Source: Massalongia carnosa (lineage: Eukaryota). Taken from it: a DNA stretch of 64,000 nt. The position numbers and the translations under genes are program-made. This document shows, piece by piece, positions 1-64,000 of this stretch. How positions within the stretch are numbered: position 1 is the first letter of the stretch; each line of letters starts with the position of its first letter. The stretch is from contig OZ287072.1 in assembly GCA_965645245.1 (NCBI GenBank), positions 2,356,001-2,420,000 of the forward strand, in the 5' to 3' direction. The notes below the pieces were generated by a model, which was not told the DNA's origin, did no database searches, and saw only the letters and a program-made list of their open reading frames with translations.

Positions 1-713
1 TCTTCCCTTGCAAGGTAGAACAATTCTACCCCCGGCTAGATCCCTCACTACATGCCTCAGGCTATGTAGCTTCATTTCGCCGTCACCACTACCTAGTGAT
101 GGAAGGTTACCTCCGACTGAATACCTCGCTACACTGCGCACCTGCCTCTAGACACAAGGTCTAGACAACGAGGTCATGTAGGTTCATTCAGCCGACATCA
201 CTACCAACGTAGTAATAAAGGTTGAAGCTGAAGTTTACACCAGGGAGCCTAGCTCAAGCTGCGTCCAGCGAGCCGTGCCTCCTGCTACCTCTCTTGATCC
301 ATCAAGAGATCCAGTAGCTCCGAGTAGGCCAGTAGATCCCATATAGAGTTCCTCGGCGTCTCCACAGGAGTCCGCCTTACACTCCATGGCAATCTACCAC
401 CACGGCCTCGACAGGTGTTTGATCTGTAAGTAGTCAAGAACGTGATAACAATAACTCCGAAGTTTCGGGGCAAGATGGCAGTGTGTCAGCCTCGACGGCT
501 TATGCGACTTCGTACTACGGCATGGTCCACGCTAGTTAATCCCGCAACCGCCATAGGCGATCACGTATCCCTCTAGCGCCATCCGTATTACAAGGACATC
601 AGAGAGGGGTATATATTAGTCGTTTCGGTTCTTATAGATAGCTAGTTGTCAGTTTATCCATTCTATCCTCGCATGCCATAGCCCTATAGGGCTCCCTCCC
701 ATCGCCTGTCACA
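1..713 (+). mobile_element. Probable 3' end of a degenerate LTR retrotransposon (LTR about 482-713)
   Basis: 482-713 starts TGTGTCAG and ends CTGTCACA (imperfect inverted termini), has a TATA-like tract at ~609 and follows a purine-rich stretch. Upstream DNA looks like stop-riddled coding sequence. The partner LTR is outside the window. Confidence 0.45.
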
Positions 714-787
714 ATAACCTTACACCTACAATGTCAACAAAACAAGGCCTTTCAAACGCAAAGAAGAATCATTGAACGAAAGGTATG

Positions 788-1059
788 TGTTGAAATAGGT
801 ATATGACTATGGCTATATGGCTATGTAATAATAAAGGTATGTATGACCGTGATGTTAAGGATGAAGAGTTGCTATGCAGCAATCTTTTCCTATTACTGGT
901 CACCCTTCTAAGCGAGGTGATCTTATCTTATCTTGGGACTAAGCCTAATGCGGCATCTACGGTTTCCGTAGATCATCTGTCAATCTAGGGCAGCCGTAGG
1001 TGCTATGTTCATTGAATTGATAGGTGTTCATTGTGCTGGTAGGAATTGGATATTCAACA
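788..1059 (-). repeat. 3' LTR of copia element
   Basis: Direct repeat of 6528-6799, TGTTGAA...TTCAACA. Confidence 0.95.
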
Positions 1060-1127
1060 CCCCCCCTCAAGTCCTACCAGTACTTGTTTCCATCGTAGAT
1101 TCAACCGTGATTGAACTTCTTAACCTC

Positions 1128-4100
1128 TCATGTCTGTTTGTCCATGTTGAGCTGTCTGATAAAGGAGAAGAACTTGACGTGCGTAAGGGGTTTTGTCAGT
1201 CCATCTGCAAACATGTCTTCGGTCGGAACATAGGTGAGGTCGATTCTTCCTTCTAGCACCTCGTTTCGTATGAAGTGGTGCTGAATGTCGATATGCTTGG
1301 TCCTGGAGTGTAATACGGGATTATTGGCCAGTGCTATGGCGCTTTGGTTGTCGCCTTTCAATGCAATTGTGCCTTCTCCTCTTAACACGTTTATTGTCGG
1401 GGATCCGTCATCAGAAGTCTTCAATCCGAGTTCAGTCATCAGTAAACGTAGCCATGTAGCCTCCTTTGCTGCTAAGGTGAGTGCCATATACTCTGCTTCG
1501 GTTGATGACAATGCGACGGTCGTTTATCTTTTGGAACACCAGCTTATTAGTCCATTGTTCAGCATGAACACATAACCCGAGGTAGATTTTCGCTACTCTT
1601 TGTCTCCGGCCCAGTCAGAGTCAGAATATCCTTGTATACATAAATCTCCCCCACCGAAGGTGATGCCTCTATTCTTGGTACCGCTAAGGTATCTGAGAAT
1701 GTGTTTGGCCGCTTCCATATGTGTTTTGCCTGGATTCTTTGCATGGCGACTGACTACGGACGTTGCGAAAGCTATGTCTGGCCTGGTTTCTATCATTGCG
1801 AACATGATGGATCCAACCATGGTTTGATATTGCTTTATGTCCTTGTCGGAGGCCTGAGATTCATTGATGAAGAGACAGCCTTCTCGCATGGGAGTGTTTG
1901 TTGTCTTTGCGGTTTGCATATGGAATCTTTCCAATACCTTCTCGATATAGGCTGGTTGAGATAGCTTTATGGTTTTGTTGACTCGATCTCGTTCGACTTT
2001 GAGGCCTAAATAGTAGCTGATTGGTCCCATGTCTACCATCTTGAAAGCTAGCTTGAGCTGTTTCTTGACTTCGGTGATCATCGGGGAACCCTTTGGGCCT
2101 ATGATGTTCAAATCGTCAACGAAAGAGGTAACAATGGGTCCTTTTATCCCTTGAGATGTGACGAAGATGCTATGATCTGCGTGGAGTTTCTCCAGTCCTA
2201 ATTTGCTCAATAGAAAAGCTGATAGTCGTTCATACCAGAGACGCGGAGACTGTTTCAAACCGTACAGGGCTTTATTCAGCCTGCACACCATGCCAGCTGT
2301 GTCATATCCTTTCGGCATGTGGACATAGATGAGTTGATCGATGAGACCGTTCAGAAAAGCTGTCACTATATCCAGTTGCTCGATGTCCAGATCATGATGG
2401 GCAGCTAGCGCGAATAGCAAGCGAAAAGCCATTGGTTTGACCACAGATGCAAAGGTTTGATCGAAATCTACTCCGTATTGTTGTAGATATCCTTTGACAA
2501 CCCATCTGGCTTTAAAGCGAACGATCTTTCCATTTACGTCCCGTTTCAGCTTGAATACCCATTTGCCACTCAAGACTATATGTCCGGGTTCCATGGACTC
2601 GGTGGATAATGTATCCCAGGTGTTGTTCTCCAGCAGACCTTTGATCTCCTCATCCATTGCCAGACTCCATTCGTTTGCGTATTTGGAGTTCATTGCTTGA
2701 TGATATGTTTGTGGCTCAGCTGTGTCTGACTGAATGAACGCATCGTAGTCGTTCAGGTATGCTGCTCCCTCTATTTCCAGTTCTTTGGCCAGAAGTATGA
2801 GTGGGTCTTCTTCGTCTCTATCTGCCAGTGTGGGGATGTGTTCTGGTTCACTTAATGCCTCATTTGACAGGAGACTCAGCACTTGTGCGACATGGGCGTG
2901 TTTTCTGGGTCTACCTCGTCCACGTTTGGGGATTTCACTTATCTTGGAATTCAACTCTGGTTGGTCATTTGAAGGAGTGGGACTGATTTCGAGTGTGGTA
3001 TCTTTCTCGTTTTGAATCATTATGGAATCGTACGTGGGTAGATCGGTCCCATCTTTGAATGTGGCGTCTTCATGAATCCGTAAGTCCTTGACCCTGATGA
3101 CCTTGTAGTCTTTTTCCATAAAGACGCGATAGATGGTGCTTCCGTCATATCCACACAGGATTCCTTTCTGAGCCCTCGGAGAAAATTTAGCAGCCTTGCT
3201 GTTTAGTCCTTTTCGCTCTTCTTCGTGAATCAACGCATAGACTGTGGATCCGAGAATTCTCAGGTGATCCAGCTTAGGTGACTTCTTCTCGAAGATCTCA
3301 TACGGGGTTTTACCTGCCAAGGCGTTGGTTGGTCTGACGTTCTTGGTGTGAACCATGGCTAGAACTACTTCTGCCCACAAGTAATCGGGAATGTCTCCGG
3401 CAATGACACTGCATCTTGTCATGTCCATGATGGTTCTGCCCATTCGTTCCGCGACTCCGTTTTCTTCTTGAGAGTATGGAGCAGCTGGTTCAAACGTTAT
3501 GCCTTGTTCCAGGAACCAAACGTCTGACTTGTTACTGCGAAGCTCCGTACCGAAGTCAGTGCGAAAACTACTTATGGGTTTAGCCTTTCCAGATTTGTTT
3601 TGGGCCATGCTGTAGTACATCAACAAGTGATCAAACCATTCACTCTTCTTGTGTCCGGTATAGACATGAGTGTATCTGCTAGCATCACAGGTGAAAGTGA
3701 AGAAGTAAAGTTCTTCAAGAAGTCCTGCTGGCTTGATTGGTCCCACTAGGTCAGAGTTTATCTTTTGAAAGAGCTCTGTGGCCCTCTCTTGCTGTGTTCG
3801 GTTGTATATCTTTTTGGCTTTTCCCATTTCGCATGCATGGCAAAACCAACCTTGGTTGATATCGTCATCGTACGTTATGTCTAGCGTTTTCAAATATTTT
3901 CGACACGTCGGAATGTTGAGATGACCAAGCCTTGCATGCCATGTAGTGAGTTTTGATTTGACAGATATTTGACAGATAGTGACGTCCAGTCCTTGATAGG
4001 TGTCCTCGTCCACTTTGCTCAAATGCATCCTCATATCTGGGGTGTCAACGGTCTGTAGCATGAAGTTGTTGTCAACTCTCGGTACGTGCCCTATGACTTT

Positions 4101-4451
4101 TGCAGTGGATCCCATGAACAGTCTCCAGTTTGAATTGTCATAGAAGATATCGTGTTGATTCAGCATTCCCAAACTCACAAGGTTCACCGGACATTGAGGA
4201 ATGTAGAGAACATTGTTAAGAATCAGTATCGACGAGGGTAAGCCGTCCTCCATGATCAATGTCTTATGAATGGTTCCTCTTCCTGGCGACGTTCCTGTGG
4301 ACGTTGACCCTGCTAGATCAGTGGAGTAGCTCGTATAGTCAGTGAACGAGTATCTGTGGTTGCATACGTGCATATCTGCAGCGCTGTCCAATAACCACGA
4401 GTTCTTGTTCAGATTCGTCATGGTCATGACTTTTTGCAGTCTTGTGGCCAT
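1128..4451 (-). pseudogene. pol: Copia pol (protease, integrase, RT, RNase H) with two in-frame stops in RNase H
   Basis: WLLDSAA protease, WHARLGH..CHAC integrase zinc finger, KARWVVKG and FVDD RT motifs; RNase H reads YSDSDWAGDKE*RKSTSG..WCSKR*TTVALSSTEAEY with TAG at 1593-1595 and TAA at ~1524-1526. Confidence 0.9.
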
Positions 4452-4463
4452 GACCTGTGTGAG

Positions 4464-5381
4464 TCAACTACTCACCGTTGGAATGTTGGGTGATGTATGA
4501 GGTAAGTCCGCCTTCTTTTCTGACGAGGTAGTCTTTTGTTTCTTTGCTCTTCCGGATTCGAGCGAACTTCTATGTCTTTTTAGCTGTGGAAACTTCTGCC
4601 AACAGTTATCTGGCCAATGACGAGTGTTCTTTCTCTCGACACATTCAGAGAAGGTGCAGGTCCCAAATGGGGCTCGACCTCTCGAGTCAGGTGTGCTGAT
4701 ATGAAGTGCCTTGGTGTTTTTCATGTTGACAGAATAAGCAACAATGGTCTTCATTGCTTCCGACAGGTTTGTGGTTTCGTGTGTCCAATCTCGTCGAAGT
4801 TGGGCTATCAATGGGGAATAGACGTCTGTGGTGTTACCCAGCATCATTCCCTGAAGCATGAACTCCACGGTATGCACATCCACTTTGGCCTTGTCGTCCA
4901 GCATTCCTTTAATTTTGTTTAAAGCGCTCTCGTACTCTGCACAGTATAGGCTGGTGGTCTCGAAGTCAGTCATCTTCTTAGAACTAACCTTCAGAATGAT
5001 GTCGCTGATGCTCATTGGTGCTATATCTTGGAATCTATCCTTCAGGATTTTCCACATTTCTGCCGCATTCTTGTTGTCGATGAGGCTGTAATGGCACTCC
5101 GCAACTAATCCGTGAATGATTCCTATAGCCTTGGTCATCTCGGCCTTCTGTCTATTCTTCTCGTCACGCAGCTCTTTTACCAAGATGCTGACAGAAAGAC
5201 CTTTGGCGTCGAAGCCTGCTTGTATTAAACCTTCCTTGATGGTTTCAGCGGTGATTTCTGATTGATTCTCTAGAATGGCTCCTTCGCAGTTATTCTTGAG
5301 CAGAATGCCCTTCGTATAGCTTGCCCATGCCGAATATCTTTCGGCCTTCTCCAAAAGATGTGACGTATCTATGATAGACAT
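4464..5381 (-). CDS. gag: Copia gag
   Basis: 305-aa ORF with copia gag-like core (AAEMWKILKDRF) and an atypical Cys/His knuckle (CTFSEC..H..C). Same frame as pol, separated from it by one TGA. Confidence 0.88.
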   Translation of the reverse strand: MSIIDTSHLLEKAERYSAWASYTKGILLKNNCEGAILENQSEITAETIKEGLIQAGFDAKGLSVSILVKELRDEKNRQKAEMTKAIGIIHGLVAECHYSLIDNKNAAEMWKILKDRFQDIAPMSISDIILKVSSKKMTDFETTSLYCAEYESALNKIKGMLDDKAKVDVHTVEFMLQGMMLGNTTDVYSPLIAQLRRDWTHETTNLSEAMKTIVAYSVNMKNTKALHISTPDSRGRAPFGTCTFSECVERKNTRHWPDNCWQKFPQLKRHRSSLESGRAKKQKTTSSEKKADLPHTSPNIPTVSS

Positions 5382-5880
5382 AATGGGAGAATGGGGAGCA
5401 ATTGAAGAAGGCGAGAAACTTGTATAAGTAGTGACTGAAAGAATGTGGATCTGTGACCTTTCTTATAGACAAGGAAAAGACTGTCCCTCCTTAGCCAGTG
5501 TCCACTCTGATGTCTCAACAGAGAAACCTGTTTGCTTAACATGCTTGTTTGCCATGATGAGAATTTCAACTTAGGCTTTTTCAAGGGTCCAATTGACCAA
5601 AATGAAATTGAGCGCAGGGTTCTTCCAATTTGATTTAACCGGCCTTGGGCCGATTAAATAATAAGAGGCAACTGCCGCACAATCTCACCTAGTGCCTTAA
5701 TGAGGCATAATTGACAAAAAGAAAGGTCTTTGTGCCTTCGATCAATGAGTTTAGTAAGCTCTTTGATGTCCGATGGATTTTGTATTTTTGCGTGTCCAGA
5801 ATTCAATCGCGGTTGAAACTGACGCTTTGATGATATTTGTACCAATGGGGCGCTCAGGCCCAGCAATATACTTTTTTGCC

Positions 5881-6269
5881 ATCGACCATCGAGCTTAGCA
5901 AGCTCTTTGGTGTCCGAGGACTTGGTTGCCTTCGACCATCGAGCTTAGCAAGCTCTTTGGTGTCCGAGGACTTGGTTGCCTTCGACCATCGAGCTTAGCA
6001 AGCTCTTTGGTGTCCGAGGACTTGGTTGCCTTCGACCATCGAGCTTAGCAAGCTCTTTGGTGTCCGAGGACTTGGTTGCCTTCGACCATCGAGCTTAGCA
6101 AGCTCTTTGGTGTCCGAGGACTTGGTTGCCTTCGACCATCGAGCTTAGCAAGCTCTTTGGTGTCCGAGGACTTGGGTGCCTTCGACCATCGAGCTTAGCA
6201 AGCTCTTTGGTGTCCGAGGACTTGGGTGCCTTCGACCATCGAGCTTAGCAAGCTCTTTGGTGTCCGAGG
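5881..6269. repeat. 50-bp tandem array (~7.8 copies) in the copia 5' leader
   Basis: Unit TTCGACCATCGAGCTTAGCAAGCTCTTTGGTGTCCGAGGACTTGGTTGCC, near-identical copies. Confidence 0.97.
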
Positions 6270-6515
6270 GCTTCGGTGTAGTACGATCAATGTGTTCATG
6301 CTCTTTCTAACACGCAATTTTTGTGCTTCTGACAAGAAATCGCTGTGTACAGAAGAGAGAACTGATTGATGTGATTTGAGGGATCGTTTCTAAAGACACA
6401 GAAAGATTTTAGTCATGTGTCTACGATTCATTGAATAGGAACGATGCTTAGCTGATTGCACTGCGATGCTGCGGATTAAAAGCTTCGATTCGTTTTAAAT
6501 CGATAGCACCCTTCC

Positions 6516-6527
6516 GGGCTCATAACC
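6516..6527 (-). promoter_or_regulatory. Primer binding site GGTTATGAGCCC (internal tRNA-iMet type)
   Basis: Lies immediately inside the 5' LTR; this PBS type is known from Drosophila copia and yeast Ty5. Confidence 0.8.
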
Positions 6528-6799
6528 TGTTGAAATAGGTATATGACTATGGCTATATGGCTATGTAATAATAAAGGTATGTATGACCGTGATGTTAAGG
6601 ATGAAGAGTTGCTATGCAGCAATCTTTTCCTATTACTGGTCACCCTTCTAAGCGAGGTGATCTTATCTTATCTTGGGACTAAGCCTAATGCGGCATCTAC
6701 GGTTTCCGTAGATCATCTGTCAATCTAGGGCAGCCGTAGGTGCTATGTTCATTGAATTGATAGGTGTTCATTGTGCTGGTAGGAATTGGATATTCAACA
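6528..6799 (-). repeat. 5' LTR of copia element
   Basis: Direct repeat of 788-1059. Confidence 0.95.
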
Positions 6800-6896
6800 G
6801 TATGCAAATGGAAAGAAAAGAAAGCGACGAGGTGTTCAAACAATGTAGGCATGCGGAGGATGTCATCCAATTAAACCTTGCTGTAAAAATCAGACC

Positions 6897-7176
6897 TGTT
6901 GGGAGGTATCACGATTCTACTCGGCACGACCTCGGCACTCGGATAAATTCGGCACCAAACCGTAGATGGAACGCGTAGGAACTTTCGATTTCGTTCCCGC
7001 ACCTTCGATTTTGTTCCTGCAGTCACGAGAAGATTCTACCGCGACTATACCACATGGATACTAGCGCAGTAGAGGATATATAGGGACAGGTTCGGGTTGT
7101 CGATTGTCTTTTTCTTCTTTATCTTTACTGTAAGCGTTTCTAGTGTCCTATGACTTGTCTCTAGGTAGATCTAACA
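6897..7176. mobile_element. Solo-LTR-like fragment
   Basis: TGTTGG...CTAACA termini and internal TATATA; flanking 5-mers do not match. Confidence 0.4.
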
Positions 7177-7188
7177 GGAGGAATTACA

Positions 7189-7528
7189 TCTGAACTGAAA
7201 CGTGTGAATGAAATTCATGTAAACAGTAGTTGATTGGGCGTTCTGTCAAAAAGGGTCAAATAGGGGTAGCAAGTACTTGATCTGATTGGTGGGTAATTAA
7301 GGTTTCGGGAGCTCTAAACCATCTATAGTTATTAAGCTTAATGCGGTAAGCTCGTAGTCTAACTGCATTGGTTACTTAATCCTCCACTAAAAGAAGTAAG
7401 TAACCGATGTGGTTATACCGCCGAAGCGCGGAAGATGCAACACCCGAGCTGATCCGTGCGACCGAGTTAACCCCATCTACGGAAACCGTAGATGGAAGTT
7501 TAATGAACCTGCAGGTGTTCAGTTCACA
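7189..7528. mobile_element. Possible degenerate solo LTR
   Basis: TCTGAACTGAA...TTCAGTTCACA imperfect inverted ends; carries the same palindrome as the copia LTR; no TSD. Confidence 0.3.
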
Positions 7529-7617
7529 TCATGACACTAACCACCTACAGGCCCGGTCTCCCATTTGCCAATTCAATTTTGATGTTTTTATGTTCTCGTT
7601 TTGGATTTACTTTTGCG

Positions 7618-7761
7618 TGTGACGAAGCGAGATAGTGAATAGATTTCTACCATTGCGCCACCTGTCCTTCCCGACTAAAAGGCACAATACTTAGTCCGCA
7701 GACTAAGCTCTATTTCGCTGTAGGTCCTGCCGTCCGCACCACGCTTGGTCGAACCGTTACA
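7618..7761. mobile_element. Solo LTR
   Basis: TGTGACG...CGTTACA, TSD TTGCG on both sides; inverted homolog at 58003-58173. Confidence 0.9.
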
Positions 7762-8188
7762 TTGCGTTTACAGAAGCTTCGTTAAAATTTAAATATATTC
7801 AATTATATTACTTTTTAATCTTTTAGTGTAAGTTTTTCGTTTTCTCGTCGTATTCTGTTAAACCGGTTTTTGTTAATTAAATAAATTTATTACTAGCAAA
7901 AAATATTAAAAGTTGTATATTAATCGTCGGCTCGCTTACCTCCGGGATCCGACTTGAAAAAATGTCGACCGCATTTTAGTCGGGGAAAGCGGTTGCATCC
8001 CGGAAAGCGGTTGCATCCCCCCAAATTCAAATTTCTTCACCTTTTTGATTATTGACCAACAACCACATTGATTAAAAATCAGCCGATACCGTACTTAGCT
8101 TGAAAATTATTTCTCCGACCCAACTGATCATCAATTCAAATTCTTTCCTCTCGAATCAATCCCCCAAACCAATCTCCCCTTTCGTATC

Positions 8189-10123
8189 ATGGATAACGAC
8201 GCCTCCCTTGTCTCCACTCTCAACCCCATGGAAAGATTGGAAAAGGCGAAGGAATTTCTGACAAATCATCCCAAAGAAAGTAAAACGACTGCAGCTAGAA
8301 TCTACAATATCAACGTCAAAACTTTGACGTCTTCCATTCGTCGACCAGAAGGGAGGAAAAATGGAGGACAAAATCAGATACTGAGGGAGCATGAGGCAAG
8401 GTCAATTACTGGCTTTATTAAGTCCTTATTGATGCATGGAATTCTTCCTACACATCAGATGGTTTTCAAGGCTATTGTAAGTCTGAAAAAGGCCCATAAC
8501 CCCCTCGAGGTAGGCCCGTCAAGAAGATGGTTTCGGAGCTGGTGGAAATGTAACAAACTTCATAAAATAAAGACAAAACCACTAGCAATGATTCGTTATG
8601 AAGCTGCCCAAGAATCAGATGTGATAGAATGGTTTGAAAGGTATAGAGAGGTGTTAAAAGAGTTGAAAATTCGAAAAAGTCGGAACATTTTGAACTTTGA
8701 TGAAGCTGGTTTTCGGGTTGGATGCATGAGGGGTCAGGAAATCATTGTTCCTGAGGAAATCAAACAATTCTACGCCGTCAGCTCGGAAAATCGCAGATCT
8801 GCGACAGTTATTGAGACTATCAATGCTGCCGGCGACTATCCCCCCCCTCCAATGATCATCGTACAGGGTCATGACATCATGGCCACATGGTTTTTAGAAG
8901 GTGTGCCCGAGGGCACGTATGTCGTGCCCTCGAACAGTGGTTTTACATCTGATAAGATAGCAATTGAATATTTGAAGCATCTTATCAAACATACAAATGC
9001 AGGACCTGATGCGGAATGGCAATTATTGCTGATGGATAATCATGGCAGTCATACAACCCCTGAATTTTCACTTTTGGCCAATGAGAATCGCATTCGACCC
9101 TTTCCCTTTATACCGCATTTAACTCATTGCATGCAACCATTGGATGTGGGCGTATTTCAGCCTTATAAGCATTGGCATTGCAAAGCTATTGAGGAAGTCG
9201 TTGCGTCGTCATTTGTCGAGTATTCTCTGTCTCAATTTATACAGGACTTGACTAAAATCAGAAATCATACATTCAAGACTTCTACGATTCGGCATGCATT
9301 TGAAAAGTCGGGAATGTGGCCGATTGATCCAAAGGCATGCATTCGTCAGCTGAAAAATTTCAATCCCAATGATCCCAATGATTCATTAAACAGTCTGAAT
9401 AATGAGCCCTCATTACCTCTACCCCTACCTCGTCAAATCCAACCGACAAAAGTAGCTGACATTGAGTATGGTTTGAGTCAATGGGGACCGAAAATCAGAA
9501 AATCCATGCAATGGAGTGATCCCGCTCGGGCTGAGGAATGGGACTCATTTGTAGACAATACAAATGAAGTTGTTTCGAATGCAATTATCGATGGCACGGA
9601 GCTGGAAATGCATCGAGAATCAAGAAGAAGTCAGTTAAATAACAGACGAATGTCTCGTAAACGTCTGAGACCAGAAACCGGAAGATTGGGAATCACAGCG
9701 GAAGATGCAAAGCAGGCTATAGCCATCAGACTACAACAGGATCAAGAGGCTGAGGAGAAACGAGCGAATAATAGCTTCATGAAGCTATGGCGAATAGAAA
9801 GAGACGAAATGCATGTCAAGGGATTGGCTGCTCGAAAAGCAGAAAGAGATCGAGTTAAACAGCTGAAAGAAATGCAGAAAATGCTCGGTCCCATTCCAAT
9901 TAAGATGTATGAGAAGATTCCTGACCCCGAGGCATTATGGAAGGCCACGAATGAGGTATGGATAGCTGAGGAAGCGAAGAAGGAAATTAGAAAGAATCCG
10001 CGTGCCAATGTCAATGAGGAAGATGTCACGTTTATCGTAGATAGCACTGGTCATGGAGATAATTCAATCCTTCCAGATCTTCCAGAAGGAGAAACATGGC
10101 TACGTGTCAGGGTCCTAGCCTGA
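8189..10123 (+). CDS. pogo/Fot1 transposase; native C-terminal tail displaced to 16498-16588
   Basis: NFDEAGF, LLMDNHGSH and QPLDVGVF motifs. The ORF runs into the gypsy LTR; removing the insertion restores ...WLREDFVSFDLEE..NDC*. Confidence 0.92.
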   Translation: MDNDASLVSTLNPMERLEKAKEFLTNHPKESKTTAARIYNINVKTLTSSIRRPEGRKNGGQNQILREHEARSITGFIKSLLMHGILPTHQMVFKAIVSLKKAHNPLEVGPSRRWFRSWWKCNKLHKIKTKPLAMIRYEAAQESDVIEWFERYREVLKELKIRKSRNILNFDEAGFRVGCMRGQEIIVPEEIKQFYAVSSENRRSATVIETINAAGDYPPPPMIIVQGHDIMATWFLEGVPEGTYVVPSNSGFTSDKIAIEYLKHLIKHTNAGPDAEWQLLLMDNHGSHTTPEFSLLANENRIRPFPFIPHLTHCMQPLDVGVFQPYKHWHCKAIEEVVASSFVEYSLSQFIQDLTKIRNHTFKTSTIRHAFEKSGMWPIDPKACIRQLKNFNPNDPNDSLNSLNNEPSLPLPLPRQIQPTKVADIEYGLSQWGPKIRKSMQWSDPARAEEWDSFVDNTNEVVSNAIIDGTELEMHRESRRSQLNNRRMSRKRLRPETGRLGITAEDAKQAIAIRLQQDQEAEEKRANNSFMKLWRIERDEMHVKGLAARKAERDRVKQLKEMQKMLGPIPIKMYEKIPDPEALWKATNEVWIAEEAKKEIRKNPRANVNEEDVTFIVDSTGHGDNSILPDLPEGETWLRVRVLA

Positions 10124-10551
10124 CATAGAGATAGAAGGTTGACCTTAGAGGTGTTCGAGGTAACCGGTTAGGCTTAGCGCCAGCCGAGATAGAAAGAGGG
10201 ATCACGGGATCGCGCGAGGCTAGCGCGACACTCGACGCAGATATTTCTAGCGAGTCGCGCACAATAATTCTTTTCTTTCTTTGTAGATAAATTTTAGTTT
10301 AATAGCGGTTGAAAAGAATCGACGACAGCTACCTTACACAATTTATCTACCTACCTATCAGTATTCTTTCTTCCAGAACTTCCAGTAGGGACGAGGTCCC
10401 GTTCCAGCAACTTCCTTCCAGTTAGGGTGAAGACCCGTTCCAGTAACCTTCCAGACTGATCGTTTGTGCGAATCCAAACCGATCCAAATTCCAGAACTTC
10501 CAGAATTTTCAGAGCCAGGGAATCAAGCTTTCCCACTTCCAGTATCCAGTC

Positions 10552-12198
10552 ATGAGCTCAAAAACGCCCATGACAGCAAGAAAAGTCGGAGCCCCTCCCA
10601 CGGAGGCTCAGACTGGTCCAGCATTTAACACCCGCGCTCGTTCCGCCTCCCGCCATTCGTGTCGTTCGGATAGCAGTATGCCAGGAACGTTCGAAGACTC
10701 CGAGCTACTGCAGAACGAGCAAATGAGAGAAACCACGGAGGGGACGTGGGAAAAAACCTCAAGAGCAGGGCGCGGAAAAGAAAAGGAAATTTTCCAAACA
10801 ATAGACGTCTCCAACCACCCATACTACGAACAGGATGCAGCGGAGCATCCGTCTCTCGTCGTGGCACACAACTTGAAAGAATTGCAGAGCATCTTGCGAG
10901 ATGAGAAAGAAGGACCCCGATGGTACGATTTTCTCGCGAGAGCGCTCGAATACGATAAGACCCTATTCGAAAAATACATCTCTATGCAGAACGATCAGGA
11001 GAAGCTTGCCGAAGCAAAAAAGATCAACAGACGTTACAAGCAAGTAAATGAACGTCTCATCGCAGAAAAGGATGATGCCGAACGAGAGGCCCTTCTCGCG
11101 CAAGAAGAACTCTCGCATAGAGATATCGAATTGGAGACAACGACTCTAGCAAAAGAGAGATTACAGAAAGACAGAGACTCCTTGATCCGCCAGTTTGCGG
11201 AAACACAGGAAACACCACGTCAGCAACGGGAAGACACCGTTGCTACCTCAAGCACTAACTACAATCCTCAGAATTGGCGACCTCGTGGTATAAACCCTAG
11301 CAAGCCACTAAAAGGTGAAGACTCGGAGGAGTATAGCCCTTGGGCGTACTCCGTCCGCAACAAACTGAAGACAGACGCACCCCTCTACGCCGACGAGAGT
11401 GAAAAGGTCGGTTACGCGCTGTCTCAAATGGAAGCGCCGATCTTCGGGGCTATGCATTCTTGGGTAGCGGATATGGGAGACTCACTATCGGCCGATGCTT
11501 TGTTCGAAGAGATAGAACACTACATGGGCATCCACCTCCAGAGCCGCGACGCCAAGAAAGAACTCCTCACCGTCACCATGAAAGGGGGCGAAAGCGTCAG
11601 CGAGTATTACCACCGAATCTTCAAGCTATGGCAGAAAGCCAAAACTCCCGTTGACGAGCGAATTGAAAAGTTCCTCGTGACGTTAAAGCCTAGCATCTCC
11701 AGCTCTCTTATGGGTTCCGTCTTTACCGATTTCCGCCCTCTACTTGACGAAGCACGAAGAATCGAAGACCGCCGCAAAGATGTGGCACATCACTTTCCCC
11801 GCCCCGATAAACCAGCTGCAACGAAGAACTCCGGCCAACGAAGCAACTTCTCCGGTGGACAGTCCTCAAACCAATCCTCCGGTGGAAAGTCCGTCTCAGC
11901 CTCCACCAACCAGATCAACTCCAGAAAATCGGACGATCGGCCAAACGCGAAGCTGACGCCAACAATAGTCAAGCCGGCCGGTTGGGTAGGCACGTGGTAC
12001 GATCCAGACCCGAACCCAAAGAAGCTGAAGGATGACGATCGTGAGTCCCTCTCCCGCCAACGCCGATGCTGGGCATGTAGGGGATCGGGACATCGAGGAC
12101 ACGATACCATCTGTCCTCAATACAAGGACAAGAATCTGAGCACCATGGGAACTGTAGAAACAGATTCAGGAACGGAATCTGATGCGGGAAAAGTCTAG
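10552..12198 (+). CDS. gag: Gypsy gag
   Basis: 548 aa, coiled-coil region, retrotransposon gag core (MKGGESVSEY), CWAC..GH..C knuckle. Confidence 0.92.
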   Translation: MSSKTPMTARKVGAPPTEAQTGPAFNTRARSASRHSCRSDSSMPGTFEDSELLQNEQMRETTEGTWEKTSRAGRGKEKEIFQTIDVSNHPYYEQDAAEHPSLVVAHNLKELQSILRDEKEGPRWYDFLARALEYDKTLFEKYISMQNDQEKLAEAKKINRRYKQVNERLIAEKDDAEREALLAQEELSHRDIELETTTLAKERLQKDRDSLIRQFAETQETPRQQREDTVATSSTNYNPQNWRPRGINPSKPLKGEDSEEYSPWAYSVRNKLKTDAPLYADESEKVGYALSQMEAPIFGAMHSWVADMGDSLSADALFEEIEHYMGIHLQSRDAKKELLTVTMKGGESVSEYYHRIFKLWQKAKTPVDERIEKFLVTLKPSISSSLMGSVFTDFRPLLDEARRIEDRRKDVAHHFPRPDKPAATKNSGQRSNFSGGQSSNQSSGGKSVSASTNQINSRKSDDRPNAKLTPTIVKPAGWVGTWYDPDPNPKKLKDDDRESLSRQRRCWACRGSGHRGHDTICPQYKDKNLSTMGTVETDSGTESDAGKV

Positions 12199-15100
12199 TC
12201 CTTGATCAAAATCGCGATCAAGGGCGTACAAATAAGGAGGTTGTTAGTGAGAACAGTGACACTGAAATGAAGATGATTAGGGTCTCTACTTGTGCTGTCC
12301 GCGATACTGAAAAGAAAATCGAGGGCAAGCATTTAGTTTTTAAAACTAGCATAGCTGGAATTAAAACCCGTTTACTGATCGATAATGGAAGTGAAGCTGA
12401 ACTCATTGACGAATCCTTTGTGCGTAAACACAAATTGAACACCTTCAAACTGGATAAGAAGGTGAAACTTACTTTGGGAAATGGAGAGGTAGTACAGCTC
12501 CTCTCGAAGGCCGCCTTGATCGACGTGAAAATTGGAGATCACGAAGAGCAAGTCTTATGTTATTTAGCAAAACTAGAAGCGTACGCAGTCATTCTAGGGG
12601 ATGGATGGCTGCAAACGCACAACCCAATGATCAATTGGAAAGAGAGAACGATGAAGTTCAACTCATCTGATTGCCTCGAAAAGGGATGTCTTACACGAGG
12701 GATAAGTTGCACCGAATTCGCTGTGGGAGGCAGGGTTAAGAATAGGACCGAGCCTAAAGAAGATATCGAAGTTCTCCCAGTCAACGCAAAACACTTCTTT
12801 CGAATGGTCAGAAAGAAGGATCACGAGGGTTACCTATGGGTTCCTCGAGAAACAAAGAAGGCCTTATGCGCAACTATCACCGGAGCAGTGACATCGGGAG
12901 ATTACGACAAGTTCATGAAGGGAAAACCGGAATACACCCGAGAGGAGTTGTTGAAGAGAGTCCCAGCAGCTTATCACAGCGTAATAGATGTCTTCATGAA
13001 GCACAAGGCAGACGAACTGCCCGAACATCGAAAGGAGGATCACCAGATAATCCTCGAAGCAGGAAAAGAGGCTCCGTACGTGAGGAACTACAAGCCCATG
13101 TCAGAACAAGAACTGGAAGCAGTTAAAAAATACATCGATGAACATCTGGAAAAAGGTTTCATCCGTCCTAGCTCTTCAAGCGCAGCAGCCCCCGTTCTTC
13201 TAGTTAGGAAACCAGGGGGTGGCCTAAGATTCTGCGTAGATTATAGAGCCTTGAACTCCATCACCATCAAGAACAGGTATCCAATACCGTTGATAAATGA
13301 GACATTGGGAAAACTGTCGCAAGCCAAGAAGTTCACGAAACTGGATGTGATTAGCGCGTTCAATCGTATGAGAATGAAAGAAGGCCATGAGTGGCTCACA
13401 GCTTTCAATACCAGATATGGTCAGTTCGAATATCTGGTGATGCCATTCGGTCTCTGCAACGCTCCAGGGACTTTTCAAAGCTTCATCAACGACACAGTCA
13501 GAGAATATTTAGACGTTTTCTGCACGGCGTATTTAGACGATGTCTTGATTTACAGCGAAAACGAAGAAGAGCATTCCGAACAAGTGTTAATAGTCCTAAC
13601 TCGATTGAAAGAGAAAGGACTGCAAGTGGATATAGACAAATGCGAATTCTCCGTAACGAAGGTAAAGTATCTTGGACTGATAGTCACCACCGAGGGGATA
13701 AAAATGGACCCGGAGAAAATCGAGGCGATTCTAAAATGGGAGACCCCAGGATCCGTCAAAGACGTGCAAGCATTCTTAGGCTTTGCGAATTTTTATCGAC
13801 GATTTATATCGAGGTTTTCGCAACGAACGAGACCATTAACAGAGTTAACGAAGGGTGAACAAATAACAACTAAATCAGGAAAGAAACGAACCAAGTATAA
13901 CTCGTTCGTTTGGTCCGAAGATTGTCAGAAAGCCTTCGAAGATTTAAAGAATGCATTCACCACCGCTCCCGTTTTAGCACATTACGACCCGGCCCTGGAA
14001 ACGTGGGTCGAGACTGACTCTTCAGATTTCGTTAGCGCCGGAGTACTCTCTCAAATGCACGACGGAGTACTGAAACCAGTGGCTTATTTCTCCAAAAAGA
14101 TGACCCCTGCCGAGTGTAACTATATGATTTACGATAAGGAGCTCCTCGCAATTGTAAAGAGCTTCGAAGTCTGGCGTCCCGAAGTTGCAAGTGCTGCTCC
14201 TGACAAACCCGTTAAAGTATACACCGATCACAAGAATTTGGAGCATTTTATGACGACAAAGCAGCTAAACAGAAGACAAGCCAGATGGGCTGAATTTCTT
14301 TCCGAGTTTAATTTCAAGATAATGTATCGACCGGGGAAGCAAGGAGAAAAACCGGACACGCTGACCCGACGCTCTCAAGATCTCCCGAAGGGATTCGAAG
14401 ATATCAGAGAGCAACATCAATTTCAAACGTTGTTGCAGGAGCATCAACTAGATGACGATATACGAAAAGCGTTAGCGGTCGTGTTCTGCGCAAACACGAT
14501 AGACGACGATAACGATAACGATCAAGATGATCGAAGCGTAGCCACTGAGGAAGACGCAACAGAATCAGAGGAACCTAACGCAGAACATACACCAGTGACC
14601 GACGTGACCGAGAGCTCGATAACGAAGACCTTGGAAGAACTAATAGAAGAGGCTTACGAAAAGGACGAAACGGTTCAAGACATAATAGCAGCAAAGAAGA
14701 AGGAACTGAGAAAACTCCCACTGAACCTCATAAAAAGAGGGATAAAGCTAGCCATGGGGGACCTCAAATTAGAAAACGACAAGCTGTATGTCAAAGGAAG
14801 ATTATACGTACCAGATCACGAGTCATTGCAATTGCATTTACTGCAAAAGCATCACGAACCACCATTACAGGGCCATCCGGGATACAAAAGTATGTATCAA
14901 ATAATGAGAGAAAATTACTTCTGGTTCGACATGAAGGAGCACTGCAAGAGATACGCCGTGAACTGCTCAGTATGTCGTAGATCAAAAGCATACAACGACA
15001 AGAAGCAGGGACTGTTGAATCCTCTCCCCATCCCGAATAGAAAATGGATGGACGTATCATTGGACTTCGTTGAATTTCTTCCAGAATGCCGAAGACGGAA

Positions 15101-16199
15101 CAGAGTCTATCAGCACATATTGGTGATAGTAGATCGTTTAACGAAAAGACGATTATACGAACCACTAACATCTCTCTCTACTGACGAACTGATGGACGCG
15201 ATGTCCAGAAGATTATTCTCCTCTTACGGATTCCCTATATCAACAGTCAACGATCGCGGTAGTCAACTAACCGCTCACTTATGGAAAAGAGTTTGCGAAA
15301 GATACGGGGTGAGAATAAAATTCTCTTCCGCACATCACCCCGAAACAGACGGTCAAACCGAGAACGCCAACAAGGTGATGAAGAACTACCTCCGAGCGTA
15401 CGTCAGTTACACACAAGACAACTGGGTGGATTATCTCTCGGACGCAGAGTTTGCCGCCAACAATCATGTAAATGTATCTACGGGAATGACCCCATTCTTC
15501 GCAGATCATGGCTTTCATCCGCGCTGTGGCATCGAACCACCAGGCACATATGAAGGAAAAGGAAGAGCGGAGATACTGCACGCTGACAAGATCATAGAAC
15601 GACAGGAAGCCATGCGAACCTGGCTTCGAGATCAATTAGCCTGGGCTCAGGAAGAACAAACAAGGCATGCAAACAAAGGCCGCCAACCTCATCCCGAATA
15701 CAAGGTCGGGGACATGGTTTATGTTAACGCCAAACATTTCGCTTTCGAAAGACCCAGCAGATCGTTAAGTTTCAAGAACGCAGGCCCGTGGAAGATAATA
15801 AGAATTATCAACAATAAAGCCTACAAACTAGAGATCCCGGATCAGTTAAAGAACGTTAATCTTACTTCCATCTTTCATCCATGGAAGCTACATCTAGCAC
15901 CTTCCAATCCATTCCCAGGTCAAGTCTTACCGCCCGGACCGCCCATAGCCATTGTCGAGAACGACGAAGAGGAGGCTCACGAAGAGTGGGAAGTCCTTGA
16001 AATAGTAGACTGCCGCGAAACAAGGAAATTCGGAGTGCAGTACAAAGCAACTTTCGTCGGCAACTGGGACGAATGGAATGCGAACCCTTACTGGCAATCA
16101 TGGACCGACTTCAAGAACTCCAAGGATAAAATCCTTCAATATCATCGCGAACACCCACATAAGCCGAAACCACCAGAAGACCTGACAGAAACAGGCTAG
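12186..16199 (+). CDS. pol: Gypsy pol (PR-RT-RH-INT-chromodomain), expressed by -1 frameshift
   Basis: LIDNGS protease, YLDD RT, ETDSS RNase H, HHCC and DDE integrase, C-terminal chromodomain. The -1 frame is open from the slippery site at 12186. Confidence 0.95.
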   Translation, partial: GKSLVLDQNRDQGRTNKEVVSENSDTEMKMIRVSTCAVRDTEKKIEGKHLVFKTSIAGIKTRLLIDNGSEAELIDESFVRKHKLNTFKLDKKVKLTLGNGEVVQLLSKAALIDVKIGDHEEQVLCYLAKLEAYAVILGDGWLQTHNPMINWKERTMKFNSSDCLEKGCLTRGISCTEFAVGGRVKNRTEPKEDIEVLPVNAKHFFRMVRKKDHEGYLWVPRETKKALCATITGAVTSGDYDKFMKGKPEYTREELLKRVPAAYHSVIDVFMKHKADELPEHRKEDHQIILEAGKEAPYVRNYKPMSEQELEAVKKYIDEHLEKGFIRPSSSSAAAPVLLVRKPGGGLRFCVDYRALNSITIKNRYPIPLINETLGKLSQAKKFTKLDVISAFNRMRMKEGHEWLTAFNTRYGQFEYLVMPFGLCNAPGTFQSFINDTVREYLDVFCTAYLDDVLIYSENEEEHSEQVLIVLTRLKEKGLQVDIDKCEFSVTKVKYLGLIVTTEGIKMDPEKIEAILKWETPGSVKDVQAFLGFANFYRRFISRFSQRTRPLTELTKGEQITTKSGKKRTKYNSFVWSEDCQKAFEDLKNAFTTAPVLAHYDPALETWVETDSSDFVSAGVLSQMHDGVLKPVAYFSKKMTPAECNYMIYDKELLAIVKSFEVWRPEVASAAPDKPVKVYTDHKNLEHFMTTKQLNRRQARWAEFLSEFNFKIMYRPGKQGEKPDTLTRRSQDLPKGFEDIREQHQFQTLLQEHQLDDDIRKALAVVFCANTIDDDNDNDQDDRSVATEEDATESEEPNAEHTPVTDVTESSITKTLEELIEEAYEKDETVQDIIAAKKKELRKLPLNLIKRGIKLAMGDLKLENDKLYVKGRLYVPDHESLQLHLLQKHHEPPLQGHPGYKSMYQIMRENYFWFDMKEHCKRYAVNCSVCRRSKAYNDKKQGLLNPLPIPNRKWMDVSLDFVEFLPECRRRNRVYQHILVIVDRLTKRRLYEPLTSLSTDELMDAMSRRLFSSYGFPISTVNDRGSQLTAHLWKRVCERYGVRIKFSSAHHPETDGQTENANKVMKNYLRAYVSYTQDNWVDYLSDAEFAANNHVNVSTGMTPFFADHGFHPRCGIEPPGTYEGKGRAEILHADKIIERQEAMRTWLRDQLAWAQEEQTRHANKGRQPHPEYKVGDMVYVNAKHFAFERPSRSLSFKNAGPWKIIRIINNKAYKLEIPDQLKNVNLTSIFHPWKLHLAPSNPFPGQVLPPGPPIAIVENDEEEAHEEWEVLEIVDCRETRKFGVQYKATFVGNWDEWNANPYWQSWTDFKNSKDKILQYHREHPHKPKPPEDLTETG

Positions 16200-17021
16200 C
16201 TGACAGGGCGCCTGCCACTTAGCGCTTCGGAGACCTCGCCCATAGAAGGGGGGGATAGTGTCAGGGTCCTAGCCTGACATAGAGATAGAAGGTTGACCTT
16301 AGAGGTGTTCGAGGTAACCGGTTAGGCTTAGCGCCAGCCGAGATAGAAAGAGGGATCACGGGATCGCGCGAGGCTAGCGCGACACTCGACGCAGATATTT
16401 CTAGCGAGTCGCGCACAATAATTCTTTTCTTTCTTTGTAGATAAATTTTAGTTTAATAGCGGTTGAAAAGAATCGACGACAGCTACCTTACACTACGAGA
16501 GGATTTCGTATCTTTCGATTTGGAAGAATCATTGAAAGAATTCGATTCGGAAGCATCTTTTCAACCAGGAGATGCGAATGATTGTTAGAATGCGGGGTAT
16601 GCGGGGTATGCGGAGTAAGCGGAGAATCACGAGGGTCAGGGGGTCAGGGAAGTCAAGGGAAATGATTTTGACGACGGTGATGATGACGGCGATGATTTTC
16701 AAGCTATGTACGGTATCGGCTGATTTTTAATCAATGTGGTTGTTGGTCAATGATCAAAAAGATGAAGAAATTTGAATTTGGGGGGATGCAACCGCTTTCC
16801 GGGATGCAACCGCTTTCCGGGATGCAACCGCTTTCCCCGACTAAAATGCGGTCGACATTTTTTCAAGTCGGATCCCGGACGTAAGCGAGCCGACGATTAC
16901 GATGTTAACTTGAGTAATCGTTAGATTAAATTGTTAAAAACTTAAGAGAATCGATTAATTTTATCCGCTGGTGAGCGCGCATATGAGCAAGGTGCGCCAG
17001 CTGAAATGCTGTCATCGAGTA

Positions 17022-19284
17022 CAGTCAAACCTTCCTATAACGATAGGGTTTGTCCACGCCGGCCAATCGTTATAGCCAGAATATATTATTTATAAGTTAA
17101 ACATAACGGTTATGTGTGATGATGAGATTCATAGACCTAAGAATCTATATAGCATGAAAATAAGTCTGAATAGACTGTTGCTGCAACTCCTGTGTGCCTC
17201 TGCCTCTGATATCCCGTCGATAACGTGTCAAACATCGCAAAACCTCGCTGTTACCGTTGTCTTGTTGCTCCTCGTAGAGACAGAGTCTATTCAAAGCAGT
17301 AATAGCTTCTGCACTGCTCACTTTTGCCATCATCTCTTGCTCCTCATCTGTCTCATGGTCTCGTTCAATCAAAGGGTGACTATAACTGTCCAGAATCTGT
17401 TCAAATATCTCCTCCTCGTTGTCTTCCACCACCTCATCCACGAGATCCAAGAAATGATCTATCTTCATCGCCTCTGTGATGTGATTTTTGTCTTGTAAAG
17501 TCCGTATTGTAGCGTCCATCTGCTTGATCATCTCTCGCTGCTTGACATCATCTGCATCAGACTGCTCCTTCCACCCCAATTGTATAGCCACACTTTCCGA
17601 AACAGGTCCGTACTTTGGACCCAAAACTTTGGATTTCAACCAGCAATTGGCAATTGTAGTAGAAGAAACGTCTTCTTGCCAAGCAGCTACACTCCATCGA
17701 AGAGCTTGTAGAATATGAATTGACTTTAACGGATCGCGATCCAAATCATATTCCGAACAGATGTAATTCAACCAATGCCGACGATAATGAGCTTTAAAGG
17801 CCTTGATGATGCCTTGATCAAGAGGTTGACAGACGCTTGTGGCGTTGGCAGGTAAGAAAAGTACCTAAAAAGTTGATTAATCGACGCTCTTGAAAATACA
17901 CATCAGTCTAACGTACCTTGACGTTGTTCAGAGCAGTTTCATCTGCTTCTAAAAGCTCCAATCCGGCGTGATGGGATGAAAACCCATCTACTAGAAGCAC
18001 TACATTGCGATCTGCGGTCAAAGCGTTGAACCATAGAAGATACTCTTTGAATATCTTGCCTGTCATCCATGCTTTTTTGTTATGACGCCAAGTCATCGGT
18101 AGGTTTTCTATCTTGACGCCAGATCGAGCAAAACAGCGAGGCTTTGCTGCCGTTCCAATAAACCAGGGATCCATCTTGTGACCCACGACATTACAACAAA
18201 GATTGATGGTGATTCTAGACTTATTCAACTTAACACCAGCTGAATCAGACACTGCCAAGGTACGATCCGGCGTCATTTTCCATATAGAGCTGATTCGTCC
18301 ATGTTATAGATGTCTTCATTAGGATACGACTTTAGGTCTTCCCTGAGATTCACGAGTTCAAGCTCCACTGTTGCTTGATCTACCGCAGCAGCTTCGCCAT
18401 GACGAACTACTCTATGAATCTTATACCGCTTCTTGAAGCCGTCCAACCAGCCTGTTGAGAATTTGGGCTCCTCAACGCCTTGATATTGCGGCATTCGAGC
18501 CCAGAATCTTTTGGCCATGGCCTTCAATATATCACCTGTTATGGTGGCATGCTTGAGCTCCTGTTTCTGCTGCCATTCGTACAACGCCATCTCCAGATCT
18601 TCCCAATTTGCTGGCTGTCTCTTCTTTGATTGCGGATGAATGAGTCTTGAATCATCCAGATGATCATACTGATGAGACAAACAGACAGAAACCGTGGATT
18701 GAGACAGCTTACGACCAAACTGATTTAGAAACCAGGCTATTAAGGAGTTGGAATTGGGCTTGGGATGATCCGCCTGATTATAGTGAGCTCGCAAGGCCTT
18801 TCTCTCAGCGTCAGTAATAGCTCGTCGTCGCTTGACGCCGGCGGAGGAGCTAATAGGTCTATTCAAGATGGACGACATGATGTTGTGAATACTCGGCGAA
18901 TATCTTGGAAGTAGGAGGCTAGGTTATCAAATGGTAATACAACAAACGGGAACGACTTGGCTAATCAGCTTAACCAGAGCTTGATTTGTGACTGCTTCTA
19001 TTACTACCTCTAGTAAAGAGTGATTCTATGAAAATATAGCAGAATAGGCTCCCTATATATATACCTATCAAAAAACTACACTGCATTATTTAAGCAGGAA
19101 GTTCGGTCGAGGTGCAACCTGGCTTCTATGTATAACGGTACCCTACAAAAATTTTGAGATTTACTAACGATATCGTAATAGGGAGATTATCGTTATTTTG
19201 CACCTAAAATTGCCGGATTTCTCCAACCAATCGTTGTGGAGCGATTATCGTTATAACCAAAATCGTTATAGGAAGGTTTGACTG
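17022..19284 (-). mobile_element. pogo/Tigger (CENP-B-like) DNA transposon
   Basis: 23-bp TIR CAGTCAAACCTTCCTATAACGAT at both ends, TA TSD. Confidence 0.95.
17145..18878 (-). pseudogene. CENP-B/Tigger-like transposase, one frameshift (~18276) and one intron (17865-17916)
   Basis: CENP-B HTH (FSTGWLDGFKKR), YNMDES, LLVDGFSSH, spliced FLPANATSVCQPLDQGII. Confidence 0.88.
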
Positions 19285-19714
19285 TATTTGTAATCCGATA
19301 AAATTTGTGCTATTATACTATATGCCCCAAGTATATGCATAGGCTTGACCAGCCCCGATAAAGCTATAATCCAACACCTCTTGTCGGGGATACTATATGG
19401 AGATTCCCTGTGATTACTGTCTAGCCGCTGCTTCAACCAGTCGTTGCTCAAACTTTCCGCCATTTCCAACTCCAACATGCCTGAAAGCTGGAGACCCTGC
19501 CAAAAAGGGGGGTGAAGATCCTTGTAGAGTATGGTTAGAATCAATGTTAGACGCGGAAATCCACCCGAAGGATCACTATCATTGCTGCTCCTCCTTAGTC
19601 GCACAGCCTTGCCTGAATGGTGACGAGTAGTCGGAAAGGCAGGAATCTGAGCATTCGCTTTAGTTATTACGATTGCGTGTCAATTATCTGCGATTGCCTC
19701 TGCTCGCGAGCAGA

Positions 19715-20633
19715 ATGTTTTTCACTGCTGTGGTCATTCTTCTTCTGACTTCGCACACGCGATCGCTTTGCTACTTTCCTTCTGGCGATGTTGCCAACGA
19801 CATTCCATGTAGAACTGACTCGACCTTTACTTTCTGCTGCGGACAAACCTCAACATGCCTGACAAACAAAGTCTGTCTCCAGGCAGACGGCTCCTATGAT
19901 CGAGGCACTTGCACCGATAAGAGCTGGAATTCCCATGATTGCCCTCAGTTCTGTCAAGCTAGTAAGCTGTCTTTCATTCGCGACGAAGTTTTCAACGTAT
20001 AACCGGCTTGTCTAACCATAATTCTCGCATTTAGCTAACCTAGGAGGCGGCGGTCTGATCTTTCCTTGCTCTCCATCCGGCTCCGGGATTTGGTGCTGTG
20101 GCGACACTGGCTCGAATAACTGTTGCAATTCAGCCAACCTTCGCTTTTTTCTGGGACCAGCAACGATTTTGTCGCAACAAGCGTCAAGTTCCACTACATC
20201 TACCTCTTCAAGTTCCAGCACACCTACCTCTACAAGTCTCGGTGCATCTACCTTTACGAGCTCTCCAACCTCTGCTTTGAGCTCATCCTCGCGAGAAGGT
20301 TCCAGTGCCATAACCTCGAGAACACAGAGTCAATCGCCATCATCCAGCTCCAATGCCGCAGTATCTTCGGGTCTTTCTACACCTACAAAAGCCGGGGTCG
20401 GAGTTGGCATACCTGTGGTTGTCGCTCTCGTTGCTCTTATCCTCTATCTTTTTTACCGTAATAAGCAACTGCGGGCTTCTTCCCACACTTCTGTATCTCA
20501 AAGAATCGATCATCCGGTAGATGAGGTCGAGGAGCCCGTCCTGCTTCCGAAACCTGCGCAAGAGCTTGAACACCGGGAAGAGTATCATGAGCTTTCCGCG
20601 CTGCATCAGCGTCATGGAAACGAAATGCCCTGA
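19715..20633 (+). CDS. Single-pass membrane protein: signal peptide, Cys-rich domain, Ser/Thr stalk, TM helix (cell-surface sensor-like); intron 19962-20034
   Basis: GTAAGC..CTAAC..TAG intron joins the two ORFs in frame; CYFPSG..CC..C..RGTCTD..W..CPQFC motif; TM AGVGVGIPVVVALVALILYLFY. Confidence 0.85.
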
Positions 20634-21239
20634 CTGAACTCTTAAGGCGAAAGACTGTAGATAGAGCATCACCAACATTTTTGTATAAGTCTGACTGATT
20701 TTGAATGTATTTTATCTTCTCCTTTCCCCACATGCTGACTCCTTTAATCATTCAGTCAATGTCTTCACCCACCGCGAGGTACGGAGTTCCTGACCTGGCA
20801 TATGAGCGAGATATACTTCAATGGAAAAAAAGTCAGCATCAAATAGCGAAGACTGAACATGCTGCGCATTCTCTAAAGTGATTATAAACTCCTCAATACT
20901 ATTTTCAGTTTATTTCACTCCTTTTAATTATAATACATTCCCTTGAAATATATTAAGCTGTAATTTTATCTACTCCACAAGTTTACAAAGTTTAAAACAC
21001 TGCTTTAGAGTCTCATTTTCCCATCGGCAAATCGGGAACGGGCCCTACAGGCGAGCAATTGCGAGTAGCTCCCAGGGCTAGCTAGGGGCAAGCTCTAAGC
21101 TCAATATATTATTAATATTTTATGATTAATAAAACCATTTTCCTTGATGAATTATCTTAAAAGTCTATATAAGAGAACGAAAATATTTGATACAAATCCA
21201 AAGAAGAAAATCCATCAAACAAAAAAATCGTTTGCAATC

Positions 21240-22588
21240 TCAATCGCGAATTTCGATTGTTGATTGCGAATTTATATCTTGATCTAATCTTCTCCTCCAG
21301 GAATGTGCAAGCACTTCCGACGTCGTGAGACGTTTCTCCGGCTCATACACCAACATCCGACCCAATAAATCCGTCATTTCTTCAATAAATTCTTCCGAAA
21401 ACTCGCTTTCGCGATCCACCAATCCCTCGTCCTCATTTCCGACTCCTAACTCCGCAACCCTTTGCCTCAAAGGTCTCGTAACGACGATCTTTGCTTCCAT
21501 CTCCTGCTCGCTGTTCCCGATCGCTTTCTCATTTGCACACCAATTGGTCCACAATGGCCCTGGGGGTTTCCCCAAGGTGCACAGGATCTCCAGCATGGTG
21601 GTCCGCTGGATGCCAAAGTAGCCTTCGAACGGATTAGTTCCAGATAGAACCGCGAAGATGGTGCATGCTAGGGACCAAATATCAAAGGGCAAATCGAACG
21701 ATCTCTCCAGAAGTCTTTCCGGAGCATAGACTGCTGACTGGGCCAGAGAACGAGAGTTGTCGTTTTTAGCTTGGGAAAGAAAGACGCTTCTGAAATCTGC
21801 GATCATGATGGATCGTCAGACTCGAGGGGTTTAGTTCCTTTAGCGGCGACCACGGCGTACTGGGGTAGCTCGGAGGATAGCTCGCGAGGGAGACCATCCA
21901 TTCTATTGATCTCTTCTCGGACGGGTTGACCGTAATATGTGAGTATCTGTTCCTCGCTCCAAGAGTCCAGATCTGGAATTTGTAGTAGCACGTTGCCTGG
22001 GTGCAAGTCTAGTTTCATTTCCGAAGCTTGTTTAGTTTCATGTCAGCATTACAATGACCGGAGCTCTTACCTCCATGTCCAATTCCGTTTCGATGGAGAT
22101 AATCCAGACCCTTAGCGATTTGCCATATAGCTTTCTTTGCCACTGCAAGTGGTAGATGGGACGAAGTCGACTTCTCTGCTTGCTCGTGAATGCTCGGCCC
22201 CGCGATGGGAAGCACCACGCATTTGTGTGCTCCATTCGGCCCCAATGTGTCGAACACGTTAAGCGGTACTAGTACGAACTCCCTACCGTCTTCAACTTGA
22301 ACATGGTCTTCGCTGTTGCCTAGACGTGTTGTTAAGTCAAATTTCCAATGAGAAGTCCGACCGAGCCTTGGATCCACGTAGGATTTTTAAAGCAATGTAT
22401 CGGTGAATTTGCGTATCAAGTGCGAGCCACACTGTCGAGAAGCTGCCGTGGCCGAGTTTGTTGTGAATTCTATAGCGACCAATTTCCAGCGAGTCACCCA
22501 GATGTACAACGTGAAATCCTTGCGGTTTGTAGCAGGCAAGATCCTCCACACCCTCGAGCTCGTCATAGAGAATGTGTCGAGCACTCAT
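21240..22588 (-). pseudogene. SRPK-like protein kinase pseudogene
   Basis: KLGHGSFSTVWLA, ALKI, spliced HGDLHPGN, YAPE and DIWSLAC motifs; frameshifts near 22340 and 21805; DFG changed to DFR. Confidence 0.85.
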
Positions 22589-23172
22589 TGCGGATGTATT
22601 AGATATCAAACGTAAATATTGCAGGCAAGACAAACCGAGTGGACCCAAATCCGTCAACCTCGTCAAAAAGAGCGACTGACATGACTCCTAAAATGTATAC
22701 GCAGTAACTCATTTGTAGCACCTGATCCGAGTTTCTTAGTCCGCCCTAGAAAAGTGGCAAACATTGATCTCTTGTGGTTCCATCTTTATCGTGGTACGGC
22801 AGGATATCATCTACAGTCTGATGTAGGGTAATCGTGCCAAAACACTAAACCCCAACCGAGTCAGGGTCTAGTGCCCGACGGTCTACTGACGCATACAGTC
22901 TACTGACGCACTTTTCCCATTATTATTAAATTCATACTCGTTGTGACATCAGCTACAGCCGACCCATGCGAGAAAAGCTATCAAAGTTTCAAAGAAGGAA
23001 AACCCTCATCGAGGGGAAAAAAACCTTCATCTGTATACCTACACGTGATCGCTCGACCTCACTTCGCGAATGCTACGTTTCGCCAGCACCACGTCTACGA
23101 CACACATGCGTATCAAGAGACTACCTTCTGCCTCTGTTATAACTAGAGTTTGTGACTATCACTACGCGACAG

Positions 23173-26100
23173 TCAGGGGGAGGAAGAAAGACACTCTACA
23201 GCTAGCGAAAACTGTGTCAGTAGATTAGTCCGCATAAGCCAGCGAGCGGAGGCTCGTAAGCCCTTTTCGGTGGTCAGAAGGCGGCGATAATCCGTCGTTC
23301 CGGCGTCTCTGCATATGTTGCTTCGGCCGTTAATAAACCTGGGATAGCTGAGTAGCACATGCTTGAGCGTCTGGCGTGCCCATCCACAGCTACACGTCGG
23401 CGAAGCGAACGTGGGAACTCGACGAGAGAAGAGATAATCCGCCAAGCCAATACGCTCACTACGCATTTGAATGATGAGGCTGCTTTCGGATTTGCTGAAG
23501 TTCTTATGTAATCCCAGCCTCTTTATCGAAAGATCCTCAGTAAGCGCAGCGCAGGGATGACGCGGATGAGCCGCCTGATACGCGCTCCAGGTCTGTTTCC
23601 ACTGATTGTTGGCTAGCTCTCTGTCCGTCGGAGTGTCCTCTATCATGTCAGCAGGCCGGACTCGAGCAATCTGCCTCGTATACCAGTCACGCTTACGCTG
23701 AGCCGGCGTAGCGTTGAGGGCGCGCCGTCGTCTACCGCGCGAGGCAGTCAGCTTGCGCTTGATCTTCTCACAGAAAGCGGAGATACGTTGACCGTGTTCA
23801 TGTTCTTTAAGACGTCGTCGTGCCTTCGCCTGCAAGTGAGCCAGATGCAGCTGAATTGGAGAAACGTGAGTTTCGGCTTCGATGATGATTTGCGGAGTAG
23901 TGCGAAATCCTCCGCTTATCGCTCGCAGATACTCTCGCTGTATATCACCGAGCTGTTTGTCGATCCTCTGCGTGCCGTCGGGACGGCAATATGGCGAATG
24001 CCAGACGGTAGAGCCAAAGGTAATCGCCGGTCGCACGACGGCGCTATAAACGTTTCTCGCCTTCGTAAAGCACGCTCCCCACGTAGAAGCCGTAAGCCTG
24101 GATAATGCCAAGGTCTGCGTAGCCATTTTGCCCTGTATGAACTTTAGATGAGGGCCCCATTTAAGCTTGGAGTCGATCTGAATTCCAAGCACTCGCACCG
24201 ACGGCGAAGGCGTCTTGTCTATGCCTCCTATGCACACGGCAGCCGTCATGTCGAAGCGACGATCATTTCTGGCGAGATGTAGGAGCTCGTATTTAGCAGG
24301 CGCGAAGTGCGCTCCATGACGTCTAGCCCACAGCTCGCACATCTCGTGAGCACGTTCTAAAGCTCGACAGTTACTCGCAGTCGAGGTGCCGTATGCCAGT
24401 ATATTGATGTCGTCAATAAACCCCAACGCGGTGACTTTGAGTCGAGATCGCTCTAGCTCCTCCAAAATATCTGCGTTGTAAAAAATGTAGAGAATGGGCG
24501 ACACTGGCGACCCCTGCGGTATACCGGCGTGAACAAGGCGCATCGAAGACGTCTGACCGCCGATTGTCAGTGTGGACCTTCTTTGCTGTAAAAAGCTGCC
24601 GACCCATGCTACGATCCATTCAGAAATTTTTCTCTTGCGCAGATTGTGCAGCATTCTCTCCGCCGAGACGTGATCAAAGGCACCGGCCACATCAATGCTC
24701 AAAAGCGTGGCCACTTTGTCTGACCCCGTGTTCCACACCGTGTGTATCTGTTCGGTGAGGAGTTCAAGCGCCGTTTCACAGGATCTTTGTCGTCGTCCTC
24801 CCATCTGAGACTCAGGAAGCAGATTGTGGGTCTCCGCAATAGCGGCGATGCGTTTAGCTATGATCGATTCCAAGACCTTCCCAAGCGTATTCAGAAGCGC
24901 GATAGGTCTATAGGCCTTAGCGAGAGTGTAGTTCGGCTTGTTCGGCTTCTTGATTGCAATAGTGTGAGCCTCGCGAAAGCAGAGTGGGTGATACCCCTGC
25001 TCTGCGCAGGCGCGAAACAGAAGGACCAACGTGGGCAGTATCGACTTGATCAGAAGCTTGAGTATTCTATTCGGTATTCCGTCGGGCCCCGGAGCAGAGT
25101 CCGGCTTACAACGCTTGATTGCTGCCTCTATCTCCTCGCCTGTGATAAGAGACTCCGTTTCTGCGACAGCGGGAGGGTAGCGATACGTCGTCGTGTCGCT
25201 GAGGTCTGCCGCGGTTGCATTGGGGAAGAACATGTCAGAGAGAAGAGACGTCTTTTCGTCGAATGTGGACGCAGTGACTGCTGTGCCGTCCGCAAGCGTG
25301 TGCGTCAGATCGGGTACCTTGGGAATGTCTCGCGGTAAGTGACTGCACGTACGAGCCCATCGAGCAAGACGCCATATACCTTCGGACGCAGACGTCATCT
25401 CTACTAAGGTTCTTCTAAAGTCGAGCTTCTTCTCCTTGGTGATGATCTTCTTCTTTTCATCCGCCGATTTGAGATACCTGCGCCACGTTGCCTCTGTCTT
25501 CCACCTCGTCCACTCGCGTCTTCGACGTCGAGTCTCCGCCACAGCGACAGCGCAACGCTCGTTCCAGAAGGGTTTGGAGACGGGGCAGGGAGCCGTCCAG
25601 GGAATGGTCTCATTTATCGCGTCAATAATGGCGGACTGTAGTCGATTCGCTAAGTCGTCTATGGCTTGCGGGGTACGCGGCCACTCCGTGACTACAGGTA
25701 GACGAAGACTTTTCGCCAGATTTTCTTCGTCGGCTCGCTTCCATGCTCTCTTGCGACGTTTCACGCTCAGCTCCACCTCTAGCGTCAGCTTGGTAGAGAC
25801 GGGTATGTGATCGGACGATTGGTTCATCTCCGGACGGGTGTGACAGTGCAGCAGACTGTGTCTCAGGGAGTCGGTCATGAACACTAGGTCTATCGTGCTC
25901 GTGGATCTGCGTGCCTCCCAAGTGACAGAGCCACTAGGTAGAGTGAGCTGCATAGACGCCGCACGAACGACGTCGAGAAGCTGGTCGGCCGCTTGATGTT
26001 GTGTAGGCCTGGAGGGGCCACTCCACAGAGGGTGATGCAGATTAAAGTCTCCCAGCAAGATGTGTTCCTCTTCATCCCGCTCATGAATCTTTCGTCTCAC

Positions 26101-26499
26101 CGCCTCCACGCTTTCGAGTAGCTGGCGAGAAGAATGCGAGTCGGGTGATTGACTGTAGACGTTATGTATATTGATGTATCGTGGCTCATTACTCGCAGAT
26201 ATTCTTAGTCTCATTGTGCACACGTCCGGCGTGAGGAAGTCCACAGCCCAAGAATTGACGTCTAATCTTTTATTAATATAGAAACACGCACGTACATTCT
26301 CATTCGACATAAACGCAAGATGAAAGCCGGAATTGAACGGATTGTGCGACGTGCAAACGCTGGGGTTGCGCCATGGTTCCTGAATGGCTAAGACGTCATA
26401 CTCCTCTATTCTCTTGTCCGCCAGTAGAGGGGTCATGACCCCGTTCTTGCTCTTTCTGATGTTATACTGTAATATTGAAAGAGATGTCTGTCCCGCCAT
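23173..26499 (-). CDS. LINE ORF2: AP endonuclease + reverse transcriptase
   Basis: ILQYN, AIQEPW, LGDFNLHH and SDH endonuclease motifs; APGPDG, YRPIALL, GIPQGSP and FIDD RT motifs; C-terminal CSC..H knuckle with the last Cys apparently changed to Tyr. Confidence 0.96.
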   Translation of the reverse strand: MAGQTSLSILQYNIRKSKNGVMTPLLADKRIEEYDVLAIQEPWRNPSVCTSHNPFNSGFHLAFMSNENVRACFYINKRLDVNSWAVDFLTPDVCTMRLRISASNEPRYINIHNVYSQSPDSHSSRQLLESVEAVRRKIHERDEEEHILLGDFNLHHPLWSGPSRPTQHQAADQLLDVVRAASMQLTLPSGSVTWEARRSTSTIDLVFMTDSLRHSLLHCHTRPEMNQSSDHIPVSTKLTLEVELSVKRRKRAWKRADEENLAKSLRLPVVTEWPRTPQAIDDLANRLQSAIIDAINETIPWTAPCPVSKPFWNERCAVAVAETRRRRREWTRWKTEATWRRYLKSADEKKKIITKEKKLDFRRTLVEMTSASEGIWRLARWARTCSHLPRDIPKVPDLTHTLADGTAVTASTFDEKTSLLSDMFFPNATAADLSDTTTYRYPPAVAETESLITGEEIEAAIKRCKPDSAPGPDGIPNRILKLLIKSILPTLVLLFRACAEQGYHPLCFREAHTIAIKKPNKPNYTLAKAYRPIALLNTLGKVLESIIAKRIAAIAETHNLLPESQMGGRRQRSCETALELLTEQIHTVWNTGSDKVATLLSIDVAGAFDHVSAERMLHNLRKRKISEWIVAWVGSFLQQRRSTLTIGGQTSSMRLVHAGIPQGSPVSPILYIFYNADILEELERSRLKVTALGFIDDINILAYGTSTASNCRALERAHEMCELWARRHGAHFAPAKYELLHLARNDRRFDMTAAVCIGGIDKTPSPSVRVLGIQIDSKLKWGPHLKFIQGKMATQTLALSRLTASTWGACFTKARNVYSAVVRPAITFGSTVWHSPYCRPDGTQRIDKQLGDIQREYLRAISGGFRTTPQIIIEAETHVSPIQLHLAHLQAKARRRLKEHEHGQRISAFCEKIKRKLTASRGRRRRALNATPAQRKRDWYTRQIARVRPADMIEDTPTDRELANNQWKQTWSAYQAAHPRHPCAALTEDLSIKRLGLHKNFSKSESSLIIQMRSERIGLADYLFSRRVPTFASPTCSCGWARQTLKHVLLSYPRFINGRSNICRDAGTTDYRRLLTTEKGLRASARWLMRTNLLTQFSLAVECLSSSP

Positions 26500-28169
26500 T
26501 ACTGGGTATTTCGGGAGACTTTGCCGCTGATTCTGTGAAGCGGCGGGCGGCCGCGCTTCGGCTTGGGCTGTGGCTGTGTCTGCGAATGCGCCTTCGGCGC
26601 CGGAGGAGGCATGGGGTAACGAAGGAGTGCAAGGGCGCTGTCAGACCTATGAGAAGACGAGGCCGGCTGTGAGTCAGGTACAACCGACACGCTGGCTCTG
26701 CGCCTAGTAGGAGATGGCGAGGAGCCTTCTCCAGGTCCCTGCGAGTGTGCCCTCTTGCCGTGTGTAGAGGGGAGAGCCGGAAAGCTGTTGGTGACTGTAT
26801 TAATGTCGAGGCTCATAATCGTGGAGCCGTCCTGAGTCAACTCGTTCGGCTCCTCGGCCTCGGGGGTTGGCGAGCGGCTTCGCTCGCGCACTGCCTGATG
26901 ACGTGTTGGCGCAGGTGTATGAGACGTCGTGTCGCCGGCGTTATTGCGTCGTTCTACTGTCTGACTTTGTCGAGGAAGGACAACCGCCTCCGTCTCGACA
27001 TGCCACGTTGGTCGGTTCTTCCAGATACCATTCAGGCGCTCCTTCTCCTCTTTTCGGACGGGGCAGAGGTGAGACCACGCCGGATGATTCCCGCCGCACA
27101 CGGCGCACTTGCGTCGATCCGCAGGCGCTTTGCATGCTTGCGAGCGATGTCCTTGAGCGCAGCCTGCGCATCGAAGGGCGTTCTTGCATGCGGTGCCCGT
27201 ATGTCCGTACTTCTGGCAGTGAAAGCACTGTTTTAGACGACAGTTCTTATCGAAGTACTCACATATTCTATGCGAGTAATCCTGCAGAAGACCCTCTTTA
27301 ATCAGTCTGTTTGCCGTCTCTGCGGTGGCTACTTCAACTATTAGCGAGGAGTGAATCTTGGCTTCTGAAACTGCCCTTTTGGTCCATGCAATGCGGTAGA
27401 TCTGCAGTCCCGGATGAAGCTGCTCATTCTGTTTCTCTAGACTCTTGATGGTAGCTTGTGCGTTAACTGTGTCGACGCTGTCTACGCGCACCCCATGCGC
27501 TAACACAGCGAATGTGCGTCGCACTACATACGCTGAGTCCGCAAGCCCTTTATGTAGCTGTTGATCCATCTCCATTCTAGCCTTAGCTTCCATCGTGCAC
27601 GCCAGCAGCTCCAAGTCGCCGCTTGGGAGACGTCGCACCGCCAGTACATCGCCGGTCTTCTCCTCGATAGTCTTGATTCTGTCCATAAGTGCCTTGTTCG
27701 ACAAGGCTTTGATTCCGACTTTCTCTGCGTCGTTCCTGAACTTGATCAGAACGGACTTTCTTCTCTTTATCCCCTCCAGCTGTCGTTGCTGCTCCATTAC
27801 GGAGTTGCGCGTCGCCGTCGTGTTGCTGTCGTTTCTGCTACTTCCTGCGGACGCTACCGCGGCGTAGCTCTTGACTGCTGCCGTCGTCTTGGTCGTGTTC
27901 GCTTCTATGCGCGTTAATTGCTGTTGAATCAGCTGCACATCATTGCGTAGCTCGCTCTCCGGAAGCGCGAGAAAGTGAATCAACTCCTTTGCTTCTTGTA
28001 GCAGTGTCAAGATCTCTGATCCCTTACTTATCTCTCTGGATTTGTCGCGTAGCTGTTTTTCAATGTCAGCTATTGCGCGTACTGCTCGGCTCGTAAGGTT
28101 TGCGCTGCTTTTCTTCTCTTGTAGCGCCCGCGCAGCGATGTCGCCACGCCGCCTACTCGGCGTCGACAT
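26499..28169 (-). CDS. LINE ORF1 (gag-like, zinc knuckles)
   Basis: CFHCQKYGH, CAGCAQGH and CAVCGGNH knuckles; its stop overlaps the ORF2 start (TAATG). Confidence 0.94.
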   Translation of the reverse strand: MSTPSRRRGDIAARALQEKKSSANLTSRAVRAIADIEKQLRDKSREISKGSEILTLLQEAKELIHFLALPESELRNDVQLIQQQLTRIEANTTKTTAAVKSYAAVASAGSSRNDSNTTATRNSVMEQQRQLEGIKRRKSVLIKFRNDAEKVGIKALSNKALMDRIKTIEEKTGDVLAVRRLPSGDLELLACTMEAKARMEMDQQLHKGLADSAYVVRRTFAVLAHGVRVDSVDTVNAQATIKSLEKQNEQLHPGLQIYRIAWTKRAVSEAKIHSSLIVEVATAETANRLIKEGLLQDYSHRICEYFDKNCRLKQCFHCQKYGHTGTACKNALRCAGCAQGHRSQACKAPADRRKCAVCGGNHPAWSHLCPVRKEEKERLNGIWKNRPTWHVETEAVVLPRQSQTVERRNNAGDTTSHTPAPTRHQAVRERSRSPTPEAEEPNELTQDGSTIMSLDINTVTNSFPALPSTHGKRAHSQGPGEGSSPSPTRRRASVSVVPDSQPASSSHRSDSALALLRYPMPPPAPKAHSQTQPQPKPKRGRPPLHRISGKVSRNTQ

Positions 28170-28343
28170 AACGTCGGTACGCGTTACAAGGGAAGACGTG
28201 TTGAGAGAATAGATAGATGTGAGTCAAATCAATAATAGTAGCCTAGATTGTGGTTGTCCTTCAAAAATGGAATGTCAAATCCTGCATTTTGCACTTTTCC
28301 CATTTTCACTACCATTTCTGCTACAAATCGAGGACAACAACGG

Positions 28344-30411
28344 TTATGTAGAAACTGATTGATTATGACGCTGGTAAAATAGCTTCGCTTGTCTGGGCAT
28401 CGATCTGGCGATTCTTTTATACCTTTTGTCCAGGGCAATCTGCTTCTTTTCAGCAGCTAGTGTGGCACGTTCATAGGCCAGTCTGGTCTTTTCCACCTCG
28501 TTCTGACAACGTTTCGAGGTTTTGGCCCGTACATCTCCCACAGTTATGACCTCTCCCTTCTGGGCGACCTTTCCATCCAATTTTCTACGGGCCGCCTTCG
28601 CGATGGACTGCTGTTGACTGGCTCGAAGGTCCCGCTCAATAATCTGACGTGCATGCGCATTGGAAATAGAGCCCTTCACAAATCGATTCACATGACAATC
28701 CCATTCATTGTTCAGCACGTTGTATTTCTTCAAACTCATTCGAAGGTGTAAGCCATATTCAACCACCTCTTTAGTCGTACGGGGCGTTCTGGCGAGCAGG
28801 GGCTGACAAAGGTGGGGGCCGGGTAGCAGGTCTCCGAGTTTGAATTGCCTCCAGCTTTCGAATTACCACATTGGGGTTATAAGGCACCAGACCCGTGTTT
28901 CTGAATGACGATAATATGGTAGATGAGGTGAATGTTTGATTTCGCATGCGCTGAAAAATGGACAAAAAATCCAGTTTGTCGAAATCTGCCCCTCCGAGTC
29001 GCACCATTTCGTCAATGCCTTCGGAATGATAATGTTTGAACGGCTGAAAACATCCTACATCCAATGGCTGAGTGAGATGTGTTGAATGAGGCGGCAAACG
29101 AAACAATTCAATGTGATTTCGTTTGGCATATGTAAAAAACTCATATGTCATATGAGATCCATACCCGTCCATGATCAACATACGCCAGGCCCCTACCTGA
29201 CCCTTTCAACTGTGTTTATCGAAATGTTTCAACCAATCAATAGCCAAATCATCATTGGAATAGCCGGTAGGACTAGTAGTCAACAAAACATCGTCATTCA
29301 GATCGTTTTGTTGTGTCCACTTTTCGAGAATCAAACCCCCCGCGATAATCACCATGGGGGGAATGTTTCGCCCCCCAGCACTAATACACTCACACGAGGT
29401 GACATATTCTCTATTATCTGGATCTGTCAATAGCAAGGGCTTTCTGGAGTGAGTTGATATAACCCAATGAGCCTGCCACAGCCAATTCGAAAGCCCGTTT
29501 CATCCATGTTCCAAACGTCCTCGTCCGCTATTCCCCGCGTCTTTCGCGCAGTTCGATATGTAATTCGCGGGCTCCATCGTGTCAGCTGAACATATACATA
29601 ATTTCTATCTATGTTTGGGCAACTCTCCCCTCGCTGCTGCCCTGCTGGCGCTCAGTTTTGCTGAGGGCCCCTCCTATAATGGCTTTGTTTTGGCAGCAGT
29701 GAGGGGAAAAACTCCATCTACCTATGCGGCTGATTCAGGGAGTGGGTGGGTGGAAAAGACCTTTTGGTGCTGAACTCCGAATCAATGGTGATGATGAGGA
29801 GAAGAGTGCCAAAAGGCCACCTATTTATGCCCTTTCTCTCCCTTGTTTGTCCAACTATTTTGGACATCATCCTCCTTTGTCCTTCGGCCTTTGTTGGCTG
29901 TTCGCGGCCTGCCTCCACTCGGTCCCGGCATTACCTTTCGCCTTAGCCGAATTTCTGCTTCAAAATACTCGAGCATGTCCTTTGCATTGTGCGCGTGTTT
30001 TCGCTCAGCGGCCAGAGGTTTTTGTTTTCGCTTGAAAAATTGAGGATGACGATTGAGGAAACGTTTGGTCCAGGCCTCGCTGACGTGAGGGGGGGGGATG
30101 GAGGCGTCTAAATGAGCATCTCGAAGTCGATAATTAGCAGCCCCCCGAACCATTGAAAACCTGGCTGATTGTTCGGCTTGATCGAGCATCACAGTATACT
30201 CACAAAGGGCCAATTCTTGTTCATCAGATAAGGCCTTGTTGGGGCCAGATCGACCGATGAGCGAACCCTCTCCAGCAAGTCGTCTTTGAAGCGTACGAAT
30301 GTCGACATCGAAATCAATGGCTAATGCGCGTATACTTCGAAATTCACCCGTGTTCCACGCGTTTATAGCATCGAAAATTTGATCCTCCTTATTAGAATAT
30401 GAGTTAGGCAT
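28344..30411 (-). pseudogene. Disrupted pogo/Fot1 transposase
   Basis: N-terminal HTH (30411-29956), WNMDETGF, LIMDGYGSH, QPLDVGCF; broken by an insertion, frameshifts and stops. Confidence 0.9.
29559..29955. mobile_element. Unclassified ~397-bp insertion (solo-LTR-like, hairpin-rich, no TSD)
   Basis: Removing it restores transposase ..YFEAYRTARK..; ends TGTAATTCG / CGAATTTC. Confidence 0.7.
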
Positions 30412-30973
30412 GGTGGTGGTAGATGAACGACGTGGTGAAAATGGTAGTGAAAATGGGAAAAGTGCGTCAGTAGACTGTATGCGTCAGTAGACCGTTGGGC
30501 ACTAGACCCTGACTCGTTTGGGGTTTAGTGTTTTGGCACGATTAATAGCTATCACAACTGGGTCTTGGCCTTTGATTCATCGCCATGCAGAGTAAGAGTT
30601 AAGGCAAACTATGATTAATCCCGATCATTGTGATGGACCATCTCCAGATAATTGGTGCCTTCGGCGCGGGCCGAGCACCTCCGAGTCATGTGACACTCCT
30701 AAGCACTGAGTTTATTGCAATCAATTTTTGTCCACGTGCCACCTTTCATTTACGAATACGGTTTTATTAATAACTTATCAATAACAAAAGCGTAAGTTTA
30801 ATTTTACTACAAATAAAACCCTGTAAATAATAAAGAAAATACAAGTTAGCGATCGATTAAACATGTAAAGTCGGGTATTATTCCACGTCTGTTTATGTCG
30901 AGGTATAAAAGTTAAGCAACGTGAAAAATTCTTTCCCTTTTCAACTCCTCCCAACAACACCATCTTCATCAAC

Positions 30974-31850
30974 ATGCAAACACGCACGCGACTCCCCCGT
31001 GCCTGCCGCCACGACCGCACTCCTCTCCTATCAACCGGCCGTCGCCGGCACAAAAAACCACCCTCTTCCATCCTCGGCCCTGCCCCAGGTTCAGCTCCCA
31101 ACTCCGCCTTCCGCCCCGCTAAAGCCAGTTTCGGAAATCGTCCCTCATGGAATGTTCAGCCACTTTCCCGTTCGGTTAGCGTCCCCATTTCATCCGCGCC
31201 TTCTTCTCCGTCGAGTGTCCCGTCTTCACCCGATCCTCCAAAGCTTGTCGTTGATGATTCAGTTTCGGCTATTGCCGTTTCTGGTGACGCGGTTCCTTTG
31301 CCTCCGCCTCCGCCTCCGAAGTGGGTGGGGCCGACCCCGAAAGTGGGCGTTTGTCTTCGGTGCTCTAAGCTCCTTATGGATCGAGAAGATGTTGCCTGTG
31401 TGTGGACGAGGGAGTCTAGTAAATGCGGCGAATGCATTCGCAAGAAACATTGTTGTCTTCCGGTAACTAGATAAGCTGATCCAAGACAAAGTTGAGACTT
31501 AACCTGACGGTTTATTAGGTCCCTATAGTTTTTCAACGCACAGTTTCACAGCTAATATCTGAAATCTCTGGCCTGAGCACTAATGCCTTAACCGAAACCG
31601 CGCGTGTCCGCCGCCGTTTTAACGGCTACGTCAAGCGATTGTCGGTTTGGGAGGGTCAGCGCGCAAGAGATCTGAAGTCTGACCGGGGGGTTTTGGATGC
31701 TCTTGCTCGTGTGGAACGCTTGATTTTTGAGGGCAATGCTCTTGCGCGTTATCAGGTATGGTTCTTTTCTATGTTACTTTATTAAACTAATAGTCTTAGG
31801 CTGGTCTAGAGGTGGGGCCCCCTGAGGGTGAGGATATTATGGAGGACTGA
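30974..31850 (+). CDS. Three-exon gene (~258 aa): Pro/Ser-rich N-terminus and atypical Zn2Cys6-like cluster
   Basis: Exons 30974-31462, 31519-31755 and 31800-31850 with GT..AG introns, all in frame; pattern C-x2-C-x11-C-x8-C-x2-C-x6-C. Confidence 0.75.
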
Positions 31851-32197
31851 GAGCTTATTTTTTGTTCTCGTGATCCTCGTGACAATTGTATCGTAGTCGA
31901 GTTCTTTTGAATTTTGAATATATTCATAACACTTTTATTCTTGTATTATGTACAGCTTATCAAAAATAACTACCTTTCGTATCTTTAATTTCGTTCGATA
32001 AAAACTATTCAACTGTAATATTTATCGTAAATAAAGAGACTTAACGAGAAAAGCCTCTGTTCCTTTTTAAAAAGTTATTACAAAATATTAACTTATTATT
32101 TTTTTTCGATTAAACAGACTAAGTGTTGAGGATGTTCTCTATGATATTGCAGAACCTTTTCGATAGACTTTCTGAAGTCGGTCCATGGTTGCCAAGG

Positions 32198-32404
32198 ATC
32201 GGTCCTCCTCCTTCTACACCATCGGTCCTCCTCCTTCTACACCATCGGTCCTCCTCCTTCTACACCATCGGTCCTCCTCCTTCTACACCATCGGTCCTCC
32301 TCCTTCTACACCATCGGTCCTGCTCCTTCTACACCATCGGTCCTCCTCCTTCTACACCATCGGTCCTCCTCCTTCTACACCATCGGTCCTCCTCCTTCTA
32401 CATC
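32198..32404. repeat. 23-bp tandem array, ~9 copies
   Basis: Unit ATCGGTCCTCCTCCTTCTACACC. Confidence 0.96.
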
Positions 32405-32488
32405 ACGCGTCGCAGACGTACGTACGGAAGAGGATACGAAAGCCAACCGCCGGGGGGTCGAATGCGCGCGTCCCTGCACCATGCTTCT

Positions 32489-33200
32489 AAGGGTTCAAGT
32501 CCCTTCATGCAGTCATCAGCTGGAAGAAGATGTGGACCAAAGGAGCCCCATCATCCCCCACCCGGGCACAGTCGACACGCGTTCTAGCTCCTGAGAGTTC
32601 AAGTCTCCCCATGCAGTCATCAGCTGGGATCAACAGAACGCGTAAAGGCACCGGGGCGAATGCCGTCACCTCAAGAAAACTCCATCTCGGAGCAGAATAA
32701 CAATATCCTATTTAACAGGCCCGGCCTGTTAAATAAATTCGAGGAAAACACAGAGTCACAAAACACATATTCATCAATCACACGTTGTGCAAAGCACACA
32801 GTCACAAAGCACACAGTCACAAACATACAGTCACAAACACACAGTCACAAAACACACAGTCACAAAACACACAGTCACAAATCAATAACACGTCCCTGTG
32901 AAGGGGGTTCTGCGGGGCTCGTTAAGGCAGATCTGCACCCCGTTAATATCGGAGTACATATTTTTAGAGGTTCAAGTCCTTTCTAGCAGTCATCAGCTGA
33001 AAATAATGCATTTTGACACGGGCATGGTGTGGATTTGACACGGGTAGACCTCGATGGATCACAAAACGAATGAAAAGAGTTCAGCGGAATTTCGTTAATA
33101 TTGTTCTCGAAGACCTCGTTGATAAGATTTTCATAGACCTCGTTAACAACGTTCGTTCATACTCTTAAAGGTTCAAGTCCTTTCATGCAGTCATCGGCTG
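32489..33200 (+). repeat. Four spaced 34-bp motifs with a tRNA T-arm/B-box-like hairpin
   Basis: Copies at 32489, 32593, 32966 and 33167: RRRRG-TTCAAGT-CYYYY-C(AT/TA)GCAGTCATCRGCTG. Confidence 0.85.
32796..32880. repeat. Short tandem repeat (ACACAGTCACAA-like, ~6 copies)
   Basis: Repeating 14-15-bp unit. Confidence 0.85.
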
Positions 33201-34019
33201 AGAGCTAGAGACGTACGACACGGGTCAGCTATGTCTATCACACGGGTCTCCTTCGTCTACAACACGGAGCCCTCCGGCTGAAAGAAATAAAACATATAGA
33301 CACATAGTGTAGGGTCACACCCTACACGATACAAGGGATTTGGGTTATGAAAACCATCCGATTGATGGCTACCGTGAGCAACACGGCCCGAACCGGAGTC
33401 GTACCGGGGCTGGTGGAGGCAACCTAGTCATCAAATAGGACACCCTTGGGACAAGAAGAGGGCAATGTACGAGGAACCCGTTAATTGATAACAGTCTAGG
33501 CCCTGAGCTAATAGACCAATTTCAAACGAGCACCCCTCCGAGTTGTCCTCGACTCGTTTTGGTTAGTAGGGACGGAAAATCGATACTATACTGCCTGGTC
33601 AGGAGCATAGTGGTCGAAATCCCTGCGAGACATGGTCGGTTCATAAACGGGAGACCTTTATGAATAACGCGAAGTGGGCGTAAAAAACCCGTGAGGCGTG
33701 GTATGCAATGGCGGCCACCCGTACGGAGACCGTCTGCATAGCCCGAGAGGACAGTATGCGCATGTCGGTGTATATAGAGCAGGGAATGTCTATCTCGCTC
33801 ATAACGAGACCCCGTCGGTTCGCCGGCGCATGGGCTACGGCTAGACTCGCCCTTGATATATGCTTAAGGAGTAAACTAGGTTTGACCTGGGCGAAAGGGA
33901 CGTCGTTCACCCCAATCGTAGAATTCATCAATAGTCTTGGGCCGTAAAACGCACCAGTGAGATGAACGAAAACTGGGATAGATACTTCACGAAGGAGATG
34001 TCAACTCTATTTTATCATT

Positions 34020-35477
34020 CTTAGCCAGTTTCAAGGAGCGCCGACACTCGCAGCTACACAAACGAACGAAATTTCGTCAACATGGAAGATTGTGAACGGC
34101 AAGAAAAGAAAAATGCACAACGCGGAGCTCTCAGCCGATTTATCACCGGGCTTCCCCCGAGGAGAGCAAGTATCAACCTGGGCTAATATAGGCATTATGA
34201 ATCCTGAAAACATGATCAAAGCCTTAGCAAAACCAGCGCTAGGTAGACCCCGCGCAGAATCCGTAGTAACGACAGGTACCCAGGCCACCCCAGTCACAGT
34301 GGTCGAAACCATGGAAATCCTATGAGGGACATAAAATCCCTCTCGATATTGCAGTATAATGTCAGAAATGACAGAGTGAGTACTATGATACCCCTCTTAG
34401 CAGACACAAACACCCAGGACTATGATATCATTGCAATACAGGAGCCGTGGCGTTACCCATCCGCCCCCACATTGCTCAGTTCACATCAAAGTGGCTTTCA
34501 CCTTATATACCGCCCAGGAGGCGACACCAGAGTGTGCTTCTATATCAACGATTCAATAGACACTGACAGCTGGGAAGTAGAATTTCCCTCGGCCGACATG
34601 TGCACGCTAAAAATAGAAACATGCACCGAAGGCGTAGCGGAGGTGATCAATATACACAACGTATACAATCCCTCCCCTGCCTCCTATTCGTCCACTGACA
34701 GCCCCTCCACTCTATCGACCGCTCGGAGCATGCTAACCCAAGGCGTGCATCATATCCTGCTTGGTGATTTCAATCTGCATCATCCATTTTGGAACGGTCC
34801 TTCAAGACCCACACAACATGCTGCAGCTATCAATTGTTAGATATCATCGATGAGTTCAATCTCTCGCTAACATTGCCGAAAGGCACCGTAACATGGAAGC
34901 AAGAAACACATTTAGCACGATCGATCTAGTTTTCATGTCAGAATATCTAGTTGAAAGACTTGAACACTGCATGACCAGACCAGAATTAAATCAATCGTCC
35001 GATCACGTACCGATATCAACCCGCATCCTACTCGGTAGTGAGTCGCAACCAAAAAGTAAACGCAGGGCATGGAAACTTCTGAATTTGGAAAAATTAAGGG
35101 AAGCCGAGCGCCACGCACCTCCACCGACGTCTCCCTGCACACCTGCCGAGATCGATAGGTACACAGAATCGATTCAAAAATTCCTACAAAATGTCATCAA
35201 TGCAGCCGTTCCATGGGCGAAATCTAGCGAATATGCTAAGCCTTTCTGGACAGAAGAGTGCAATATTGCCACCAAAGCCACACGAAAATTACGCCGCATA
35301 TGGTCTGACACACGAGATCCAGCGGACTGGTCCAACTACATGAAATCTAATGACAAGAAACAGAAAATTATCCAAAAAGCAAAGAGGACAAATTTTCGTC
35401 AAGAGATCAGTAAGGCTACCGAAACGCCTCAGGGTCTGTGGCGGCTAGCGAAATGGGCCAAAGACAAAAGTCACACA
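34020..35477 (+). mobile_element. Truncated Tad1-like LINE (end of ORF1; ORF2 endonuclease from 34322)
   Basis: ILQYN, AIQEPW, LGDFNLHH and SDH motifs similar to the 23173-26499 ORF2; ATGA overlap; frameshift at ~34830; RT domain missing. Confidence 0.9.
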
Positions 35478-35478
35478 G

Positions 35479-36144
35479 CTAGTCATGGCAGATGATGATG
35501 CCTCCGGGGCGCAACATGCTCAGTATATGGCTCGCGTTGATGCGCCAAAAGGGAATCTGCGGGTCGTGTGGATATATGCTACCTAGGACGAGCTGGTAGC
35601 TCAGTCTACCCAGCATGTCTCGCATCCTTCCGCTGAAGAAGCCGGAGCCTGGCCGGAAGTATTTGGGCGGAGGCTCTACCTCCACAGCAGCGTAGGCCTC
35701 GCGGATCAGCTCCTCTACGCGCTGTATCTGCTCCGCAAGAGTGACGTCGCTCAAGGATCGTGAGGGCTCGTCGTACATGGCGTGGTTCCCCAGGTCGTTT
35801 CCGCCGCGGACGAGATCTTGCAGTGTCGCCTCGTGCCTTGCGACTTGCGATCCGACAACGAAGAATGTCGCGGTCGCATCGTTCGCTTTTAGGATTTGCA
35901 TGATCTCATCCGTATAATCGGATGGGCCATCGTCAATTGTCAGCGCTATGGTCTTCGAGGACGTGGGCACGCGCCAGAGGACGTTGGGCCACTGACGTTG
36001 GAAATAACGGACCAAGAACGCGGGAGGTTTGTATATCATGTAGAGAGGCGCAATCAAGATGCACATGACGCTCAACAAGACAAGCATTGTTGCAATTCTT
36101 AAGCGTTGAGTTCGTCGGTGTAACTTGAAAAACAAACGATACAT
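35479..36144 (-). pseudogene. C-terminally truncated polysaccharide/chitin deacetylase (NodB, CE4)
   Basis: ALTIDDGP, ATFFVVG, LGNH, YFRPGSG and IIICHD motifs; N-terminal TM; ends abruptly at the LINE fragment junction. Confidence 0.85.
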
Positions 36145-36531
36145 CTTGTTTACAAGGTGAAAAAATTGTTTGTTGAATCTCATTCTATCAAATTAATTTA
36201 ACCTTTTAATCCACATTTGAGATTCTCGAAAGTTTACCAGTAGGTTTTTTAATTAATTTTAATCGTTATAAAATATTTGAAAAATTAGATTAAATTTGCA
36301 AAAGAAATTGATTTTTAAGTTCTCGCGGGGGGTCGGATTCAGGAATATCCACGATATCCAACCCGACCTTTAGGCGTAGTTTCAACAACGCTTGCCCGTT
36401 TTAAAATGACTTCTTTTCGTCAGAGTCAGCTAGCCTAGAGTTCTCGTTCTACTGACTTCAGTCTTCAATGCTCTTAATATTACTCGTACGATCTTTGCCT
36501 TTCTCGAGTTGACTGCGATCTATTGTAGATT

Positions 36532-39500
36532 ATGTCGTACAAGTCCGGCGCTGCATCACGAGGCCAAAATCCGCGAGCCAACACGCTTCCTGTCTGCTTT
36601 GAGGATCTCGATGACGAGTGTGTAGCCGAACGAAACGAATCAACTGAGTCAAGGTATAGGCATCGGCCAAGGCATCGGCCAAAAACCGTTCATCGCGACT
36701 ATCTACGGTGTAGCAGCGAGAAGAAGACTGACGATAGCGACAATCGTAAAATTCTTGAGCGTAGATTATTCAATCTCACTCAAAGAAGCACTCGTTCCGT
36801 TGTCTCGAACGAACCAAAATCGACTATGATATTAACCAGCAAAGCAAGAAGATGAGCTAGACGTGAATCGTAACACACATGATTTCATCCTGCTGCGACA
36901 TAGCAGGAGTCTCCTTAGTCGGGACATATTCTTCAATGGGTCTGTGTCGTCTTTGAAGACTGGAAATAGTTCTGAATTGCTGTCTGCTGGTGGTATAAAG
37001 TTGAGCACGATTCATCAAGCTTATCGATTTCAGTACAACGGAATCGGGGTATGTACAAGGAGGACATATTACGGAATTAACTTTTACTCACGATCCGAAG
37101 AACAATCGCCCACTATTGTTTTAATGGATGTAAGTATTCGTAATCTGTAGATGAGAGGTATATCTGATGACCTATTGGCCATTTTGAAGATCCGATGATG
37201 CACTTTGAGAATTCCCAAGTCAATCTCGTCCATGCAAACCAAATGATTTATTGATGCTAACGATTGTAGAATGAGATTGCCAATATTCCAGCATTGACCG
37301 ATATTGAAAGTGCAGGACTCTCAGATCTTCTTGAAAAAGTACGAAAAAAATTCGACAAGCCTCTGCAGACTCTAAAAGGGACTAAAGTACGGTTTATGCA
37401 TCTTGAATATCTTCAAGCCATCTTATTTCAAGATGACCGCCATGGGAAAAACCTCTCAAGATGAAAAATGTTAAAATGGCTTTGCTTTCCGTACTTCTCT
37501 CTGGAGAGTATTCAGTTATTCTTTCTGCTTCGAGGCCTGATACCCATCCAATTCGCTCACTGTTATAGGCATGTCATTCCTTGTTCTCATAGGAGTGAGA
37601 TATGTAACAAGCTGTTTGTAATGTAATTGGTATGCCTTATGTGTTCTGTCTTCATATCGCACAGATTTAGTGGGTTGTACTCGATGATTGTAAGATGTTC
37701 AAGTTGATGTTATTATATGACCAGAATATTAACGTGTCTAGTCCTTTTGATCTCATGCGCTAGAAAACCCATGTCTACTCTTAAAGGAGATTAAACTTCC
37801 GTTATATCTCGACCCATGCCAGAAAAGATCAACGGGATGGCGCCTTGATACTTGTGTCTTACGATGAGTGTGTTCTCTGGCCCTTCGCAGTGGATGACTG
37901 TCCGACTTGATTTGTGAATACCGAAACGCCGCTTTGTTAACATCCTTCGGTGGCTGATGACACCAAGGCCTAAATCTCAAATGTCTGGGAGTTTTGGCCT
38001 CTGCCTTTTCGAATTCTCTATGATAGCAAGGTGCTTTCTGCAGATATCTGGCCGAGTAACCTTAATCACGCTATAATAAGGCGTAGCATTATCCGGTTGA
38101 ATTTTCAGTTGGGTTAGATATCTCATTCTTCCTTGCTCTCAATATAACATACTGACAGTTCAGTGCTACTCACAAACTGGCCGTCCGAGGAACATTATAC
38201 TGTCTCTAGTAATACAGATATGGACCCTTCCATCAGTGCCGAAGGATAAGAAGCACCTTGGAGTCAGCAGTACACGGAATCTAGTACGTCTCATCCTTTG
38301 ACTTCTCAAAGTGTTGAAAAGGGGGTCTCAGCTTCACATATTGCTTCAAGAAACAAAAAGCCTAATGTTAAATTCTCAAACTATGACAATAGTAATATTC
38401 CCGCGAATCAGCCTGTTGCCCTTTCAAATGATGCTTTCTACGTTTTTACCTGCCTTAATGCCAAGGAAGTCGACTATGACGCTAGCTTCTCAGGAATAAT
38501 GGAAAACTAGTTGAATGATGACCTCAAACGTATGGATCAGTTTCTTAGCTGCGAAACCAGTATTACTGAGCGTATCGCTCACAAAGAATGCCCTCGAATC
38601 TCCTGTCATGTAGTCTGCAGCTCACTTGATCAAGAAAGGAGAGCTATTGAGGACTCAAACCTGAGAAACAAGAAGGAAAATGAGAGAAAGCGATTGATAT
38701 GCGAGCAACGAATTGACATCTTTAATGCTTATATTTCATGTCTTTTTCTCTTCGACGATTGAAGGCCCAATAGTCTCAAAGTATAGGGGAGCCCTCTATC
38801 AACTCTTAGAAGTGAGTATTTCAGATAAAGACATTAGGTATCCATGCTAAGATTTATAAATAGGGGTTATCTATTTGTTAGTAGCACTAGTAGATAGAAC
38901 GGGCTGTGGGCACGACTAGAGGCTATTAAGGCCTTCGTCACTGTTAGGCACGGGACGCCTAGCCAGCCACGTGACCCCGAAAAGGGGCACACGCCTATAT
39001 AGCCCACGCTCGTTACTAGCTAATTGAACAACTTTACCATCCAACTCAAGCACTGACGTAGTCATACGTCTGGTGCCACGAGTTGGGGTAAACCCACACT
39101 ATTGATAAATCTAGAAATCAAGCCAAGAAGTCCAAAACAGGAATAGTTTATCAAGAAGCTCGATTTTTTTATAGAGATCTTCGTGAGGTTAGTGAATGAC
39201 TCGAACAGATAGTACGATATATTAATCCTTCCAACGAAATGTTCTCCAACGCGAAATCTACAGATCGGTCCTACATCGAAATTCCAGCAGAGCTCTTGAA
39301 GGCTTTGCTATAATCTCATTAGCGTTCTATACGAGATATTTTGCCCAATGGGAAGAGCAGATGAGTCAAGGCTCAGGTCTCATCGATGAAGGGATGAAGA
39401 AAGTGGTACAGAGTCTCACTCGAACAAGCTTGCTAAAAGAACGGTTTTTGCTCCTCTAGAAGTCTCCTCGCTGGTTAATTATCAGCTTTTGCACGACATT

Positions 39501-40380
39501 ACCGGAGCACATTTAGACATTAGCGATACTTATACAGAGTATTTTGAAAGGACTCGTAGATGATTTACAAATATTATCCTATCAAGTCCTTGAAATTTTA
39601 AGCAGGAACTAGACGTTGAAGTCAACCCGTTAGAGCGGGAACATCAGGACAGAATTACACCCCTAAAGCAGGAAATATCAGTGATTGAGGAAACTTGGAG
39701 ACATCAGAGTGAGATTCTAAATCTGGCCACGAGGACGCAACTCGATTGAAGCTAGGTAAGGAAATTAACAATCGATTTAACGGCTGGGAGACTGAAAATT
39801 GCAGAACTTTCTACCATCCCTTTTCAATATCGCCGTACTCTTCACGAAGAGATAGATTGTAACACCCGATCACGAAAAGAGAAACATAGAAATCCGTCTA
39901 CAATTGTCCTTCACTCTTTCGACTCCAAATTTCCCCTATTGATCCCCATGCATATCGAGATTCACTAGTACAGAAATGCATCGGACATGTCGAGAATAGA
40001 ATCAAAGACTTTGATTAAATGACTGGGAAGGTCCAGGATATCGAAGAATGGGTATTCTCAACCTCTTGCATATCTAATACCTCTACTCTTAACCGGCTGG
40101 GTTGATGACTCGAGGCTGAAATGAAGCAGAATATTCGAACAACCAATTCCAACAAAGACCGTCAAGAGTCGGCCATCTACGCCTTTACTATCGTGACCGT
40201 CGTCTTTCCTCCCCCTAGCATTATTGCTAGCATTCTGGGTATGAATACCAAGGACGTTCACAACATGCGGATAAACCAATGGGTTTTCTAGACCATCGCT
40301 CTCCCACTGACATGCATTCTTATCTCTCATTACCTGTCCTGGGCAGGAGAACTGGGAAACATTAAAAGAGGCTTCTCTGG
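36532..40380 (+). pseudogene. Heavily decayed gene ending in a CorA-like two-TM domain
   Basis: ~40150-40350 reads AIYAFTIVTVVF..ILGMNTKDV..QWVF*TIALPLT (GMN motif); many stops upstream, so the 5' limit is uncertain. Confidence 0.6.
38876..39098. mobile_element. Solo LTR
   Basis: TG..CA ends, TSD CTATT on both sides, internal TATATA. Confidence 0.88.
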
Positions 40381-40386
40381 AGTCGC

Positions 40387-40771
40387 TATCGGGATGGGGT
40401 TTGCCCGATTCGGACAGCCGTCCCGACCCGGCAGACGGGCTCGGATATTGTTTGTGTCCAATAGGATTGACCCGAAGTCCGCAGCTTAGCTGTGTTTTAC
40501 GGGTTTTGTAGATACGTGTTTGTGTCGACTTATGAAAAGTGTTGAGAGAAGATAAAGTGGGTGGGATAGAGGTAGAAAGATGTCGGTTTCAAGAGGGGCT
40601 ATGCACGAGACGAGAGAGGAGAGGAAGAGTTGTATTAGGTGAAGATAAGATAATCATAGTAGAGTCTTCACGCTTAGTTTTTCCCGTTTTGTTCAGGAGT
40701 TTCATCGTGTCGTTCATTCTGCTTACAGTTCGTAGCAGGCTCTCAGTTAAGAAAGAGACAGGAGAGGGAGA
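40387..40771. mobile_element. Unclassified 385-bp insertion flanked by an 8-bp direct repeat
   Basis: GGAGTCGC at 40379-40386 and 40772-40779; GC-rich hairpins at the left end, purine tract at the right end, no TIR pair. Confidence 0.45.
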
Positions 40772-41108
40772 GGAGTCGCAATCAGAGACTAAATCTGTCT
40801 CCCTATACTAAATATTAAGGCCGTCATAGAAAAATCCTCAGCCAAATAGATCACCGGAATCCCGTCTTCTTCACAAAGCAACGCTGGAGAAAGAAATTTA
40901 AGAAAGTAATATAGTCGTTAATTCACGTATTATGCTCTTGGTTTTTATTTTTTAAAAAAAATAACGAGAAAGGAAGAAGACTCCACATTAGATCATGCGA
41001 TCATCTGATACCTTCATCAAATGTCAGGAATCTTCTGCCTCAAAGACTCAATGACGAATAAGCGGCAAACCGTGTTTCAACAACATCCTGAATAACCAAG
41101 ATTGTGGA

Positions 41109-41915
41109 TCAGGAGCTCAAACAAGCCGTCTCCTGAAAGATAATGGGATGGCAGGCACTCGGGCTGGGGATCTGCATGATTCCGTCCCCAAGCCCGGCCC
41201 AAAACACGGGTATAAGACCAACATAGGAATCTCCAAGTCCTCCAGTTCTGGTATTAAGTCGAACGCAGGGAGTACATTTGCCGAACAAGCACCTTATCTT
41301 CGCCGTGAAATCCACCACTAAAGAAGATTGGTACGAATTCGTGATAATTAGATAATAGGTCGTGGCGCCCACAAACTGGGGTACTTGGTCGCTAAAATGA
41401 CCCGATTGATCGAGCAGGAACCAAGTCCCGCCTTCCGGAACATTCTCGTTTTGAGACGAAGCGCAACTAGCCTTGCTATCGCCACGGCAGATGCGAAAGA
41501 TGAGGGTTCGAAGACTTTCGAGAGTGCCGAAATGGTAATAGGTGCCCGCGCCCTCACCGGCTCTCGTGATGGGATTGCCCATGAGATCGCTTAAGGTGTA
41601 GCATCGTCCATAGCGTATTCCAAGCGTTCCGTTGACGGGGCATTGACTCGGGTCTCGACCTGCACATGTATCACACCCGGCCGAGGCGAAGGAGCTGGAT
41701 TGAGCATCTGGCGCTGGAGTTGATAGGACACCTAGCTTTGATGGCTCTACCAAATTCTGTCCCATCAAGCCATCGTTCTCGTTTTCACCCGTAGGATTGG
41801 AGCTGAATGTTTTCAATTTTTCTGCGCAGTAACTTCCTTCAGTCAGGACGTTCTGATCAGTACCGCTGACACGACAAGAAGTAAAGAGCAAAACGAGGAG
41901 GTAGATGAAAAGCAT
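41109..41915 (-). CDS. Secreted cysteine-rich protein of unknown function (~268 aa)
   Basis: Uninterrupted ORF, hydrophobic signal peptide MLFIYLLVLLFTSC, many cysteines. Confidence 0.75.
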   Translation of the reverse strand: MLFIYLLVLLFTSCRVSGTDQNVLTEGSYCAEKLKTFSSNPTGENENDGLMGQNLVEPSKLGVLSTPAPDAQSSSFASAGCDTCAGRDPSQCPVNGTLGIRYGRCYTLSDLMGNPITRAGEGAGTYYHFGTLESLRTLIFRICRGDSKASCASSQNENVPEGGTWFLLDQSGHFSDQVPQFVGATTYYLIITNSYQSSLVVDFTAKIRCLFGKCTPCVRLNTRTGGLGDSYVGLIPVFWAGLGDGIMQIPSPSACHPIIFQETACLSS

Positions 41916-43197
41916 AATTCGATGCAGATTTCTTTGAGATGTTTTCAAGGAAGGTTTGAGGAGTATCAGTTATCGGTATTCGGTGTGCGACGATAAAGCA
42001 AACTTCAATTCAGGAAATCTGTTGTTCTTTTCTTCTCTGGAATCTAGAATACTTCCGTCTTCGTTATATATGTTCATCTTGCCGAGCTGAAAATAAACTT
42101 CAAGGGACAAGAACGAAGTTGCTCACAGATGCCTTAAGGTTTTGATCATGAGAGACGATCAATGCAATGCAACGTAAGAGAAAAGGCGGGGGTCAAGAAT
42201 TTGGAGATATAACGCTTGAAGTTAATGCTGCAGAAGGCGTACGTAGTACATGCATATGTATATCTGATCCATGAGCCAATGTCGTATTGGTCGAAAGCTC
42301 GAAGTCACATGGATGCCTCTCCTCGATGAACTGGTTATGAATGCCTTCCTGTCCGCTTTCCTCAGTCTCTAGCCTTGCGCCACCGAAACGCGAGGAGCTG
42401 AACGCCTATATTGACTACCTGCATTGCATTTTATAGAGCTAACAAGCCATGCGCACGCCCACCTTATACGGACAGAGCGATCTCGTGTTGTGTTGCATGT
42501 TTAGTCAAATCATTATCCAATCGCGACCTATTCTCGTTCATCGTGCTTGCTATTGTTGTCAAAATGAAAAATCGAGCTTCAATGCGATCACATGTGTGTT
42601 TAAGCGTGGCGAAGACCAACAGCTCAAGGGCTGAGGATTCTATACAGAGTATGCGTAGCATTGCAAGGACAGAATGAAAACGTCCGCTCGGAGAATTTCG
42701 GAGTTTATTCTGACTTCGATTAATACAGTACTGTGACTTTGACAAGCAGTCGGACCTTTTCCGCTATTCCTCCTCGCAAGGAAAGTTAAATCGTCGCGAA
42801 GTCTTCGTTGTGGCTGCAGGAAGAAGTATGTCAGAAGAAAGGGTTGAGCTCGTTGTCTTGCTTCTTAAGCGAGTTACCTGAGTGCATTCTTTGAAGCTTA
42901 TGCAAGTCACAAGTCTTTTTAACTCCTCTGCTTCTCTGTCGCAACGTTGACAATCCGATTCGATCTTAGGCTCTGCCTTGCAAGGTTTATACATTTCTCA
43001 CAGCTGTCGTTGCATTACTGCCGTGCAGAAGATAAGTTATTAGCGTATGCAAAATGATTTGCAATTGCGCTTATGAAAACACATACCACCAACATGACCC
43101 TACCATTCAAACTCCAAAATCTTAATTTTCCTAGATATTCCCTACACCAAAATCCTAACATATTTTTATAATTTGGTAGACATCTATAGAAATTATT

Positions 43198-43947
43198 ATG
43201 CCTCCAAATAGACGGAGTAAAAAGGGACCAGTTTACCAAGTTTTGCCGCCGGCGCCGACTCGGGGGGGTCGTCGCCGCCAAGTTCCTGCTCGCCTACGAA
43301 GCTCGCCCACCCCTCTTGGTCCTAACCCTCAAACCCCGCTCTAGGGTGCACACCGTCCCCATGAGAGCCCTCCTCCTAATCCTCCTAACCCTCCTTCTTC
43401 TCCTCCTGTCGGCGCCCGTCTTCCAGCCCCTCCATTGTTTCCTCCCTTAGATGCTCGACCTCGACCCCCCCCGGTTCCACGCCGCCCGAGTGCGCGTGAC
43501 GACCATACACCGGTATTCACCATGAAAACGCCCAAGATTCCCGGCAATACTCGCGAGGGGAAGGCGGAGCGTGTGTTATGGCGTGCATATTTGGAGAGAA
43601 GCAAGGAGGCCGCCGCGCGAGCAAGAGCGAGACGAGATAGGGAGGATGAAGAATGGGAAGCGGAGGTCAATCAATTCGGGGAACCGGAAGCCCGACGACC
43701 ACGACTGGAAGAAATAGAGGTTAATAAAGAATTAGACAAATTGACTACATCGAACATTGAGGAAGATGAGGCCGAAGATCTAGTATCAGATCCTATGTTG
43801 ACCGTTCATGCTAGACTTCGTGTCAATGGTAGAGTTATATGGACCTCATCGCTAGGTTCTAAAAAACGAAGCGTTTTCAGTATATGGGATTTCGAACAGA
43901 CATTGGAGACTGAGATTGAGAAAAGGAACGGGCATACTAAAGGATAA
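43198..43947 (+). pseudogene. Second, convergent ORF inside the Tc1-like element (Pro/Arg-rich, then acidic; broken and truncated)
   Basis: ATG just inside the left TIR; 43435-43947 is open and collides with the transposase fragment. Confidence 0.5.
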
Positions 43948-44635
43948 CGCTTCGGGGGCCTGGATAAGGGGTGCAATATGGAAGTAATTCGTCGGTTATC
44001 CATTGAAAGAAACCATCTGCATTAAACCACCCCTCCCGAATGCTCGTACATGGCAGATAGCCATCAACAGTATATGCAGGAAGAACGGTCCAATTATGAC
44101 CCCTCCTAATGTCCCCCTGGTATCGAGCCGGTTGGCCAATTGGTGCGTATGCCCTCATCCTCCAACCGGTCATCTCATTGAATGCTGTTTCATCAACGAA
44201 AACCAACTGCTCTGCAGTCACATTAAGCATGCTAGCATGCCAATTTTCCCTCAATTCGTCGTTCCTACGCCCATATCTTTGACTTTTCTTTTGACTCCAT
44301 CGCCGTTTCTTTATTTCCCTAGAAACGGTTGATTGATGCACGAATATACCCCACTCCTCCCAAAGAAACCAGACCATCTCCTTTTGTTGGGCCCATGGCT
44401 GACGATTTAGATATTCGATCAAGGAGTCGCCGGCGGCTTTAGTAATTTTGCATGCGCGACCTAGATGACGTCTTCGAGGAGCGGATATGCTACCATACAT
44501 GAATAAATTCTCTTGGAAATTATAGATAGTTCGGACACTGCAATGAACCTCTTTGGCTATGGCATCCGGTCGCCAATGAAGGAATAAATATCGAATGATT
44601 CGCGATCGCATGGATGGAGGAAGGGATTCGACCAT
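43937..44635 (-). pseudogene. Truncated Tc1/IS630-type (DDE_3) transposase
   Basis: HTH region, VFVDET, then PGPRSVIL* where the second catalytic Asp motif is expected. Confidence 0.88.
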
Positions 44636-45107
44636 ATTGACGATTAATATATATATGTGTCTACCAAATTATAAAAATATGTTAGGATTTTGGTGTAGGG
44701 AATATCTAGGAAAATTAAGATTTTGGAGTTTGAATGGTGGGGTCATGTTGGTGGTACCGTATTATCTGGCAAATAAGACTCTAGTCTTATAGGGGGGTGG
44801 TCAACCCGAGGGTCATTTGGAACGGGGTCTTATAAGCAGGGGGGGTCTTATAAACAGGTATGATCTTATAAGGGAGTAGATCTTAGTAAGCAGGGGAAAA
44901 ACACGAAGACGCGCTTGCCTCAGTACCTCAGACGTGCGTGGCTCTATGAGCCGGCTAAGCCCCTCCGGGTTAGCCTATTTTCGCTAAGCCCCTTCGGGTT
45001 AGCGGCCCTTTAGCTGACTACGCATGCTACGGGCGGCACGAGGTATCCCAGTTACGTATAACCTCATCATTTTATCCACCTTTATCGTCTTTTCATTGAT
45101 TTATTTC

Positions 45108-46968
45108 ATGGCTCCCTCGCACGTCCAGAATTCTATGCAGGCTCAAAACCAGCCTCGTCCTGGGCCTAATTCAAAGTCCGCCAGTCTTCGCATCTTGCAT
45201 TCAGCCCGACTTCCCAAGAAAGCGTTTATGCAGTCTTCAATGCCTAGCATGCCCGGTTGTTCCAATGATAATGCTTCTATCATTAAACACTTTCGTCTGC
45301 ATCGAGAGGTGGCCGATCATCCTACACTTCGCGATATTTCTGACGACGAACATGATGCTCCTCGACATCGAGTATCCTACACCAGAGAGCAGAAACTAGC
45401 TGCTATTAGCTATGCTCAAACTACCTGGAAGTCTCAGAAGGATAGAAGTATGAAGCTTATCAGTAAATATGCTGCAGCCAACAATCTTGGAATTACTACC
45501 ACGATGCTTAGAAAGTGGATTGAAAGTAGTTCGAGTATCGCCGCTCAACCTAAAGGTAAACGAAAAGACAGCAAAGCTATGGGTGTATGTAAAGAGCCTG
45601 AGCTTGAAAGGCGACTTTTGGAGTTATTCATGGAAGCCCGTAACACTGGACGTAAAATCAATAAACGTTGGTTTGTTCGTCAGGGTCGTCAGGTGTATGG
45701 TCAATTATATCCTCATCGAGTGACTAAAGCATCCGGAAGAATGACTGAGTATGCCGATTTCAAATCTCTAATGGTTAGTTTCGTGGATTCAGACGAAGGT
45801 GTGGTATAGCTGTCAGAAATCCTACCAAAAAAGCTCAGCAGGTGAATAATCAAATGTTAATTTTTTTGATGATATTGAACAAACGGCATTCGGTTCATAT
45901 CAGAGTCCCGAGAACTTTCGCGACATTATCCAGTTGTGGTTACAATTTAATCGTCGCAATTCTCAACCGCTTTTGGGTCAAATTCCTTTGCATGGAGGAG
46001 GAAGATTTCGTCTTTGCGATATCGGCAATATGGATCAGACTCCTATTGCTTACGAGTTCCTGCAGGGTCAATGCTACGATTTTAAAGGTGCCAAAACTGT
46101 ATGGATTAAAACCCATCGGTCTGGATGGGACAAAAGACAAGCCACTTTGATGATTTATGTTTCTGCTGACGGCATTAATCGACACAAACCTCTTCTCATA
46201 TTTAAAGACCAAGATAGCACAAAATGCAGTCGAATCAAGAAAGAGATGACGCAGTACGACTCGGGAGTAGTAGTTCAATGGGATCCAAAGGCCTACCGCA
46301 ATGGAAAAGTCATGTGTCGATGGCTAAAACAGCAGTATAAATACGCTACTCTAGGACTTCATAACGCTAATACACGGCGTTTTCTATCATTAGATGTGTT
46401 TGCGGGACAAGAAACCGAAGAGGTAAATAGCTGAGCATTTTGTTTTCAAGCTGCTCATGTTTGCTATCAAATTTTAGGTTAAACAAGCCTTAAAGATTTA
46501 AACGTCACAGCATCATTTATTCCTTCCGGCTGCACCGGGTTTATTCAAGTTCTAGACGTCGCCATTAATAAACCTTTGAAGAATCGAATATCGGGGCTAG
46601 CCGACATTCATTACGATGAGCACTTCGAGAAATGGAATAAAGGCTCATACACGGTAGGAGATCGACGAATTATGCTAACAAAATGGGTGGGACAAGAATG
46701 GAGGGAAATGCACTTAGAGCATTCTTCTTTACTTTGTCAAACCTTTCGAAAGTTGGGATTGTCTCTTGCTGCAGACGGGTCGGAGGATGATGAGTTATCA
46801 GTTAAAGACATACCAGGCATAACGGTAGGCGATTGGAAGCTTTCTACCGGTCAGGAGGACAAACAAGAGGTAGAGGAGCCTGATACAACTGATAATAGCG
46901 AGGAGGTGCAGAAGGATGACGAAACTGAAGGCGTCATTGAGGTTAGGGAGTACGTTTTGAGTGCTGAA
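45108..46968 (+). pseudogene. pogo transposase (introns, frameshifts; tail resumes 50401-50451)
   Basis: GNMDQTP, LSLDVFAGQ and QVLDVAINKPLK motifs; interrupted by the MULE. Confidence 0.85.
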
Positions 46969-49900
46969 CGAGAAGACTCGGGACAGTCCCCCCCCCCACC
47001 GTCCCCCCAGCGAAAATCATTCCAAATTAGGACTAGCTACAAGCCACCTCCCCATACTAAATAATTAGGTGCATATACCTCGTTCACCGTCTCTATTAAT
47101 AATATTATAGGTATAGGCAGCCAACCCTCTGTATAAATTTATCACTATGATAGGTAGACCGCACTTCTTCTCTCCCTAATCTTTTTCTTTGCTATGGCCC
47201 TCACATCAACGTCCCTGGATGCACGTTTGCAAAGGGCTATAGCGAGTTTACCGTCTTCTCATCGTCTTCCTCCGAGTGAGAGTGAAATCTTTATCTCCTG
47301 GGAGGAGGGAAAAACCCGCCTTCAGAATTATGCCTTTACTCAAGGCTTTGCATTGGTCACAGAGACTAATGATAAGAAGAATCATCTCGTTATACTAGAT
47401 TGCACCCGTCATCACAAAAGAGAAAGAAACACTAGAAAGCTAGAGGAGAAGGACCGCGTACGAAAAAACACGAAGGTCTCGTTCAACGAGTGCAAATATC
47501 GACTAAGACTGAAGCAAAACAAGGACGAATCGTGGAGATTAATCATCACCAATCCTGATCACAATCACGAGATGGCTACAGACCCCTTCGGTTTCAAAGA
47601 GCATCGTAGCCAAGACCTCGATCGAGCAACTGCCCTAGATCAAGCAAAAAGTCTCCGTGATGCATCAACTAGATACGGTCAAGCATCTCGCGTTTTGGGA
47701 ATGACTGGCCTGCGCCTTTCGAAGAAGGACTATTACAACCTGGCTCGATCCCAGGGCAAACATACACCTGAAGAAGAGTTGATCTATGCACTTGGATTTC
47801 TAGAAGAAGAAGGGTTTCATGTACGGACTTTGGAGAAATATCTCGTTGAAAACAATACTCCCCGAAGACGTGTTGTTGAACATTTCTTTTTCTGTAACGC
47901 TGAACAGATCCGACTGACTAGACGATTCGTCAGTGGATTTTTGATAGAAACGGATGCTACGTTCAATACAAATCAGTTGAACTTACCTCTATCGGTATTG
48001 GTTGGCATCACCAACACAAATCAGACTTTCCCCGCGGCCTATTGTTATATAACTTCTGAATCGGCTGAGTGCTTTACGTTTCTATTTGATTGTATGAAAG
48101 ATCTCTTTTTTCATGATACATGTCCTGGTCCTAGGGTCAACCTCGGAGACTTCGCCGCTGGATTGACTGCAGCGATGCATAAAAAACGGGCTAAGGAAAT
48201 AAACCCGGATGCAGCAATGACCGTTGCATGGCAAGTCGCCCAATCAATACACGAAACCGACCCTGATTGTGTGTTGCAATTATGCTCGTGGCACGCAGCG
48301 GAGGCAATCAAGAAACGCCTGATCAGGGCGGGTTCATATCCTTTAGAAGTACGGAAAGAACTGCATGAATTGATATGGGAGTGGATCAAAACTCCTACCG
48401 TTAAACAGCTGGATGAGAAGAGAAACGCGTTGATATTGAAGCTTCATGCTTCAGAAAAGGTATGAAGCCATCAAAAAACGTTAATAAGGGCTAACTCACT
48501 CCTATTTCCAGGAGTATTTTACTAGCTATTATCAACGTCAGGAGTGTCAGTTTGTTTCCGCATACACCAGAAAGTTCCCTAATTTAGGTGCACATAGCAC
48601 ACAAAGGGTGGAAGGTTTGCATCCGTTGGTAAAGAATGTGACAAATAGGCATACACCTATTAAGGACTCGGTGCGGAAAATATGCGAAACAGTGCAAAGG
48701 GTTCAGGTTGACTACGAAATATCAACCAATCATCAACGAATCAACAACCCCCGGCTAATGGATAGAAGTGCGTTCAAAGACCTTATAGGTTTAATAACTC
48801 ATCATGCTATTGACCTCATATCTAGAGAGTTGGATGCAGCTAAAATTTTAGCCGAAGATTTCAATCAACAGGTTTCTTTTGGAGTTGAAGGGACTGCATT
48901 AATCGAACCAACCGGTGAGGATTGTATGTATGATTGTGATTTGCCTCCACGATACGGTCTTCCGTGCAGATGCTGGTTGTATCGTTGCGTCATTGATGTT
49001 ATCCCCATACCTATCTCCCTCATTCATCCCCGCTGGTTTTTCGATGGCCCGCCTTTTGTGGTCTCGTGGAGCATGGTTTTCGACCCCACCATAAATTTCG
49101 CTGAGATGTTTCGGAGAGCAGCTCACAGGAAGACCACAGAAGAGCAGGATGAGGAGGCGGATGAGGGGGGGAATGCTCAACAAAGTCAAGAATCTGAGCC
49201 GGAGGAGGAAATCGAGAAGGCAGTTGACAATAATACTGGGGATAGATTTCGTCGCGGGGGTGTTGATTTGCTGCATGCGGCCGCACATCAATCAATTGAT
49301 TTTCATAAATCAATAGAAAATGTGCATAGAAGGGAGGGATACGCTCGTGAATTCGCCAAATTCACTGCTATTTTCAATAAAAAATGGCAGGATAAGGAGC
49401 TGGCGAGGCCACTTATCCCTACAACTTTCCCCGACGAAATCCGACCGAAGGACAACCTCATGTATAAAAAGAGTGGGAGTCGCCGGCGGGCTTACACTGG
49501 CCGTGAGGCAGCTGAGGCAGATGAAGCTAAGCAGCGACGTGCTAAACGTAAGGACTCGATTGAAGAAGGGAGGAGAAGAAGGCATGAGGATGAATTGCGG
49601 GCAGGCGGTGAAGACAAGGGTATGATTGATGATAAAAAACCCACGATATCAGCAAATCGATCGATGTAGCGCGGCTAATATTCGGTATAGATTCCGGAGA
49701 TGCTATCATCGTATCTGACGACGATGCCCTGCAATATATAGCAACTCAGCCTACCCCCGATCCTCCACTCTCTCTGAATGAGAATGATGATTTTATCCCT
49801 CCATCCCCGGCATCTTCTTCCGATTCATTTGAAGATATTGATGAAGTGCTGGCGAAACATAGCCAAAAGGCTCTTTCCCAAACGGTTCCCTCTCCAAATA

Positions 49901-50391
49901 GCTCCTTCCCTTTATAGCCTCAGTCAAAAAAACATCCGCGCTAGCTAGCTACCATCCACATCGTCTGCAACAACAACACGAGGGTCACGGGGTGTGGTAG
50001 CCAAAAAATCGAAGGCTCAGTTGGAGTTGGAGTCTCAGCAGAGGGCCGACCAAGCGGCCAAACAAGCAAGGGCTGAGGAGAGGAAAAACGCAGCTGCAAG
50101 AAAGGTTGCTAAGACTATGAAGCCTAGAAAGGATAATGTTTCGCAATTGAGTGATGCATTTTCAGAATTGAGATCATCGCAATGAGTGGTAGGAGTAGTA
50201 GTAATAGTAGTAGTATGAATAGATGAGGATTTTTCAGAATGCGGGGCTAAGCTAAATCAGCTAGAGGAAGCTTGCGGAGAGACGGTGGACGTGCACATAT
50301 TTAGTATGGGGAGGTGGCTTGTAGCTAGTCCTAATTTGCAATGATTTTCGCTGGGGGGACGGTGGGGGGGGGACTGTCCCGAGTCTTCTCG
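46969..50391 (+). mobile_element. Mutator-like (MULE) transposon
   Basis: ~95-120-bp TIRs CGAGAAGACTCGGGACAGTCCCC.., 9-bp TSD AGTGCTGAA (46960-46968, 50392-50400). Confidence 0.95.
47194..49669 (+). CDS. MULE transposase (intron 48460-48511; 3' exon structure uncertain, may extend to ~50185)
   Basis: WRKY/FAR1-like C..HNH domain, ETDATFNTN, LCSWH, spliced STQRVEGLH, SWIM-like YGLPCRC. Confidence 0.88.
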
Positions 50392-50714
50392 AGTGCTGAA
50401 TCTGGGCCCGTTTTGAATAGCGATACTGAGATGGATGTTGATGACGATTGATTTGCAGGGGATCTTTACTGATGCTTAAAGAATTTTTACTACTGTTTTG
50501 CGCAAAATTGCCCTGTTGATAATTTGTCATCCCAAAATCTCGAAATTATGGTCTTATAGTGCAGGACCCCCCCTATGTTCGGAAATAAGCAATTTGAACC
50601 GGGTCTTATATCCGGGAGGGTCTTAGCCAAAAGCAGGGTCTTATTTGCCAGATAATACGGTATGTGTTTTCATAAGCGAAATTGCAAATCATTTTGCATA
50701 CGCTAATTGATTAA

Positions 50715-51345
50715 GGCCCCGTTTGTGTACAGCGTAGATAGCCTAATTTTCGACGTTACGCCATACACTTTTGGTGGTGTTTTGTCCGCCATGCCGGCAT
50801 CTTGGGACCAATTGTACGATTCTACTCTTGAGGCCGTTTTTTTGGGCCATTGCCTCCTACGTGGAGGATTATAACGATATACAGTTCAATTCAAGGAATC
50901 GGCGCAATGCGTCAAGTCTCTACGGCGAGTAATGGATGGAGCAACTGCTCGATCAGCGCCATACGAATCGATCTACGACAACCTTCGCGTGGATCGCGAG
51001 ACGACATCTTCGCTGTCTCTACGTTCGACCTACAGTTCAGCTACGTTCTTGCTGGATGGGAGGGCTCTGCGCATGATGCGCTAGTCCTTAAGGATGCCGT
51101 CTCCTATCATGGATTGAGGCTCCCTCCAGGGAAGTACCTCCTTGCGGACGCTGGATACTCCAATACGGAGCACACCTTGGTGCCGTTTCGGGGCACGAGG
51201 TATCATCTCAAGGAGCAGAGGCTGGAGAAAGGTAAGATCTACAGTTGCGTTATTGAGTACATTGGGAATGGCCTCACGGAGGCGAAAAAGGAGGATATTA
51301 CTTTCAAATTCCCAACAGCCATCTACGGCGTATCCAAATGCGGCC
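50715..51345 (+). mobile_element. Internally deleted PIF/Harbinger transposon
   Basis: Imperfect ~28-bp TIRs (GGCCCCGTTTGTGTAC / GGCCGCATTTGGATAC), TAA TSD; transposase fragment AGWEGSAHD..YLLADAGY..PFRGTRYHL. Confidence 0.88.
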
Positions 51346-51528
51346 TAAATCCTTGATTATGCAAGCTAACTTAAAGTAAAAGGCAACATTACGCGAAAAA
51401 AAACCGAGTCTCACCCCGATCCTCGCTTAGAGACTGTCAACCTGCGAGGGGAATGCTCTACCATTCCGAAAGTGATTTTTTTAACACGATTAATGATTTT
51501 TCTTTTTCAAAGCAACAATTCCACAACT

Positions 51529-51789
51529 TGTTAGATGAGACAGCCATCCTATGTGCCGTGCCAGACGGCAACATAACGGCTTGGGAATAACGTCTCAGGT
51601 GATCAGCACACGGCTAGCTAATGAGGTGGTACGGCAGGGAGATTCAAGGCAAATCTGCCCTGCCGCTATGCCTGCTCTCTATCTTATTTATCTCTCATCT
51701 ATCTAGCTATATAAACATAGTAGATAGCCACTTAGATAGAATAATCAATCCTTCCCATACATACTATTACCTACTTATTTAACTCAACA
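51529..51789. mobile_element. Solo LTR inserted at the 3' end of the ankyrin gene
   Basis: TGTTAG...TCAACA, TSD CAACT. Confidence 0.88.
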
Positions 51790-54278
51790 CAACTGACTTG
51801 ACTTATGTTTTTTTTTTGACGCCGCATACATCCCCGCATCGAAAGACTCGACGTCAGCCCCAGCAATTATCAGCAGTTGCACTCCCGTTATATGTCCTTC
51901 CGTTGCTGCCGCTTCCAAGGCCGTATTATCAAATTTATCGAGCGCGTTGACGTTGGCTTCTGCATTCAATAACAATTCCATTATCGCCACATGTCCTTTC
52001 CTTGATGCTGCATGCAATGCCGTGCCAAAAGTTCCATCCCCTGCATTGACGTCGACGCCGGCATTTAACAATAATTGCACGACACTCGTATGTCCTCCCC
52101 TTGCTGCCGCTTGCAGCGCCGTGTTGTCGTACATATCGCGTACATCGACTTTGGCCCCTGCATTCAACAGCAGTCGAACCACCTCTATGTGTCCTGTCTT
52201 TGATGCCGCCTGCAATGCCGTGCCGTAAAACCCGCCGCATGCATCGACGTCAGTTCCCGCATGTAACAACCATAGCACCGCGGTCGTATGTCCTTCCCTT
52301 GCTGCCGCCTGCAATGCCGTTATGCCGTACTTATCGCGCGCGTCGACTAGGGCCCCTTTACTCAACAACAGTTTTATAATCTCTATATGTCCTTTCTTTG
52401 ACGCCAAATGCAGTGCCGTGCGCAAACGCACGGTGGGGGCGTTGATGTCGGCCCCTGCATTTAGCAGCAATCGCACTACCGCAATATGTCCTTCATTTGA
52501 TGCAGCCTGCAACGGCGTCTCGTGAAGAATATCATATAAATTGACGTTTGCCCCAGCATCTAGAAGCAGCCGCACCATCGTCGCTTGTCCTTTCTCTGAT
52601 GCCGCATGCAAAGCCGTGCGGTTAGATTCATTGCGCACGTTGACGTCGATCCCTGCATCCAACAACAGTTGCATCGCCAACTCTTGTCCTAATTCAGCTA
52701 CTATTGATAACGGTGTCTGGCCGTGCACATACTTGGAATCGGAAACGATAGCATTAAGTATGAGCAACAGTCTCACCGTTGTTTCATGACCTTGAATGGA
52801 TGATTCATATGACTTGCTACCATGGTGTCCGCTTTGCGCGTAGAAATCAGCCTCTAAGTCGAGCAATAATCGCACCGCCGCTTCATGCCCATCACTGGCC
52901 AATTCATGCAGCCGATCATGTTTCCTATGGGTTTGAAGTCTATGTAAGCCCCCGCTTTGTTTGAAGATTGCAAGTTTGTCGATCAATTTCATCGTGTTGT
53001 GCTGTTCAACTCTCATCTGCTCTTCCTGCGACATCGATTTTTCTTTGATCTCCTTAACAAAAGTAGCAGTACTAGATAAAGCCCTCTTCAAAAGACTGTC
53101 CCCTGTAATGAGGTCTATAAATCTATATGCTGAGGTATCTGGGAGGCAGTTCCAGATGCTGACGGGAATTGAAACAAGTAATAAAGTGGATTTACCGGGA
53201 TATACTTCCTCGATGTTCACTTTAATCTTTAGAATGTCCTCAGGTGCTTCGCTTACTAACCATTTGATCCATGATTCCAAATTAGGAATGGTAGATTCGT
53301 CAATAAGCGAGATCGCCAAGAGTACCCTGCAACTATCCGATGAGAATAACGTGGAAGTTAAACTCGATGATTTGAATATTGAAGATGTTGACAGATCTTG
53401 GGAAGAACTCGATGGAGAGACCAAAGATGTTGCAGAAGTGGAGGATTCTACTGGTGCAATAATAATGCTAGGCCTTCCACGACCCGAAAGCGGAATGTAC
53501 TGCGGTGTGTTTTGCAAGCGCTTTTTCGACTTCAGGAGTCGCTCATAAAGCTGACTGACTGTAAACGCCTGAGAGCGAAAGGACTGAAGCTTGTGTATGA
53601 GGTTCCGCGTGAAAGAACGGTGGGTTACCCCTTCAGCTTCAACTTCCATCCCGCAAGCAGCCAGAAGTTCCTTAGTTCCACTGACTCTATCGCGGCCAGC
53701 GCTCCCAGCATAACAGCAATCAAGTATTATCAAGACATCACAGGATGCTCTTTTTAGCATTGACTGCATGTCCGACCAGACCAACGTTGGACTATTTGAA
53801 TCGCAGTTCCTGTGATACATTAGCCACTCGATATATGATTATAAAGAGTAAGTTTAAATAAAGACCCTCCTTACGCAGCCCAAATGCTTCGATTATTTGG
53901 ATCCCAACTTCCATGGCCCCCATAATAAACGATCAGGAGTTTTCCAGATTCTCCATGATAAGCCTTGACCCAGCTTAACTTTTGCTCCAGCTTGTTCTCG
54001 GCATCCAGACTAGGTATCCTCCAAATCTCAGTTGTAAAATTGAATTGTGACTTCCATTGCGATTCGAGAGCATCGAGCTCCGAATAGGTCTGAAGATCAT
54101 CATCCACCCAGTTCATAAGCAAAACGTGGACGTTAGTGTACCGGGTCGCAGTTCGAGGAAATGCAGAGTTACAGGCATTGGTAAGATTCTGGGTAAATGC
54201 GTTCCAATCATGATGTTCGAAGTCTTGAGTAAGAGGATGCGTCCAATCGTCGAAATATCCGTGTCCCAGTATATCCAT
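51784..54278 (-). CDS. Caspase-like (clan CD) N-terminal domain + ankyrin-repeat protein; intron 53810-53874
   Basis: LLIVYYGGHG and IILDCCYAG (His/Cys dyad); about 9-10 ankyrin repeats (TALQAA..GH..VVRLLLNAGADV); the stop codon comes from the solo LTR. Confidence 0.85.
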
Positions 54279-54873
54279 CGTGACTGTAGTTGATTCAGAT
54301 TTAGACTTGGTTAGGCTTAGAAGTCATGTTTATTGAAAGAAACTGTTACGATCCGCCTTCGGCATACCGTAATAAGAGCTTAGTAAGGCCTAGTGTCACT
54401 TGCTAGCCACGCTAGCCTAACACGCTATCGCAGACGCATCTGCGAGCATAGGACGAGTCGAGAACACAAGACTCGATGAACAAGCGATGACAACACAGGA
54501 AGGAGTAAAACGAAAGAATCTCACTGAATAATGTCCCGCCTAACCCAGTTAACGTAATTCACTAGTCAACGGGACAACCGCTCAACGGGACTAACTAAAT
54601 TTCGCTTAACCTTTGAGGCCTTCCTCGTACCCATTTTACATACATGTCTAAGAATGATAATTTAACTGCATGTAAGTTCACTGAAACAGTCCCATTTTAC
54701 GTGGTGGACGAACATTACGACCTCGTTTGGTAGTTTGAACATCCTCCACCGCCTTCACCTCCTCCACCTCCTTCACCTTCTTCACCTCTTTTGCCTCTTC
54801 TACTGTCTCTTTCACCTCTGTGGTTGGATAGAGTATTAAGGGGGGTACTAATCGTCTTTTCGAAGGGCTATTA

Positions 54874-55257
54874 TGTCACGGTGCGAGGTCAGGTAGGAAT
54901 TCAGGTGGTGCAAACGTGTTACTTGATTGTCTAGCTAGGTGGACAAGACGTTCGACAAGGAGAAAAGAAACAGAAAATCAAACGTGGGCGAGTATAAGAC
55001 TCTGGCGAACGGAACTAGTCCCAATCCAGCTTTTGATCCAATTTCTCTCGAGTCCCTGGCATGACACTATCGCCATGACACTATTGACAGCCGGAACACC
55101 TACTTTGCCCTAACTGGTCCGGATCAAGCTTAGTTCCTTTCGGACCGGCTAGCCGGTTAGTGCTTCGCTCAAGCAGTTAAGGTTACCCTGAATGATTCAA
55201 TGAAGTAGATGGATGGTCCGATGAACTAACTGGCAGGTGCCCAGTCACTCCATGACA
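54874..55257. mobile_element. Solo LTR
   Basis: TGTCA...TGACA, TSD TATTA. Confidence 0.88.
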
Positions 55258-55698
55258 TATTAGGCCTTTTTTGTGGACTACAGAATTCTTTCTGAGGACT
55301 TTTCGATTGGGATGCGGGAGACGATTGACCTAGTAAATCAGGCCCAAATCGACACATTTCTCTGAATGCTTTGTTAGGTCTTGCTCCGCTCGTTTTAATT
55401 GAGCGGCTTTCTTTTTGTCGTCCTTTATCTTCTGTTGATCTTTAGCCCATTGCTGTCTCTATTGAACGTCTTCAAGGCTGAGGACTCGAGCCTTTCCACC
55501 AAAGTGAGCTCCGCTACGATTGGCTTTATGATGCCGCCGTACATTGGCGTGAAGAGGCTCGTGGTTGGTAATTCGAAGCATGGTAGAGTCAGCAAAGGCA
55601 TATTTGGCCACTTTTATCAATTTGTTTAGCGCTCGAGCGGGTGTCGAGTCTGAATTTTCATCATTTCTAATTCGACGAATCAGTTGATTTACTTGGTC

Positions 55699-57261
55699 TG
55701 TTAAATTATCCTTTGCGGGTATAGCGTAGCCCTGCGAGCCTTGGCGCGCTAGGCAGTATATAATATCCATGTACTCCGTAGACAGATCTCAATAGAACAC
55801 ACCTTCATGCAGTCTTCTCTCCTCCCTACCTGATATACCATTTAACTGGTTATGAGCCCGGGTTAGCATGAGGCTTCCCCTTGTAGGCATGGATAAAGGG
55901 AGATGTGTGCGTGTCCGCGGTCAGAGCGCGTGATTACTCTGAATTCCAGCAGCTTTTTACGGTCCCTTTTGGTAAGGGAGAATTAGCACTTCGGCAACTG
56001 ATTACGAGTCTCTTGAGGGTCAGGAGACAAATCAGGTGAAAACGGCAGCTCGATACGTGTCTTTAGCGGAAGACAAACAAGCCAAATCGGCGACGATGAG
56101 AGGTCGCCAATCCAAATCTCCACTCGACAATCCAGCGACACAGTTGAACCTAACAACCGCCTTGTCGCTATTCAAACTCGATAGAGTCCCCAAAAGGCTG
56201 CCTTTTCGAATTCAATTATCGATTGGTCTTTGTGAAGGCCTCCGGATCGATTTCTTTTCTAAACGCCGGCTACTGGCTTCTTAGTCACTACTACCGACGT
56301 CCCTTCATCAAACAGTCATAACCTCGTGGTTCACTCATTTATTAACCCACCCACCACCCAATTGATCTCAATTCCTAACTTCTTTCCTTTTAATTACGAC
56401 CTTCGCCTACACATTACCTCGATGTTCTTATTCCTCTCGGTTGCCGTTTCGCCGAATGCCGTGGGGGAGATAGGGGAATGGAAGGAGGTACCCGCAGGGT
56501 ACCGAGGACAACCGACATGAGGGAGCAGGTATACTGCCATCATGGAGGAAGGACACCATAAAGGAGATAGGAGAAGGCATCCGCAGGATGCCGAGGATAC
56601 AACTCGAATGGGGGAGCAGATGCCCTGCCACCATGAAGGGAATACAACCCGAATGGGGGAGCAGATGCCCTGCCACCATGAAGGGAGTACAACCCGAATG
56701 GGGGAGCAGATGCCCTGCCACCATGAGGGGAGTACAACCCGAATGGGGGAGCAGATGCCCTGCCACCATGAGGGGAGTACAACCCGAATGGGGGAGCAGA
56801 TTTCCTGCCACGATGAAGGAAGTACAACCCGAATGGAGGAGCAGTTGTCCTGCCGCCATAAGGGATGGGATGAAAGGTGCAAAGAGAGGACAACTCGCAT
56901 GAGGGAGCACATCGCTTGCGATTGCCATCATGGAGGGAAGTGCAGGAAGAAACAACCGACTTCGCTCTCACCTGTTCTGTCGGCACGAGGGGATTTATCC
57001 TTTTTTTTTCACATGAGAGAGTTATATTGTCTTTGATCTGTTGCTGTATTTTCATACTGCCTCCACCACGGCTACACCGATAAGGGAGTTGATCGGTAAG
57101 GGGAGTGTTAAATTATCCTCCAACCCCTTTGCGGGTGTAGCGTAGCCCTGCGAGCCTTGGCGCGCTAGGCAGTATATAATAGCCATGTACTCTGTAGACA
57201 GATCTCAATAGAACACCTTCATGCAGTCTTCTCTCCTCCCTACCTGATATACCATTTAACT
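55699..57261 (+). mobile_element. Non-autonomous LTR retroelement (TRIM/LARD-like) with TG..CT LTRs
   Basis: LTRs 55699-55847 and 57106-57261, TSD TGGTC, PBS GGTTATGAGCCC at 55848, PPT AAGGGGAG; no gag or pol. Confidence 0.92.
56599..56860. repeat. 45-bp tandem array (~6 copies) inside the non-autonomous element
   Basis: Unit ACAACCCGAATGGGGGAGCAGATGCCCTGCCACCATGARGGGAGT. Confidence 0.94.
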
Positions 57262-57616
57262 TGGTCGATATTTGCAGGTGTCTTTCTATTTCGACGACAG
57301 CTTGCTGAGAATTCTGAAAAACTGTCGGAGTGCCAGGGTCAGAGGCCGACATGATCTTCGGATCAATCCCGACAATCGAGGTTCTTGTAACAGTAGTGAT
57401 AGTGGTAGTGGTGGTGGTGATGGTGGTAGTGATGCTGTCAGTCTTTCGCAACACCGATTGTTTGTTAGTGAGTTTCTGAAGAACTAAGGAAGGATTGTAT
57501 GGCACTAATCCGGTGGCTCTCCATGCGGTCAGCACGTTTTTTTTGCTGATTGCTTCTTTCCTTGCTTTTTGTATGATCTTCAGAAAGTCTACCTTGTCGA
57601 CTAACAGACGTTGAAT

Positions 57617-57768
57617 TACGCCGCGCAACGGGTCGGGTTTCTCTACTGAAAACTTAACCCGTTTGTGGCGAACCCTATGACTTTTGGTGTCCGGGTTGAG
57701 TTTTGAAAGAAAAACCCGGTGGCGAAAAAGCAATTTTGTGGCGAAAACCCAACCCGTTGCGCGGCGTA
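57617..57768. mobile_element. hAT-type MITE (152 bp)
   Basis: 17-bp TIR TACGCCGCGCAACGGGT, 8-bp TSD CGTTGAAT, AACCC/GGGTT subterminal motifs. Confidence 0.92.
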
Positions 57769-58002
57769 CGTTGAATCGAGTGACGATCTCCAAATGTTTT
57801 TTGTATTCACGTGATAGAGGTCCGAAAACGCTTACGTCTAGAGGTTGTAGTAAATGTGTTGTATAAGGAGGTAAACATAAAGGAACGATTTTCTGCTCGT
57901 TGCAAAACTTAATGAATTCAGTAGAAACATGAAAAGCATGACCATCTATCACCAAAAGTCGATAATTTCCCTGTAATTATCTTGCTATAGCAAGTTCAAA
58001 AC

Positions 58003-58173
58003 TGTAACGGTTCAACCAAGCGTGGTGCGGACGGCAGGACCTACAGCGAACATAGCAGGAGTCCCAGTTATAGTAGAATAGAGCTTGGTCTGCGGACTAA
58101 GTATTGTGCCTTTTGGTCGGGAAGGACAGGTGGCGCAATGGTAGAAATCTATTCACTATCTCGCTTCGTCACA
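58003..58173. mobile_element. Solo LTR (same family as 7618-7761, opposite orientation)
   Basis: Reverse-complement match with a 27-bp extra segment; flanks AAAAC and TCCTT do not match. Confidence 0.88.
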
Positions 58174-59516
58174 TCCTTGACATTTACTGACACGACGACA
58201 CTTTCCTGTGTTGAGGATAGCCGAGATGTCTGCTTATAGAAAATGGCACTAACCCTAATGCGCACTAGCTATTGGAAGTATTTGGATTGGCCACCTTGGG
58301 ATTTATCATCAACATCCCGCGTCTGATATTCTAGGAGACATTCGAACATTCTACAGTGGATTGATAATGAGGCAAATATGTCAGCTTTGGAACTCCGACA
58401 AAGACGAGCTTACATATCAGCATTTGACTGACCGATCACATAGAAAGTGGGAGAATCGTGCTCAAGGCAGGCAGCGGTATATAATGGGCTATATGCCCCC
58501 ATAGATAGCCTCAGTCATTTTCAATCAATCATTAGTAGCCTGCCATTGGATCAGCTTGATCATCGCACGTGCTTTTTGCTGTTGTTTCCTACTTCCACCC
58601 CTATGATCCGTAGCCTCCGCAACATCCTGAGCCGCCTTTTGCTCCAGGAAAGTGATGAGTCGTCGTCATGATTGATAATTACGAAAGAGGTTTTTTAAGA
58701 TCTGATCGTTTATAGATGCTCAGTCTAAAGAGCTAAGACGATAAAGAAATGATATTTCGGAAGGACAATATTATTCAAAATAAAAAATCATGACACACTT
58801 TTATAATATTTTCCTTCTAGAGGACTTACATACAAAGAACTCAAATAAATTTTCAATTGACGAGATGGATTTATGTCAAGTTCTTTGTCAAAATGATTTG
58901 TTTTTGTGATACTCCTGTTGACTTCAGAGTCGAAGGAAAAATTCTCTCATTTCATGTCATCAACAATGAAGAATGACTACGAAGACAATAAAGAACATCT
59001 TTGTTTTCAATCGTTTGAACACTTTGAAATGTGATAAGATGATTGCGTTAATGATTTAAGATCAATTGATATTTTCCGTGATACGATAAGAGTTATTTCC
59101 GTTCGTTGCAAGCTTGTTTGCGTCTTTGATTTCTTTCTCTCATCAACTATGACATTTCTTTATTTTTATTTCTTTACTTTTATTTATTTATTCATTAAGC
59201 GTACGCATCCTTAGGATATGACGCTGTGACTGCTATTTATGTACATAAAAAACAGTCAGGAAGTGGAAACCTGGCCCCCAGGGTAAAACCACTCCCTTTT
59301 ATTCCATATTGAACGCAACGCGATCGTTCTTCTACCACGCGGTGTATACACCCAGATCTTCAAGCGCTAGGAATCCTATAGACCCGATGAACTAGACAGT
59401 GTATCTCCACACGTTCGACGAACATTCTCTCTCTTTAACCGTTTTGACTCAATAGATGATAGACTGGCCATGATCGAGGGCAGATCGTGGTGTCGTATAA
59501 ATGAAGATGTGAAAAT

Positions 59517-59732
59517 GTGGCCATTCCGAATGAATGGGCTTTTTCGATGAGGTGAGAGGCTTCCGCCTGGGGGGTGTGGCCATTCCGACTGAATGGACTT
59601 TTTCGATGAGGTGAAAAGCTTCCGCCTGGGGGGTGTGGCCATTTCGACTAAATGGGCTTTTTCGATGAGGCTTTTTCGATGAGGTGAAAGGCTTCCGCCT
59701 GAGGGGTGTGGCCATTCCGAATGAATGGGCTT
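59517..59732. repeat. Degenerate ~59-bp tandem repeat (3-4 copies)
   Basis: Unit GTGGCCATTCCGAATGAATGGGCTTTTTCGATGAGGTGARAGGCTTCCGCCTGGGGGGT. Confidence 0.85.
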
Positions 59733-60027
59733 TGTATGCCTTCGAAGTGGTGAATGATCAGTAGAGACGTTGATCATTCAAACGGCCACCGAGGTGGGCT
59801 TCAGCGTTGGCGACGATCAGATATTGGCCACCTCCGAGGAGGTGTTGATAGCCTGCACCACGTAGAGGTTTCTGACCTAGCAGGCCATGACATTTCTTTA
59901 TCCTCTGAAACAAACAATAAAGATCATCAAATAAGCTTCAGCTTTCGATTCTTGATATTTCTTGATATTTCTTTAATTACTTAGGAATCCATCACAGATC
60001 TTTCCATAATCACGTTATACACCTTAC

Positions 60028-61555
60028 ATGTTACGCAACATGACTCTAAAAGGCTCAATCAACAGCCTCACATTAATCGAAGGTGCAACGCTCGCCAAGA
60101 CTAGTCAATTTGTTGATCAAGCAGATTGCGAAGATGGCGGTAGTCAAGCCTCCTCGGACGTAAAGTCGGATTGTGGCTCTGAGACGTCGACGATCATATA
60201 TGAAGAACAGGAACCCTGGCGCCAGCTTCCAGGATCGCGTCCTCGTCTTATGCCAGCAACTTTGGCCCACTTCTACTATTCGCAAGAACAGCCTATTAAG
60301 CGGTAAGGCAGCGAGATTTCTCCGCGCGAATCGCTTTTTGCACTCTCTTGTGCCTGCACCCGATGTGCCTGTCATCAACCGGGTCAAGGGAGGTGATTAT
60401 AACCGCATCACTCCATTAACAGCGCCGGTGTCGTCCGGTCTTGGGAATCGTGAGCTGATGTTGCGCACGCCTCGACCCCACGATGATACCCGACAAGATC
60501 GTTCTATTGCGATCCTTGACTATGTGCGTCAACATACATTGCTGCTAGTTCCACCCATATTTGCGAAAGACTTCACCACCCAAAATCCGCTGGAGCAGCC
60601 GTACGTGATCCAACATCATATCCCGGGCTTCAATCTGAAGGTCATTTAGAATGACCTCAATCATCAGCAACGATGCACATTCGCCCAAGAATTCGGCCAC
60701 ATACAGAGAACCATGCTGACGCTCGAATCTTCGGTATCTGGTTTTCTCGAAACAACGCCGGCCGGTAAACCTTTCAAGATACTCGTACTCCCATTGGAAC
60801 TCAAAGAACGGCGCAATGGACAGTTACTGGAGAGATCTATAGTCACTTCGTCTGCAAGCACCAGTCCTCAAGACCCTCATGAATCTATCCTCACATTTTG
60901 CGAAAGCCTTCTAGGCTGTTGGCGAGAAGATGCCCTAGACTTCAACTCAGGTAAACCAGATCATATAATTGAACTGTTCGACTCGATGCTCAAAGTCATA
61001 CGCCAAATCGATGCTGCTGGTGTGTTTACACCCGACATGCACCAACGCAACATTATGGCTCAAGTATCAAACAGCGGCTCCCTGTCCATCACAGGCATCC
61101 TGGAGTGGGATGAAGCCGTCTTCGCCCCCAGCGTCGTGGCTTGCGAACCGCCGTGGTGGCTCTGGGATGACAACAGAAACGACCATCACGTGGACTCTAA
61201 TCACTTGGGCACTTGGCCATATGAGTGTTCGGGCGCGAACGATATGCCAAAGACGTCGGAGCAACAGGAACTCAGGCACATCTTCGAAGACGAAGCGGGA
61301 TCGAAATGAGTGAAGATGACATACGATGCGCAGCATCGATTTGCGAGATGCTTGTTCCGCATTGCGAGGGAGGGTCTTTCTGCTAGTGAGCACTTCAAAA
61401 GTGCTGAGCGATGTTGTTTGGAGTGGGAGACATTAAGAAAATATTGTAAAGATGTCTCTAGGCTTCTAACACGATTAATCGCTGTTTTCATAGGTATGTT
61501 CGTCGCAAACGTTGAAGCATGTCATTATTACACTTGTCGCAAACGATCTTGTTAA
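60028..61555 (+). pseudogene. APH/choline-kinase-like phosphotransferase pseudogene
   Basis: KGGDYNRI, LRTPR, PYVIQHHIPG, PDMHQRNIM and ITGILEWDEAVFAP motifs; frameshift and in-frame stops at ~60647 and ~61307. Confidence 0.8.
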
Positions 61556-62219
61556 CACTGTTCTTGCAATCGGTCTTGACGTTTCCCTCCAAGAAGCGCT
61601 GCGTTTGATAACATAAAAAGGTTGATCGAACAGCACGTACTCGTGTTCAACTTCTTTTGCATCCCAACCCCCTTTTGCGCCAGCGCCAATAAGTAAACAT
61701 CTCATCAAAATTTTGAAAACTCTTCTCACCAGCTTCGTTTGTTATCAAAACTGTTAATAATTACAAGCAAATTACAGAAAAATGAAATTGTGGTTTTAAA
61801 TATGAAGTTTAAATCTTTTTTTTCAATTTTTTTTAAATAGTCTTTCACATAAATAAATGAGGTTTCGAGATTTCGAAAATTGACTTTGTTTAAGCCTTTT
61901 AACATTGCTCTGTTTTTTTGGGGGGGGGGAAGAAGTCTGTTCAAGTATCGTAAATCTTCATTTTTTGAACTTTAACGCCGTGTTCTTGATGATCAGGAGT
62001 TGAAGAACTCGTTTTAACATTCTTTATGTTCTTCGCTTTTTTCACACCCTTATCGTCGTCCTCTTCTTCCTCGTAATTCTCATACTACTTATTCTACTTG
62101 TCATCGTCCTCGTCCTCGTCCTCATGATCTTCATCTACTCATCCTCCTCGACCTCCTCGACCTCATTCTCCCTCGTACTGGATTCACTGCGCCGTCGCAG
62201 CCTGTTCTCATCAATTTCC

Positions 62220-64000
62220 CAGCCTATCAAAGGATCCAAGTCCCTTGGCTGGAGGCACTTAGGTAACGGCTGCACAAATGGCTACCTCTCGATGCCCACT
62301 CTCAGCTTACCGTCCATACCGGTGAATTTGCCGAATCCAAAAAGCCATGAGGCATCCCATATTCCGCCTGCAGCTGCGAGACTGCTGCCTTCGAATGTGC
62401 ATATTAGGCTGGCTATAGTCGTCGGCATGTACGGCAGAATTTGCTGCGGCCGGTACCAGTAGTACGCAATGGCAACGAGCACGTCGAGGATTAGAACGAT
62501 GCTACATACGTAGAACATGACATCGGACATGAAAACGCGCGTTTCTGAGGTTCTTATAGTGGCGGAGATGGTTACGCCCTCGGAGGCTGGAAAGGGGAAA
62601 AAAAGCTCGCTATTCAATGAAATGATCGCAGCTGATAGCTGGCTATACAACGCAGACACTGCCGGTATAACTGTAGAAGCGGATGGTGCAGGTAATGAAG
62701 TATTGACTGTATCCCTGGATCTCAAGATCACGGATACGAGATACGGGAACAATCGAGATGCAAATGAATCGTTGTGCAAAGGAGCATATTCCATCAAATC
62801 ATCTTGATTAGCTCTGAAGTTCTGTGATATTAGCCAATTGAGATTAAGATAAAAACCGGAGACGTTTTGCGGTATAGCTAAGTACTCGGATAAGTTATTT
62901 GATGGTTGATTTTGGCGGACTGACGATATGACATGGCCTGACTGTGACAGCTGCACGGAATAATTCGAAATCTCGAGAGTAGGCTGACAAACAAGGCATA
63001 AACTCGATGTTGTAGTGAAGATAGCTGAAACATTAGAGGAAGATTTTCCAAGCCCACGCTGATACACGACAGACAAGGTTGAGTAACATGTAGCAGCGTC
63101 ATCAGCAGATGCATCTGCATTATACGCAAAAATTGGGGTAAGATCCTCATATCCTTCAAGCCCGAATAGATCAATTTGTGATTATTCGTAATCATAATGA
63201 TTAAGGTAGCATTCAACGTTTCGTCCGTCTGGTTTGATGACGGTTATATTGAATGAGAAAGTTCGGCTCCGGTGAATATCTTTATTGACAGCAACTTCAT
63301 TACAAGAGAGACCAACATGGAACCCATAAGTGTTTAGAGTGACTTCGGCCGGATAAATGATATCCAAGACCGCTGGTAGGAAGTACGTCTCTTTGGAAGT
63401 CCATGGAGGGAGACTCGTATTCGCCGATAGGTTACTTGCAGTTACATAGAAGAAATCTTGGAAGCTACTATCCCTCGACGCTATTACCAGTGCGGTTGAG
63501 TTGAAGACTGGCTTGCTTTTGGCTTTAAGAGTCATATCAGTCTCGGAAAATGCAGCGTCTGGGTTCAGAAGTGCTCCCAGACCAACTGTCAATACATTAG
63601 CTAAGAGTGAAATTGAACAGACTGCTGCCAATAAATGATCCTTTGCCCGTAAAGCGCGCCAGAGAGCTAGTGATGGAGGTAGCGCTGAGTAACGTAAATC
63701 CAGGGAATGCTTGGCTTTGGCTCGACAACTTTTCAATTCTTCAAATGGCTGAAGAAGACATAACATCCGATTCAAAAGCATCCAATACGGTTCCAGAAAA
63801 GTCGAGAATATCACCGGAACATAGCTAAGGAAAACCTATACAGCAACCTCGTTCTTATAAGGTAATGGAAGGCCATTTTGATACTTGATTAGGATTTTCA
63901 GCGTCATTAATGCAACTATCATTCCCAAAAGAAGTATCACAAAAATGAAGCCAGTGATTGGTCCAAGATAAAATGGGCGGGAGAAAACCTCATTGAAAAC
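62220..64000 (-). pseudogene. DUF3433-like multi-pass membrane protein with in-frame stops (5' part outside window)
   Basis: EPYW.LLNR.LCLLQPFEEL, LRYSALPP, LPPWT, LPYMPTTIAS and FGFGKF.G.DG..RVGIER motifs; stops at 63836, 63182 and 62282, all in one frame. Confidence 0.75.

Follow-up and report, generated by a model that had tools for sequence, protein, structure and literature searches.

T-arm-like motifs as probable cores of a conserved, repeated RNA fold within a chimeric LINE-type retroelement's non-coding leader

Since 2005-2007, Magnaporthe has been known to harbour chimeric LINEs whose 5' partner is non-coding. MINE of Magnaporthe grisea consists of the non-coding RNA WEIRD (1.1 kb) fused to the 5'-truncated LINE MGL, and the passages of PMC2104539 used here report 28 chimerization sites, with the consensus GCC*A/U, and propose a template jump as the mechanism generating the WEIRD-MGL chimeras; in the same passages no relatives of WEIRD in other genomes are reported, neither function nor known structure is assigned to the partner RNA, and no folded repeat unit or T-loop motif is described. 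Mammalian U6-L1 and other chimeric retrogenes, as treated in parts of that article (PMC2104539), offer a second parallel: when LINE RNA is left for the 3' end of another RNA by a template jump, the resulting insert has two parts enclosed by a single pair of target-site duplications; there, however, the 5' partner is a small nuclear RNA with a cellular gene, whereas at the locus studied here the partner RNA is long and contains repeated folded units. For L1Tc, NARTc and related trypanosomatid retroposons, the sections consulted of PMC3383444 and PMC4035085 also describe a structured 5' signature that is conserved between autonomous and non-autonomous non-LTR elements. This Pr77/HDV-like ribozyme occurs once, as a 77-nt unit at the extreme 5' end, and has both promoter and self-cleaving activity, whereas the elements related to the present one carry tandem sets of 2-4 units located 85-870 nt into the leader, where no ribozyme model matches and nothing points to cleavage.

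In the window, that is, the whole 64-kb stretch of DNA analysed, four 34-nt copies of a T-arm-like motif lie on the + strand at 32489-32522, 32593-32626, 32966-32999 and 33167-33200, separated by 70, 339 and 167 nt, in agreement with the preliminary description of the locus. The pattern GTTCAAGTC-N7-GCAGTCATCRGCTG gives these four matches with no mismatches and no further site in the 64 kb even when up to three are allowed, and it is absent from 100 dinucleotide-preserving shuffles used as a chance control. Re-reading of the stems gave the pairings already reported (AAGGG/CCCTT; GAGAG/CTCCC with one A-C; AGAGG/CCTTT with one G-U; AAAGG/CCTTT). The four copies are thus real, but 34 nt is not the full extent of their similarity: the repeat search gives families of 47-58 nt, and copies 3 and 4 are 80% alike across 65 nt. 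Nor are the spacers unrelated sequence, as had been thought: they contain internal loops and outer helices belonging to the same folded units, together with a 15-bp tandem repeat, and form a fixed part of a repeated element, as the contig match to 32404-34026 described below indicates. In our reading, each of the four motifs is very probably the core of one copy of a conserved RNA fold, present four times in the non-coding leader of a retroelement.

This leader, module A of the chimeric element, occupies 32405..34026 on the + strand and was delimited by contig matches. An 8,164-nt contig from run X6 matches 32404-34026 at ~98%, with 33 differing letters and four gaps, both of its flanks being unlike those of the window; contigs break at 32404 and at 34026/34027, and the latter break is also shown by contigs of runs X5 and X4. 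Positions 32074-35583 are many-copy in public runs, with a summed contig depth of 9e4-5e5 vs 765-802 on the flanks (run X1), and single-copy DNA is reached again from ~35453-35583. The 3' end of the leader is fixed (...CTTAGCC) and the window copy appears to be 5'-truncated; among related leaders, 5' ends are likewise variable and 3' ends constant. No ORF of at least 50 aa in 32123-34396 has a Pfam match, and most related leaders lack an ORF of at least 130 aa. Downstream of the units, the leader contains three conserved blocks, all on the + strand. Block 1 (33283..33470), with 72-77% blastn identity to many loci, contains hairpins whose paired segments co-vary in a MAFFT alignment, as judged by eye; block 2 (33539..33800) includes a segment, 33558-33792, matched by blastn in at least 20 loci; and the 3'-terminal block (33840..34026), defined from a 14-leader alignment, junction listings and contig breaks, ends in YUUGGC (here CUUAGCC) at the junction to the LINE.

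The folded unit is a three-way junction in which helix P2 closes the 5-bp T hairpin, a 4-nt linker and a small hairpin (CAGU-CAUCA-GCUG), with one near-invariant U between P2 and the T hairpin. Two of the window units, both on the + strand, have a short form. Unit 1 (32471..32544) comprises P2, the T-loop hairpin and P4, and covariance model R1, itself built partly from this very unit, gives it 65.3 bits (E 2.9e-20); unit 2 (32575..32648; 62.3 bits) has an 8-bp CGCGUUCU/AGAACGCG helix as P2, present in its computed fold. In the long form, represented by the two remaining + strand units, P2 extends outward into a ~140-nt rod interrupted once or twice by an asymmetric internal loop, whose 5' strand is UAAUAC-like and which a CUCGU/ACGGG helix closes. 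Unit 3 (32912..33053, core 32948-33021; 63.0 bits) has a nested rod as its minimum-free-energy fold, with two nested internal loops (CGUUAA... / ...ACACGGG) leading into the three-way junction, and its flanks carry GTTRA twice upstream and ACAYRGG twice downstream. Unit 4 (33111..33250, core 33149-33222; 68.3 bits), whose minimum-free-energy fold comprises the rod, the T hairpin and P4, has three and two of these flank motifs, respectively. Over the non-redundant units, ACAYRGG lies downstream in 20/42 and upstream in 3/42.

The existence of this fold is backed by covariation among 39 non-redundant units. As had been proposed from the four stems, sequence changes while pairing is kept: 80.1% of cells are paired vs 67.8 +/- 1.1% after shuffling, and the covariation score is 0.492 vs 0.262, with 0/500 shuffles as high in either case, although these counts overstate independence, the units being mutually related. 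Slid controls give 42-56% paired cells, and RNAalifold independently recovers the same three-way junction. In the T hairpin, 95.9% of cells are paired and four of the five pairs change on both sides, around a UUCAAGU loop invariant in all 39 units, which supports the T-arm likeness noted earlier; part of this core invariance reflects ascertainment, since the loci were found by the core pattern itself. Such a bias does not account for the covariation of the hairpin, because its 5' strand and the N7 3' strand were left unspecified in the search pattern. For the long form, compared over 13 units, both partners differ in 15 of the 30 predicted pairs, among them CG:6/UA:4 within the CUCGU/ACGGG helix. 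The well-aligned helices contain 35 G-U vs 9 A-C oppositions, an excess pointing to a putative RNA read from the + strand; over all 18 pairs, with the outer P2 columns included, whose gap-free alignment is poor, the figures are 54 vs 43 (p = 0.31) and the asymmetry is lost, and RIP-like mutation could bias the comparison. Single-sequence folds of 76 nt and ~150 nt, on both strands where tried, are no stabler than those of shuffled sequences (z -1.8 to +1.4). In Rfam searches, the window gives nothing at gathering score, and lax E-values add only chance-level matches (DicF, HOTAIR_3, SpR10, snoRNAs, mir-223). The preliminary description had reckoned with the motif proving to be part of a known transposable element, with fixed spacers and no significant covariation; the motif does lie in a transposable element and its spacers are fixed, whereas the covariation is significant.

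Related loci were obtained by a pattern scan of metagenome contigs, which returned 41 loci (L001-L041), 40 of them homologous and with leaders colinear with that of the window. The remaining one, L018, is a GGDEF gene from a bacterium, matched by chance and in part, and was excluded from all unit counts. The pattern was not found in 185,579 prokaryote species genomes, nor in viral contigs. In the literature searched, the 14-mer tail does not occur in either orientation, and no description of such a unit was found under template switching, T-loop or structured RNA, or tRNA-like non-LTR elements of fungi; the part of PMC12513839 consulted has no relevance to the unit.

Immediately after the leader, at 34027..~35460 on the + strand, Pfam and blastx identify a LINE body corresponding to the N-terminal part of ORF2 (an apurinic-type endonuclease plus the stretch before the reverse transcriptase). 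Exo_endo_phos and Exo_endo_phos_2 are recognised on 34247-34840 and 34854-35495, and blastx aligns this body to aa 6-387 of ORF2 from the other LINE of the window at 43-52% identity. In the window copy the frames are broken and the 3' part is missing, the body ending before the reverse transcriptase, while reverse transcriptase and RNase H lie at the equivalent position in L007 and L010. Among the 19 cases with at least 490 nt of sequence after the leader (18 loci and the window), same-strand LINE ORF sequence follows in 16 loci and the window, and at least 13 different LINE entry points are used; no LINE match was detected in the 606-827 nt that follow the leader in L004 and L008. The composite is flanked by 8-11-bp target-site duplications in L001, L028 and L023, and related composites carry a (TAAT)n tail, the window copy lacking the LINE 3' part.

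This architecture is that of the Magnaporthe MINE: a non-coding leader fused to a 5'-truncated non-LTR retrotransposon. With the system portrayed in the passages of PMC2104539 it shares a non-coding 5' module of ~1-2 kb that is found attached to a LINE, has a constant 3' end and is joined to a LINE truncated at many points, the whole being flanked by target-site duplications; the leader ends in ...GGC(C) or ...AGCC at the junction, comparable to the MINE consensus given above. As regards differences from MINE as presented there, the leader is 1.6-2.0 kb long and often 5'-truncated, and its family is present in 40 metagenome loci plus several fungal runs, the two systems being likened by architecture and not by sequence. 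Taken as a whole, the explanation that we favour, with moderate confidence, is that an ascomycete fungus carries a MINE-like chimeric non-LTR retroelement to whose non-coding leader the units belong, and in which they would have a docking role.

A different origin for the leader would be the true 5' UTR of a single LINE family, the units being tandem DNA promoter monomers with factor sites such as a CAGCTG box and the B-box-like GGTTCAAGTCC, and the variable junctions resulting from internal deletions. Some LINE 5' UTRs do contain tandem promoter monomers, and the sets of units are likewise tandem; in both the window and L007 they sit on the coding strand, 0.9-1.2 kb ahead of ORF2, and several blocks are also invariant. 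Nevertheless, DNA sites do not predict stems that covary with pairing kept, nor an excess of G-U over A-C on one strand. At the junctions, moreover, the leader side is constant within a few bases while the LINE side ranges from ORF1 aa 224 to ORF2 aa 989, which argues against deletions, since these should vary on both sides, and the full-length LINE of the window (23173-28223, - strand) has no such units upstream. This origin is therefore considered rather unlikely. Less probable still is that the T-arm motif acts as a DNA B-box binding TFIIIC, either as an internal Pol III promoter of the leader or as an anti-silencing chromatin barrier. B-box clusters and tRNA-derived SINEs are known TFIIIC sites, the full consensus GGTTCRANNCC is present in 27/42 non-redundant units (by eye, in three of the four window copies, copy 2 having AGTTCAAGTCT instead), and six related leader copies of 0.9-2.0 kb contain no run of five or more T; such an absence is nonetheless close to chance, with an estimated ~0.5 T5 runs per 1.8 kb, and a T5 run lies inside unit 3 of the window copy. 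As noted in the preliminary description, an A-box is lacking: one of the TRGCNNARNNGG type, 30-65 nt upstream of the B-box, is found in 0/42 non-redundant units, even with one mismatch. Moreover, the loop positions left free by the B-box are invariant and the stem pairs covary, so that the constraint exceeds that of a B-box, and 1.6-2 kb would be an unusual length for a Pol III transcript. A free-standing genomic insulator cluster, which had also been suggested, does not fit either, given that base pairing is constrained on the + strand, and not just a DNA box, and that the array is part of a many-copy retroelement, a setting that speaks against a locus-specific boundary.

Resemblance to tRNA also underlies the proposal that the leader RNA is cleaved by way of the units, acting as tRNA mimics for RNase P/Z or as small self-cleaving ribozymes, to produce small RNAs or RNA ends. 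A 5-bp stem with a 7-nt UUCRANN-type loop is common to the unit and to tRNA T-arms and SINE heads, T-loop hairpins are recognised by tRNA-processing and tRNA-modifying enzymes, the units occur in tandem, one of them aligns weakly to the tRNA-Sec model in a cloverleaf-like arrangement (12.2 bits, E 7.3), and CUGAUGA occurs on the minus strand. The unit has, however, neither a cloverleaf nor an A-box: its hairpin belongs to a different three-way junction, is followed by a second hairpin and not by an acceptor strand, and has all seven loop bases invariant. As expected from the preliminary description, ARAGORN predicts 0 tRNA genes in the 64 kb, and the Rfam tRNA model has no match on the leader at E <=10. 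Ribozyme families (hammerhead, HDV-like, hairpin, twister, pistol, hatchet) and tRNA gave no match at E <=1 in six loci or at E <=10 in one unit and the whole leader, and the covariation-backed fold is a plain three-way junction with its conserved bases in loops, with no hammerhead GAAA and no pseudoknot. Furthermore, retro-copies keep 2-4 contiguous, uncut units with up to ~870 nt of leader upstream, from which it follows that the RNA that was reverse-transcribed had not been cut at the units; processing signals dividing a polycistronic RNA, as first envisaged, are thus not supported, and cleavage at the units seems very improbable. Finally, the copies were also compared to att-like recombination sites of a cassette array or to 3' ends of a rolling-circle (Helitron-like) element, given that each hairpin is followed by CTGG or CTGA and that the sequence between copies differs. 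In none of the four copies, however, is CTRR followed by T, and the spacers, being kept between copies and species, belong to the element itself and are not cassettes that it captured; the vicinity contains no Rep, helicase or recombinase, and the element shows LINE hallmarks (5' truncation, the (TAAT)n tail, target-site duplications), all of which leaves this reading with a negligible probability.

Returning to the MINE-like chimeric retroelement, the docking function of the units is a tentative prediction, drawn by analogy. The LINE reverse transcriptase, when pausing or upon reaching the end of the LINE RNA, would jump to the 3' end of the leader RNA. In the + strand RNA, the junction and T-loop units may dock either LINE proteins or the tertiary fold of the RNA itself, and this docking could hold the leader RNA within the LINE particle or close to it and make the chimeric transcript more stable. 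The leader would in this way be a preferred jump acceptor, and the chimeras would go on multiplying. Recognition of the leader by mimicry of the LINE 3' end is not supported, since the two 3' ends are dissimilar, sharing only words of 7-9 nt (E >=0.25).

A broader and doubtful possibility is that the leader belongs to a widespread, undescribed family of long structured non-coding RNAs of filamentous ascomycetes, WEIRD included, which would parasitise LINEs by 5' capture, their units binding the LINE particle and the reverse transcriptase ending each round with a jump onto the leader 3' end. If this 5'-capture reading were true, dead 5'-truncated LINE copies would gain a new transcribed front end. 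In any case, the leader constitutes a conserved family with a strongly covarying repeated RNA unit and conserved downstream blocks, whereas for the comparable WEIRD neither relatives nor a structure were known in 2007, as far as the passages of PMC2104539 go. Model R1 and the alignments provide a handle to find leaders across fungal genomes and to test the membership of WEIRD, and would allow, by mutation, asking which RNA features favour LINE template jumps. For genome annotation, it has to be considered that arrays of this kind resemble orphan tRNA arms or B-boxes, yet belong to a transposable element.

Several other resemblances were followed and set aside. A permuted or split tRNA was rejected, no complementary 5' half lying downstream, as was a minus-strand hammerhead, for which the core order is not that required and CUGAUGA is not followed by helix II and GAAA. 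In a candidate minus-strand C/D snoRNA cluster, the TGATGA and CTGA boxes overlap in one invariant block, and there is no D box plus terminal stem at snoRNA spacing. The unit also presumably resembles loop B of the hairpin ribozyme, the SRP Alu domain and the three-way junction of telomerase RNA; none of these likenesses was matched by an Rfam model, and they were dropped. An LTR-element primer-binding site lacks TGG where expected; a solo LTR would have TG...CA ends, which are missing, and the 5' truncation with a fixed 3' end fits a retroposon. A spliced LINE with a constant donor and variable acceptors was discarded too, since at none of the junctions does GT come after the end of the leader.

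The ~15-bp tandem repeat (CACAGTCACAAAA-like; 32790..32890, + strand), recovered as repeat family D2, lies in the spacer that separates unit 2 from unit 3, and its length differs among copies of the element: runs X1, X4 and X5 show joints at which parts of 32762-32916 are left out or duplicated.

The four 34-nt copies with a T-arm-like hairpin, which the preliminary description had placed on the plus strand from 32489, 32593, 32966 and 33167, are confirmed by a pattern scan with GTTCAAGTC-N7-GCAGTCATCRGCTG, which found four exact matches in the window, no others at up to three mismatches, and no match in any of 100 shuffled sequences. The likeness extends past 34 nt: a repeat search of the window returned 47-58 nt families, with 80% agreement between copies 3 and 4 across 65 nt, and a listing of all copies with their flanks shows a larger unit with the 34-mer at its core. 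ARAGORN found no tRNA gene in the 64-kb window, and no Rfam family was found there at gathering score.

Scanning metagenome contigs with this pattern gave 41 loci (L001-L041), one of which, L018, was dropped because it is a GGDEF gene of bacterial origin that matches partially and by chance. Several loci represent the same place in two or more assemblies (L002=L033, L001~L034, L019~L032, L016=L022, L007=L021=L037=L038, L005=L011, L008=L020, L006=L013, L004=L029=L031). The pattern had no match in 185,579 prokaryote species (one genome each) or in viral contigs, and some loci are flanked by fungal genes, for instance with Zn2Cys6 and Fungal_trans_2 domains at L004. Most loci carry arrays of 2-4 units, up to four mismatches being allowed. 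On the 3' side of the array, three blocks (window 33300-33450, 33558-33792 and 33860-33940) are colinear in many loci at 72-77% identity. Together with the units, these blocks indicate that the whole of 32405-34026 (+) is a conserved non-coding module, hereafter the leader, whose ORFs of at least 50 aa gave no Pfam match. The spacers, initially regarded as unrelated and unique, proved to be conserved. Of the independent copies in the best-sampled family, about half begin within ~25 nt of a common start some 870 nt 5' of the first unit, and the remaining ones are 5'-truncated at varied places. Among L001-L039, in the family with 183-nt unit spacing, copies differ mainly by C-to-T and G-to-A changes in AT-rich flanks, the pattern expected of repeat-induced point mutation (RIP) in ascomycetes; the same transition bias is seen when contigs from public runs are compared with the window. 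About 250 nt 5' of the first unit, in the 5' part of the leader, L001 and related loci contain TTAACCCTTTAA and CTAACCCCTAG, whose resemblance to telomere-repeat complements is taken as chance.

The unit was aligned without gaps over 74 columns, using the 39 of 96 units that are at most 88% alike. The fitting fold is a three-way junction consisting of an outer helix (P2), a U present in 38/39 units, a 5-bp hairpin with the loop UUCAAGU (the T hairpin), a 4-nt linker and a small hairpin CAG(U)...(G)CUG, and RNAalifold unaided gave the same junction. Among these 39 units, 80.1% of the cells are paired, versus 67.8 +/- 1.1% after shuffling, and the covariation score is 0.492 versus 0.262, with 0/500 shuffles as high in either case; sliding the 3' partner as a control left 42-56% of cells paired. 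The preliminary description of the structure is correct. The T hairpin is paired in 95.9% of cells and four of its five pairs change on both sides; for the four junction-proximal P2 pairs the figure is 88-100%, CG and UA being about equally frequent, and in the small hairpin one C-G pair is swapped to G-C, in two units. Since the stem positions lie outside the search pattern or at N within it, their covariation is not an ascertainment effect; such an effect explains part of the invariance seen in the core. The well-aligned helices have 35 G-U cells against 9 A-C cells (binomial p = 1e-4); over all 18 pairs the count is 54 versus 43 (p = 0.31), since without gaps the outer P2 columns fall out of register. 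Subject to RIP-like mutation bias and kinship between units, this excess points to folding of the plus strand, which also carries the LINE ORFs.

A long form accounts for about half of the units, with GTTRA upstream in 22/42 units and ACAYRGG downstream in 20/42, the latter being found upstream in only 3/42. RNAalifold on 13 long units gives a rod formed by GGG/CCC, CUCGU/ACGGG (one pair being CG in six units and UA in four), an asymmetric internal loop of UAAUAC against AC, UGG/CCA, P2 and the junction, and in 15 of its 30 pairs both partners vary. In the window, the long form is that of units 3 and 4, each of which folds this way individually and has two nested loops; the short form is that of units 1 and 2. 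A covariance model of the unit (R1) matches these four window units and nothing else there, at 62-68 bits, and gives 54 matches in 22 loci, including the partial match at L018. The unit is a conserved, covarying and repeated RNA unit without a curated family; in the paper library searched, neither such a folded unit nor its 14-mer tail, in either orientation, was found.

Eight public runs matched part of 31500-34300, one labelled 'lichen metagenome' and none recorded as RNA, and contigs from four were compared with window 29500-36500. In run X1, 30670-32073 and 35584-36500 are at single-contig depth (765 and 802). The interval between them, 32074-35583, is a repeated family, represented by many contigs at 85-100% likeness with summed depths of 9e4 to 5e5, a figure that is not a copy number. 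An X6 contig of 8,164 nt follows 32404-34026 with 33 letter differences and four gaps and is unlike the window beyond both ends; 34026/34027 is also a break point in X5 and X4 contigs. Ahead of 32404, X5 and X6 share one sequence, suggesting 5' truncation of the window copy at that point. A low-depth X1 contig joins 32483 to 33157, leading from unit 1 directly to unit 4 and skipping 674 nt, so copies with fewer units exist, and these probably arose by recombination between units. Between units 2 and 3, 32709-32735 forms a perfect 13-bp hairpin, TATTTAACAGGCC/GGCCTGTTAAATA, where most other copies differ at two letters (32709, 32738).

The break at 34026/34027 is where a truncated LINE (34027 to about 35460) begins. 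Among the 18 loci with at least 490 nt of sequence beyond the leader end, plus the window, LINE coding sequence lies directly 3' of the leader and on the same strand in 16 loci and the window (17 of 19), and none follows at L004 and L008. The entry point varies from locus to locus: ORF1 aa 224 (L014) and 306 (L030), and ORF2 aa 1 (L007), 6 (window), 334 (L010), 486 (L015), 635 (L039), 721-725 (L009, L026, L041), 791 (L016), 840 (L033), 921 (L032), 965 (L025), 980 (L023) and 989 (L001, L028). The leader side is fixed to within a few bases: it reads CTTAGCC in the window and YTTGGC generally, with ...CCTTGG(C)(C) as the form of one family. The composite has a terminal (TAAT)n tail and, at L001, L028 and L023, lies between target-site duplications of ~8-11 bp. 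As L001 and L028 share one junction within differing flanks, a chimeric copy apparently moved a second time.

The leader thus ends at a defined 3' position and is attached to LINE copies at many different points of theirs, and its units are plus-strand RNA folds within a chimeric LINE retroelement resembling MINE of Magnaporthe grisea. In MINE, the 1.1-kb non-coding RNA WEIRD is joined to copies of the MGL LINE with 28 different truncation sites, between 10-20-bp direct repeats; the structure is attributed to a template jump by the LINE reverse transcriptase, and neither solo WEIRD copies nor WEIRD relatives in other genomes were found (PMC2104539). The likeness, a non-coding module plus a variably truncated LINE between direct repeats, is one of architecture, in which the leader parallels the unexplained WEIRD RNA. 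The junctions would arise when the LINE reverse transcriptase jumps onto the 3' end of the leader RNA. The repeated T-loop/junction units and conserved internal loops may be docking modules, serving either LINE proteins or a compact tertiary fold, and could keep the leader RNA near and stabilise the chimeric transcript.

That the leader is instead a true LINE 5' UTR, with the units as promoter monomers, is unlikely. The full-length LINE of the window (23173-28223, minus strand), which looks intact (ORF1 of 556 aa without Pfam match; ORF2 of 1108 aa with endonuclease and RT) and shares 43-52% protein identity with the truncated one, has no leader units, upstream included, by pattern scan or R1 in the window.

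None of the three functions originally proposed is supported. A B-box/TFIIIC role, as in an insulator cluster, agrees with the B-box consensus in 27/42 units but is quite improbable given that an A-box, already reported missing from the window copies, occurs in 0/42. Action as tRNA-mimic processing signals, or as a ribozyme, is very improbable: no Rfam family matched at lax thresholds on either strand, and the RNA that was copied had not been cut at the units, since retro-copies retain whole arrays together with the leader upstream of them. Att-like or Helitron-like sites have a negligible probability, as conserved spacers are not captured cassettes. The array does belong to a transposable element, though it is no ordinary part of one: the motif is conserved, covarying and repeated.

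The window is eukaryotic DNA rich in transposons, where Pfam also identifies a copia element (1593-5381, minus), a gypsy element (10552-16199, plus), pogo-like DDE genes, a MULE, an ankyrin gene and a polysaccharide deacetylase gene (35479-36183, minus) whose closest protein-atlas clusters are for the most part from Ascomycota. Directly 5' of the leader, 32198-32404 holds nine tandem copies of the 23-bp unit ATCGGTCCTCCTCCTTCTACACC. This array is many-copy in the runs and another copy (an X4 loose end) diverges after about 32391, indicating a separate repeat, with the leader inserted in it or next to it. Just 5' of it, 68 nt (32127-32194) are 76% identical, reversed, to the gypsy pol ORF end (16092-16159); the repeated region begins at this stretch, and the single-copy contig stops at 32157. 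At the other side, the truncated LINE ends (35453-35583) no more than a few bases away from the deacetylase stop codon. It is without RT and 3' end, which is unexpected for target-primed insertion, and a later deletion or rearrangement seems likely to have removed its 3' part.
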